Below are positions 1-64,000 of a stretch of DNA of 64,000 nucleotides, one piece after another. Source of the DNA: Auanema rhodensis (taxonomy: Eukaryota; Animalia; Nematoda); NCBI GenBank assembly GCA_964057225.1, contig OZ059898.1:7812001-7876000 (forward strand). The letters are read 5' to 3'. The stretch's first letter is position 1. Each line of letters starts with the position of its first letter. The notes below the pieces were generated by a model. The model searched no databases and was not told where the DNA came from. It worked only from the letters and a program-made list of their open reading frames with translations. Position numbers and translations under genes: made by a program.

Positions 1-1561
1 ATATGTGTATAATATTAACATATATAATATAACAAAGAAATATTATTACAAATTATATTTAAGAATTAATCAAAATATCATATCGAAAAAAACATCGTTT
101 CAATTAATTAATTGATTTGTTCAATTGCAGCTGACAAACTACTCGTTTCTATACTACATCCGATAAATCCACATCTTAATTTGCTCATCTTCTACTTCGG
201 TGTTGGAACTTGCACAAATCATTTGTTTGATTATATTTTATGGCATTACTATTGGCATGAAGAATATCAGTATATAAACAGAACGGGAAAACATGTTTTA
301 CCCTTTTGGGTATAAAAAATCTTAAAAGAGCAGAAAAAAACCTTTTTTTTAAACAAATTGAAATGTATTATTAAATAGGGAATCTTTTAGTATGATGCAG
401 ATATAGCTTATTTATTAAGAATCTGCAGTTTTCTATGTTTCTCAATATACTTGATATCATTAGCCAAATAGTCAAAATACAGTGATCTCCGTTTTGTCCA
501 TTTATCTTTTTGCTTTTCATATATGATTGTTCAACAAAATACTTTATTTTGTTTCTTAACTATGGGTATTGTTGTTTTGTTTCTCAAGCTTAAGAATTTA
601 ATAAATATTTTTAAATATTTTAATTTTTTTTTGATTTGATCGTCAAACGTCATGGGTAATTGTCTACAAAGCAATTCGAATAAGGTCAAGGTTTTGTTCT
701 CAACTGTGCGTGGCCTCATGACAATATTCTGACCCTCTTCTATTTTTTGATCACTTTTCTTATATCATAGTGTTCGTTTTAAAAATTTACTAATTTATTT
801 TTATCAATGTATCTCATTTTTAATTAATATTCACTGAGCTTTGCTTTTTTTGTTAAATTAATATGAAGATTCTTGGCATTAAGCTAATCAAGCATTCTTT
901 TTTTCTCTACAATATGATCTTGTATAGATACGTATATATACACAAATAAGATATATATAGTTATCTATTTGTATAATATTGTATAGTTAATCCTTCACTG
1001 AGATCATATTCATTTCATGAAAGTATCTAGAACGATTACATCTGAAATGCAGGTATTCAACAAACCAAAAAAAACTTTTCAAAACTATTGAATCATTTGA
1101 CAAAGAAGTCCCACTCATTGGAAAAATGTGTGTTGGTTTCGCTACTCCATGAAAAATTAATCATCGCCATCGTTGCCTAAGACTGCTTCCGTTTGACGGG
1201 AGTATTACCAAGAATTTGAACCTCGCTTCCTCACCTGAGAGCAATGTGATCAAACTCGTTTGAGAAACACATTTGTGAAAGTAATAGAGTCAATAATTAA
1301 TAAAAAAAATAGATAATTCTAAAAATATTTTGAAAAAAAAACAGTCACGAATAACTTTTTTGAAAACGATCGCAGTTGTTTCTCAAGAACTTAACTCACA
1401 TGGGTTTATGAGATTTTCCCCCAACATAATTAGAGAAAAAATTGTTTCTCCAAAAATGATTTCATATGCTAAGAAATGCCAGATTATATGTTTTCAGAAT
1501 TATGAAATTATGTTATAATAACATTTACACCTTATATTCTTTCTTCCTTATAGGATCGTTG

Positions 1562-4319
1562 ATGATTTGCAAGATTCTAATAGGGCACTTCCTTTTGTTT
1601 GCTTCATTCTGCTTTGCAACTGAACAGCACGATTCAAACCCAGAGTTACAATTACCAAAGTGCACACATATTAATCCATATAAACAGTTAGTTAACTTTA
1701 TTTCATAAAGAAAAAACATTAGTTAAGAAAAAATAAAAATAAAGCAAAATCTTCTTTCCGCAGATATAAAGATTGAAGTTTGATCTTCAATTTTGTGCAC
1801 ATTGAAGCGATAACTAATATTGAAAGATTATATAATTCGAAAATTTAAATTAAAGTATTATATAACTTTGATATATACTTTTGTTTCAGTTTAGAAGATT
1901 GGTTTAATCAAGAAAGTTTAGACAAAAGAAAATGTAATCATACTTCAGGGCCAGAAGTTAACTTAACAGAAGAAGTATGAATATCTTTATTCATGTTTAT
2001 ATTGTACCATTAAGGAAAAAACACATTGGAAGTTCGGCTTGAAAAGTTTTGCCTTCGATGTTCTAGCTAGTGATCGAATAGGCCCCCGTCGTGAATTAGG
2101 ATCACAACGTCATGAATTGTATGTTTTAATTAGACCTGGTTAAGAAGGATTTTTAATATTTCAGATGTTCAAACACATCATTTCAAGCCGAGCTAAGTAC
2201 TTCTGTTATCATAATACATCATAATGAAGCTCTATCTGTTCTTCTTCGTATGTTGATAGGTATAAATTGAAAAACATTTATATTCAGTATTCAGTTTCTT
2301 TTTTCACAGGAATATATGAGAAAACTCCATCTAATATATTAAAAGAAATAATCCTATATGAAGATGCCAGCGAGGTTGAGCATCAACTAACTGAACATCT
2401 GATGAAAAGTAAAGAATATATGGGATGGAAAAATATGATTATCAAAAGAACACCAGAACGACAAGGATTGATTCGAGCCAAGGTAAGTATATCTACAAAT
2501 TTGTACTTAGGACAGGCTATATTCTACAAAATCATACTGTTTTTGGCTCCTCGAGCATTGGCAGATGATGAGAACTTTTATTGAAGTTCAGTATTGTAGA
2601 GATCTAGCAATAACATCTTTATTGGGCTGTTGTTATCTTACGCAAATTACAAAATAGTACCTATTTCCCTCTAACTCAAATCTCTCAAGTCAAATAAGTA
2701 TGTTTTGTAGAATATATAGATTTGTTTCTGAAGAACATTCCCATTGGCTTTTATTACTGTTTGGGAAAAGTACACAACAGGTAAAGTTTTAATAAGCTAA
2801 ACCTACAATGAGGTACAAGATAATTGAGAAGAATAACAAAATAATTTCAATAATGTTTATACCAAAAGTGATGTATTTGTAGAAGATTTTGTATAGTTTT
2901 CCTACGAAACGTGACATAAAGTGCCCTGAGACGCAATTGTATAAGTTCTTGGACGAGAATGATTAGAACACAAATTTTGAAACATCGAACATTTCAGGTG
3001 CATGCATCTCGATTAGCCACAGGGGATGTTATTGTATTCTTGGATAGTCATTGTGAGGTTACTGAAGGATGGCTTCAACCTCTTTTAGCTCCGATTCATG
3101 AAAATCCTAACTCGTAAGATTCAAGATGTTGGTTCAATTAATCGAAATTTTAGTGTTGTTGTTCCAATAGTAGATCTCATCAACCCTATGTCATTTGAGT
3201 ATTCTCAAGCTATGATAGCGAAGAGTGGATTTGATTGGGCTCTTAACTTTCAATGGGTATACCTACCATGGGAATACTGGGCGGAAAAAGAAAATAATGT
3301 AAAACCATTTAAGTAAGTTGTGCGAAATATATTTCATCTAATCTCTATGAATAAAAAAATCAAAAACCCCTTCACATATTGAAGAAGTCATAGATGATAT
3401 TAACAATAATCTCCTTAACTAATCCAAATAAAACAGAATTTTCTCAAGGATTTCTTTTAGCTTGACCAATAATCTTTTTAATACCGAACATCTTAGATCG
3501 CCCTCTATGCCTGGTGGACTTCTTGCTATTCGTCGAGATTATTTCAAGCAACTAGGAGAATATGATGAAGGATTAGAGATCTGGGGTGGTGAAAACGTTG
3601 AGCTCTCTTTGAAGGTACAATAAAAAAATCAGTTTTCCTTTTTATTTTCACTTTAGACTTGGATGTGTGGAGGTCGAGTTCTGATAGCTCCGTGTAGTAG
3701 AGTTGGTCACGTGTTCCGAATGCGTAGGCCATACAAAAGGTGAGTGCTGATCGAAAAGTAAACAATCATACTCATTCTGAAGAGAAACGCAGATAACAGG
3801 AAAGTAACTTCAGAATATCAATAGTAATAAAAAAAAGAAACAATATGCTAACAAAATAATTTTTACATAAATGAGAATAACATTCATGTTGATAAGACAA
3901 GGGTTGAGAAAGCTACATAATAATTCCTAATTAATAATTACACAACCGCATTAATCATTAATTTTTGTTCTTCATATTTAATGATACGATGTAGACCCAA
4001 GAAAAGCAACAAGGAAATGAATCGTTTTCAGCAAACCTGGAATGGACACAAATCTTTTCAATTCACTTAGAGTAGCCAGGGCTTGGCTTGATGATTACGA
4101 GGTGTAGCATACTACTCTCAAACGCTAATAACCACTTTCCTACAGAAATATTTCATAAGAGCAAGGCCGCATGCTGCTCGACTCGATTCTGGAGATTTGA
4201 GTTACGCTAAGAAAATAAAAGAAACATTGAACTGTAAGAATATGAAGTGGTACGTGGAAAATGTATATCCGGATATTACACCAAATGATTGGAACGAGGA
4301 CAAAAAAGATGAATTATAG
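1562..4319 (+). CDS. gly-8: Polypeptide N-acetylgalactosaminyltransferase lacking the ricin lectin domain and ending in KDEL (multi-exon)
   Basis: Spliced exons give [33 protein letters not shown] (DxH), [19 protein letters not shown] and CSRVGHVFR; the protein ends NEDKKDEL* (TAG 4317-4319) with no lectin domain. Start inferred from the hydrophobic N-terminus [19 protein letters not shown]. Confidence 0.85.
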
Positions 4320-4537
4320 ATTTTTCATGATTTTTAAAGTTTTAAATATAGTCTTGTTCAATTTCAAATAAATATTAAAGCTCATCCGTCCTTACCAAAT
4401 GGAAATTCTGTTGCGTGTCTCTTGCGCACGCTAACCCGAAAAAGTGCAAATATATGTTTGAATTCGCGCCAAGGCCTGATAGGCAGGCGAGTCGATGACA
4501 TCACTTTTCCCAAGCTTTGAACCATTTCTGGTAAGCG

Positions 4538-4545
4538 TGACGTCA
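4538..4545. promoter_or_regulatory. Perfect palindromic cAMP response element (TGACGTCA) upstream of the CREB gene
   Basis: Exact TGACGTCA about 330 bp upstream of the crh-1 ATG; CRE-like TGACATCA at 4496-4503. Confidence 0.5.
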
Positions 4546-4874
4546 TTAATTCGCATTTTTTCATATTTTTATTGTAATGTTACATTACGCGTTGCTAGCT
4601 ATAATGTCTGCACTCCCCATCGCCATTTTGCGCTTTGCCTCCTCGGCTATTGATTTTCTTGCGCCACTTCACTGCATACAGATGGATAATTTTTGGTATT
4701 TTAATATGATAACGAGTTGCAAGCGTTTGTTGACTTTTTTCTTTTTATTAAAGCCTTTTTTTGTTGCAAATATACGCTTCTTTCCGTCATATAATTTTTC
4801 TTTACTTTTAGTGCTTCGCACCCTGAGACCTGGCGCATGTTTAGTGAAATTAGTTATCGTGAGCGCCAGAAGTG

Positions 4875-7800
4875 ATGTCCAATCCAGCAACAAATGGTCA
4901 TGTAAGTTTCATTTATACCTTCGTTATTATTATTTTTTGTTTTTTTTCGATCTCGTAAGTGTTATATATAAATAATAACTTGAAGTCAACTTTTTTTGTC
5001 ATCTCTTTACATTCCCTTGAAGTTTTCTATTCCCATCAATGTTTAAATAATGTTTCTACATATTTTTTGAGCATGCTTATTATGTTTTGTGATTAATATG
5101 CATTCACTGTGGTGTAATATTGATTTTCTAATGAAAATTGATAGAATTTATAATAATGCAGCTTTACATACTTAATCCTGTTCATGAAAAGCCAAGAGAA
5201 TTGATTTCGCCTGCCCAGATTAATCTTTTTACATCAAGTTTTATTCAAATTTTCGACTATTTCGTGGCACGTGAGCTTTCACATCCGCTCCTAGAGTCGA
5301 GTACTTCAGTAGGCTTTACATATCCACTAGGTTGAAACTCTGAAGCTACGCTTAGGTAACCTTTGGGATTCATATCTTGTTTATTCTTTATTGATACCAC
5401 TATTTTTGTATTATATTCCTTTCTTTTGATCAATAGGATTTCATCAGCTTGATTGGTATTTCTACTTATCTGCCTAATTTTACTAATCCGAAACAGCTTA
5501 TCTATCACGTTTATCCCTCTCTCTCTCATATTTTCTGTTTTCAAATAGAGTATTTCTATCACTAAATGGTGTTGATTTTCAAGGTTTGTGTCTGAAAGTG
5601 TTTGTTTTTACTTTATTATTTTTTAAAATTAATGTTTTTTCTTTTAAGACAATGACCGGTGAGGAGGTGATATCTGAAGATGAAGCCAGGAAAAGAAGAG
5701 AACAACTTAATAGGCGGCCCAGTTACCGGTTAGTTTTTAGTTTTTTTTTTTAATTTCATAAATTTGGAGTTATTTCTTATGTTCTAAGTACTCTCAAGTT
5801 ATTCTTCTTTGCGCGAATTTCTATTAAAAGCAGATTCGCACAAATTGTTGAGCACCTTGCAGCTGATTCCTATAGCTTTTATTATTTATCTCACAAAGAG
5901 TATTTTTTCCAAAAGTGGTTTTTCGATTTCTTTATAATAATTTTCTCACTCTTTTCTTGTCTTTGCAAGTAGAGGATATGAGCTGTTTCCCCAGCAACCA
6001 ATTCATGCCTCACACAATCAAGGGATTTCAGATACAAAGATATTAAAAGTTGAAGATAATGGAATTTGAAATGATGTAAGGGTTTTTGAATTTAAAAAAT
6101 CTGACATCGTAAAATAAATTTTGTCATCAACATGAACATCTGTTTCATCACTGTTTTACTCATTAGAGTGCTTTAGGTTTGTGATTCGGGAAGTACGGTT
6201 GAAAAGAAATAACTATATATTTTCTTTTGCACTTTTACTCGGGGGTTACAAGGAAATTCTTCCGACTTTCTAAATCTCACATGCTCTCATAGCCGCTAAA
6301 AAAGCAGCAAAGAAAAGTTGCAATTTGTTTGAAGCATATGTGGTTGGCTTATAATTTATCATTTGATTATTTTATTTCCCTTGACACTCATAATGTGCCC
6401 ATCTTGACATCGTCCATTTATAATGCACATACATTGACTAAAAATGAAATTTCTGTGGTCTCTCAGTTTTTTGTACATATATAAGTATCACTAATTAATA
6501 TGTCTTCCGTGAGAGTGTTATAGTGATTACTTTCGCCCTCGGGCCATGTTGGCAAGCTTTGTGCCTGGTAACAACTTGGGCGTGGTGAGGTGGGGGTGGG
6601 AGGCGTTTCTTTCAGTGCATAACATCCACCCTCACTTTGATTCATTCTATGAAACTTAGATTAAATAGATTCAAGCTTTTGCGTTGATCATATAATCTGA
6701 GAATAACCGGAAGAATCTTTATTTTGATTATTCGATATTTTTCTAAATCGATGTTGATTACTAAGAACTATGTTTCGTCATAACTCAAAAGTTTTATTCT
6801 GGGCTTAAGGGTTTTTCCCACTCCTAAGTTCGACGTATTCGTTCTTCTTGCATTTTCGTTGATGTCGCTCTGCTAAACCATTCAATTTTAAACTTACTTT
6901 TCCATATTTGATCCACCACTGGAGAGTATGTAGTTGCTTCAATAAGTTTTTTAAATTAAATTAATTTTGCATTTTGTTTTCAAATCTGGTGTGTTTCATA
7001 AGTTTTTTAGACAATTAACAATATGCTTTTCCCAGTTTTTAAGTTTGACATTTTATCGTATTTAATCCATGTCGGATATGTTATTGTTTCTCTTGAAAGA
7101 TTTTGTCTCTATAGGTAATAATATTCAAGACGGGGTGTTAAGTAAAATTATCGGATATGGACGCTTGCAGTTTTTACGGATTTCTTTCAAATTATCATAA
7201 TAATTCCCAATATTATGTTGTTCCTCATCCATACGTGCAAAGGTGATTAACTGTGTTTACTAGGACATGTTAGAAAAATAAAACATAAAATAAAAAATTT
7301 TCAGCTTATTAATTTAGTATTGATATATATATATATATATATATTTTTTTTTTAGCATGATTTTAAAAGATATCGAAACTGTTGATAAAGTCCTTAAAAA
7401 GGAACCTGATGAAACACCTCCTTCTTCCGTTGAAGCTTCTCCACTACAGGTAAAGCTTGTGCTATTTTTTCCCTATTATGCGTTTAATTTGAGGTTCACA
7501 TTCCCCAAACTCAAGCTTCCGCTCGAATGCCTTCTGGTCCGCCATCATATTCTTCGCCGCTCTCAGGTGAATATTAAATTTTTAATTTGTTAATTTTATC
7601 GTCATTCAAGTATTAGAATCGATTTCCCTGAACATCATACAAAGTTTTCTATTGATCCAAGTACTTTTGTAGGAAACCTCTTATCATCGGGTTCTTTGAC
7701 GTCTTCCCTGCAGCTGAACGGTGATCTGGGTCACTTACCGGGACTGGATTTTGTGGCGGCAGTTGCTGCAGCCACGTCGTCTCATCAGCAACCCACACCG

Positions 7801-8348
7801 GTATCAGGCCAGCCAGGTAATTTTTAAAAGTATTATTCTTATTATACTAAAGTGATTAAGGTGGCTCGGCGGTGCTAATGGGTTCAGACGGGCATCTAAA
7901 GTCAATGAGTATGGACGGGTCTTTTTCTGCTGGTTAGTCTTCAGCATCCTCTTTAGTTATCATATCTTAATTAAAGATTGGAGTTCGCCTCTGCTTTCTG
8001 GCTATAGTAGCTCGCCATCTCCTACACTAGCCACAGGCAATCGCATAGGTCAGGGTGAAGATGAAAGTACCCGGAAGCGACAGGTATAACATTTATTCAA
8101 CGGCCTTTTTCCTATAATTATTTGCAGGTTCGTTTATTGAAGAATAGGGAGGCAGCTAAAGAATGTCGACGGAAAAAGAAGGTTTGATTATTTCTTTATA
8201 TATCGTTAAAATTGTCGATTATTTATAGGAATATGTAAAGTGCTTGGAAAATAGAGTGGCAGTTTTGGAAAATCAAAATAAAGCTCTGATTGAAGAGTTA
8301 AAAACTCTAAAAGAGCTATATTGTCGAAAAGAGAAAAACGACATGTGA
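4875..8348 (+). CDS. crh-1: CREB family bZIP transcription factor (multi-exon)
   Basis: KID motif REQLNRRPSYRMIL; bZIP RKRQVRLLKNREAAKECRRKKKEYVKCLENRVAVLENQNKALIEELKTLKELYC; stop TGA 8346-8348. First exon MSNPATNGH inferred from splice phase. Confidence 0.9.
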
Positions 8349-9388
8349 AATTAAGGCAAATTTCTGTGACTTACCCATGCACCTTTACGGTTCGTATCCT
8401 TCTTATCTATGACATTAATCTAGTTTCAAGAAAATTTACTTTGAAACATTAATTCTGACTTCAATTTATCATTTTCAATTACGTTGTAACTTCCATTGTG
8501 GCTAGTTTCGTTAATAATTGGATCTAACATATATCATTAATGTTATATTCAGATGGCTTGTATTTTGTTTAGTTTGATTAGAATTGTTTATGTTTTCATG
8601 TTATTGGTGAGACCACTATCTCGTGGATCTCTGGCTTTTCTTTCACCAATTTTGAGACAGGATTTCTCAATTTTGATAGTTCTTCTCAAGATTTCTAAAA
8701 TAACATATTCCAGAGAACATCAGTATGTGGTTTTAAAAATAAAATATTGTGATATATCATTTTAACGGTAACCTTTAGTACCGTCATCCAATTTCAGGAG
8801 TTGAATTTTACCTTGCTTCATTGTATGTTTTCTTCGCCATTTTATGCTTTTATAGTTTTGTGAAACAAACCATTCACCTTCATACAATCGTATAGTTAAA
8901 AACATCTTGATTTTATACTTTATATTCTTTCAAGAGTTCATATATCTACCTAATAAAGAATTTTTTTACAATCTGCATACATACAAATGTTCCTGATATT
9001 CAGTATGATTAGAGATATCATGATTCGTAGTGTATTGATATTTCCATAACAAAGTTATCTTCGAACTCAATTAGTATCTATCTTTATCGATAATTGACGT
9101 TCGTTGACCCATGCGTGCAATTTCATTTTCAAATCAATGCCGAACTAGGACGGTTGTGTTTCCATTCCTAACATTATATACTTGATAATTATTCTCTAAA
9201 CAGAAGACACTTTAAAATGTTACATGGTTAATTTTCGTAACAAAAATTAATATCAAAAGTAGACATAAATATAGTATTTTAAATGATTATCAACACGATT
9301 GCGTATTAAATAACTAGACTTTCAAACATATGGTAGCCAAATTAATCAATTGTTTCCAGCCTAATCAAACTTATAAACCCATATACGA

Positions 9389-9475
9389 CTAGGCAAGGTT
9401 GTCTTTATTCGGTAGGCTAACCCTGTTAGAGTGGTTGAATTTTTGACGTATACGCCGTGTTTGAAAGGCGCATAT
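9389..9475 (+). ncRNA. Candidate Sm-class small nuclear RNA (SmY-like)
   Basis: Sm site AATTTTTG (9438-9445) between a 5' hairpin and a 3' stem GTATACGCC/GGCGCATAT with a GTGTTTGAAA loop, in a GC-richer intergenic island. Ends approximate. Confidence 0.35.
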
Positions 9476-9857
9476 TTGGTGTTGGAAAACTGCCAACCCT
9501 TCTGAATTCGTCGATTTCTGTTGTGTGCTCCGACGCGTGGGTATTAAATATCGGCCGAAATAAAGCTTTCACATCGAAACTTCAATTCTACCAGTAAAGG
9601 GTTCCCCCAAGAAGGTACAAGCAAAATTCATGTCTTTCTTCAAGATTTATTGTCGTTTCCTCTGTATTGACTTTCGGTCAACGCTTTCATACACTGACGA
9701 ATTTGCTGCATTTCTTGGCATTACTTGTAACACCATTTTTTTCCCTACGATCTTAAATTTTTAAACTATCGTTTAATTCAATTTATTCATCATTATACTA
9801 ATAATTAAATTTCTTATTGTAACTATTTAGGTATAGTTTGAATTAAAATAATCAGTC

Positions 9858-12800
9858 ATGACGGACTCGAAATATTTCACCACCACCAAAAAAGGTGAGA
9901 TCATTGATGCATCGTTTAATGAAGAAATATATAATTTATTTTATTTAGGTGAAATATTTGAGTTGAAAACAGAGCTTAATTCTGATAAAAAGGAAAAGAA
10001 ACGAGAAGCTGTTAAAAAAGTAATTGCAAGCATGACTGTTGGTAAAGATGTCAGGTAATTTGCCTAATATACAGTTTTTTTTATTAAATTGTAAATTATT
10101 TAGTGCGTTGTTTCCGGATGTGGTTAACTGCATGCAAACTGATAATGTTGAGCTTAAGAAATTAGTCTATTTGTATTTAATGAATTACGCCAAAAGTCAA
10201 CCCGATTTGGCCATCATGGCAGTGAACACATTTGTTAAAGTAAATAGTTTTATAAACATATAGTTTAAACATACTTTATATTTCTAGGATTGTGAAGATC
10301 CGAACCCTTTGATAAGAGCTTTAGCTGTGCGTACTATGGGCTGCATCAGAGTTGATAAGATTACTGAACATTTGTGTGAACCATTAAGAAGATGCATGAA
10401 GGTAAACATTTAGATTATGTTTTGTTAATCTTAATATACTTAAGGATACTGATCCTTATGTACGAAAGACTGCTGCAGTTTGTGTTGCAAAGTTGCATGA
10501 TATGAATCCAACACTAGTTGAAGAGCAAGGCTTCCACGAGCTTCTAAACGATTTACTTTCGGATGCCAACCCAATGGTTGTTGCGAATGCAGTTGCTGCT
10601 CTTTCCGAGATTAATGAACAAAGACCTATTATTGAGGTAAGTATCAAATTCATACCTTTGTGATATAAGCTTACAAATGTTTTAGGTAAACAGCCAAATG
10701 GTCAATAAGCTTCTTACGGCTCTAAATGAATGCACTGAATGGGGCCAAGTTTTTATTCTCGATGCTCTGGCTGATTACAGACCAAAGGATGAGCGTGAAG
10801 CACAAAATATATGTGAAAGAATATCTCCTAGATTGGCTCATGCGAATGCTGCTGTTGTTCTTTCTACTGTCAAAGTAAAACAAATTTTTATTTATTTATT
10901 CTAGAAAACTTTATGATGTTAATTTTAGGTTCTGATGAAATTGGTTGATCTTCTTCCTGCTGATTCTGATTTCATTAATCAATTAACTAAAAAACTTGCT
11001 CCACCAATGGTATCTTCAATATTTCTAGTTATATAAACAACCATAATGTTATTTAAGGTTACTTTGTTATCAGCCGAACCAGAAATTCAATATGTAGCTC
11101 TAAGAAACATCAATCTGATTGTACAGAAGAGGCCTGAAATACTTAAACAGGAAATGAAGGTTAGAACGGTTAATTTATTATTATAATATGACTTCTTTAA
11201 TAGGTTTTCTTTGTTAAATACAATGATCCCATCTATGTAAAAATGGAAAAATTGGACATTATGATTCGTCTAGCTCAACAAAGTAATATTGCTCAAGTGC
11301 TCAGTGAGCTTAAGGAGTATGCCACCGAAGTTGATGTTGACTTCGTTAGGAAATCAGTTCGAGCTATAGGAAGGTGCGCAATCAAGGTTTGTATTTTTAT
11401 TTAAAACGTGCTTTTATATTTTTACAATTTAAGGTGGAACAAAGTAGTGAACGATGCGTGGCCACTTTGTTGGAGCTCATTCAAACTAAAGTTAATTATG
11501 TTGTCCAAGAGGCTGTTGTTGTTATAAAAGATATCTTCCGCAAATATCCTAATCGATATGAGAGTATTATTTCAACTCTTTGTGAGGTTCATTCGCACAT
11601 TTAAAATCATTTGGAAATTAACTTTGTTAAGAATTTGGACACTCTTGATGAACCAGAAGCAAGAGCTTCCATGATCTGGATAATCGGAGAATATGCGGAA
11701 CGCATTGACAATGCCGATGAATTATTGGAAAGTTTTGTTGAAGGCTTCCATGATGAAAACACCCAGGTACCTCATATCTTTTTGCATCTCTCACAAAGCA
11801 CTTTAGGTTCAATTGCAACTATTGACGGCTGTTGTTAAGCTCTTTTTGAAGAGACCAGCTGATACTCAACAAATTGTTCAACGTGTTCTGTCTCTGGCCA
11901 CCCAAGACAGTGATAATCCAGATTTGAGAGACAGAGGGTTCCATTTTTTTAAGTTTTCATTTTATTAATGCTTACTTCAGATACATCTATTGGAGACTTC
12001 TTTCCGCTGATCCAGCGGCAGCTAAGCAAGTCGTTCTTGCTGAGAAGCCTCTAATTTCAGAAGAAACCGATTTGCTTGAACCTTCACTTCTTGATCAACT
12101 TGTTTGCCACATTGGTAGCCTTGCATCTGTTTATCACAAGCCACCTTCTTCCTTCATTGACACTACTCGTCAACCATTACGACAAGCTGGCATTCCTCTC
12201 AAGTTTTATTTTATTGTGTACCTATTATTCACTTTTTTTGTTGCAGTGGATCTCTTTCAAATGATGGTTCTGGTTCGAATCAAACTGTACCAGCTGCTCC
12301 AACAGTTATTCCTTCACAAGACAATGTTATCGCTGATCTTCTCTCTCTTGATCTTGGAGCTCCAATGGGTGGCAATCAAACTTCATGTACTTCAACATTA
12401 GTGCAAGCATGCACGATATAATACTTATACTTTTCAGCATTCGACACCGCTGCACCTGCTGTAAGTGGTCTCGATGATTTACTTGGCCTTGGATCTTCAT
12501 CTATCCAAACAACAACACCGGCTCCTATGTCTGTAGCTTCTATGGATCCACTGGCAAGTCTTGGACTTGGTGGGCCTGTAGCCACACCACCTGTTTCAGC
12601 ACCGGCGCCAGCTGCATCATTCGGTATCTCTTCAACTGTGAACATATTAAGAACTTTAAATTCAGGTGGATTATCTGACTTGTTTGGTGGACTCAACGTT
12701 GGGCAAGCACAAGGTTATCAGTTCCCTAAGCAATTGTGGCTTGATGCTTCCAAAGCGAAGGGGCTACAAGTGGATGGTACTTGGTACCGAAAAGGAGGAA

Positions 12801-15398
12801 AAATTGTTATGGACATGACCATCACAAATAAAGTAGTTTTTAAGTTTCACAGAAAAGAAAATCTTCCGTTATAGGCTATGCAACCACTCTCCACCTTTGC
12901 TGTTCAATTTAATAAGAATTCCTTTGGTCTGATGCCATCTGAACAAGTTAATGTGACTGCTCCAGTTCTACCTGGACAAACTCTTAATGTATTTTAAATT
13001 TTGATACATACACCAATATATTGATAACTTTATTAGGTATCACTCAACTGCGATACAAATGGACCAGTTCAAAAGATGGAGCCTCTGACTAATATTCAGG
13101 TATGCTAGCATTATGTTACTATTGTTTTTGCTATATCTATCACTATTTCACATTCAATGGCTCCGAAAATTGCACTCATCATTTTTGGATCGACAGCTTT
13201 AGTAATCCTAAATTGAACGTTTTAAATATTCACCACAATCAAAACTTACTTGGTGTATACTCCGCTTTTTCGTTTTGGTTTAATAGCTTCTATATGAAAT
13301 CTATTATGTACCGCTTTATGCAACTCTTCCAAGTTGATAGATCCATTCTCTACATTTTTTCGCTTTTCTGAATCAACGGAATATACGGAATATGTTTTGA
13401 CAATCTGATAGCTTACTGTCATCTAACCCGGATCCTAAATGTTTAAGAATTTCTTCACGCCCTTCTCTTGACTGAAGTAATTCTTTAACAACTTCATCAA
13501 ACCTATCTCTTTTATTCAGGAAAATTAATAAGTTGCATTCTTTCACAATGGGCATATCTAATATAATCTAAATCTAATAGTCAGAAAATCCCTGTAAATG
13601 GAAACTAACGCTTAAAGTCTTAATACTTCGATCCATAACAGTGTATTCTGTATTAGTTTCATCTAATAAGTTGAAATCAGCCATTGAAGCTACATACAAG
13701 ACGAAGTTGTTGGAATGAGTACTCATAAACCATTGACTAATAAATTGAGGCAATTTCACCTAATTCGTATTGTTATTTTTATTAATCTATTCTACTTACT
13801 AATTCTGTCACTTGGCCTCCCATATCATGAATTTGAATTTGCATACTTTTAATACCAAATCTAAAATCTTGAATGCCGGTGGTAGGATATCGAGAATGGA
13901 CAATATCGGTGCTTGTTAACTGGGATTCCTTTGAGAATATTCGTTTGATGTCGAATTCATTCAAAAAATGACGTGTACCATCTTCCAGTCTATATTGTGG
14001 TTTCATTTGATGGGACTTCTTCAATGTTTTGAGAATCTGAAAACTAATTGTGAAAATGATCCTTCTAAAAATTATATTACATTTTCATCTGCGATAAGTG
14101 CCACAAGATCATCAGCTAATGTATCGTTATATAATGTATCTACAAATCCACCATCTATAACTTTTAAATCATAATCAGATTTGATATTCTCAATTCTGCT
14201 AGATATTTCCGGATAGTTGTTTGGGTGCCCCCATTCCTTAGCTTGCTAGAAATCTTTTTTTCATATATAAAATTATTTTAGCTTTACCTTGCATAAATTA
14301 TTGACAGCTTCAAGAATATTCTGTTGAATTCGCTTTTTAAATAAATCATACTCCATCGGTGAAAAAATATCTTGATTTTCTATTAATTCCCAATTAGAAT
14401 TATAAGCCTAAAATTTGATTAGATATAGCTTGACTTCAAGTGTTTTCAACTATATACCTTATAATCTCGAGGATTTTCCTTGCATAAGCATTTCAATTGT
14501 CGCACAACAGTTGTTTTCCCCGCACCACCAGTACCGATCATGAAAAATCTAACAACTTTGCTTATCTCCTAAATAGAAATACATAAAAACACAAAGAAAT
14601 AAGTTTTACCTCTTCAATCTGTTCGTCCTCACTTTCACCTCCTACGAGTTCTTTTAACCATTTGCAACAGTTTTCTCCCATGTTCAAGTCAGGACTGATA
14701 ACCAATTAGTGTTTTCGGGCTATGATAACCATCTCTTTTTCTTTGCCCAAAAGATTATGGTTTCACCGTGCATCTGTGGAAATAGATAAAAAGGGCCCAA
14801 AATCTTGATCAGTTTTCACGTTAAATGGGCATCGTGTATATTTTTATTGCATTTAGGTCGCAATCAAGAATAATGTTGATATCTTCTACTTTGCTTGTGT
14901 AGTACCTCTTTTGGTTTATTTCCATGAAAATGGACAGGTGAGTATAGTGAGCCAAATGATTGCTTCTAAATATTGCTAATATAGATTGAAAAAAGAGAGT
15001 TCCTGGATATGTGGAAAGAGATTCCGGAGCAAAATGAGCAACAGTTTTCATTACAAAATCCTTTGTCATTGAGTGCCGGTATGTTTACGGAAACTGACTT
15101 TGAAATTTAACTCGTTATTTATCAGATGACATTTGCTCGAAATTGCAACAAAACAATATTTTAACAGTGGCAAGAAGAAGCGTTGACGGACAAGAATTGC
15201 TCTATCACTCTGTTAAGTATACTAACAACATCTATGTACTGTCTGAACTGAAAATACACCCTGGAAATACACTAACGGTATTATAAATTATAGCTATTAC
15301 ATTTTTATATTGGTTATTTTCAGCTTTCCTTGAAATCGCGTCACGTCACTGCTATTGCAAATATGAATGAGATGTTCCAAACAATTTTGTCTAATTGA
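9858..15398 (+). CDS. apb-1: AP-1/AP-2 adaptor complex beta subunit (beta-adaptin; multi-exon)
   Basis: [73 protein letters not shown]; appendage exons resume after a 1,757-bp intron (13100-14856); stop TGA 15396-15398. Confidence 0.95.
13111..14681 (-). CDS. Divergent heterotrimeric G-protein alpha subunit nested antisense in an apb-1 intron (gpa-17-like by recalled synteny)
   Basis: MGENCC lipidation N-terminus; G1 GTGGAGKT, G2 SRYPTTGI, G3 HDMGGQ, G4 FLNKRD, G5-like TKAVD; GT-AG introns on the minus strand; stop TAA at 13111-13113. Confidence 0.85.
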
Positions 15399-16215
15399 AA
15401 TTCTCTTATCTTTGTCTATAATCAACTATATATTTAATATTATGTACCCATAATGTAGAATGTGTTTTTTTCGTAGATTGTGTTACACTTGGCATTGCTT
15501 TTGTGATCATTTTCAGATGTATATTCATAGCGTAATATTCGAAATAATTCATACAAGCCGCTTAACCTACTATGTGGTTGTGTTTTTAATTTATTAACTT
15601 ATTAAATTATTTAGCTTGTTTTATTAATTTTATATATTTATGCATAACAACAGATGATAAAGGTACAAAGGTGTCGCTCATAGTAAGGGCTTTTAGAATA
15701 AATAGTAAAGTCCTAGTGCTAACCTTTAACGCCAAAAAAGATAACAATTATCTGGAGGGAAGCTGATTGATGAAGGGACACTTTTCGAAAACATTCATAA
15801 TGGACGACGTGTTATTCACTATTGAATATGCTTTATTCTGTCATTGTTGAAAAAGTAGATTTGAAATTTTTGTCTTGTTCTCTTCCAAATGTATATAAAT
15901 TACTTACTCATCAAAGAATAATATCTGATCATAAACTTAAGTGATAACAATTTCAGTGTAGCAAGATTAAATATTATCATCTATTCGAAACAGCAGTTCG
16001 TAGTTTGAAGTCGTAAATGTTAATTGAACTTGATATACATGTTGACATTTCTTTTTATAAATGCTAAAATGAGTTAATAAATTTTATGTTTTATTGTATT
16101 ATACAATATTTATGACAATTATCAATTTGGTACCCAATTTATACAATATTAATTTAAAACTTTTTTGAATAAAACAGGCAAAATAATACTTGCTAGGCTT
16201 TTTTTTTTGAAAAGA

Positions 16216-16976
16216 CTACGCAATGTTATTGACAATCCAGTCTAAGGCGGTATCAATACCTTCTCCCTTCAAAGCTGAGCATCCGTGAATCTGCCATTTT
16301 CTATCTTTTATGGAAAGAAGGCCTAGTTGAGATGATATATCAGCAGCACTCAGAGCTGTAGGTAAATCTTGCTTGTTCGCTAACACTAGCAAAGGAGCTT
16401 TCACCAAGTCCTGTTATAAAAGACTAATATTAAGTTATTGTAGATATATTCCAAACTTCATGTTGCAGCATTTGGTTCAATTGATCTTGCACAATTGATA
16501 ACCGTTCTGAGTCAGATGAATCCACAACAACCACAACACAATTCGTTTGATTATAATAGGAAGACCAAGACTTTCTAAGACTTTCTTGCCCTCCTAAAAA
16601 TTAATCGATAATTTGAAGCAAAAATTCAATATTCGAGGGGGCATAACATTCAGTTTTCATACCTATATCCCAAATTATAAGCCTCAGATTATGATATGTG
16701 AGCTCTTCTACATTACTTCCGATAGTTGGTTTAGTATCAACAACTTCACCTGTTGTTCTTAACATATATATATATATATATAAATTAGTGCACTATAATT
16801 CAAAATGTGAACCTACAAGTGATAGAGAATTGTTGTTTTACCAGCATTGTCAAGCCCAACAAAAATTATTTTATACTCTTAAATTATAGAAAAAAATTAA
16901 AGATTAAAGATTGATACAAGAAATTACCTTTTCCATACCACCAGCTTCTAAACAATTTAGCTAATAGTAACCCCAT
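16216..16976 (-). CDS. arl-5: ADP-ribosylation factor-like 5 GTPase
   Basis: MGLLLAKLFRSWWYGK, GLDNAGKTT, PTIGSNVEE, WDIGGQESLRKSWSSYY, ANKQD, GCSALKGEG. Confidence 0.9.
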
Positions 16977-17234
16977 TGAGAATTTATATTATAAAATAAT
17001 TAGAAGAAACTACCGTGGAATTAACATCTAAAATTATAACAAAGACGTGGCAAGAAAAGCGCTTACTTGTTCACGGGGTTTGCGCAACGTACTTAGGCCA
17101 ATATTATCGCGTGCAATTTTTGAATTCCAGATTTTTAATTTTTTTTAAATTTCTTTTTCTTTTTTTCTTTAATTTTTTTTTGAAATTCTATATTCTTGTT
17201 ACAGAGAAAACAGGATAGTTGAACAGATGCGGGG

Positions 17235-20200
17235 ATGTTAAGAAGGTTTGGTGCTTCTTCAAGCTCTTTATGGAAACCAAAAAATCCACACTCATTGGAG
17301 TACTTAAAGTATTTTGAATGCTCTTTATTTTGAATTGTATATTTCTCTCTAGGTACTTACATGGTGTTCTTGTTAAAAATGAGAAAGTTACGGACTCCAA
17401 TAGAAAAATTCTTGTCGAAGCTCTGAGAGCTATTGCTGAAATTTTAATTTGGGGAGATCAAAATGACGGATCTGTTTTTGAGTAATTTATTGTTCCTTTT
17501 TATTATATTTATATTTATTCTTTTTAGTTTCTTCCTCGAAAGACAAATGCTTTCACATTTTCTTCAAATTATGAAACAAGAAAGTGGTTCTCTTAATGTG
17601 CAGCTGCTGCAAACTCTTAATATTTTGTTTGAAAATATTCGCCATGAAACTTCCCTGTGTAAGCTTTTTCTTTTTTTAACTTTTTTGTGAATCTTCCCAC
17701 TTTTAGATTTCTTGCTTAGTAACAATCACGTCAACTTTATAATAACGCATAATTTTGATTTGACCAATGAAGAAATTATGGCTTATTATATTTCTTTCCT
17801 AAAGACACTGTCTTTCAAACTTAATCCTTGTACAATACATTTCTTTTTTACTGAAGTTAGTTTAATTAATTTTTATACATTTTGATTCTTCATTTTCAGT
17901 CAACGGGAGAATTTCCTCTGCTGACGGAGACATTGAAGCTTTTTGATTCAAATGAAGGAATGGTCCGTATAGCTGTTCGTAATATTTTTCTTAATATTGC
18001 TAGGGTTAACGACACAGCCATGCTCAGTTTTTTACATTCCATAACTAAGGTAGGTTATCCATGTTTAATCTTTTTATTCATTATTTTTTTCCCTTGCTAT
18101 TAGTAGCTATTTCATTTCAGAGCTATTTATGCCAACTAGTAGATAATATCGTCAATGATACCATTGATCTTGATATATTTGTGCGTTCAGCTGAGAATGT
18201 TGCCGCTAACAGGGATAGACTCAGAGATAAGGCACTCTTATTATACCAAAAAATTTGTTTAACGGATTTTTCTAGGTTGATGATTTAGTAGATTTATTAC
18301 ATTATATTGCGGAGTTGTTGGAAGTCGATGCTATAGCTGGAACGTTATCGGAATATTTTTCATCCAGGTTTTTATTCGATTAATAGTGAATAGTTTGAAA
18401 TTCTTACATTTCAGATTTCTATTTCCTTTATTGCTAAACAGTTTAGCCGCTAGGAGAGATAATTCTTCTGTGTTACTAACATCTGTGTCTAGTCTCTTTT
18501 TATTTTCTCAGGTTTTACTGGTACACGTTCATTTTATTTTCTTGGAAGAATTATTTTTTTAAAGATTATTTCACATAAGGAGACTATTCATCGTTTTTTA
18601 AAAGCATTCCTTTTTGACGATTGTTCAGTTGTGAATAATCATTGGGTCCGCCTAGAAAGCACACATTCCCTCTTAAGCTTAGACTCCATTAATCCCCCCT
18701 CAGGTGTTAGGTTAGTTTTTATTTGTTTTATTCCGATTACCCTTTTTAATATTAAGAGTATTTTTTGATACATTACTAAATTCTTTTGATATGTCCAAAA
18801 ATGATGATTACTTGGTATTTTATGCTCTCATGGTTATATACTCTATGTTTCAAAACAAAGGTATTTTTAAAACTTTTCATATTTGTATTTTAAACGATAT
18901 TTTCATGCAAATGTTTTAGAATGTAAGTTAAATTCGTTGTTATTGTGATTTTTTTAGTTTTCTTTGTTGTGTTGATTAGTTTAAACTTTTTGTTTATTAA
19001 TCATCATTTAGGTGATGCTGGGGAACTTTTGACCTCGGCACATATACCATCTCTGATTATTAAAAGAAGAAATACGGAAGGTGTTGAGTATGGAGAAGAG
19101 GTATGTTTTTAGATATTTGTGGTATTATTATAATTTACGATTTCTTAGGCCATTCCCTGCGATACAGATCATAATAATACAATAAAGTGTGATGAACGCA
19201 TACTGTGTTCTCTCCTAACTGTTGTGGAAGCTGCTGGAAATGAGGAAATTCGTTTGAGATCCGTAGTTCTTGAGCTGGCTTGTCTTGTTTTAAGACAATT
19301 AATTCTTGTTACAGATACTGATCAGGTAATTGTGTATCATTAATAGTCTAATTATTAATTTTAATTAGATTCAAACTCGGCTATGCACTATGGCAAAAGA
19401 AACCAGAACGAAACTGGTAGAGCAGCTGTCCGTTTTTGTAAACACAGAGAATTTGTTTTTAGAATGGTTTGAAGATGAATATGCTGAGTTTGAAGTACGA
19501 AAAAGCGCGAATATATTTCATTATTTATAAAAATTTACAGAGAAGTCGCTTGAATTTGGAAATAGTTTCTGCTGAGTTATTACTTCCTCCTTGCTCAACA
19601 GCTTTATCAGGATTACCACTTCCGAAGCGACTTCCTTCTGGATTCGAAGAGAGAATCAGAGCAGTACTTGAGTTGTTTTTTTTTCTTTTGTTATTTTTTC
19701 TTATTTAGCTTGTGCAACTGTATTTACATGTAAGAAAATTAGAGAAAGATTTGCATGGCGAATCAGACTCTGAGCTACCTATTTCCCTTTGTAAGGATGA
19801 AGCAGTTGCCATCGGAGATTGTATCAATCTAAGTTTGTTTGTTTATTTTTTGTTTAGTTATTTTATATTGTTCAGACAACTCTGATCTGTTATCCTGTAC
19901 CTTAGTAGTTGCTAAAGGGGATAAATTACAGCGGTTTTTGGTTACTGACCGGTTACAGTTTATATTAGTTGAGCCAGACACTAAAAAAGCGGGGTGGGCT
20001 GTTGTCCGCTTTGTTGGTCTACTTCAGGTTTAGAATACTCAGTTGACTTTGATGAATCAATTCCTTTTAGGATACACAGATTAACGGTGATCCTTCTGAT
20101 TCTCGTGCTCTTCATGTCGCTATCGAAGGACAGCCGTCCAGGAATAGAGTATGATTTTATAGAACTGATCTTTTAATTTGTTTTTTATTAGAAGAGACAA

Positions 20201-20609
20201 TGTCTTCTTAACGGAAAGCTTTTGTTTGATGATCATATCCGATGCATGGCAGCCAAGCAACGATTGACAAGGGTATGGATCTAGCATCTAACTTTTCTTC
20301 TTACTTTGTTTTATGTTTTTAGGGGCGTCAGACTGCGCGAGGTCTAAAATTGCATGCTATTTGTGATCTGTTAGGTATTTCTCGACCAGATCATTCATCA
20401 CCTCGAACTAATCCTTTTCGAATTATAAAAGGATGCCCTCCTGGTAGTGTTCGAAAGCAGGTAGGACAATTTGAAACTTAAAATGCTAAACTTTTTTTAC
20501 CTTCTAGCACTTATCATCTTTTCCGGCCCTCCATTCGAATTCTCATGGTTCTTTGAATTCAATTCCTGATGATCCTCAACCAGGCAATAATGGAGTTCAC
20601 TTGGTGTAA
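17235..20609 (+). CDS. gop-1: CLEC16A/FPL-domain protein GOP-1 (multi-exon)
   Basis: WKPKNPHSLEYLK, LRAIAEILIWGDQND, LLQTLNILFENIRHETSL, FDDHIRCMAAKQRL; stop TAA 20607-20609. Confidence 0.9.
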
Positions 20610-20891
20610 CATAATGTCTAGTCTACTGTTACGGGGATAGTGTTTTATGTTAAAAGTTGTATTTGTTTTTGAAATTTGATTCGTATGGAACGGTTACACT
20701 ACATTAAGCGGATATTTTTTTTGTATATGTGAATATTATTAGATATTTTTTTTCGATTTTAGGAAATATATACTCATTTTATCCTGTGATATCGTTAATA
20801 TTTCCTAGTTTATTTCTTAATATCGTTGATCTCGATATCAATTACTTATCAAGAGTTCTACTTTTTTTCTGAAAATAGTGAGCCTGTGTAG

Positions 20892-22268
20892 ATGTCTGTT
20901 GATGAGTGTTCAACTTCGGAAGTAAACAACTCGACTAGTGATAAGTATAATGGACCAGACTCGAATATTCCTCCTACAGTTCTTGTACTAGGAATGGCTG
21001 GATCCGGAAAAACTTCTTTCGTGCAAGTATAGAATACTTTATTTTACCATGTGATAATCGAATCGTTTAAAGAGATTAACAGCGTATCTTCATTCCAAGA
21101 AAACTCCTCCTTATGTAATTAACCTTGATCCTGCTGTCCACAAGGTAAAAAAAGAAGTTATGGAGTTTGCTCCATCTTTCTAATTAAATAATTAGACTTC
21201 ATTGTATTTACTTATTCCGTTTCCAGATTCCTTATCCTGCCAATGTCGATATACGTGATACCGTTAAATACAAGCAAGTTATGAAGGAATATGGCTTGGG
21301 GCCAAATGGGGCTATAATTACTTGTCTTAATTTGATGTGTACTCGTTTTGATCAGGTACACCGATCTGCTGAGAACTAATACTATTCAATATTAGGTATT
21401 ATCTTTGATCAAATCCCGTTCTACTCAATATTCAACTTGCCTTGTTGACACCCCTGGACAAATTGAAGCTTTCACTTGGAGTGCTAGTGGTTCTATTATC
21501 ACAGATTCCTTGGCTAGTAGCCACTCGACAGTATACATTTTTTCGCAGCTATAGTTTTAACATGTTAATTTTCAGTGTATTGCGTATGTAGTTGATTCAG
21601 CAAGAGCTACGAACCCCACTACTTTCATGTCTAATATGCTGTATGCGTGTTCAATACTGTACAGAACAAAATTGCCTTTTTTCATCGTATTTAATAAGGT
21701 ATTAATAAATTAGCATATCGATATTTTAAAAATTTTCAGGCTGACATTGTGAAACCTACATTTGCTCAAAAATGGATGAATGATTTTGAAAAATTTGATG
21801 AAGCTTTAGAAGAAGCCCGTAGTTCATACAGTAATGATCTCAGCCGATCTCTTTCATTGGTTTTGGATGAATTCTACAACGGCTTATCAACAGGTGTTTG
21901 TTTTTTTTTGTTTAATCATATAAGAAAAATATTCAGTTTGTGTCTCATCAACTACTGGTGAAGGAATGGATAAAGTTATGGAAGCTATTGCAACTTGTCA
22001 TAAACAGTACACTGATGATTACTTACCAATGTATAAGAAATTAATCGAAGAAAGAAAAGCTATGGATGAAGAAAAGGAAAAAAATAAGATGCAAGAGGTA
22101 TGCATTATCTTAATATCACATCACATAAATTTCTTGTGACTTTAGGCGCTCCACGACCGTGAGGTGTTAGCCCTCTCCACCGAAGAACAACAATTAAGAT
22201 TACAAAAAATCCACCTTGGTGGTGTTGAGGAAGAAAATGCAGAAGATGCTGATATTATGCGATCATGA
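20892..22268 (+). CDS. gop-2: GPN-loop GTPase 1 (GPN1/XAB1)
   Basis: [56 protein letters not shown]; stop TGA 22266-22268. Confidence 0.92.
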
Positions 22269-22426
22269 TGTTCCAAAATTTTATTGTTATTGTTACGTTG
22301 TTTTGCAAAATTATTTTTATGTTTTTTTTTTGGTTTTTTTTTCTCGAGGTTTTCCCACCTCTAGTTACTTAGTTGAATTTTCTAATAATGTTTTAAAATT
22401 TCTTCAGGTTAGCCTAAATCTAGCTT

Positions 22427-24181
22427 ATGGGGGAGAAGACTTTTCATAAGGCTTCTGTCCTATTAGGCAGAACCCAGGGCACGCCTTCTATTGTAGAAGC
22501 AGTACAGTTTCATGGCGTACACATCACAAAAAATGATGCTCTAGTGAAAGAGGTAGTTTTATTACAAAGACATTGACTTAATTTTCTTCACAGGTTGCTG
22601 AATTGTACAAAAGTGGAACATTAGATGAGTTAGTTCACAATTCACATTTAGCAGCTAAGCACTTACAAGTATTTAAATCATTCTAGAATTTGAAATATCA
22701 CTAATTGTTTAAGGAAGTTGGTCTTATGGATAACGCTGTTGCACTTATTGACACTGCACCATCTACTACGGGATATGTCGTAAACTTTGTTATCAAGGAG
22801 CCAAAGGTTTCACAGTTTCAAATATATTCAAAATCTTAATAGTTCAATTTAGTGTTTTACTTTGGGAGTTAAAGCTGGCATGAGTACCAATGGTGATGCT
22901 GATGTATCTGTGAATGGTGGAAAACAAAGTATAGGTGGTAGAGGAGAATCAATTTCAAGCAGTTACACTTATTCTGTTAAGGTAAATGAATTAAAATGTA
23001 TTTGTCATTTTCTTAATATGTTAGGGCGATCACAGTTTCAACGCGTCATTTAATAAGCCTATTCTCGGATGGCAAAAGTATAGTAATTACGGAGCCAGTG
23101 CTTACAGGTTTGCAATAATCGTTTGCTCATTTTTATATTAAATTAAAATCTCTAGATCAATGGCTTTTATGCCATGGAATAGTTCTAATGTGGATGAAAA
23201 TGCTTTCATTCTTCATTATAATGGGCAATTATGGAAAAAACGCTTATTACATTCCTTTAAGTTGAATGCTGTAAGTTACTAATATTTTATCTACAAGTGT
23301 TGAAATATCTTATAGGTTTGGAGAACTCTCAGGGCTACTGAAGACGCATCTTTCAGTGTGCGTGAACACGCAGGACATACCATGAAATTTTCAATGGAAA
23401 ACTCTGTTTCGATGGATACTCGTGATCGGCCTATTCTGGCAACCAAAGGAATTCTAGGTTAATTTTTAGCTAAGAGCATTTATTAAGAATTTCTTTATAT
23501 TATAGCTCGCATTGTACAAGAATGTGCTGGACCATTTGGCGATTCGTCTTTCCTTAAACATCAATTTGATTTCCAAGTATCTCAATTTAAATGCTATTGT
23601 GGCGTTGACTATATTTCTTAAGGCTGCTACTGAATTACCATTTAAAACGATTTTGGCAGCATCTTTTCAAGCTAGACATGTTAACGCTCTTGGTAGCAGT
23701 GAAATCCACATCTTGGACCGATTATATCTTGGTGGCCAACAAGATATTCGTGGTTTTGGCTTGAACAGTCTTGGAGTGAGTTTGCATTACATACTTCTGG
23801 TTTCTTAATTTTATTGTTTAGATACGATCTGATAACTGTTGTTTGGGTGGTGGAGCTTCTCTAGCTGGAGTTGTACATCTATACAGACCGTTGTTCCCTC
23901 CACAGATGCTATATGCTCATGCTTTCTTAGCCAGCGGTAGCGTTGCCTCAGTACGATCACGAAACGTGTATCGTGATCTTCAAGATGCTCAAAGAGTGTC
24001 TGCCGGTCTTGGTAAAACTTCATATTTTCAAAACAGATACAAGCCATGTATTTCAGGTTTAACACTAGTTTTCAAAAATATTTTCCGCTTGGAGATTAAC
24101 TACGTCCAACCATTGAAATATGTTCCTGGTGATTCTATTTATCGAGGTTTTCACGTTGGAGCTGGAGTAAACTTCATGTAG
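22427..24181 (+). CDS. gop-3: SAM50 mitochondrial outer-membrane beta-barrel assembly protein
   Basis: Omp85-like motifs [36 protein letters not shown] and C-terminal [10 protein letters not shown]. Confidence 0.9.
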
Positions 24182-24415
24182 ATTCGTTTAGTTTTGTTCC
24201 AAATTGAATATTGTTATTCTGATGTTTATAGTGAAAGTATTAAATTTAGTACACTAGATAGATGAATTAATATGAGATATATTTTTTATGTGTGAATAGG
24301 TAAATCAACTTTATTGAGTGGTTTTCTGTGAAATTGGCGTATAATACCGCATGAAAGTATTTCAATTAACTCTTATTAATTATGCACTTGAATACCATCG
24401 CTTCTTATATTTTAG

Positions 24416-25246
24416 ATGACTCGATTTATCACGTTTTGCTCTGGCAATGCCGGAAAGATTTCGGAAGTTAATGCAATTTTAAGCAGTCATTTTGAGGTAT
24501 TTCTTGTATAGAAAACGTCATTTGCCCTATGAACTATTTCTTTTATTAATTATCTGCTTTTATTGATTGTTTTCTTACCTAATTTGTTATTGTTTAATGT
24601 GTCATGGCCGTGATTCTACGTTGGTGTGATTTTAGATTAAGCATGTTGACATTGATCTCAATGAGTATCAGGGAACTCCAGAATACATAGCTGAAAGAAA
24701 ATGTAAAGATGCTGCTTCTATACTAAAAGGACCAGTACTGGTATTTGCGGCAATGTATTTTTGTGTTTTCACGAATTTTTAATAGGTAGAGGATACTAGC
24801 TTATGTTATAATGCATATAAGGGGATGCCTGGGCCTTATGTTAAGTGGTTTTTGAAGGCGGTAGGTCCGTCAGGTCTTCATAAAATGCTGGGTAAAACAA
24901 CTTGTAATTTTGCTTTTTATTCTTTATGGTTTTTAGACGGTTTTGAAGATAAGACCGCTGAAGCACTTTGTGTTTTTGCTTATACCGAAGGGGAAAATAA
25001 GGATGTAACGATTTTCAAAGGTTTCTTTAGGTCCTATAATTATTTTCTCATTATTGAACTTCAGGAGTTTGTCCAGGTTCCATTGTGGAACCTCGTGGGC
25101 CAACTCATTTTGGGTGGGATCCTATATTCCAGCCCCAAGGCTTCAAAGAAACATATGCCGAAATGGATAAAGAGCTTAAAAACAAAATAAGCCATCGTGG
25201 AAGAGCTCTCCAGTTGTTAAAAGACCATTTTTTGGGACCACAATGA
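24416..25246 (+). CDS. hap-1: Inosine triphosphate pyrophosphatase (HAM1 family)
   Basis: [51 protein letters not shown]; stop TGA 25244-25246. Confidence 0.93.
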
Positions 25247-25398
25247 TTCTTTTGATTTTTTATACTCATGATTAAAGTTTTCATCAAAATATGTTTTCTA
25301 TAATATCTGAGCTCAAGTTTATTTTCCTAATCTATTATATCTGATCATTATCTATTTTCGATAGATTCTAATGTTAATATTGTTTAAAGCTATGGTAC

Positions 25399-27344
25399 AT
25401 GTTTAAGAAGCTGCTAGGTAGGGTTTTTAAAAAAATGACAAGTTTCCCAGGTCCAATCCGAAAAGAGCCGGTTTGTTTAGAACATCTCGTATCATTGAAA
25501 CCTACCTCTAATTAAAGGTGATTTTTGTCATTGGATGTACTGGCACAGGAAAGAGTGATCTAGCAGTTGCAATTGCCAAGCAATATGGAGGAGAAGTAAT
25601 AAGTGCAGATTCTATGCAAATATATCAAGGTGTGTAGGGGTGATTTTTTTAAATTTCAGCTTTTTTTAGGCTTGGATATTGTAACAAATAAAATCACAGA
25701 AGAAGAAATGCAAGGAGTGCCTCACCATCTAATGAGCTTTGTAAACCCCTCCACATCCAATTTCAATGTTCAGCAGTTTCGAGAAGTGGGCCTTCAGGCC
25801 ATTAAAGTAATTCTTATTTTTCTATAATAATTGTAATGTTTTATTTATATAGGAAATCCAAGAACGAGGAAACATTCCCGTTGTTGCGGGCGGAACGACA
25901 TATTATGTCGAAAGTCTCATGTTTCAGGATAACTTCATTCCCACACAAAGTTGCTTGATTTTTTCAATAGTATAGTTTAATTCAATTACTTTCAGTGACA
26001 CAAGATCATAGCAATGACTTGAAAGTCTTATCAAAAATGTCGAATACAGCACTCTATTCATTACTTAAAGAAGTATGTTATTTAATTTAATACATGATAC
26101 ATATTATAATTTAGATTGATTCGAAGTCTGCAGAATCTTTACATCCTAATAATCGTGCTCGAGTATTGCGCGCCATTGAAATTTTTAAACTTACTGGCAA
26201 ACGAAAGAGTGATTTTGTAAAAGATCAAAAGCAGAATGATGGAGTGAAAGTTCGATTTCAGGATACTCTCGTATGTTCACTTTTTTTACTTGAATTATTT
26301 TGAAAACTGTTTTAGGTGATCTCTTTAGATGCTTCCTTAGGTGTATTAGATGACAGATTAAATAAACGGGTAGAAAAAATGAAATATAATGGCTTGAAAC
26401 AAGAAATTTGTTTATTTTATGAAAAGGTATGACTTTCTTCTAGGTTCACTCAAATACTATTTTTATGATAGCCAAAAGTTTAATCTCAGCACCGTTTACT
26501 GTATAATTGTAGAACAAGAAACAGCTGGAATCTATGGAGTACGGTATAATGCAGTGTATTGGCCTCAAAGAATTTATACCTTTCTTACAATTGGATACAA
26601 GACAAAGAAATTCCAAAGTTGGAGACGCCTTATTGGAGACAGGGTAAGTAGTTTCTACGTACAGTTACAACTTTTTTCCTAATCCAGATGCGAACAAGTA
26701 AAGCTTCATACTCGTCAATATTCGAGAAAACAGCGTTCCTGGGTACGATCTCGTCTAATAAGCAGACAGAGTTATAATAGAGAGGTTCACTATTTTTGAA
26801 TCTTATTTAAAAAGGAGTTTAATCGTTTAGACTTTCTCGTTTACTTGGCTAGATACATCAAATAAAGATACATTCATTGCCGAAGGTTTAAGTCACGTTG
26901 AGAAGTGGATGAATGGCGAAGCTTTCAATGAGACTGTAAATTGATCTGCACGAGTTTTTATAAGATATATTCTTTCAGAATGAAACAGTTGGAGAAAGTA
27001 CCGATGATTCGAATATGACAATTAATTGTGAGGAATGCGACATTCTTATCAGTGGGAAAAACAACTGGTATGTCTGTAAATGACGCAAGATACTCGATCT
27101 TATCTCAGTGTTTATTCAATTCATTTGGAAGTTTGAAGTGTTAACAGTGACCTTTATATTCAGGGAAAAGCATGTTGCTGGAAAACGACACAAAATGAGG
27201 TTGCGTCAGATACAAAAAATAAATGAGAATTCTGAACAAAACAGCTCCTTAAAACGTTCTGCACCTTCAACAAGTTCGGAAGGTAGCGAAACTGTTTCTT
27301 CGAAAAAAGTTAAAGACAACGAGGATGTTTATTCAAATATCTAA
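25399..27344 (+). CDS. gro-1: tRNA isopentenyltransferase (TRIT1/MOD5); two in-frame ATGs (25399, 25435)
   Basis: [61 protein letters not shown] and a C-terminal zinc finger (CEEC...H...KRH). Confidence 0.92.
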
Positions 27345-27933
27345 TAAAGCATTTGCTTACTATAATCTTATTTTTATCATTAGCGTTTTATGAGCGCAAT
27401 GCCTTTATACCTGTCTGTTTTTATTTCCAGCTTTGAACTGTCATCGCATTGTTCCTGATGCTTTGTTTGCTTTTCATCGTTGTTTCTTTCTGCTTTTCTT
27501 GAGTTCTTGAACATTTTTGGTGTTTCAGAATTGTCTTCATGAATATAGATATATGTGTATATATAAATATCTCCGGATGTTTGACGTGCTGATAGTCTAA
27601 CTTAGCCATGTCTTTGCGTGTGATTGAGTGATCATTATTTGTCAACTCCGAAAGTGTTCCGGTTTTAACTAAAGGAATGAGGTGCGACAGCTATTCCCCA
27701 AACAAATGACGAAGTCATGACGAGGCTAGGTTGAAGCTGCCACCAATGATTAGCTTGACTCCTGTCTAACTGGCGACAGGCGAAGACCGAAGAAGAGAAA
27801 GAACGAGCGGTTAACGAAAGTAGATGGAGTCAGAGCACAGTGGCTGGAAAATAGATAGGTAGGCACGAAATTCGGCAAGGGATAGTGTGTACCTAGTGAA
27901 TTAGAAGTTCCGTCTACGCCCCTGACTCAAACG

Positions 27934-30900
27934 ATGGTGGAAGGAGCGCGTGTGCGGCTGGTTGAATCCTTTACTGGACAAAAAGGAGGCAGAAATGAAT
28001 TCCAAGCAAGGTAAGTTATAGAAAAGAAACTGTTAATTACTGTTTCTTAATTTGAACTATTTTTAAACTCGAATCCTTATAATAGGGATCAACGTCGTAG
28101 AAGTCAGGGCAGTGATGAAGTTGTAATGAACTTTGTTACAGATGATCGAATTCATCAGGTTTGTAAATTTTATCTCAAACTTTTTTTTGCGTTTTTCTAT
28201 ATCTTCTGTAGTACTATTATTGAGAACCTAAGTATTCCTGCTAGAAATTTTCAAAATATTCATGTTTGATATTTTGTTCTTAATCATTTTCAATTCTGTC
28301 TGTTGAGTTAATCTCCAGAGGATTACTTGTTATTGTGTTTTTAAGCTGAGCATAGAGAAACATTAATCAAAGGAAAAAAGATGAAGAGAGAGTCCTGTAT
28401 ATTTATCGCACTTAATATTATGTACACAGCAGTTTTAGTGCCCTATCATACAAGAGTGAACAAGTTGCTGAAGATCCTGTACCTAGGAATACAATTTCAC
28501 TCCTATTTGTTCTTCTAGTAGAGAGCGTTTTACGTGAAGGAGTCGGCCGATTCATTTTTCTCATTTACTCCTCCCTTCTTTCTTTCCAATGCTTGCCGAA
28601 TTTCGTTCGTTTCTTCTTTTACTTAGAGGAAGACTTGCTCACCATCTGTGTCATTGTTAATCTATAGGCCAGCCTGAGTTGGACTTGAGCAAACATATAT
28701 TTGTCGCAACAGTACCTGCAATCCCGACACTACGAGACTTTAGTGTTGTGAAAACAAATGTTTAGTATAACAAAGTAAATGCATAGTGAAACATGCAAAA
28801 ACTCATCTAACTTCATGGCTCAAAGTTGCGAATTTAGTAGTATTAAGATAGATCTATCATTAGTACGCTATAGTATAAGAAATATACTTAGGCTTTACAT
28901 TTGAAAAAAATGTATGGTTTGTCTAGCTATTTCATTTTTTAATTATACAATCATCGTAATATAGCTGTTTTTTCAACCTTTTTTTCAAACGTAATTGTTT
29001 AACGTGTTATAATTAATGAAATGGTACAAAAAAATGAGAAGTTCAGATAATTATTGTATGTTTAATTAACCCTTGCTGTTGACTACATAATTGGCACTTG
29101 AACTATTTCAGAACATTAAATGAGAGAAAGCATAACATTGCACTTTAGTATATGTGATTGTTGATGAGGTTCTCGGGAGTTATGCAATGATAGAGGTTCT
29201 TAGATGGTTCAAAGCGTTTGCCTCATGTGCTTGGGCCCGTTATCCCGTCGTCCTATTTGCATGCTGAGATCGATTGCCCGTGTGCTAGCAGTGGCTGGTG
29301 TGCGCTAGTGGTACTAGTTGGGGTGAACAGATATTGAAAAAGGAGCTTTCTTTTTCAATTTTTGGTGTTTCTGTATTACTCGATAAAAACTATTCTTTCA
29401 ATATTGAAAAAATGATTACTATTTTTAATTAATAAGCGTATATATATATATTGTTTATCATATACCTACAAAAGCATTTTTGCTATATTGCTTTCTAATA
29501 GTGAGTTTTGGTAAAATCTTTTGTGTAGCTGGCCCATCTACTCGTTAATAGGTTTTCATTTATTCTCCAGTTTATTAGCTATTCCTCTTACCTTCATCGA
29601 CCCTTCACGTGTCTGTACCTCTTGCTGTGTCTTATCTCTTGTTTTACTTCTCATTGAAGATGCGCTATGCCTGCTCATCGCCGCAGATGCGTCAGGGCAG
29701 GCGTCACATCCAGTTTGTGATAGAGGTGCTTCGTTATTATAAGAAGAATCTCTGATCTCTCTAACTCGTCCGTTTTCTTTTCATTCTTATCTCTCTGTGT
29801 TCTACAGTCGACAACATTTCTGCCGCTCCTCCAGTTCTTATGTTGGATTAATCTGGAGAGCATGGAACCTGCACTCAAGCCTTCTTTTCGTTCACGCCGC
29901 CAAATCAGCATTTTGCTTTATTACTATTTCTTCCTTTTTAACTCATTTTCTACCTGTTTTATTTCAAAATCTTATATCTTATGGGTAAATTTCGATAGAT
30001 CTTGTCCTCGAATATTTTTTTTCGATCTATTGTGACTATTGAATGCTTTTCGAATATCATTATTTTGGAACACCTGCTCAAATAAGCAGAGCCTCATTAT
30101 CCTATGCTACACATTAGTGATTTTGTTTCATTTGTGACCAAAGTGAATCTATGGCCTTAAAACGCATTAACTTTTTCCGCTTTGTAAGTAACGAAGAGTG
30201 TTATTTCTTTTTGAAGCTTTATATATAAATTTTAAAAATACTATTGGTTCTAGGAACAGCGTGATTATTCCTCTTCACATCGTCAGGATCACTACGAGGA
30301 AGAGGAAGATCACTACGTAGAAGAGAGAGAAGAGCGTGCTTATAGAAGTAGCTTCGGCGGCGGACGCGGACAATATTCTTCAAGCCAATGTATTAATTTC
30401 TTTATTCTTCGATTTTTTACTGTACCTCTTTAAGCTCATAATCAGCAACAACATCATCAACAACAGCAGCATCAACATCACCAGCATCATCTTTCTCACA
30501 ACGAAATGGCAGTGGATTATTCCTCTCAAGACTTCAGACAATCTTTAGCTGCAATTGATGCAGCTTCTCGAGATGGTGTTTCATCCAGAGGTGAAAATGT
30601 TCGAATCAGACAGCATGGGGATACCACAATTATGACGGAGCATCGCGATCCTTATTCTTTCTATTGGCAATTAGATCAGGTTTGCTAAAATATTCAAAAT
30701 AATGTTACTATTACTAAGTTATCAGAATCGGAGAGAAACTGAATCTCCCCCACGTCGTCCACCACCAACAGACTATGTAATCGACGAAGAAGAAGTAATA
30801 GTGATTTTCATTAATTTCTGAACAAAATATTCGTTTTAGCAAGTGGTGGATACAGTTTTATCACCTGAATCTGGTGATTCCGGGATAGTATTTGAAAGTC

Positions 30901-33384
30901 AATATAGTCGGCCTCAACGAACACATTCTTTACCTCCACCGCCTATGCCAATGGAAGACGATAAAGACCTGCCTCCAGGCTGGGAAAAGCATCAGGGTGC
31001 GTACTTAACTTATTTATTGTTTTGATTTCATCTGTATAATTGAATATGCTTCCAGACCCCACCGGATTTTCTTATTATTGGCATGTTGATAGCGGAACAA
31101 TTCAAAGAGAGCCTCCAGTTAGTTTTTTTTATGTTATGTTTTACTTAGTATTTCAATGTTTAAAACACTATTTTTTGTTTGAACATTTTGCATGCTTTTT
31201 TATTATTTTCCTTTGTGTGTTTTTATCGAATTTCTAACAGATCAGATATACCTGTATGATGATTTGAAATTTCATATATTGATAGTTTTTCCACGCTTTT
31301 AACTAACCAGAGTGTTCTAGCGAGCAGCAACTCCACCGCGTAGCCCCTCACCACCTTCTGCCCCAATATACAGAAAAGCAGTTTATGTAAGTATACAGTG
31401 CAGTCCATATTTATTTATGAGTTCCTTAACTATGTGATAATTTATTTTTTCCATAACAATGTTACAAAAGTATATTCTCATTATGTTTTTTAGAGCCAAT
31501 CTACACAGGCAGACGCTCCTGAAATACCACAGCCACAGATTATTCAACTTCCCCCACAACAAGTAAAATAAGATGATGTCGCTTAATTTAATTTTTTTTT
31601 ACATTCAGCCTGTGATCGAAGAACATGCCTTTAAACAGACAACAACGAAAAGAAGAATAGAGAATGAAGAAGAAAGTGATGGCGAAATGGAATATGGCTT
31701 TGGGAAGGTTCGATAACAGATTTTGTTTTAATACCACAATCTGTACTTATAGCCTATTCGATTTGCCGTTCGCTCATTAGGATGGACAGAGATAGGTGAA
31801 GAAGATCTTACTGCTGAAAAGAGTTCGCGAGCTGTCAACAGGCAAGTACTTTCATAACCTAATTTGCAATTTTTGTTGTAATTTGATTATTGTTTGATTT
31901 GAATTAAATTTTGCGCAACAATTTCTGAAAACTAAATTTGTTTATTATATCAAATTAAATGTTGTTACAAACTTATTAAATTCTATAACTGAAATCATCT
32001 AGTTAGAGAATTTGGAATTTTTTTTTCTTTTTCAGAGCTATAGTTGATTTATCAACAGGCCGAAATGATTTGATGGATAATATAAGTAAATGGGGCGATG
32101 TAAGTGTTATTTCAGAAATATTTTTTTATTCAAGCTTTGAAGGGAAGGGAATTGATCATGGAATTGGATGATAATGAACTTTCTCTTATTGATCCTGACA
32201 CTATGACTGTGATTCATGCTGAAAGAATTCAACAAATTAGAGTTTGGGGAGTAGGAAGAGACAACGGAAGGTTTGTATTTTGATGTTGTTAATATTTTAC
32301 TAACATTTCTTTTTAATTGTTTTCTACAGAGATCGGTGAGTTTGTGAGATGTTGTGATGTTAAATATTTGTATTTTATAAATTTGGTATTTCTAGTTTTT
32401 ATACTATTATTTAATTTTTCAGAGATTTTGCTTACGTTGCACGAGATAGAGGGTCTCGTCGATTTATGTGTCATGTTTTCCGTTGTGATACTCCTGCTAA
32501 AACTATCGCCAATGCTCTGCGGTATTTTTATTTTTATCTTTTTATTTAAAATTTGTTATTTATAGAGATATTTGCAAGAAACTTATGCTACATAGACGGC
32601 CAAGCTCTTTGACTGCTACTGAAGTACCTGAAAGAAGAATGGTTCGTGGTAAGAATTTTGTATATTCAAGTGGTAGCTAGTAGTTGTCTTTTCAGCGTCT
32701 GAAAGCGTTGTTACCAATGATGAACCTAAAAAAGTTATTCGTTGTCATTTTCTGGGTGTTACTCAAGTACCCAAAGCAACAGGAATTGAGATCTTGAATG
32801 AAGCCGTTGATCGACTGGTGTCACAGGTTCGCCCTGAACGTTGGATTCTTTCTGATGTAGCCATTGCTCCATCAACTATATCAATCAACGAAGTTAATGG
32901 AAGTCAAATTGCGCAGTGTCGTGTGAGATATCTCTCTTTTCTCGGAATCGGCCGTGATATCAAGTATTTTTTAAATCCCATGTTCAGATCTTAATCTCTT
33001 TATATAGGCATTGTGCTTTCATTATGCATACATCGTCTGAAAATTATATGTGTTACGTCTTCCATGTGGAACCTTCTGCAGCCAGTATGGCAAAAACTAT
33101 CGAAGCTGCTTGTAAACTTCGATATCAAAAAGTTCTAGATGCTCATGCTGGTCGCAGTCATCCACCATCGCTAATGGGCAAGGTTTTTTTATTTTATCCT
33201 ATTGCTTCTATTTTAACACTTCATTTACTAATATATATGTGTGTATAGTTCATGGTTAAATGAACTGCCATCAAGCACTTTCCTTATTATGATTGTTTTT
33301 TAGGGATGGACTGATTCGATCAAGGATGCTTTTGGAACAGTTACGCAGAAGTTGACGTCGTCTCGGTCGCTGTATAATTTTTGA
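27934..33384 (+). CDS. feh-1: Fe65/APBB homolog (WW + 2 PTB domains; multi-exon)
   Basis: [33 protein letters not shown]; PTB1 RFAVRSLGW...[20 protein letters not shown]...CHVFRCD; PTB2 [14 protein letters not shown]...[12 protein letters not shown]; stop TGA 33382-33384. Confidence 0.92.
32330..32335 (+). other. feh-1: 6-nt microexon (AGATCG) in feh-1 PTB1
   Basis: TACTAAC branch point (32298-32304), ttttctacag acceptor, gtgagt donor; phase 2-2, turns GRDF into GRDRDF. Confidence 0.75.
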
Positions 33385-33757
33385 GAAATAATTTTGTACG
33401 ATTTTATTCAGTTTTTAATGTGCTAATCATAATGTGTACTATATTAGACGAAAAAAAGCACATTGATTTTATGTTCTAGATGCTATATGCCTTACAAATG
33501 ATTGCTGCTCATGATTTATACTGCCTTTATACAGACAATTTTTATTGTAGCTATTGACTGCACTAAATGATTTTAAATAATTATATCTATGTCGTCTCAC
33601 TTAGACATCTTTCACTAGCCGTGTAAAGAAATGTTATGAATGAATATTTGAAAAATTAGTTTTTTTTATATGTGTTGTTGAATAGTTCATTATTACGATC
33701 TGATAATATCTCTATTTAATTCTGCTCATGATATAACTCATTATAAAGTATAGAATT

Positions 33758-36557
33758 ATGGGTTTGTCGGGAGGACCCGGATATCCTCAGGGGCATCAAA
33801 ATGTTCCTCCACAACATGGACAACAACAGCCCGGGCAGGTAGAGACGGTTATACTTGACAAGGAGTATTCTATGGTTTTTAGATGATTTATATGCAACAA
33901 GGAATGGCACCACATGGAATGCAGCAAGGTATGCAACAGAACATGGTACAACAAGGCATGGGACAACCAGGAATGGGCCAAGATGTACAGCAAGGAATGC
34001 AAATGCAAATGCCAATGCATTATCAACATCAGCAACATATGAACATGGGCTCGGGGCAGGTAATGGGCCAACCTGGTCCTCAGATGTCTCAAGTTAATCA
34101 GCAGCACCCTTCTCAAATGTCAAGAATGGTTCAAGGGCAATCCCAAGGTAAACAAAACATTTTAAGCATTCATTTTACCTTGTTTAAGGAGGAATAGGAA
34201 TGCAGCAACAATTGGGAGGACCTCATTCCCAACAAGCCCAAATGGGTGGTCCCCACTCTCAACAGTCTCAAATGGGAGGACCTCACTCTCAACAACAAAT
34301 GGCTGGACCACATTCACAGCAAATGGGAGGACCTCACTCTCAACAACAAATGGGTGGACCACATTCTCAACAGTCTATGGGTGGACCTCATTCTCAGCAG
34401 CAAATGGGTGGACCACATTCTCAACAACAGCAACTAGGGGGACCCCATTCACAGCAGCAAATGGGGGGGCCTCACCCTCAGCAGCAGCAGTTGGGTGGAT
34501 CTCACCCTCAACAACAACAAATGGGCGGACCTCACTCACAGCCGCAGCAAATGGGTGGGCCTCACTCACAGCAGCAAATGGGTGGACCTCATGCTCAACA
34601 ACAAATGGGTGGACCTCATTCACAACAGCAAATGGGTGGACCCCACTCACAGCAAATGGGCGGACCTAGATCTATGCAAGGGCATGCAAGTCATATGGGA
34701 ATATCTGGTCCACATAGCCAGCAACATATGCAACATGTTCCGAATTCACAACAATCCGCTCAATCTCAACAACCTCAAGGAATGGTTGGCCCTATGTCTA
34801 TGCAGAATCAACAAGGCCCGACCGTTGGTTCAATGTCCGTACAATCTCAGTCTGGCTCTCTATCTCATGGAGGGCCTATAGGGCACGGGGGGTCTATGAC
34901 TGTACAACAACAACAACAACAGAGTCAACAACAAAATCAAGGACCGGGGCAACAGCAGTATGTAATGTCTTCACAGGTAGGGCACATGTCATTACCCGGA
35001 CAACCAATGAGACATTCTTCTTCCCTCCAGCATCATGGCGGAACCATCTCAGTTCAGCAGCAACAAACTGGGCCAATGTCAGTACCACAGCAACAACAAC
35101 CTGGATCTATGTCAGGCCCTGGAGGTTCAATGCCTGCCCAGGGCCAAGGGGGTCCAATGTCAGTTCCACAGCAAGGTGGATCAATGTCAATTCAGAACCA
35201 AGGAACATCACTCCCTATGCATCAGCAAGGAGGATCAATGCAAGTTCCGAACCAAGGACCCTTATCTGTTCCTCAACAAGGTGGACCTATGTCAGTTCAA
35301 AATCCTGGAGGACCTATGTCTGTACAAAATCAGGGTACTCCTATGTCAGTTCAAAATCAAGGGGGACCCATGTCCGTTCAAAATCAGGCAGGATCTATGC
35401 TAATTACAAATCAAGGAGGGCCATTGTCCGTTCAGAATCAAGGAGGGCCAATGTCTGTTCAAAATCAGGGAACACCCATGTCAGTTCAAAATCAAGGAGG
35501 GCCAATGTCTGTTCAAAATCAAGGAACCCCAATGTCAGTTCAAAATCAAGGAGGGCCGATGTCTGTACAAAACCAAGGTGGTCCAATGTCGGTTCAAAAT
35601 CAAAGCGGTCCTATGTCTGTTCCTCAGCAGGGACCATTGTCTGTTCCCCAACAAGGTGGTCCTATGTCTGTTCAAAATCAGGGTACACCGTTGTCTATGC
35701 AACAGCAAGGTGGACCTATGTCGGTTCAACAAGGTAAGTGAAAGCTTAAATCATCTGTAGCTCATCCGTATTTGTAGGTCTTGGACCTCAATCTAATCAA
35801 CCATCATCTCAATCTACTGGTGGACCTATGTCAGTTCAGCCTGTGACTCCTCATAATCCACCAAGTCAATCGTCTTCTCAGATGCTGCAAACACAAGGCC
35901 CACATGTTTGTTTGTTTATTTTTTTATTATACGAAAAAATACAATTTTAGCCACCACCTCCTCTAGCGGCAACTCTTCCCCATGCTGCTGATCCGCTCCA
36001 TCTCACAAAAACACTTATTTTGAAAGATCTCCGTCATGCCATTCTTGTAAATTCTTGTTACTTCTATATACTGTATCTTATGAATTATAGACATTAAACA
36101 CCTGTGCTGGAGCCACATTACGAGAGAGAAAAGCCGGTGATGTTGATGTTAATACAGCTCATAAATACCGTAAAGCCATGGATACATTTCAAGCCGTATG
36201 TGACGATATAGAAATGAATTTAGTAATTAATTTCTTGTTGAACTAGAAAATTGTGTATATTTCAGTCCTTAGTTCTCGAAACTCAGAAGCAGCTTCAAAA
36301 ATTCGAAAAGATATTTGAAAAACCCTCGGAAAATCAGAGGCCTGGCCAATCTGATTATGTTCATCATAGTGCTGCAGTAACTACCTATGTAGAGCAAGCA
36401 AAAACAGTAAGGCTCTTTCACTTTTGATAATGTGGTAACCATTTTATCGTAGACTCAAAGAACTTTCGATAGAGCATTGGCTCATATCCAGAAAACACGG
36501 GAAAGTGTTCACGCACGGGAAAATACTGATCCGGATACTATGATGATGGACACATAA
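33758..36557 (+). CDS. mdt-29: Mediator subunit 29 with a very long Q/G/P/M/S-rich repetitive N-terminus
   Basis: C-terminal Med29-like helices DPLHLTKTLILKDLR...KYRKAMDTFQAVCDDIEMNLSLVLETQKQ; stop TAA 36555-36557. Confidence 0.8.
34215..34673 (+). repeat. Coding tandem repeat, ~16 x GGPHSQQQM
   Basis: Read from ORF 34200-35741; 24-30 bp units with synonymous variation. Confidence 0.9.
35148..35732 (+). repeat. Coding tandem repeat, ~22 x GGPMSVQNQ
   Basis: Read from ORF 34200-35741; mostly 27-bp units. Confidence 0.9.
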
Positions 36558-36660
36558 TTATCAATCCGATTTTAAAATTTATTACTGTTTTAATGTTGAA
36601 TAAGTTATTAACATATAAAGCTGAGTTTATAACCCGTATTATTTATTTGTACAAGACTAG

Positions 36661-37986
36661 TTAGCTTAACCATTCCTCATCGATTGCAATATCTTCTGTG
36701 ATATGTCGTATCATACGAGATGATCCAAAGAAATCAGTAGCACGAACTCGCTTCGGGTCTTTTGGATATGTTTCAGTTTTAACCCCTGAAATATAAATAA
36801 TTATTAGTGAATATAAAACAGTATAAACTAACCGACAGTACTTAAGCAATGTTTAGGTGGACAAGAATCCAAATATTCTTGCATTGTAGCTGTAGAGTTT
36901 AAGCTTTGAGCTTTTTTTTTGAGAAAATCAATTGTAAAATGTGTATATCTGTATTTATACAAGATTGTTTAATTTTACGTTAATGACTTACCTATCAATA
37001 ACATAAACTCCAATTTCTGGATCGACATCGTAAGAATAACTTTCTTCATGAGTAAGACTGCTACTTGTTGATAACACATTTGGAGAATTCACCCATTCAT
37101 ACATGGAAGCACTTCGACAAGTATCAGCAATGAGAAGTAATTCATGATATCTTAATTTGAAGCATATATTCAAATTGCAAAGCAAATTTGAAACATACCT
37201 ATTATCCTCAAACATGGTTTGAATTGCGTAGGCAAGTTCAACATTAGTTAATTCCTCAGCATCTTGAAATTTTAGAAAACTATCACCGCCATGACCCGTT
37301 AAATATACCTTGAAATGAAATAATAAGACTTGTTTAAACAATACGGAACATACCAATACATTGCTCTGATGATCAGTTAATAATCTTTTTGTTCGAGCAG
37401 TTGAAGCGTAATGCCGTCCAGTTAAAACTCTTATGAAGTTTTCAACCTAACGATCGATGTTACTGATACGAATTTATATTCAAACGTACTGTAACATCTT
37501 CTCCGCGATAGTCAACTTGGACATCTCCACCATATAAATTATTACCAGCTCTTGCAGCGTATACTGTCCCTGAATACAAGGCCGCATATTGGCATAACAA
37601 ATTGGAAATAGAATAATACCTGGACGAGGGTTTCGAGGATTACAAGGCACGTCTTCAGCCAACATCATTATGATGTTACTAAATTTATAATGCACAACTA
37701 GCAAAATAAACTATTCTGATACCTGTCAGGTATTCCTAATCTTTTAACAGTATGATACAAAGCCAAAACATTTGACACATGACGGTAATTGAACCAGAAT
37801 CTAAACATCTCCGAAAACCGTGAATAGCGATAAGCTTCATAAATACCTCGATGTACAAACTAACACTGCCCAATTATTAGTATGGCCAGGAGTATCGAAA
37901 AGTTCTTCAATTCTTAACTGAACACCCGTATTAAGAATAGCATCAACACATGTAAGTGAAATTAAAATTACGGCAACTAGTTTCAT
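36661..37986 (-). CDS. pigk-1: GPI-anchor transamidase catalytic subunit PIG-K/GPI8 (no C-terminal TM)
   Basis: Signal peptide, HTNNWAVLVCTSRFWFNYRH, CNPRNPRPG, catalytic YLTGHGG and ADTC motifs. Confidence 0.92.
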
Positions 37987-38204
37987 TCTATAAACTTTTT
38001 ACTTTTGTGGCAGAGAATTTTCTTGGCTAGTATTCATGGAATTAACCTGTTGAGTAGAATAAAATATACGGACAAAATATTTATTTTTGAAAGGTGGATG
38101 AACACTTATAAAATAGGAAAAACAGGATGAGATGAGATCAGAGTCCTGATACTCGAACAACTCAACAACGTGTAACATAGAGCACAACACATAATTGGAA
38201 CTAT

Positions 38205-38607
38205 TTAACTGTTTTGAGCCTGAAAAATAAAATTAAATAAATAAAAATAAATGACAATTACAGAGTGAATCAGAGTGATATTGTCACCCTTAAGGAGAAT
38301 GCGTCCAAGTTTCTTAGTGCTCTTAGTTTTGAGGTTCATTTCCTCTGCTTCATCAAGTACAATATTCATGTACTCATCGAATCCTGAATGCCAGAAAAAA
38401 TGTCAATTAATAATTACAACATACCCATAATGTATCCTTCGATGCGATGATTTACATCCTCATAAAGCCAAATCATGACTCTAGTTCTATTTTGAAGATA
38501 TCTAAAGAGCAATGCATAATATAGTGTAAGATAGAAAATAATTGCCTGAAGATAAGATTGATGGGTTGAACCATCACCTTCTGCATTTTTCTCGCGGCAG
38601 CAGACAT
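38205..38607 (-). CDS. snr-6: Small nuclear ribonucleoprotein Sm E
   Basis: [18 protein letters not shown]...[21 protein letters not shown]...[13 protein letters not shown]. Confidence 0.95.
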
Positions 38608-39004
38608 GTTTGTTTCCTAGATTTACTTATAATATACATTCAATTTGAAAGATATACCACAAATATAATTTCATATAGCAAGACTAATTTGAATCTATTT
38701 TGTTAACTTGAATTTAAAAGGCTAATATAAAAATAAAAAAACACATGAAATCCAGTTGAAAAAAAGCAGCACAACATTACGAATTTAAAATTGACCATGA
38801 TGTTAGCGCAATGCTTTTTACTGACGCACATATAGTGCAAGCGTTCTTGTTGGCGTGTATTTCAAACAGGAGAGGTAGCTTTATAATAAGTTGTAGTATG
38901 ATGATACTGTCTTACATATAGAAGAAATCAACGATTTCTCTTCCCTTTTCTTATATATATCTAAAAAATTATTTTTAGTTTCTTTAATTAACCTAAGTTT
39001 CAGG

Positions 39005-41136
39005 ATGTCAACTCCCTATCGGCACCCTGCTTCAAATGCCAGCAGAGTTAGTTTATTGTTTCAAGTTGTTTTATTTTTATCCGTTTTTAAGGCCTTTCAA
39101 GGAAATAATGATTTTACGTTGAAAGCTCCCAAACCACCAGATCGCCCACTCGTTCCTTATATGCGATACAGTAGGAAAATGTGGCAGAAGGTTTTTTCAT
39201 ATATGATATTGACATAACATTTGCCATGTAGGTGAGGGCAGAAAACCCTGAAGCTCACTTATGGGATATTGGTAAAATAATAGGCCAATTGTGGAGGGAC
39301 GCTCCTGATATTGAAAAACAGGTTTTTCAACAAGAATATGAAATGGAAAAAGTATAAATCTCTATTTAAAATATTCGCGAACGTTCATGCTTTAGGTAGA
39401 ATATGAGAAGGCCATGAAAAACTATCACAATTCCCAGGCCTATCAGCAATATATGAACGCAAAGGTACTTATTTGAGTAGTTTCCTATTTTTTGTGTTTT
39501 ATTAGAATCGAGCTAAAACTAATGAAAAATCATCTCGGGCTCGTGTTGATACAGGTGGCGTTGTAATTCAGCCTGTCGATGATGATGAGACTAATAACGA
39601 ACTTACTAGTAGACGTTTGGCAGCCGTAAGGTTGGTTTTTATTCACGCAACAGGGAATTTTTTTTTTTTTAGATTTGATCGTAATCATAGATTAATAAGT
39701 GAGATTTTTTCTCCTGCCATTGTTAATGATGCTCGCACTGTAAGTGATTTTTAGTCATTGTTACGATAATAATTTGTTTTTTGAGATTGTGATTCAAAGT
39801 CGTATTGATATGCTACGTAACCAGGCAAAATCCTTATCTAATCACCAAGGAAAGCTGGAGGAAGAGCTTGCTAAGTACTTTTTGCAGTAAATTAAAGTTT
39901 CATAAGTTTTTCTAAAATTCAGACTTGAATCTGACTATAACGATAGAAAGCGTATTATATCCAAAAATAGCGAAGAGTTTGCTGAAAATTTGAAAAAGGT
40001 ATTTTATCTTATTATGCTCCTATTTCATTTTTTTTCAGGTTTGCGAGGAGAAACCAAAACTAGATGAAGAGAAATTCAATGAGTTAGTCGATGAATGGAA
40101 TGAAAAGTTGTTGGAAGCTTATGAAGAATATAAAAAGAAGCAAGATGAAATAAGTGCTAAATTAGGTAGTTCTATCATTGGTCACGTTAAGATTTCTTTC
40201 TATTCAGCGGCTGAACGCGAAAAGATGGAAAAAGAAACACCTGTACTGGCTGAATTGGTGATGCGTGATGAGGAGGATTCTGAAAGTGATGGAGCTAAGA
40301 AAGATGATGATGTAGCTGGCAACGAATCAGTCGATTCAGAAAAAAAATCTCCTTCATCGGAGAAAAAATCGCCTGAATCCGAGAAGAAATCTCCAGAATC
40401 TGAGAAGCAATCTCCAGAATCTGAGAAGCAATCTCCAGAATCTGAGAAGCAATCTCCAGAATCTGAGAAGCGATCTCCAGCGCCTATCTCCCCGAAAGAA
40501 AATGTTACTGTTGAGGAGAGCAAATCGCATGTAGAAGAGCAAGAAAAAGAAGATGCTAAAGAGCCTTCTGAAACTTCACCTACAAATAAGTCGGATACAG
40601 CAGAAAAAAATACTGAATCGACGATGGAGGTCGATGATCCTGTAGAAAGTGCTTCTGGCAGCCATTTTACCGAACAAAAGACAGCAGATGCCGTCGAAAA
40701 TGCTGCAAATGTTCCATCTCCAATCGAAACATCTGAGAATTTACAAGATAAAGTTGAGTCTGCAGAATCATCTAAAGAAAACACTCTTACTGAGTCTGTG
40801 GAAACAAATGGTGAATCCACTGAAACTGTTCCGTCCACAGATGAAGCACAAGTTGAAGTTGTGGTTTCCCAGGAGTCCTCCGAAAAACCAGAAAAGGAAG
40901 ATACAGCTGAGATAATGAAGGAGGCGGTTGAGGAAGAACAACAACAAGAAAAGGAAGAAGAGGAGAAGAATCAAAATGAAATGGAAGACAAGAATGAGAA
41001 TGAAAACATGAATGATAAAGTAACAGAGAAGGAGAAAGGAAAGGATCAAAGCGAAGCCAAAGAAGCATCAACCGATGGCACAAAAGAAGAGCCAGCTAAA
41101 ACTGAAACTACGATTAAAGAAGAGGAAGCAGCATAA
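39005..41136 (+). CDS. swsn-3: SWI/SNF subunit BAF57/SMARCE1 (HMG box) with a long acidic C-terminal tail
   Basis: [51 protein letters not shown], coiled coil HQGKLEEEL. Confidence 0.88.
40348..40479 (+). repeat. 21-bp coding tandem repeat, ~6 x SPESEK(K/Q)
   Basis: Near-identical tctccagaatctgagaagcaa units. Confidence 0.9.
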
Positions 41137-41372
41137 TTGCCCTTGCTCTGAACTTAATTTTTTCATCCGTGTATTCGTACTATGCATCTTTAACATCATT
41201 CATCAATCTCTTGCATTGGTTGTAATTTTTTACCCTTATATTTATGTCTCTTTGTTTATAAACAATTTATATGTTTCTTGTTTTTTGATTCGTGTTCCAT
41301 TTCACCAGATATCCCGTTAAAATAGTTCCGTTTTCTGAAGAATTTAAGAATTACAGAGTCGTGTCTATCATT

Positions 41373-42589
41373 ATGAGCACTAATTTAAATAAGGAATGTT
41401 TGAAGAACTTTTTGAAACAACATGAAGAATCAAAGATCGTCTTTATAACGGTAAATCTTTGTTCAATGATGAATCAAAAAATTATTTTAAGAGTGGAGGT
41501 ACTAGAGTTCCACTAGAGAAAAATGCTGTTCGTTTCATTGACAATTTTTCAATGGGAAATCGTGGTGCTGCAAGTGCTGAGTTAGTTTTTTCAACTTGCT
41601 CGGGATTTTACCTGAGATTTTAGATACTTTTTGAGAGCAGGTTATGCTGTGGTCTTTGTCTACAGAGAAGAGTCTTTACAACCTTTTTCTCGAAAATTTC
41701 ATTCACTTTTTGAAAATCTAGAGGTTGAAGATGGAAAGGCTAGTATTGTTTGAAAATAATTGTATAAATGTTAATGCTTACAGGTTGTTTGTGGACTACC
41801 TGGACTATCACAGGCTGTGACTGAGAGTGGCTTATATTCTTCGAAGTTATTGAAAATACCTTTTCAAACTCTTCAACAATATCTTCATCTCTTGGAAACA
41901 GTGGGAATATTTAAAAAGTTATTGTCTTATATTCCTTTCCAGGTTAGTGAAGAACTTGCCCCATATGGCGTAAATGTTTTACTTTATTTGGCCGCTGCGG
42001 TTTCTGATTTTTATGTAACAAGTGAGAAAATGGTTGTTTTGCATTTCTTCTTTTTTTTTGTTTTTTAATTCGGTAACCTCTAGCCTACACATAAAATTCA
42101 ATCCAAGGAAGGCGATTTGAACTTGACTCTTAGTATTGTTCCGAAAACGTTGGACCGCGTTGTGAAGCAGCTTGTTCCCAATGCCTTTGCTGTATCTTTC
42201 AAGGTTATATTAATCATACCAATTTTATAAAAAGATAAGTTTCAGTTGGAGACAGATCCGTCAATTCTGATAGATAAAGCCAGGGGTGCTCTCAATAAAT
42301 ATGGCCATCAATTGGTAAATATAGCAATGTTTGTATACTATTAGAAATTTTTGTTTTCAGGTTATCGCAAATATGCTCGAAACTCGAAAAACAGAAGTTA
42401 CATTTGTAGATAAAGAATCAGCGGTTCCTTTGCGTCTGACAGAGGTGAGCATTTATTTCCTCTATTTTCCTTATAAGAGCTTTACAGGAAGAGGTTCAGG
42501 TGGAAAATGTTGAAATTGAGAAACTGATTGTTGAGAGATTATCCAGATTACATGAGAAGTTCATCTCTGTTAAGAAAACCAAAAATTAA
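41373..42589 (+). CDS. Phosphopantothenate--cysteine ligase (PPCS)
   Basis: [66 protein letters not shown]; stop TAA 42587-42589. Confidence 0.92.
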
Positions 42590-42746
42590 TACTTCATTAC
42601 ATACATTTGTAAAGCTTAATTACATCGCAACATTGAGTTTATATGATATCACAATAGAGAAAAAAGTAGAAAAAAGCATATGGAACATTGGAAAGCAGTA
42701 GTGTATAATAAGTTACGTAACAATAATGATATGACGATTTTTCTTC

Positions 42747-44404
42747 TTAATGCGCGGCTGCCATGTTGTTCTGAAAAGTATTATAAGTATTGTTAAAAAA
42801 AATATTTTTAATAGTAAGTATGTCAGTTCAATCTCGTGCAAACAAGTGTTAATCAGTACACTCTTATTATTGATTCAAATTCCAAACGATAACCTACCCT
42901 TACAAACTCTATAGTATCCTTTAAAATTTGATTGGGTTTTAGCATTAATATAGAAAAGAAAAAACAACCTTCAGATCCCATAAAGCAATAAGTCCATCAG
43001 TAGCGCAAGTTGTAAACTTTAAGACATTTGCCGGATTTCCAGAGTGGGGCAATATTTGGCAAATCATGTTTTGGTGAAGAGTCTTTAGCTGTACATCAAC
43101 TTTATCCGAGCTTGCATTTCTAGATACGAAATAGTTGTTAGAATAAATAAAACATTTAAAACCTGTCAATATTTTTAAACATCTGGAGAGCACTGCTGAC
43201 TGTTGATGCTTTTTTCTCTGAAGGAATATCAAGCTTGCACACTTCTTTCAAGGCATTATTTGAAGTCGTGTACAAAATCGGAGAACAATCATGTCCCTAA
43301 ATAATATATTATAACCGGCATAATAATTAATTAGTTACAGCAGCTACAAGACTATTTTCGGTAACCCAGAAAACTGATGTAAACGGTAAATGAGCTGTTC
43401 TTAACGGGCGGGCAACCGCACTGTCCTAAAACAATATTTCCGATATCAGTTGGTTGATATATGTATAGTTACTTGGTTGGCGTCAACAAAAGTAATAGAT
43501 GAATCATGTCCAACCCAAGCCAAACGACACCCTGAAGCAGAAAAGGCAACGTGGTGAACCTAAAAAATTCAACTACTAGCATACAAAACAACCCTTAAGA
43601 AACTAACCCATCCTCCGCAAGGATATTCAACCATCAACTGACTAAAAGGCATTTTAGAACCCCACGGGTTAGGAGCTGGTTTCTCGTCTACTTCTTTAAT
43701 CCACGCAGAAAATACACGAGTTTTGAAATCACAGGCTCCAACAGCAAGCAAAACATTATTAGGATGCCAATCAATACATAATACAGTTGAGCGAATAAAT
43801 TTTTTGATTTGTTTCGATACCCACCTATATCAAATATTTGAAAACAGTAAAAAAGTAAAAATTACCAGTCGTTCTCTTTTTCATAGTAACAAATTGAAAC
43901 AAGTTTTGAGCCGCTTCCTACAGCGAATTTGTTTTCTAATGGTGACCATTTAACACATGTAGCAGCACGATGAAAGCGAACCTAATAGTTTTAAAAATAT
44001 AGACAAAAAGGGAAATATATCTTACCAGAACAAGCTCTGGCTTCCAATGTCCCTTGTCAAACGTCCAAACAAAAGCATTTTTATCTTGTGAACAAGAAAC
44101 TATTCTGTTAGTATTAGGTGCCCAGTCCAGTCCTGTAAAAAAATAACATAATTTTTCAAAATTTCACAAAAATCCGTACCTGTTACAGGCAAATCGTGCT
44201 CAGTAAGTGTATGAATGTTGACCCAGTCACCATTTTTCCATTCAAAAATGTAAAATTCACTGCTTGAAGCGGACACCGCGATTTCTATTAATTATATTTA
44301 ACAGATATAAGAATAAACAACATACGAGTTCTGTCTTTATTCCATGCATGGCATGTGATCGGTCCAATACCGAGATTCCAATGTTGCACAGGGGAACCAG
44401 CCAT
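42747..44404 (-). CDS. arx-3: Arp2/3 complex subunit 1 (ARPC1, WD40)
   Basis: [54 protein letters not shown]. The last small exon is tentative. Confidence 0.92.
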
Positions 44405-44703
44405 GACTATACTTAAAATACTCAAAACATAAAAATAATAATTTGAACAGAAGAAAAATGAATTCTAACAAAAACAACTTAGTATAAACTAAACATAAAA
44501 ACATCAGCTTTTTAAGAACTAAAATACAGTAAAAATGCACAAAATATCATAATTGTTGTGTTGACATATTGTATTTTGACTAATTCTTTGCGACGGATTT
44601 GCGTTAGAACTGCTGTAAACGGCATACAAGGTCGGGACGTCATCTCGTTAAGTTCGTAGTGTGTACTCTAGCTAATATAACTACTTTTATGATATTCCAC
44701 AAT

Positions 44704-45656
44704 ATGCTTAAAAGGTTTGGTTTTTCTTTAATTGTAAATTAAGCTTGAATAAAGTGCAAAAATGTTTTTCTCTTTCTTTCACTTATCTGGAATCTAGTTG
44801 AGTTGGCGTAATAACCCCTTTGGGCGAGCATGTGATCGCGCGAGCGGCTCTTCATTGAGCTGCAATCAGGGTTTAACATTTTATCCTTTTTCTAAATTGA
44901 TTTCTTTTTATTTAAGTTATTAATTTCAGCTCACAACAATGCCTTTCTTTGGCTCGTATGTTCTTAGCATCTTCTCGTCATATTGGTAACACGTCTGCTT
45001 TATCGGTTAAGAAGAGTGAGTTTGTTGCCTAACTTGTCGTTATAATACTTGTTTTCAAGTCAATGAAACGTCTGTAAATGGAACTACGATTGTCGAAGTA
45101 GTTGAAACTGAAAACAAGCAAACGACTTCTCCCGTTTCGTCCAATCCAGCTTTATGTTCTATGTGCACATGTAATATACCTATCTCATTAAAATACAGGT
45201 GCATTCGTGGAAATTGATATCATACGCTGATTTTAATTTTAGTGACATACTTATTCTGGAACAATTTATGCGTCCAGATGGAACAGTGCTTCCTCGTCAA
45301 TTAACAGGACTATGTAAGAAACAGCAGTTAAAATTAGAAAGGTTTGCAGAATATTTAAAAATTATAATTGTATAATTTTGTAGATGTGTTATGCAAGCAC
45401 ATTGGGCAGGACTGTTTCCTGATAAGACAATTTCAGAGTTTGATCGAGCTGGTTACAAAAGATTTAATAGGTCTGCCAATCATTTATATTCAGATATAAA
45501 AATAAAATAGATGAGCTAAAAAATGTTTGTTTCAGATACTGGAATAATGACATGGATATGTATCGGTTGAATGAAAGAAAGGAACATGGAACTTGGTTTT
45601 ATATCAAACGCTATCCAACCAAAAATCAGCCCATTAAAAGGAGAAGCATGCTTTAG
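44704..45656 (+). CDS. mrps-18A: Mitochondrial ribosomal protein S18A (mL66)
   Basis: CSMC...YSDILILEQFMRPDGTVLPRQLTGLCKKQQ...MQAHWAGLFP; first exon MLK inferred from splice phase; stop TAG 45654-45656. Confidence 0.85.
44781..44881 (+). ncRNA. Candidate intronic structured RNA (H/ACA snoRNA-like)
   Basis: GC-rich island in an oversized 215-nt intron; hairpins ACTTATCTGG/CTAGTTGAGT and AACCC...GCGGCTC/GAGCTGC...GGGTT, then ACA (44876-44878). No clean H box. Confidence 0.3.
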
Positions 45657-45855
45657 AATAAGTAGTAATTTGAATTTATTAGCTTTGTTATATTATTATT
45701 GTTTTTGTTTTTTGTGTAAAAAGTATCTTCATTATGTTATATGCTTTTGTCTGTATTTATTACAGTTATATACCTTGACTTTCAGTTTTTACTTTTATTC
45801 CCTACCTACTGTTTTTAGGCCTTGATAGACTATGTGATTACGCCCAAGCTGTATT

Positions 45856-48800
45856 ATGACTCAAATCGTTGAAGTCATTCGCTTAACCGCTTTGCAATTT
45901 CTTATTATTGGAGCTTTATGTCAAACAATATCTATTCCTACTAATCCATGTCCATATGTTAAAGGTTGTACTTGCCCGGATGATAACACTTATCGTTTGG
46001 AATGTGTCAACATTGGTAATGTAACTTTTAATCTTATAATTACTATCATTGTTTTTAGGCGCAACTGATATTCCAAACATCGAGAGGAATTATCCTCAAA
46101 TATCGACATTATCCATTGTTAACTGGGATGGGCGTTCACGATATCTGGATTTAGATTTGTTCAGTAATATGTCTTTATTACGTGAACTCCGTTTAACTGG
46201 TATAAACCTAAGATAATAAGATAGTTTAACGTCTCATTTCAGATGGCCACATTGCTAAACTGCATTCGAATTCCACATTAAATAATTTGGAACATCTGGA
46301 TTTATCTAATAATTGGCTAGAAAATTTTGATGAAGTATGGGAAACTTTATTTTTTTTAGTTTTTTAATATTTTCAGATATGTTCTATTGTACATTATTTA
46401 CCTTCATTGGATAAATTAATACTTCGAAACAATTATATTAGTGCTACTCATCCATGTGCGGGTGATGTACATGTTACAGTATTAGATTTATATAGAAATA
46501 GAGTAAGAATAACCTGGCACGTTTTCTCATATTTCATTTTTTTTTAGTTGCGTTTAATAAATGGTACGCTTTCTGATCAAATAGAATATTTAGATTTATC
46601 ATCTAATGCTCTTACGTCTATTAATAATATTCCTAAAATGGTTAATCATCTTAGTAAGTTTTGATTATATCAGACTAATTTGTTTACTTTACTTAAGATA
46701 TTTCCTCCAACCCACTTAAAGTTCTTATATTTCCTACTTTGACGAAGCTTAAATTTCTTGATTTGAGCAGAACATCTTTAATAGAGGTTTAAATGACATT
46801 ATTATTCGGCTACTGAAAAATTAATTTTAGTTGCCTTACCTCGATGCACCATTGTTAACTTCCGCTTTCATAAATGATACTACTCTGGAGTTGGCTGATT
46901 TGAACAAATGGCGTACTCCTAATTTGAAAAGGTTTCTACATAGCTTTACATAAAACTATTAAATATTGTTCGTAGAATGGCGTTTTCACCTTCTTACAAC
47001 CTCATGGGCGTTGTTGGTTCATTGCCAGCTCCAGCTAAAGAGTTTGCTGTTTCAAATTCACGTGTAACAGCGTTTCCAATTTCTTTTTTCGCCAGGTTTG
47101 TTATGCCGACAGATGAATATGTAACAATGTTTTTTATAATTCAGGACAAATATGAAAGTTTTGAATGTTTCTAATAACAACTTCGATTGTGATCCATGTG
47201 TCATGTATTGGGCTGTAAATGTAAGGACACTGTTCAAAGGCCAGAGTTCCTGTCAAGTTCCACTCAAGTATATTGCTAACATAATTTATTAAATCTATTT
47301 CATAATTTAAGGTTTAGAAATTGCACAGTGGGAGTTTCGAAAACCCAACCATCTATTGCTACTGTGAAGCATGGGAGGACAGCGTTTATAGCTTGTTCTA
47401 CTTATGGAAATCCACCTCCTACTGTACAATGGTTACTTTTTCTTAGAAATGTTTTCATACTATATATATATATTCAGGTGGAAATATCGACCAGATACTT
47501 ACTTGGGCAAATATGACCCTGTAACCAAGATTGTTAATCGTGATGGCATAAATGAAAACGTTACCGCTAGGTTTTTTAAAAATATTTTTGTTTGTGCTGC
47601 AAAGCTAAAATTTAAAGGTTTTCATTAGTTGGAAATGGTTATCTAAGAATTGAAAATGTTGTCCGGTCTGATGTTGAAAGATATGTTTGTGTTGCTAAAA
47701 ATGACCACGGAACAGCTTGGGGTATAGTAGAGTTGAGGCTCGATTATACGGATTGGTATTCGTTAGATCTTTTCGAAAGTGTTTTCTGGGGAGCATTAGC
47801 TTTTTGTATAGGTAGAAATATGATTAATATTGTTTTAACTATTAATTTTATAGTTCTGTGCGCTTTATCTTTTTTGTTAAATATCACCTGGATTTTAACA
47901 AGAAAAAGCATTTTATGGTGGATTCAAAGGTGTGTATTAAGTCTTTTAATTTTATAAAATATATCTCAGAGCCGAGCGTCTATCCCGTGTTCGTAAAATG
48001 GTCGAAGCTATGGAAAAGTACAGAGTGCGTCAAATGGATTCTCTTCATGATAAGTACGCTAGACGTATACAACTTGTTAGAGATAATTATCATCAGCAAG
48101 TAAATTTACAAATATATTTTTACCTCATTATATGTTAATTTTTATAGGTTGAAGCCCTTCGGGTTTCTTACAGCTCTCAGGCAGAACGTTTCCGTGACTA
48201 TCGTGCTGCTCAAATGGAATCTGTGACTAGTCATTTGGAGAATATACGAGATAACTATCAACAGCAGTTGAACAGAGTGCGAGAATATGGTTCCAGAAGG
48301 GCTGACCAATTGTGGGAAAGCTATGAAAGACAAGTATAGCTTTTTTAATTTGAAATAAATACTTTTTTATTTTAGGTGAATAGAATGAGAACGTTTAGTT
48401 TGCAACACAGATTGAAGATCATGAGACAATATAAAGTTAAACAGCGATATTTGAATAAGTTGCTTGAATCGTTCCAAGACGCTCATAGTCCTGAAGCTCT
48501 GAGAAAACATGTAAGTGGAGGACATGATCTACAATCATTTTTCATCTATTCAGGAAGAAGAAGTTCGAGCTGCGTTAGATTTACCAGAGCCAGAGGTACC
48601 GGAGAGACATCCTCTTTCCCGTTCCTCTTCGTTTTATTCGCTCCCGGAATACGTTTTAGATGATAATGGGCAATTGCGGCCTAGCCCATTAGTTCCTAAT
48701 ATACGGTAATACCTATTCATATTACCTTTATATTCTTATTATTATTTCAGCTTTCCCTTGGATCAAGTTGACTATAACTTCTCAGTACTTCAGTCACCGA

Positions 48801-48868
48801 ATCTAGTGCAGAATGCCACTCTTGGCGAACTCGAAAATTCTGAAAAAACTTGCATTGAACAACAATGA
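45856..48868 (+). CDS. iglr-2: Ig-like and leucine-rich-repeat transmembrane protein (PAQR-2 partner)
   Basis: Signal peptide, LRRs (LEHLDLSNNWL), NNFDCDPC cap, Ig (CSTYGNPPPTVQW...YVCVAKN), TM, and the characteristic tail AERLSRVRKMVEAMEKYRVRQM...QLWESYERQVNRMRTFSLQHRLK. Confidence 0.88.
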
Positions 48869-49262
48869 GCCGTTAAATACATACTGCCAAGCCATGTAAG
48901 CAACATTTTCTTGAAAAGGATCCTTCAATGTTAGTGGTGCTGAACTGTCATTCCTATTGGATACTGTATAAACTCTAATATAATCGTTCTGTTGGCAAAT
49001 TGCAAAACGTCTTCCATTTTCATGAATAGCTATACATCGAAGCCATGAGGTTTTCCTATAAATTTAAAAATAAATTTCCAATAACCAATAAAAATTATAC
49101 CAATCTAATGTATGACCATATTTTTGTAGCAAATCTTCGATCCGCTCATGGGCTAAGGTGGGAAATACTTTAGAAGCTATGAAGGATACACTATTTTGAA
49201 CTTTTAAAATTGCAGTCTGCATCAAAATCAAAAAAGGAATGTTAAATTCAAATTTAAGTAGG

Positions 49263-49273
49263 AAAAACAAAAA
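49263..49273 (-). terminator. Pol III oligo-T terminator of the 5S gene
   Basis: TTTTTGTTTTT on the minus strand at the 5S 3' end; repeated at 49739-49749. Confidence 0.8.
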
Positions 49274-49391
49274 GCTTACGGCACCCGGGATTCCCAAGCC
49301 GTCTCCGATCCAAGTACTAACCGGGCCCAACGTTGCTTGACTTGCCAGATCGGACGGGATGGCGTACTTTCAACGTGGTATGGTCGTAAGC
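49273..49391 (-). rRNA. 5S rRNA gene, intact (119 nt)
   Basis: Minus strand GCTTACGACCATACCACGTTGAAAGTACGCCATCCCGTCCGATCTGGCAAGTCAAGC...AGTACTTGGATCGGAGACGGCTTGGGAATCCCGGGTGCCGTAAGCT, a nematode-type 5S with A and C boxes. Confidence 0.97.
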
Positions 49392-49748
49392 GATGCTATT
49401 CCTCTATTAGTGTATCTAGTATCTACCACCATGCCATGGCTGTGCAACAGCTCTTATCTTTCATCAGTCGATAACTGATTCCCTGCACCTCCGGTAACAA
49501 CGTCGTATATGAGGTTCTGTAGATATCCTCGTACATCGGGGTCGTTAAAAATGTCAAAGAAGCGAGAGTATCTCGGAGACAACTTCTCAGAGAAAGATGG
49601 TCGAGATGTTCACAGAAGCTTTCTGTTCCGAGGCTGACCACGACTCCTCAACTCCTCAATAAGTTCACCTTGCTCTGACGACCAAGATCAGCATGCATCA
49701 AAGTCAAAAAAGGAATGTTAAATTCAAATTTAATTAGGAAAAACAAAA

Positions 49749-49858
49749 AGCTTACGGCACCCGGGATTCCCAAGCCGTCTCCGATCCAAGTACTAACCGG
49801 GCCCAACGTTGCTTGACTTGCCAGATCGGACGGGATGGCGTACTTTCAACGTGGTATG
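49749..49858 (-). rRNA. 5S rRNA gene copy 2, nt 10-119 (interrupted by LTR element)
   Basis: Identical to copy 1 over 110 nt, 476 bp away; ends at TSD GTATG (49854-49858). Confidence 0.96.
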
Positions 49859-50258
49859 TGTCGGCGAATGCCTGACTAGAAATGAAATACAATAATTTAA
49901 CCTAGAAACATAACTCTTCTGAAACTCTAAACCATTGTCTAATAACCTTGTAATTGTATCATTAACCTCTTGCGCAACATTCTTAAAGGATATTGAACTT
50001 TTATCACCTCTATAGTTTACATTGACCTGACCTTTGTATTCAAATATCGAATATCACCTTCAAGCTAAATCATATATAAAGCCCAAGAAACCTTCACTCT
50101 CACTCTTAATTTAATTCTACCACTGAACTTATACCGATCTTATAATAAACCTTTCTCATTTAACTAACTGTTTGGATTCGCCACTAACTCATATTATCCC
50201 CATTAACCGGGGAACAACCGAGTATAGACGCTCGTCATTGGGAACATTGAAAACCAAA
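49859..50258 (+). repeat. 5' LTR (400 bp)
   Basis: TGTCGGCG...AAAACCAAA; TATATAAA 50073-50080; AATAAA 50144-50149; matches 57779-58178 base for base. Confidence 0.97.
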
Positions 50259-50259
50259 T

Positions 50260-50272
50260 TGGTGCAACGACC
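50260..50272 (+). promoter_or_regulatory. Primer binding site, probably tRNA-Gly
   Basis: TGGTGCAACGACC 1 nt after the LTR; near-complementary to the recalled tRNA-Gly(GCC) 3' end ...GGUCGAUGCACCA. Confidence 0.75.
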
Positions 50273-50505
50273 AAACCAGGTATTAATTGTTAGAAACTTT
50301 CTTATCATATTTTTTCCTTTTTTTTCATACTTTCCATCTCACTCTTCTCCACATTTTCCTCCTTTTCATCTCGTTCTCTTTATCAAAAAAAAAAATTTTT
50401 TTTTTTTTATAAACCAACATACTTTAAACAGTTGAAACTGTTCATTTTGCAATCATTCTACTAAGAAATTCCAAAATAATCCACTTTCGACCCGAAAAAG
50501 AAAAA

Positions 50506-53500
50506 ATGGACCGTATCGAAACGGTTTTTAATACAAAATTCCAAAGTTTCGTTCAAACTTTTGAAAAACTAGAGAGCCTTTTGGAAAACAAACAAAGTGA
50601 GGAACAATTCTCTCTTTATTCCGACATTAACAACACTCTTGAACAGCTTCGCTTTCACGAATCCAATTTAGCTACCATAGCTTCACTTCAAATAGACCCT
50701 TTTCTTTCGGAATTTAATAATCGTATAAATAATTTAACAAACCAACATGCCGCAACTATAGAAAGAGCAAACAAAAAACTGTTTGAGCTCGAAACTAAAG
50801 TTGCTGGCGCACACTCAATCCCGGACTCAGACGATGAGACCGAACTAGCACTTACCGCACCGCATACAACCCTTTTTACATCACCGCGCATTTCGAAAAC
50901 GAACATTAGCAAATTACTTTTGAAACCACCTCAACTTTCCATACCCACATTCAATGGAGATAACAAAACCTTTCCGACATTTTGGAGACAATTTAAAACG
51001 CTCATTCACCAAGACCCTGACCTCAATAATAGGCAAAAAAGCATTTATTTAGCTGAAGCTCTTAAAGGTTCAGCACGAGTTCATCTTGAAAATAAACCAT
51101 TAGATGGCACTGCGTATGAACGTATTATATCTACTCTTAAAACCACTTACGCACCAAAACTAAAAGTTGATTACCGTATTCATGATGAACTGGTGAAATT
51201 ACCTCCTGCAAAAAATGACCCCATGTCAGTCAGATCTCGCGTGAATGAAATCAGAGCACTTCTTGATCAGCTTGAGACTGATACACTTTATAATTCTGAA
51301 GACCCCGCTTGGGTCAAACTTATCACAACTAAATTTCCTATTGATATCATCAATATGCTCTGTTGGAGATCATCTAGGGCAACCTCTATAAAACAACTAC
51401 TAAGAAACATTGAGGAAACGGCCGACTCAATGGAAAATTTTTCAATTTATTCTTCTAAATCTCCTTTTATCCCGCAATACCATGCTCAAACTAATTCAAC
51501 TTCTCCCTTGAAACATAACTCACATATTACAACTGTTACGAAAACCGAACGCCCATGCGTATTTTGTGACCAAAACGGACATCGATCCGCAAAATGTTTA
51601 ACCATACATAATCCTCAACAGAGGAGAGACATAATAAAACAAAAAAACAGGTGCTGGATTTGTTTCAGTCCTACACACACTAGCACTAAGTGTACCTTTG
51701 ATAAATGTAAAATATGTAATAGAGATCATCACCCATCTCTTTGTCTCCCTCCTGCTTCATCAAAATCATCTAATAAAAAAGCAACCATGGGTATCAATTG
51801 CTCTATTTCGCAATCAACTCACACTCCACCTTCGCCCGCATATCTTATGACTTCTAAAGTATCAATTTTTAACCCCCATACAGGTAAGTTCCACACCAAA
51901 ATATTGTTTTTCGACCCTGGAGCAACTCAAAGCTTCATTTACGAGCCGGCAGCCAGAGAATGCCAGCTCAAAACTTTAAATTCCCAATTAATCACAGCAA
52001 CCGGTTTCTCCGGGAGCTGTGAGGCATTTAATTCTTTAACGGTCGAAGCAAGTTTAAGAACTCCATTTGGAAAAAATATCATACTTACGCTCCTCACCTC
52101 ACCCAAACCTCTCACAGGAAAACTAAAGAGCTGTCAACTTTCTCTAAAAGACAAAGAAGCTCTAGAACAATCTAATATAACCATTACTAACCAATTGGTG
52201 GATGGTGAATTATTCATTCCCGATATTTTGCTAGGTATGGATTGGTGTGATACAATCATACATGATACCAAACCTACTATACTTCCATCGGGATTGAAAG
52301 TCAAACATACCCAGATTGGACCCTGTATTTACGGTAAGCAAATACCGAACGATAATATCGCAGCCATAAATACACTTATTGTTAACCCTGTGATACCAGA
52401 AGACGTTATGATTAAACAACTTTTTGAAATAGATAACTTAGGAATTTCTCCACACGAAGGAGCCTTGAACCGATCGGAGCTATTCTTCAATGAATATACT
52501 TCGCTAATAAAATTCGACAAGGGTTTTGTTATGGCTCCCTTACCTCTTAAATCAAACGCCACAAAAATTCAATCCAATCGAAGCATGGCATTAGCCACTC
52601 TAAACAGATTACAGAAATCTCTCAAAGAGGAACATAACCAGCTACAACACTATCATCAAACCATTATGCGATATATAGAGGAAGGTGTGGTGGAACAAGT
52701 TCCTCTTACTTCAGAGAACTCTTTGCTCTACTACATGCCGCATAGAGGGGTATGGAAGCCCAACAAGAGCAAACCGCTGAGGGTTGTGTTTAACGCTTCA
52801 GCAAAGCAAAAAGGCCAACTCTCATTAAATGATGTTACGGAAACAGGTGAAAGTTTTAACAATAAAATCATAGATATTCTGATAGGGATACGGATCAAAA
52901 AGTACTTCCTCATGTGCGATATTGAGGGTGCCTTCACCCAAATAAGGATAACTAATGATCATAAAGATCTCTGCCGCTTTCTCTGGTTACGCGATCCTCA
53001 CAAAGGTACCACTCCAGATAACATTTTAGAATTAAGATTTAACCGACTGGCGTTTGGCATAACAGCCAGTCCGTCCATACTGAATATGTCACTCTACGCA
53101 TTCTTGCAAAGCCTAGAGTCGCACTTAGTTCCGGAAACCCTACGGTACCTATATGTGGACAATATCTTCTACACGACAAACAGTTCAGAAGATTTACATA
53201 GCATATATGAAGAATCTAAGCAGATTTTTTCTCGAATATCTATGAACATAAGAGAGTATTATAGCAACTACACCAACTTCAACTCAACCGTACCAGACAA
53301 GGATAAACATCCAGATCTGAACCCAAAAATATTAGGCATTAAACATTATTCAGATAAAGACATTTTTTCGATAAACTGTCAACTACGCACTCAGAACTCA
53401 TTCACAAAACGAGATCTACTCAGCAGTCTTCACAGTGTTTACGACCCTTTAGGAGTAGCGGCTCCCCTTTTACTGCATTTCAAACTACTACTACGCCAAG

Positions 53501-56500
53501 TAATGAATGGGTCTATAGACTGGAAAGAACAAGTGCCAAGCGATGTGGTCAATAGCTGGAATACAGTGAGTAATAAAATAGGAACAGCTACGATTCAGAT
53601 TCCACGAAAGCTGACAGATACATCAGAATGCCGAGAGATTTGGATATTTGTAGACGCTAGTGTACTAGCTATTGCTGCATGTGCCTTCTGCACATCACCT
53701 ACAACACGGAGTCCCCTGGTCATGGGTAAGATTAAATTAGCTCCAAAAAACAGAACATTGACAATTCCACGTTTGGAAATGTCTGCAATTCTCATGGGTA
53801 TGAAAATGGCCGAAACCATATACAACAATTTACCAACACATGAGGTCTCCATCAACATCGCTTCCGACAGCCAGATAGCTTTATCTTGGCTGTTCACTAA
53901 AAAGAATATACCTGTGTTCGTAAGCAATTTACGCCAGAATACTGACCAAATTGCAAGAAAATTAGAGCTAAAAGGAGCCAATATAACGTATCACTACGTG
54001 GACACGGATCATAATCCGGCAGACATAGGCACTAGAGGCACCACTGATATTGCCCTTCTTAAGGACAAATGGCTTTTTTCTCCTGAGTGGCTATTAAATA
54101 AGAACGATAGACCAGCAAAGGAATTCAGAGCACCTTTAGAAGAAGAAGAACCTTCAATGCTTATACTACCAGTCACCACAAACAATCCTGTATTAGACAA
54201 TCTTTTAGATCCCAGCCGCTTCAGCTCATACTTCAAGTTACGCAGAATCGCTGGATTAGTTTTAAAAGCCGCACTGTATTTTTTAGGCAAACGCAACAAA
54301 ACGCCAACATCATATTTATTAAAAGCAGCAACAACAGAATGGCAAGTATCCCAGTTTATTAACACAACCGCTGAGATACTGCTTATAAAAGAAGCTCAGA
54401 CTCATCTTTCAAATTCATATAAAAAACAATTTCGATTAAAACAGGATGGGAATGGACTAACCTGCATACAGACTCGGTTCACCAATTCATCACTTCCAAC
54501 AAAAACTAAGTTTCCATATCTTCTTCCCAAAAAATCTACTTTAGGTAAACTCATTCTTATGTTCCTACACAGGACGAATGGTCATGCCGGAGTTAGCCAA
54601 TTACTGTACCTCTTTATGACAAGGTTCTTCATGACAGCGGCTAGACAAGTATGCAAATCAATAATAAAAAGATGTGTGCCATGTCAAAAGACTCTAAGTA
54701 ACCCATTTTCAATAGAATACTTTGCCCCGTTACCGGAGGACAGAGTGACGAGAGCTATGCCATTTAGACATACAGGCCTTGATTGCATAGGTCCCATAAA
54801 ATTCAGAAAAAATCAGCATATATACGTTGTGATATTCACCTGCCTTACTATTAGAGCCGTCCATTTAGAACCAATTAATGACATGAGTTCGAACTCTTTT
54901 ATCAATGCCTTCATTCGATTTGTAGCGCGGAGAGGTTTACCACATGTTCTACGATCAGACAACGGGGCCAATTTCACTCATGCGGCCAAAATACTTCACA
55001 CATTAGAGGAACATAGTAGGGAACACCAGACTAATTTTATCAACTATATACAAAATCACAATATCACATGGATATTCAACACTCCCAGCGCTCCCTGGAC
55101 TGGTGGGGTTTGGGAGAGATTAGTTGCTATTACAAAGAATGCACTTGTGAAAACACTATCACTTAAGTTAATAGAAAAAGACCAACTAGTTACAGCAATA
55201 ATTAAAATAGAAGGAATCATGAACTCACGGCCCATCACGTATACAGATTCCGAGAATTTTCACGAGAATCCACTAACGCCAGCAGATTTTTTAACTCATG
55301 GCTCCCCCATACTCATACCAGGTGATAATGTAGACAGTTTAGGTGACAGACTCGACCTACCCAACACGATCGCAAGCAACAAACAAGCGTTTGAAAATTT
55401 ACAGAAAATCGAAATAATAGCCGAAGCATTCTGGAACACATGGTCACACGAATATCTTCTTACTTTAAGGCATGCACATGCATCAAGGAAAATGGGGCAC
55501 CATAACTTGCGACACCCATATCACAACGAAATAGTACTTGTAGAAGAGGACCATACAAATAGAAACAATTGGAATATGGCTAGGGTAATCGAACTAATTC
55601 CTTCTTCAGACAAAGTAGTTCGGACCGCCAAGATAAAAACAGGTAGCGGTAAGATATTGACAAAACCAGTAGAGCGATTATACCCTTTAGAACTTTTTGA
55701 TGAATTCACAGAAACTCAGCGAAAAACCGCACATATTAACCATGCCACCTATTCAACACACCCAAACACAAGGCATACGAATACGAATTTTTTGACTAAT
55801 ATCATGAAATTCTTATTATTAATACAACTATTTTTTGTCGCCACAGCTGAGCCATTATTCACCTGCTCATACTCTCATATACTATTTCCCGCACAAACAA
55901 AACCATCGACATTTTGTATTAATGGGGACTGTCATGATTTACCAGCCAACCAATCAAAAGATATTCAACTTCAAGTGTCTGTAATTCCAAAAACTACAGC
56001 AGTTACTCGCTACGACAAAGATAGGCGGCAAACTCAGATTTGTCATCTCCCCCACCCCTGCGATTTTCCTCCACCTGCGTTATTGCATATAATAGGCAAC
56101 CCACATTGTAACCCTTTCTTAGCTATTTTGATAGCTCTTACTCCAATAATAGGCTGCGCTCTTTTTTGCATTATCGGGGGTCTAATCTATAAAAAATTAA
56201 AAACACACCGCCAACAGCACACAATTTCGTACATCCCTTCTCTCTTATTCGCAATCTTTTATCTCACATGCCAAGCGCAAGCTTGTGGATCCCCCAACGC
56301 GCACAAACACATAGAATTCTTTTGCGACGATTTACACAATTGCACAAAAATAACCAACGAAGAAATTTCATTCAATCCCCTACAAAACTCTCTTTGCTCC
56401 TACATAAAATATCAAAACTCCACTATAGGCAAACTAGAAATTCAAATAATTCAGCAAAAATTTTTATGTCAAAAAGTTTCCCAAGGATTTACTCGCATTA

Positions 56501-57795
56501 CTAACCTAACTATCCACTCCTCTCATAGATGCGCCGGTACAACTCACTGCCCATGGGGCACCGGATGCGATGATATCCGACAGGATACTTTCGTAGCCGA
56601 ACTACATTCAGCTTACGAAAATCCTGGAAGAACCTACTGCACCAGAGCCGGAGGAGGCCTATTCAACAGCTGTGGACTTCCTATAGAAGGATGCATTTTA
56701 TTTAGGCCAACTTATCAGCCCGAAAACGAAGAAGTATACGAAGAAATTAAATGCATACAATGGAAACAGGAAGTGCAAGCAAAATTATTAATCACATACC
56801 TCAATAACACTCACCAATACGATATTTTCCTACAACCCTACCGAAAATATGAGTTTCACGGAATTTCATTACAGATTTCGTCGGTTACAACAAAAGCAAC
56901 GACGGAACTATACAACAAAATTTTTCTCACATCTGAGACTAAAAGCTACATGATACCGGAACAAATAAAACCAGCGGTAATATGCAGCAATGCACGAATC
57001 GCAGCAGATAAGTTTAATGCATGCCACATACGAAAGCCTTGCCCATGTTTGGGGGCCGCAGCGCAGCTCTCTTGCAATTGCGATTCAGCAACACAAAGAG
57101 AACTGAAAAAATATAAACTTCCACAAATTAATACAAATTATAGAATCACAAAAGAAGCAGGAACAATAACTGTTTTATCACAAATGGAAGAATCAACGCT
57201 CACAATGGAAAACCCGCAATTTAGCATCGAAAGCTTATATACTAATAGACATCCTTGTTCTTCAGATTTTCAAATGTTAACAGGATGCTACAAATGCAGA
57301 GAAGGAACAACGCTGAATATTACATGTGAAACAAAGGACGAACTGAATGCCATTCTGAACTGCGACTCCTTTTCTACTACAATACGATGCTCTGACCAAA
57401 ATCCCGCCACAACGGTCAAACTATATTTCAATGAACCCAAAGTACAAGAAAACTGTACTCTGACTTGCGGACGAGCAACAAAACAAATTATACAGCTAAG
57501 TACCAGACTACACTACATAAGCGACACTACCATTTTTTCAGAAGAATCGATCAAACTACATAATGGAACATCCGGACTATCATGGAATCTCCCGAATTTG
57601 GAACCGCTTTTCGACGTCATCCATGATAATTGGAAATGGATAGTACCTGCCGTAGCTGCAATCACTGCAGGTTCATACTTATTATACATAGCAGCCCCAT
57701 TCCTTACATCATTACTTCTTCCTGCTACACTCTCTTATTGCTGTGTGAGAAACTCAAACCGCAACCCTCGCCCGGCAATGTCGGCGAATGCCTGA
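50506..57795 (+). CDS. Gag-Pol-Env polyprotein (2,429 aa)
   Basis: Gag PTFNGD..F..FW..F; knuckles CVFC..H..C, CWIC..H..C, CKIC..HH...C; protease FDPGATQSFI; RT YVDN; RNase H FVDAS/IPRLE/SDS/NPAD; IN HHCC plus GLDCIGP, SDNG, GGVWERLV; then Env. The stop lies inside the 3' LTR. Confidence 0.97.
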   Translation: MDRIETVFNTKFQSFVQTFEKLESLLENKQSEEQFSLYSDINNTLEQLRFHESNLATIASLQIDPFLSEFNNRINNLTNQHAATIERANKKLFELETKVAGAHSIPDSDDETELALTAPHTTLFTSPRISKTNISKLLLKPPQLSIPTFNGDNKTFPTFWRQFKTLIHQDPDLNNRQKSIYLAEALKGSARVHLENKPLDGTAYERIISTLKTTYAPKLKVDYRIHDELVKLPPAKNDPMSVRSRVNEIRALLDQLETDTLYNSEDPAWVKLITTKFPIDIINMLCWRSSRATSIKQLLRNIEETADSMENFSIYSSKSPFIPQYHAQTNSTSPLKHNSHITTVTKTERPCVFCDQNGHRSAKCLTIHNPQQRRDIIKQKNRCWICFSPTHTSTKCTFDKCKICNRDHHPSLCLPPASSKSSNKKATMGINCSISQSTHTPPSPAYLMTSKVSIFNPHTGKFHTKILFFDPGATQSFIYEPAARECQLKTLNSQLITATGFSGSCEAFNSLTVEASLRTPFGKNIILTLLTSPKPLTGKLKSCQLSLKDKEALEQSNITITNQLVDGELFIPDILLGMDWCDTIIHDTKPTILPSGLKVKHTQIGPCIYGKQIPNDNIAAINTLIVNPVIPEDVMIKQLFEIDNLGISPHEGALNRSELFFNEYTSLIKFDKGFVMAPLPLKSNATKIQSNRSMALATLNRLQKSLKEEHNQLQHYHQTIMRYIEEGVVEQVPLTSENSLLYYMPHRGVWKPNKSKPLRVVFNASAKQKGQLSLNDVTETGESFNNKIIDILIGIRIKKYFLMCDIEGAFTQIRITNDHKDLCRFLWLRDPHKGTTPDNILELRFNRLAFGITASPSILNMSLYAFLQSLESHLVPETLRYLYVDNIFYTTNSSEDLHSIYEESKQIFSRISMNIREYYSNYTNFNSTVPDKDKHPDLNPKILGIKHYSDKDIFSINCQLRTQNSFTKRDLLSSLHSVYDPLGVAAPLLLHFKLLLRQVMNGSIDWKEQVPSDVVNSWNTVSNKIGTATIQIPRKLTDTSECREIWIFVDASVLAIAACAFCTSPTTRSPLVMGKIKLAPKNRTLTIPRLEMSAILMGMKMAETIYNNLPTHEVSINIASDSQIALSWLFTKKNIPVFVSNLRQNTDQIARKLELKGANITYHYVDTDHNPADIGTRGTTDIALLKDKWLFSPEWLLNKNDRPAKEFRAPLEEEEPSMLILPVTTNNPVLDNLLDPSRFSSYFKLRRIAGLVLKAALYFLGKRNKTPTSYLLKAATTEWQVSQFINTTAEILLIKEAQTHLSNSYKKQFRLKQDGNGLTCIQTRFTNSSLPTKTKFPYLLPKKSTLGKLILMFLHRTNGHAGVSQLLYLFMTRFFMTAARQVCKSIIKRCVPCQKTLSNPFSIEYFAPLPEDRVTRAMPFRHTGLDCIGPIKFRKNQHIYVVIFTCLTIRAVHLEPINDMSSNSFINAFIRFVARRGLPHVLRSDNGANFTHAAKILHTLEEHSREHQTNFINYIQNHNITWIFNTPSAPWTGGVWERLVAITKNALVKTLSLKLIEKDQLVTAIIKIEGIMNSRPITYTDSENFHENPLTPADFLTHGSPILIPGDNVDSLGDRLDLPNTIASNKQAFENLQKIEIIAEAFWNTWSHEYLLTLRHAHASRKMGHHNLRHPYHNEIVLVEEDHTNRNNWNMARVIELIPSSDKVVRTAKIKTGSGKILTKPVERLYPLELFDEFTETQRKTAHINHATYSTHPNTRHTNTNFLTNIMKFLLLIQLFFVATAEPLFTCSYSHILFPAQTKPSTFCINGDCHDLPANQSKDIQLQVSVIPKTTAVTRYDKDRRQTQICHLPHPCDFPPPALLHIIGNPHCNPFLAILIALTPIIGCALFCIIGGLIYKKLKTHRQQHTISYIPSLLFAIFYLTCQAQACGSPNAHKHIEFFCDDLHNCTKITNEEISFNPLQNSLCSYIKYQNSTIGKLEIQIIQQKFLCQKVSQGFTRITNLTIHSSHRCAGTTHCPWGTGCDDIRQDTFVAELHSAYENPGRTYCTRAGGGLFNSCGLPIEGCILFRPTYQPENEEVYEEIKCIQWKQEVQAKLLITYLNNTHQYDIFLQPYRKYEFHGISLQISSVTTKATTELYNKIFLTSETKSYMIPEQIKPAVICSNARIAADKFNACHIRKPCPCLGAAAQLSCNCDSATQRELKKYKLPQINTNYRITKEAGTITVLSQMEESTLTMENPQFSIESLYTNRHPCSSDFQMLTGCYKCREGTTLNITCETKDELNAILNCDSFSTTIRCSDQNPATTVKLYFNEPKVQENCTLTCGRATKQIIQLSTRLHYISDTTIFSEESIKLHNGTSGLSWNLPNLEPLFDVIHDNWKWIVPAVAAITAGSYLLYIAAPFLTSLLLPATLSYCCVRNSNRNPRPAMSANA
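55804..57795 (+). other. Envelope region: short Gn-like protein plus phlebovirus-like class II fusion protein Gc (from 56284)
   Basis: Signal-like MKFLLLIQLFFVATA, NPHC+TM, second signal ending ..CQAQA|C, Cys-rich ~500-aa Gc (SSHRC..C, PGRTYC, LTGCYKCREG, NCTLTCG) and C-terminal TM. Confidence 0.85.
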
Positions 57796-58178
57796 CTAGA
57801 AATGAAATACAATAATTTAACCTAGAAACATAACTCTTCTGAAACTCTAAACCATTGTCTAATAACCTTGTAATTGTATCATTAACCTCTTGCGCAACAT
57901 TCTTAAAGGATATTGAACTTTTATCACCTCTATAGTTTACATTGACCTGACCTTTGTATTCAAATATCGAATATCACCTTCAAGCTAAATCATATATAAA
58001 GCCCAAGAAACCTTCACTCTCACTCTTAATTTAATTCTACCACTGAACTTATACCGATCTTATAATAAACCTTTCTCATTTAACTAACTGTTTGGATTCG
58101 CCACTAACTCATATTATCCCCATTAACCGGGGAACAACCGAGTATAGACGCTCGTCATTGGGAACATTGAAAACCAAA
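57779..58178 (+). repeat. 3' LTR (400 bp)
   Basis: Identical to the 5' LTR; followed directly by TSD GTATG (58179-58183). Confidence 0.97.
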
Positions 58179-58192
58179 GTATGGTCGTAAGC
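58179..58192 (-). rRNA. 5S rRNA gene copy 2, displaced nt 1-14
   Basis: GTATGGTCGTAAGC is the reverse complement of the 5S 5' end GCTTACGACCATAC. Confidence 0.93.
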
Positions 58193-58312
58193 TATGCTAT
58201 TCCTCTATTAGTGTATCTAGTACCTACCACCATGCTACGGCTGTGCAACAGCTCTTATCGTTCATCAGTCGATAACTGATTCCTTGCACCTCCAGTAACA
58301 CCGTGGTATATG
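58193..58312. repeat. 5S upstream spacer, second copy (homologous to 49392-49511)
   Basis: 120-bp ungapped alignment, 9 mismatches by manual count. Confidence 0.92.
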
Positions 58313-61300
58313 TTTTCTCTTTTCATTGTTACTTTTGTGATTGCTACTTTTGGAGAGCATTTTATCATGAATACTTCTTTTTGACATTCGATAGAAATCC
58401 ATGTTTCTTCTGCCGTAAGGCATTGGAATTCTGCGAATGCACCCTGCCCGCAGGAGTAGCAACCTGATAGTTTTGTCAGGGCAGGTGCGCAAGGCAAATT
58501 GTTGGAGAAAATCACTGAGTTTAAGAATAGGGATGAATCGACCGTAACTAAATTTTCGTCTAAATTCGTAGAGAATGATAACGTGTTATCTTTAGTTTTA
58601 AAGTTTTGGTTAGGAGATTTTATGTCTGATGTATTGGACATTTTTTCAAAAGTAGGGGTATCACACCTACATTTTATTTCATCAAATCTATTGAATGTGC
58701 AAGGGCAGAATGAGGATACTGTACAGTTATTAAAATGTTTTAATGCGGCTTCCTCTGTTGCACATTGAATTATTCCCTTTGTGTGTATATCCGTAATGTA
58801 CGTGTTTTCTTTGGAGGAAAAAAATAATTTTGTGTACATTTCTGGAGGAGGTTGTGATTGTGATAACGTTGTTATATTGAAAAGTTGTTCACGATTTTTC
58901 GTGTAAGGTTGTAGAGTGATATTGTAATTATTTTTCTGCTGGAGTAATGTTGTTTCTATATTAAATACGGTTTGGGTGGACCAACTATCACAAGTATAGA
59001 CTTCGTATACTTCCTCAGTGACGGGTATATGCTCTATTTTGTAGAAAAGACACGGATCTGTCCAAATCATAGGACATGTGTAAAATCTCGCTGACGATGT
59101 GAAACAACCTGATTGTGAAGGGAACGTATATGGTTGTAGTTCCTCGATTTTATTATGGAGCGAGTTAGTTTCACATGTTCCGTCACACGAGCCCCGGTGA
59201 CGGCATCGTAATATGCTCAATATGTTGACGGTTGTCTGTCTAGTGAAGTATCTAGTATTCTTCTGGCAGACATGTTCAGTATATAGTTTAGTTATTTTAA
59301 ATTGACCAATTTCATGATTAGAATGCGTTATGGTAATGCATAATTGTTTTGTTCCGGGAGAAAATATGATATCTTGACTGTATTCGTGATAACAAGCTAA
59401 GTTGTCATCGCATCGTATGTTAACGAAGTGTTGAACATGAACATCGGAACATGAACTGCAGCTTCCAATACATAAAGCCAAGATGATTGCCAGTAACGAT
59501 GGTAAAGATGTTTGCGACCCTCTAGTAAAGAGAGAGAATTTTGGTGGCTTTCTCGTATGGTTTAAAATAGGGTAAATATGCTTTTGAAAGGTTTCATGAT
59601 CCACAATATTAGCGTCTTGTGTGTTCGTTTGTTTTAATTGCAACGTATCATTGTGGTCTTCTGTTATTTTTTGATCAGTTTCATGATCTTCTTGTTCGGA
59701 GATTGTGTTATGTTTTAATTTCATGATGTTGAGCATGGTTTGAGTGTTTTTGGACCATATCTTATATCTATATTGGCTGTAACCCATGCGGCATAGACAA
59801 GAGATTATGAGGGTAACTGCCATAATGGTTATTATCACTGTCCATGTTGCCATTTCTGGGGAGCAATGAGGATTCGCTATAAGTTTTGTGGTGAACATGT
59901 TAGAGTCCTTGCAACTATTGATTTCTTCGGCATATGTCGAAGTAATTATAATCGGTAATGAAAGGGCTTTCATTATGTCAGCTGCTATTTTTGGGTTTAT
60001 TTTATTTTTTCTTTGGTGTGTGGCATAGGACATTTTTAGTGGGAAGGCTTTTATATTTTCCTTCTCAGTGACCTCATCTTGTTCTGTATATTTTGCTGTT
60101 TTCACTGATGATAGTTTTGTTTTATTTTGAGGTCGATCGTTTGTTGCATCCTCATTATTCTCTGTTTCTGGAGTGTATGTATTATCATGTTGAGAGTTGT
60201 CTGATTCATATGCAATATCGTAATTATGATTGCTATCATTTATGTTATTGTTCTCATGTATTGTTTCATCTGTATGTTCTATATGATGATCGGAGTGTAT
60301 GTTGTCTAATACGGTATCAGTATGTGCTATTCTATCTGTTGAGCTATTATTTTCTTGGACTATGTGTGAGTTGTCTTCTATGATTTTGTTGTTGCTAGTG
60401 TTGCATCTTATCTCTAGTGGATAGAGCTGATTGATGGATCGAGTAATTATGTTTCCGTTGCTTGTTGCAACTTTTGCTGAACGTATGTTGCCATCTGAAC
60501 TAGTAATTGTTTCAATAATGCGACCTAGTTTCCATGTTCCTCGTGGCGACATGTCGTTTTGTATTATTACGATTTCATCCTTGTGAGGAAAGAGATTTGT
60601 GTGATTTTTTCTCTTGTTTTTATGTTTGAAAATGTCTTTTAAACTAGTTAGATACTCCTCCTGGAAACGTGTCCAGAATTTAGACGCTGAGTCTTCTGAT
60701 AACTGAAGAGCTTCTAGCGCTTGTTCTGTCGATTGAATCGTTTGGATATCGCTGTGAATATCGAATATATGAGTGTTATCATTGTTTTCTGGTAATGAAA
60801 ACTTTATTGCTGATGTTAAAAAATCAATTGGTCTTATGGGTAAAGCATCTAAATTATCTGGGTGTGGATGAGTGAGTGGGCGTGTATTAATTATGGCTTC
60901 TATTTTTACAATAGCTGTGTGTAAATCATCTAGTGACATTTGACTAGGAACGAAGCATTTTTTGAGGGATGATTTGGTGACACCTACTAAGCGTTCCCAA
61001 CAACCTCCTTTCCAAGGAGATAGCGGAGTGTTGTATATCCATTTAATTTTTCTTTGAGCTAATGTGTTTAGTATGCTTCTTTCATTGTAATCCGAGGTTT
61101 TTTCAAGGGTTTCTAATATTTTTGAGCTCAGAATAAAGTTTCCTGCGCAGTCACTGCGCATAATTTCTGGAGTACCTCTGCGTGAAATAAATCTATTAAA
61201 TGCATTCATAAAGGCAACTGTGGATTGATTGGTGACTACCTCTAAGTGAACCGCTCTAGTTGTCATGCATGTAAACAGACAAATATGGACTTTAGACCCA

Positions 61301-63999
61301 TTTCGAAGGGTGAAGGGGCCCATAAGATCACACCCTGTTGAAAAGAATGCTCTTGTAAGAATTGCTCTGTCTTTTGGTAGCGATGGCATATCTGGTAATT
61401 CATAAGGATGTGATTGAAATCTTTTACATGTCACACAGTTTTTCAATGTTTGCTTAATGACTCCGGTTATTTTTGGTATATAGAACTTTTGTCTGAGTTG
61501 AATAAGCGTGAAATTTTTGCCTTGATGATTATTATCTTTGTGTATTTTGTTGATCAGTTTTTTAACTATGGGGTTTGTTTTGAGAAGGAATATAGGGTTT
61601 TTTGTCTCTTCGGGAAGAAGAGTATTTTGTAAACGACTTCTTACGCGATAAATGTCCCATGTATCTTTGAAGAATTTTAAATTTATATTTCTTTGCTGTA
61701 GCTCATCGAGGCTCATATTAGATTGGCTGTTACTGATCAAAATTTTTTCAATTATGTTGATGTCTTCAACAGTATTCGTGTCTGTTGATGTGAGATGTTT
61801 TATTTTTTGCAACTTGTTGGCGTTGCTAGGATTTTCACGAATGTTCCAAATATCATCGGTTGGAAGATTGTCTATAATTATGTGGACCACATTGTGATGC
61901 TCCGATTCTGATTCTGCGTTATTCCTGTTAGAGTTCTTAGGCGAGCCGAATGATGTCAGAGGGTTATGAGCGGAAAGTTTAGTTAACCAATGTGGACCCT
62001 TTATCCAGTCGGAATCTTGTAGTTTCTCGATGTCTGCACCTCGGGATCCGATGTCTGCAGTATTGTACGAGGTTTGTACATGATGTAATTCTACATTGCA
62101 ACATACTTGTTTGATTTGGTGTAGCTGTTTATTTATAATGTTTGTTTGATTTTTAATGAACAGTGGGAGGGATTTTAGAGAAATAATCCATGATAGCGCG
62201 ATGTTGCTATCGCTTACAATGTTGACTTTTGCCACTTTCGGGCATATGGTTACAATAGCTAATGCCATTCGTACTGCTAAGCGGATGGCTAATAATTCTA
62301 ATCGAGGAATTGTGGTCTTATTTTTGGGTGCTATGCGGGATTTACCGTTGAGCAGAGAACTAATCTGCTCGTTTGTTTGGAAATATGAACATGCGGCCAT
62401 GGCTTGGTTGCTTGCGTCAGCAAAGACCCATAACTGTGTTTTATGTTCAGAGAATTTAAAATATCTTTTCATGGTCAATTGCTGATTGTTAATGTGATTA
62501 ATATGTTGTTCCCATTGTTTGATATTATCTGATTCAATGGGTTGGTCCCATGATAATTTTGTGTTTATGATTTCTCGCAAGATAAGTTTGAGAGGTAACA
62601 GTAATGGTGCTGCTAATCCAATGGGATCAAATATTGAGTGTAGCTGACTGAGTAGAATTCTCTTGGTGTAACTTGTGTGAGTCGTTGTTATTTTTATTGG
62701 GATAATGAAGGAGTCGTGTTCTTTATTAAAAGATATGCCAAGTATTTTGGTTGTCATGTTCGGATATCTGTCTTCTTCAGGAAGGTTCTGTATTACTTGT
62801 TCGTCGTTTGACAAGAATTCGCGAACATGCATGTTTATTTCTGTAAATAGTTTTTGGGTTTCTTTACATTTCTTTATAGCTTCTGCTGTTGTATTTGCTG
62901 TAAGAATGATATTGTCAACGTATAAGTTGTTCAGTATTTCCATAGCTAATGGGTTGTCTACTTTTGATTCTAAGAACCATTTTATGCCCATGTTCAATAC
63001 GCTGGGGGATGCAGTGATACCGAACGGTAATCTGTTGAATCGAAGGGTTATGATATTATTGTGAGATATTGGGTATTCTTTGTTTTTTATCCAAAAGAAT
63101 TTGCATAGATTTTTGTGATTCTCTGTCAGTTGTATTTGTAAAAATGCGGCTTTGATATCACATGTTATTAATATTGGTCTTGTTCTGCAGGAGATCATGA
63201 TGTCGTGTATATATGTGATAAATGATCGTCCTGTGTGTATTATCTCATTCAACGATGGGCTGTCTTTCTGTTTAGCGGAGGCGTCAAAAACGATTCTGAG
63301 AGGGTTAGCCTTGCTGGGCTTCCAAACCCCATGGTGGGGCATATAAAACTCTAAAGGCTTCTGGTGATTGTTGGGAATTTGTTCGACAATGTTATCTTTG
63401 AGGTAACTTTCAATGGTTGTAGTATAGTGTGAGAGCATTTCTGGATTGTGCAGTAACTTTCGCCATAGGGATACGAATCTATGGTACGCGGGCATTTTGT
63501 TGTTTTTAAGATTTTTGAAGTTATTTTTTAACGGGAACGGTGCAATAATGCGGTTGTTCTCAATTTTTATATCTTTTGAGTATTCTTCATAGTAATCAAT
63601 AGTGCGGTCTGCGTTGGCATTTTCTGTATTGATGCCGATAGAATCCAGTTCAAACAGATTAGTGAGGAGTTCTTTATGAGAGGTTTCTTTTGTTATTTCT
63701 TCTACTGTAGAGCATAATATTACTTTTTGTTGTGTATTATCATCGGGAAGAGGAGCTTCTCCATGTATCATGTGGCCGAATACCGAATTTTTCAATCTCA
63801 TACGTGAGGGGAGTTCGGTTTCTTCGTTTAAATGCATGAACAGTTTGTATCTATCCATACCTATCAGTATATCCGGAGTAAATGATTCTCCGTTTGTTTG
63901 TGGATTGGCTAATTTTATTTTTCTTGTCTTTATAAATTTCAAGTCTTCTTTAGATAGTTTTGGACAACGTATGGGTGTGGTTAACATGGGTTTGGTGAA
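58255..63999 (-). CDS. Partial Pol-Env polyprotein (>1,910 aa, open at window edge); the last ~19 codons are read-through into the 5S spacer
   Basis: Uninterrupted ORF; Gn-like signal from 59973, Gc from 59451; terminal IYHGVTGGARNQLSTDER* comes from spacer sequence. Confidence 0.92.
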   Translation of the reverse strand, partial: FTKPMLTTPIRCPKLSKEDLKFIKTRKIKLANPQTNGESFTPDILIGMDRYKLFMHLNEETELPSRMRLKNSVFGHMIHGEAPLPDDNTQQKVILCSTVEEITKETSHKELLTNLFELDSIGINTENANADRTIDYYEEYSKDIKIENNRIIAPFPLKNNFKNLKNNKMPAYHRFVSLWRKLLHNPEMLSHYTTTIESYLKDNIVEQIPNNHQKPLEFYMPHHGVWKPSKANPLRIVFDASAKQKDSPSLNEIIHTGRSFITYIHDIMISCRTRPILITCDIKAAFLQIQLTENHKNLCKFFWIKNKEYPISHNNIITLRFNRLPFGITASPSVLNMGIKWFLESKVDNPLAMEILNNLYVDNIILTANTTAEAIKKCKETQKLFTEINMHVREFLSNDEQVIQNLPEEDRYPNMTTKILGISFNKEHDSFIIPIKITTTHTSYTKRILLSQLHSIFDPIGLAAPLLLPLKLILREIINTKLSWDQPIESDNIKQWEQHINHINNQQLTMKRYFKFSEHKTQLWVFADASNQAMAACSYFQTNEQISSLLNGKSRIAPKNKTTIPRLELLAIRLAVRMALAIVTICPKVAKVNIVSDSNIALSWIISLKSLPLFIKNQTNIINKQLHQIKQVCCNVELHHVQTSYNTADIGSRGADIEKLQDSDWIKGPHWLTKLSAHNPLTSFGSPKNSNRNNAESESEHHNVVHIIIDNLPTDDIWNIRENPSNANKLQKIKHLTSTDTNTVEDINIIEKILISNSQSNMSLDELQQRNINLKFFKDTWDIYRVRSRLQNTLLPEETKNPIFLLKTNPIVKKLINKIHKDNNHQGKNFTLIQLRQKFYIPKITGVIKQTLKNCVTCKRFQSHPYELPDMPSLPKDRAILTRAFFSTGCDLMGPFTLRNGSKVHICLFTCMTTRAVHLEVVTNQSTVAFMNAFNRFISRRGTPEIMRSDCAGNFILSSKILETLEKTSDYNERSILNTLAQRKIKWIYNTPLSPWKGGCWERLVGVTKSSLKKCFVPSQMSLDDLHTAIVKIEAIINTRPLTHPHPDNLDALPIRPIDFLTSAIKFSLPENNDNTHIFDIHSDIQTIQSTEQALEALQLSEDSASKFWTRFQEEYLTSLKDIFKHKNKRKNHTNLFPHKDEIVIIQNDMSPRGTWKLGRIIETITSSDGNIRSAKVATSNGNIITRSINQLYPLEIRCNTSNNKIIEDNSHIVQENNSSTDRIAHTDTVLDNIHSDHHIEHTDETIHENNNINDSNHNYDIAYESDNSQHDNTYTPETENNEDATNDRPQNKTKLSSVKTAKYTEQDEVTEKENIKAFPLKMSYATHQRKNKINPKIAADIMKALSLPIIITSTYAEEINSCKDSNMFTTKLIANPHCSPEMATWTVIITIMAVTLIISCLCRMGYSQYRYKIWSKNTQTMLNIMKLKHNTISEQEDHETDQKITEDHNDTLQLKQTNTQDANIVDHETFQKHIYPILNHTRKPPKFSLFTRGSQTSLPSLLAIILALCIGSCSSCSDVHVQHFVNIRCDDNLACYHEYSQDIIFSPGTKQLCITITHSNHEIGQFKITKLYTEHVCQKNTRYFTRQTTVNILSILRCRHRGSCDGTCETNSLHNKIEELQPYTFPSQSGCFTSSARFYTCPMIWTDPCLFYKIEHIPVTEEVYEVYTCDSWSTQTVFNIETTLLQQKNNYNITLQPYTKNREQLFNITTLSQSQPPPEMYTKLFFSSKENTYITDIHTKGIIQCATEEAALKHFNNCTVSSFCPCTFNRFDEIKCRCDTPTFEKMSNTSDIKSPNQNFKTKDNTLSFSTNLDENLVTVDSSLFLNSVIFSNNLPCAPALTKLSGCYSCGQGAFAEFQCLTAEETWISIECQKEVFMIKCSPKVAITKVTMKRENIYHGVTGGARNQLSTDER

Positions 64000-64000
64000 T
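58313..64000 (-). mobile_element. Second env-bearing BEL/Pao element, 3'-truncated at the 5S spacer; 5' part lies outside the window
   Basis: RT YVDN, RH FADAS/IPRLE, IN GCDLMGP/SDCAGNF/GGCWERLV, NPHC+TM and Gc-like domain; no Gc stem/TM, PPT or 3' LTR before the spacer. Confidence 0.93.

Follow-up and report, generated by a model that had tools for sequence, protein, structure and literature searches.

An intact enveloped belpaovirus inside a 5S rRNA gene of Auanema rhodensis: a candidate for 5S-targeted integration

Introduction

Can the integrase of an animal retroelement select a 5S rRNA gene as its target? The question is raised by a 64,000-nucleotide stretch of the genome of the nematode Auanema rhodensis (assembly GCA_964057225.1, contig OZ059898.1, positions 7,812,001 to 7,876,000; hereafter the window), in which an 8,320-bp BEL/Pao element, antisense to a 5S gene, interrupts that gene at nt 10–14. 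In one review (PMC5911963, Table 1), LTR integrases that precisely target Pol III genes are listed for yeasts and social amoebae only, and a 2024 review states that no element is known within the 5S gene proper (PMC10946416). The latter review overlooks three exceptions or places them elsewhere, namely Dada-5S, Mutsu and Tj1. For Drosophila, a third review describes sequence-specific integration as exclusive to errantiviruses (PMC5408687). A literature search outside Repbase and most subscription journals listed no paper on a 5S-specific BEL/Pao element.

Results

The insertion site and the element

The features of the window that bear on the question are as follows.

49273..49391, minus strand: intact 5S rRNA gene, the window's leftmost array unit (Rfam RF00001, 107.5 bits); similarity to the next unit stops at 49218
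49392..49748, no strand: 5S spacer (repeat unit 476 bp)
49749..49858, minus strand: 3' part (nt 10–119) of the interrupted 5S gene, with no difference from the intact copy (RF00001, 84.8 bits)
49854..49858, no strand: left target site duplication (TSD), GTATG (5S nt 10–14)
49859..50258, plus strand: 5' LTR, 400 bp, with TG at its start, CA then AA at its end, TATATA at LTR nt 215 and AATAAA at nt 286
50260..50273, plus strand: primer binding site (PBS)-like sequence starting TGG, 1 nt past the LTR
50506..57795, plus strand: single gag-pol-env ORF, 2,429 aa, unbroken, with its stop codon within the 3' LTR
ORF, gag part: CA-like DUF1759 at aa 149–281; three CCHC knuckles at 351, 383 and 401
ORF, pol, PR-RT part: protease-like motif at 468; RT with YVDN at 883; Peptidase_A17 at 967–1122
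ORF, pol, IN part: zinc finger at 1345–1396; core motifs at 1424, 1484 and 1536; DUF5641 at 1632–1728
ORF, env part: hydrophobic stretches at 1761–1788 and 1867–1898; Gc-like region at 1944–2329; TM at 2378–2410
57779..58178, plus strand: 3' LTR, identical to the 5' LTR
58179..58192, minus strand: right TSD (58179–58183) and 5' part (nt 1–14) of the interrupted 5S gene
58193..58312, no strand: 5S upstream spacer over 120 bp, in a variant form of that in the first unit
58313..64000, minus strand: second BEL/Pao element, also with env and in the same clade as the first; truncated within Gc at 58313 and extending past the window on its 5' side

The original prediction, that a 5S gene harbours a young and intact belpaovirus with an envelope region, was borne out by the LTR pair, which is identical at 400 of 400 positions, by the unbroken ORF and by the exact duplication of GTATG at both ends of the element. 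Removal of 49859–58178 and one GTATG indeed restores a 5S gene, as had been claimed: 49749–49858 joined to 58184–58192 equals the intact gene at 49273–49391 letter for letter. The antisense orientation also stands, since the ORF is on the plus strand and both RF00001 matches are on the minus strand. Downstream of the element, 58179–58312 is 93% alike to 49378–49511 of the first unit. No SL1 or other Rfam RNA was found in the spacer at 49392..49748, nor was any SL1 linkage of the 5S unit.

The LTR does not have simple 5'-TG...CA-3' termini; TG is present on the left, whereas on the right CA is followed by two further A residues, ahead of the TSD as well as ahead of the PBS, a sign that end processing may be atypical. 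The PBS-like sequence is presumably a match to tRNA-Gly, and the window contains no tRNA genes. A purine-rich tract is absent from the 24 nt preceding the 3' LTR. Domain searches of the ORF identified DUF1759, RVT_1, Peptidase_A17, Integrase_H2C2, DUF5641, Phlebovirus_G2 and G2_C, with no further integrase domain downstream of DUF5641. The phlebovirus-like Gc follows the integrase in frame (PF07245, E 1e-46; PF19019) and precedes the C-terminal hydrophobic stretch. The best PDB match of aa 1944–2323 was 7a4a_A (E 2e-21), which we take to be the Gc of Atlas virus.

Classification and relatives

The LTRs, the gag-PR-RT-RH-IN order, the combination of DUF1759, Peptidase_A17 and DUF5641, and the three CCHC zinc knuckles in NC identify the element as a member of the Belpaoviridae. 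The YVDN at the RT active site (aa 883) matches a feature of nematode belpaoviruses (PMC9094657), and PF05380 was present in all 120 of the protein matches listed for Pol. The top matches were strongylid BEL/Pao proteins, 36–39% identical over Pol, from Ancylostoma ceylanicum (Y032_0154g2997, Y032_0037g3370) and Haemonchus contortus (V3C99_018183 and relatives). In a quick tree of 23 rows, comprising BEL sequences only and no outgroup from other families, both window elements and the strongylid BEL/Pao sequences formed one clade (SH-aLRT 100). These relatives are distant, and the Haemonchus copies are spread over several chromosomes: the closest lie on four chromosome-size contigs, and one 90% cluster is on two of these, at several gene numbers. 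The wider clade is therefore not confined to one array, as judged from contig placement with flanks unseen.

That a belpaovirus can be intact, carry env and have identical LTRs was already known, Atlas virus being the precedent (PMC9094657). According to that paper and a 2026 preprint (bioRxiv 10.64898/2026.03.22.711591), Atlas and other env-bearing nematode belpaoviruses share with our element the single gag-pol-env ORF, the identical LTRs, three CCHC knuckles, YVDN and a phlebovirus-like Gc. The ORF differs in length (2,429 aa versus 2,828 in Atlas), as do the LTR (400 versus 271 bp) and the region from the first env hydrophobic stretch to Gc (~180 aa, versus a 421-aa Gn in Atlas). The main text of neither source mentions 5S rRNA or a target site. 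The preprint defines a strict Atlas clade by a CA core more than 50% identical to Atlas CA over more than 70% cover. With the element's own aa 135–325 as the query, none of 202 database candidates reached E<=0.001, and the best match among 142 local proteins, again to the element's own capsid and not to Atlas CA, was 32%; neither search gave a capsid relative near 50% identity. Based on these comparisons, membership of the strict Atlas clade is unlikely.

Searches of other collections gave 13 relatives among 122 metagenome stretches, all 13 closer to other BEL proteins than to the element and none containing an Rfam RNA. Pol relatives were found in 0 of 9 and 0 of 47 viral stretches and 0 of 68 from prokaryote genomes, and no metagenome contig matched the junction pattern (5S nt 10–46 abutting TG/CA); nematode DNA is scarce in all these collections, so the null results are uninformative.

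The neighbouring element

The original prediction had also taken the second related element, 134 bp away, as a sign of targeting, and this argument fails. The two elements are 36% identical in Pol, with a sole DNA match of 39 nt. Within the second element's ORF (58255–63987, minus strand) the element sequence ends at codon 1892, inside env, and the frame stops 18–19 codons further on, within 5S spacer. There was no C-terminal TM, 3' LTR or TSD at the 58313 junction, and in all four runs compared the second element's sequence continues there with other letters. We consequently rejected it as a second targeted insertion and regard 58313 as a truncation junction.

Junctions in public contigs

Fifteen public runs from four studies were listed, 11 of which contain at least half of the words; no RNA run containing element sequence was among the 15. 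Logan contigs, which are non-branching paths after simplification (PMC12424806), were compared for four runs (X1, X4, X5 and X9) over 56500–59500 only. The start of the LTR at 57779 was crossed by single contigs in three of the four runs, representing three studies (X1, 57756–57942; X4, 57056–57942; X5, 57563–57942), X9 being too fragmented to judge. The ratio of LTR depth to internal depth was 1.91 and 1.89 in the two runs for which it was computed. Contig simplification prunes short links to repeats of much greater depth. The unbranched crossing of 57779 together with the roughly 1.9-fold LTR depth therefore indicates that a 5' LTR exists and that its upstream junction was pruned, a pattern compatible only with junctions to very deep repeats. 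Had a copy been flanked by unique DNA, these contigs should have broken at 57779, so the unbranched contigs count against such copies. Among the 24 of 62 loose ends that were listed, none was at 57779, and the sole one at 58178 was the element's PBS side (4/4 runs). Deep repeats other than 5S could also lie behind the pruned junctions. Copy number would be ~4–5 if one 66-deep contig represents single-copy depth and 1 otherwise, depth being no copy number. No contig among the pieces listed for the four runs over 56500–59500, a list beyond which there were 1,311 further pieces, bridged the window's own LTR-5S junction.

One X4 contig tracks the LTR to 58172 and then continues with 12 other letters. 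The first six resemble the window's LTR end in length and in CA+AA shape but have two adjacent letters exchanged, and the last six equal 5S nt 10–15 on the sense strand. In host DNA at 1–48500 this 6-mer occurs at 1.6e-4 per position and its antisense counterpart at 1.1e-4; if CA belongs to the LTR, four letters are left, at 2.5e-3 per position. To judge from these few letters, the contig likely carries an LTR end of variant sequence joined to the same 5-bp site of 5S in the opposite orientation, and a different LTR end in the opposite orientation would be an independent event. A fold-back chimera of the left junction was considered as the origin of this contig end and rejected, as its first five letters differ, by eye, from the reverse complement of that junction.

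Discussion

We consider it probable that the element family targets the 5' end of 5S genes. Of the earlier claim of 5S/Pol III targeting, the part resting on the second element has fallen, while the variant LTR end at the same site (one contig, six letters) and the lack of any unique-flank junction in the contigs lend it independent, if thin, support. Repeated insertion, the hallmark of Ty3 and Tj1, is represented here by one full insertion, one six-letter junction and the indirect contig-graph pattern.

The strongest competitor, albeit an unlikely one, is that an untargeted belpaovirus landed by chance in a redundant 5S copy and was tolerated by selection, perhaps being copied along with the array; the variant contig end would then be a coincidence or assembly scrap. 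A single full insertion was seen, and the unbranched contig pattern is equally expected from one insertion or from one amplified with the array. Array edges accumulate element debris, of which the truncated second element is an example; for C. elegans, the three 1.6-kb repeat copies that share a single position in the 5S array (PMC8961926) could reflect array amplification, and the Haemonchus relatives are dispersed. Against this, the prior probability of hitting 5S coding DNA is only ~1e-5 to 8e-4 per insertion, assuming 20–400 copies and a 60–300 Mb genome. In addition, the sequence at the variant end agrees with this TSD but is in reverse orientation, at ~3e-4 by chance for six letters, and amplification cannot flip orientation and alter an LTR end.

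Less credible still is that targeting is real and the integrase reads 5S DNA directly, as is thought for Dada-5S and sequence-specific non-LTR elements. The two candidate junctions coincide to the base in their 5 bp, whereas Tj1 insertions in 5S genes are more spread out, and no junction to unique flanks, as expected from dispersed tRNA genes, was seen in the contigs of the four runs. Drosophila errantiviruses, moreover, pair atypical LTR ends with sequence specificity (PMC5408687). The target, however, is non-palindromic (6/15 positions), unlike errantivirus targets, which favours position-based tethering over symmetric sequence read-out, and recognition of a long asymmetric sequence should leave insertions in one orientation only. 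That the assembly wrongly fused a repeat element with the 5S array is very improbable: the junction is unbridged among the contig pieces listed and the second-element junction is absent from the rows listed in 4/4 runs, but a misjoin would not yield a perfect 5-bp duplication at both LTR ends or leave two halves summing to exactly one gene.

Known systems offer partial parallels to 5S targeting, which in this precise form has among retrovirus-like elements so far been described in yeasts only. Ty3 and Tj1 are Metaviridae of fungi and are not known to carry env. Ty3 integrase is positioned by TFIIIB (PMC5911963), and Tj1 insertions in 5S genes lie at -3, +30 and +41 (PMC4600332), so an LTR element inside 5S has precedent. 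The Tj1 integrase may likewise be tethered to Pol III factors. Like the window element, Ty3 (Saccharomyces cerevisiae) and Tj1 (Schizosaccharomyces japonicus) integrate within a few bp of the Pol III start; unlike it, they mainly target tRNA genes, upstream of the start, whereas the window element is at +10 to +14 of 5S. Tj1 uses one orientation, while both are suggested for the window element's family. Both are also Ty3/gypsy elements of fungi, in contrast to an enveloped member of the Belpaoviridae in an animal; our element is BEL/Pao and outside the Ty3/gypsy lineage, and it can work like Ty3 without belonging there. Dada-5S (a DNA transposon) and Mutsu (a non-LTR element) of fish are likewise site-specific at multicopy 5S genes but are of other element classes, and the published Dada-5S target sequence is a different part of 5S and not nt 10–14 (PMC8869645, PMC3706591).

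Targeting of 5S through tethering of the integrase to Pol III factors is, as a joint claim, the reading we somewhat favor. After tRNA-primed reverse transcription, a symmetric integration complex would dock on TFIIIB (upstream) or on TFIIIA/TFIIIC (internal control region) and, in either orientation, cut the exposed DNA a short way past the start site. An insertion would disable only one of many 5S copies and would therefore cost the host little. The fullest version, in which an enveloped nematode belpaovirus lineage integrates at 5S nt 10–14 with single-base precision, in either orientation and with a CA+AA right end, having evolved this independently of Ty3, Tj1 and Ty1, we regard as evenly poised.

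If true, 5S targeting by this family would represent an independent origin, in an animal, of integrase tethering to the Pol III machinery, and a Pol III gene would be the fixed target of an LTR element that is both enveloped and from an animal. Structural work would also gain a natural integrase that is site-specific for a conserved multicopy target, and the survival of intact enveloped elements in compact nematode genomes would be easier to understand.

Insertion of Element 1 in a 5S rRNA Gene

Self-comparison of the window revealed two direct repeats of 400 bp (49859-50258 and 57779-58178) that were 100% identical, each immediately flanked at its outer edge by GTATG. These LTRs bound element 1, an 8,320-bp BEL/Pao element, with a single plus-strand ORF of 2,429 codons between them. 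The surrounding features are as follows:

49273-49391, minus strand, intact 5S rRNA gene (Rfam, 107.5 bits)
49749 onward, minus strand, interrupted 5S rRNA gene (Rfam, 84.8 bits; 5' stem broken)
58313 onward, minus strand, element 2, a second env-bearing BEL/Pao element, following 120 bp of spacer to the right of the element 1 insertion

Joining 49749-49858 to 58184-58192 reproduced the intact 5S gene at every letter, and the duplicated GTATG corresponded to 5S nt 10-14. The insertion is thus a clean integrase-type event with a 5-bp target site duplication (TSD) at +10 to +14 of the gene. The original prediction of an element within a 5S gene was borne out by the identical LTRs, the GTATG at both sides and the match of the gene halves to the intact copy, and element 1 and its insertion are real.

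The DNA left of 49218 is unique and gene-rich, and the insertion site is therefore the edge of the 5S array. Host exons at 13785-47954 matched G-protein alpha, Omp85, Ham1, peptidase C13 and Ig domains (5 of 17 frames scanned), ordinary gene-rich DNA reaching up to the array edge; two long single-exon ORFs, 34200-35741 (513 aa) and 40225-41136 (303 aa), were built of internal repeats and had no Pfam match. In C. elegans the 5S unit is linked to SL1. In contrast, no SL1 gene was found in the 476-bp repeat unit here (49273-49748), which also differs in length from the 976 bp given for C. elegans in the relevant part of PMC8961926. The same source places a 1.6-kb "Repeat 1a" three times at one 5S-unit position (C. 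elegans chrV 17,126,625-17,128,232).

Protein Domains, Ends and Relatives of Element 1

The Pfam matches in the ORF were, in order, DUF1759, RVT_1, Peptidase_A17, Integrase_H2C2, DUF5641, Phlebovirus_G2 (E 1e-46) and G2_C. The protein also had three CCHC knuckles, YVDN (aa 883) and an HHCC finger, as well as three hydrophobic segments (1761-1788, 1867-1898, 2378-2410); all seven PDB matches fell within the Gc region. Element 1 belongs with the env-bearing belpaoviruses, of which Atlas is an example (PMC9094657); intact enveloped belpaoviruses with identical LTRs were already known. Among the best 120 of 1,035 matches, the closest Pol relatives were Ancylostoma ceylanicum and Haemonchus contortus elements (36-39% identity). 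In a quick tree with 23 rows, built from both window elements and 21 of the 120 matches, the window elements grouped with six strongylid elements as one clade (SH-aLRT 100), which points to a nematode host, probably one close to the strongylids. Element 1 is probably outside the strict Atlas clade, which requires >50% capsid identity (bioRxiv 10.64898/2026.03.22.711591). In comparisons with proteins other than Atlas CA itself, a capsid search scored none of 202 candidates, and the top match among 142 local proteins had 32% identity. No close relative of element 1 or LTR-5S junction was found in the metagenome, viral and prokaryote collections scanned, which contain little nematode DNA.

At its right end the LTR has two further A after the CA, ahead of both the primer binding site (PBS) and the TSD (50247-50260, 58167-58183), and at its left end a plain TG, which suggests asymmetric end processing. 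Reverse transcription would be primed by a tRNA at the TGG site just after the 5' LTR, which we take to be a tRNA-Gly match. No purine-rich tract was present ahead of the 3' LTR (57755-57795) and the stop codon lies 15-17 nt inside that LTR; plus-strand priming may be unusual.

Element 2 Does Not Count as a Second Targeted Insertion

Element 2 had 36% Pol and 26% Gc identity to element 1, with one DNA match of 39 nt. Its frame departs from element sequence at codon 1892 and then stops within the 5S spacer, and no TM, 3' LTR or TSD was found at its 58313 end; we therefore rejected it as a second targeted insertion. Element 2 continued past 58313 with different letters in all four public runs compared and was about three times as deep as element 1 in X1, X4 and X5, and longer copies thus exist elsewhere. 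The junction at 58313 is a deletion or rearrangement, and the second related element 134 bp away, earlier offered as evidence of targeting, does not serve as such.

LTR Junctions in Public Contigs

All or part of the stretch was present in 15 public runs from four studies. Contigs of four runs (X1, X4, X5 and X9) from three studies were compared over 56500-59500, the right side of the insertion. One X4 contig tracked the element 1 LTR to 58172 and then had 12 differing letters. Six of these had the length and CA-plus-two-A shape of the window LTR end, with two adjacent letters swapped, and the other six matched the sense strand of 5S nt 10-15. Taken at face value, this contig end (one contig, one of four runs) would represent a variant element at the same 5-bp 5S site but facing the other way. 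For the 6-mer in either orientation, the chance per position of host DNA is about 3e-4; with a flank of only four letters it rises to 2.5e-3.

The contigs come from a graph that SPAdes-like rules have simplified, and each follows a path without branches (PMC12424806). In X1, X4 and X5 the start of the LTR was crossed by single contigs; X9 was fragmented and uninformative. The ratio of LTR-only to internal depth was 1.91 (X1) and 1.89 (X5), which implies roughly two LTRs for each element body, but the junction upstream of the 5' LTR was not retained. Such simplification prunes short links to much deeper repeats, not long unique flanks. The unbroken contigs speak against this LTR having copies in unique DNA, and are compatible with 5S or another deep repeat upstream and with one or several copies. 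Among 24 of 62 loose ends listed, none lay at 57779 and those at 58178 were on the PBS side only. The pieces listed cover 7, 6, 6 and 18 of the 9, 11, 7 and 46 partly matching records in the four runs, and none bridges the window's own LTR-5S junction.

If one 66-deep X1 contig is single-copy DNA, depth, which is not copy number, would correspond to 4-5 copies of the window variant, about 15 of element 2 and 55-87 5S units; a single copy of the element 1 variant is possible. All four runs also contained a sister subfamily (56500-58018) with about 90% env DNA identity, at similar depth to the window variant, its LTR diverging past 58018. At 57969 the letter common to both window LTRs differed from all X1, X4 and X5 contigs; this reflects either a distinct variant in the window or an assembly error shared by both LTRs.

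Probable Targeting of the 5S Gene

Based on the one short X4 junction and indirect graph evidence, we consider it more likely than not that the family of element 1 targets the 5S site. The targeting originally predicted is supported in part, by the sense-orientation junction and the lack of unique-flank junctions, and loses the argument from element 2. Against targeting stand the unbridged window junction and the Haemonchus relatives, which are spread over four chromosome-size contigs (one 90% cluster over two). Chance insertion of an untargeted element is an unlikely reading, as a random hit in 5S coding DNA has a chance of only 1e-5 to 8e-4 (assuming 20-400 copies of the gene in a genome of 60-300 Mb). 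Direct recognition of the 5S DNA sequence by the integrase is doubtful; the target is not palindromic, and its apparent use in both orientations is what a complex with two-fold symmetry, tethered to a host protein, would produce. Misassembly of the element and 5S array is very improbable.

In the portions of the literature surveyed, with Repbase and subscription journals outside its scope, no 5S-specific BEL/Pao element was found, and the terms "5S rRNA" and "target site" are absent from both Atlas texts (PMC9094657; bioRxiv 10.64898/2026.03.22.711591). LTR elements that target Pol III genes are listed in a table for yeasts and Dictyostelium (PMC5911963), the 5S-specific elements Dada-5S and Mutsu are both from fish (PMC8869645, PMC3706591), a 2024 review reports no insertion within a 5S gene (PMC10946416), and a Drosophila review confines sequence-specific LTR integration to errantiviruses and ties it to unusual LTR ends (PMC5408687).

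For targeting by element 1, we lean somewhat towards tethering of the integrase to Pol III factors, with the integration complex docking on these at the 5S gene. TFIIIB occupies the DNA before the start site, and TFIIIA binds the internal control region from about +45 onward, so that the gene's first helical turns fall between the two. The proposed integration at a Pol III start via a host factor would resemble that of Ty3, which is positioned through TFIIIB in the account in PMC5911963. Three of the Tj1 inserts lie at -3, +30 and +41 of 5S genes (PMC4600332), so tethering can accommodate a landing within the gene such as that of element 1 at +10 to +14. The absence of junctions to unique flanks hints that 5S genes, rather than all Pol III genes, are the target, which would point to TFIIIA as the contact.
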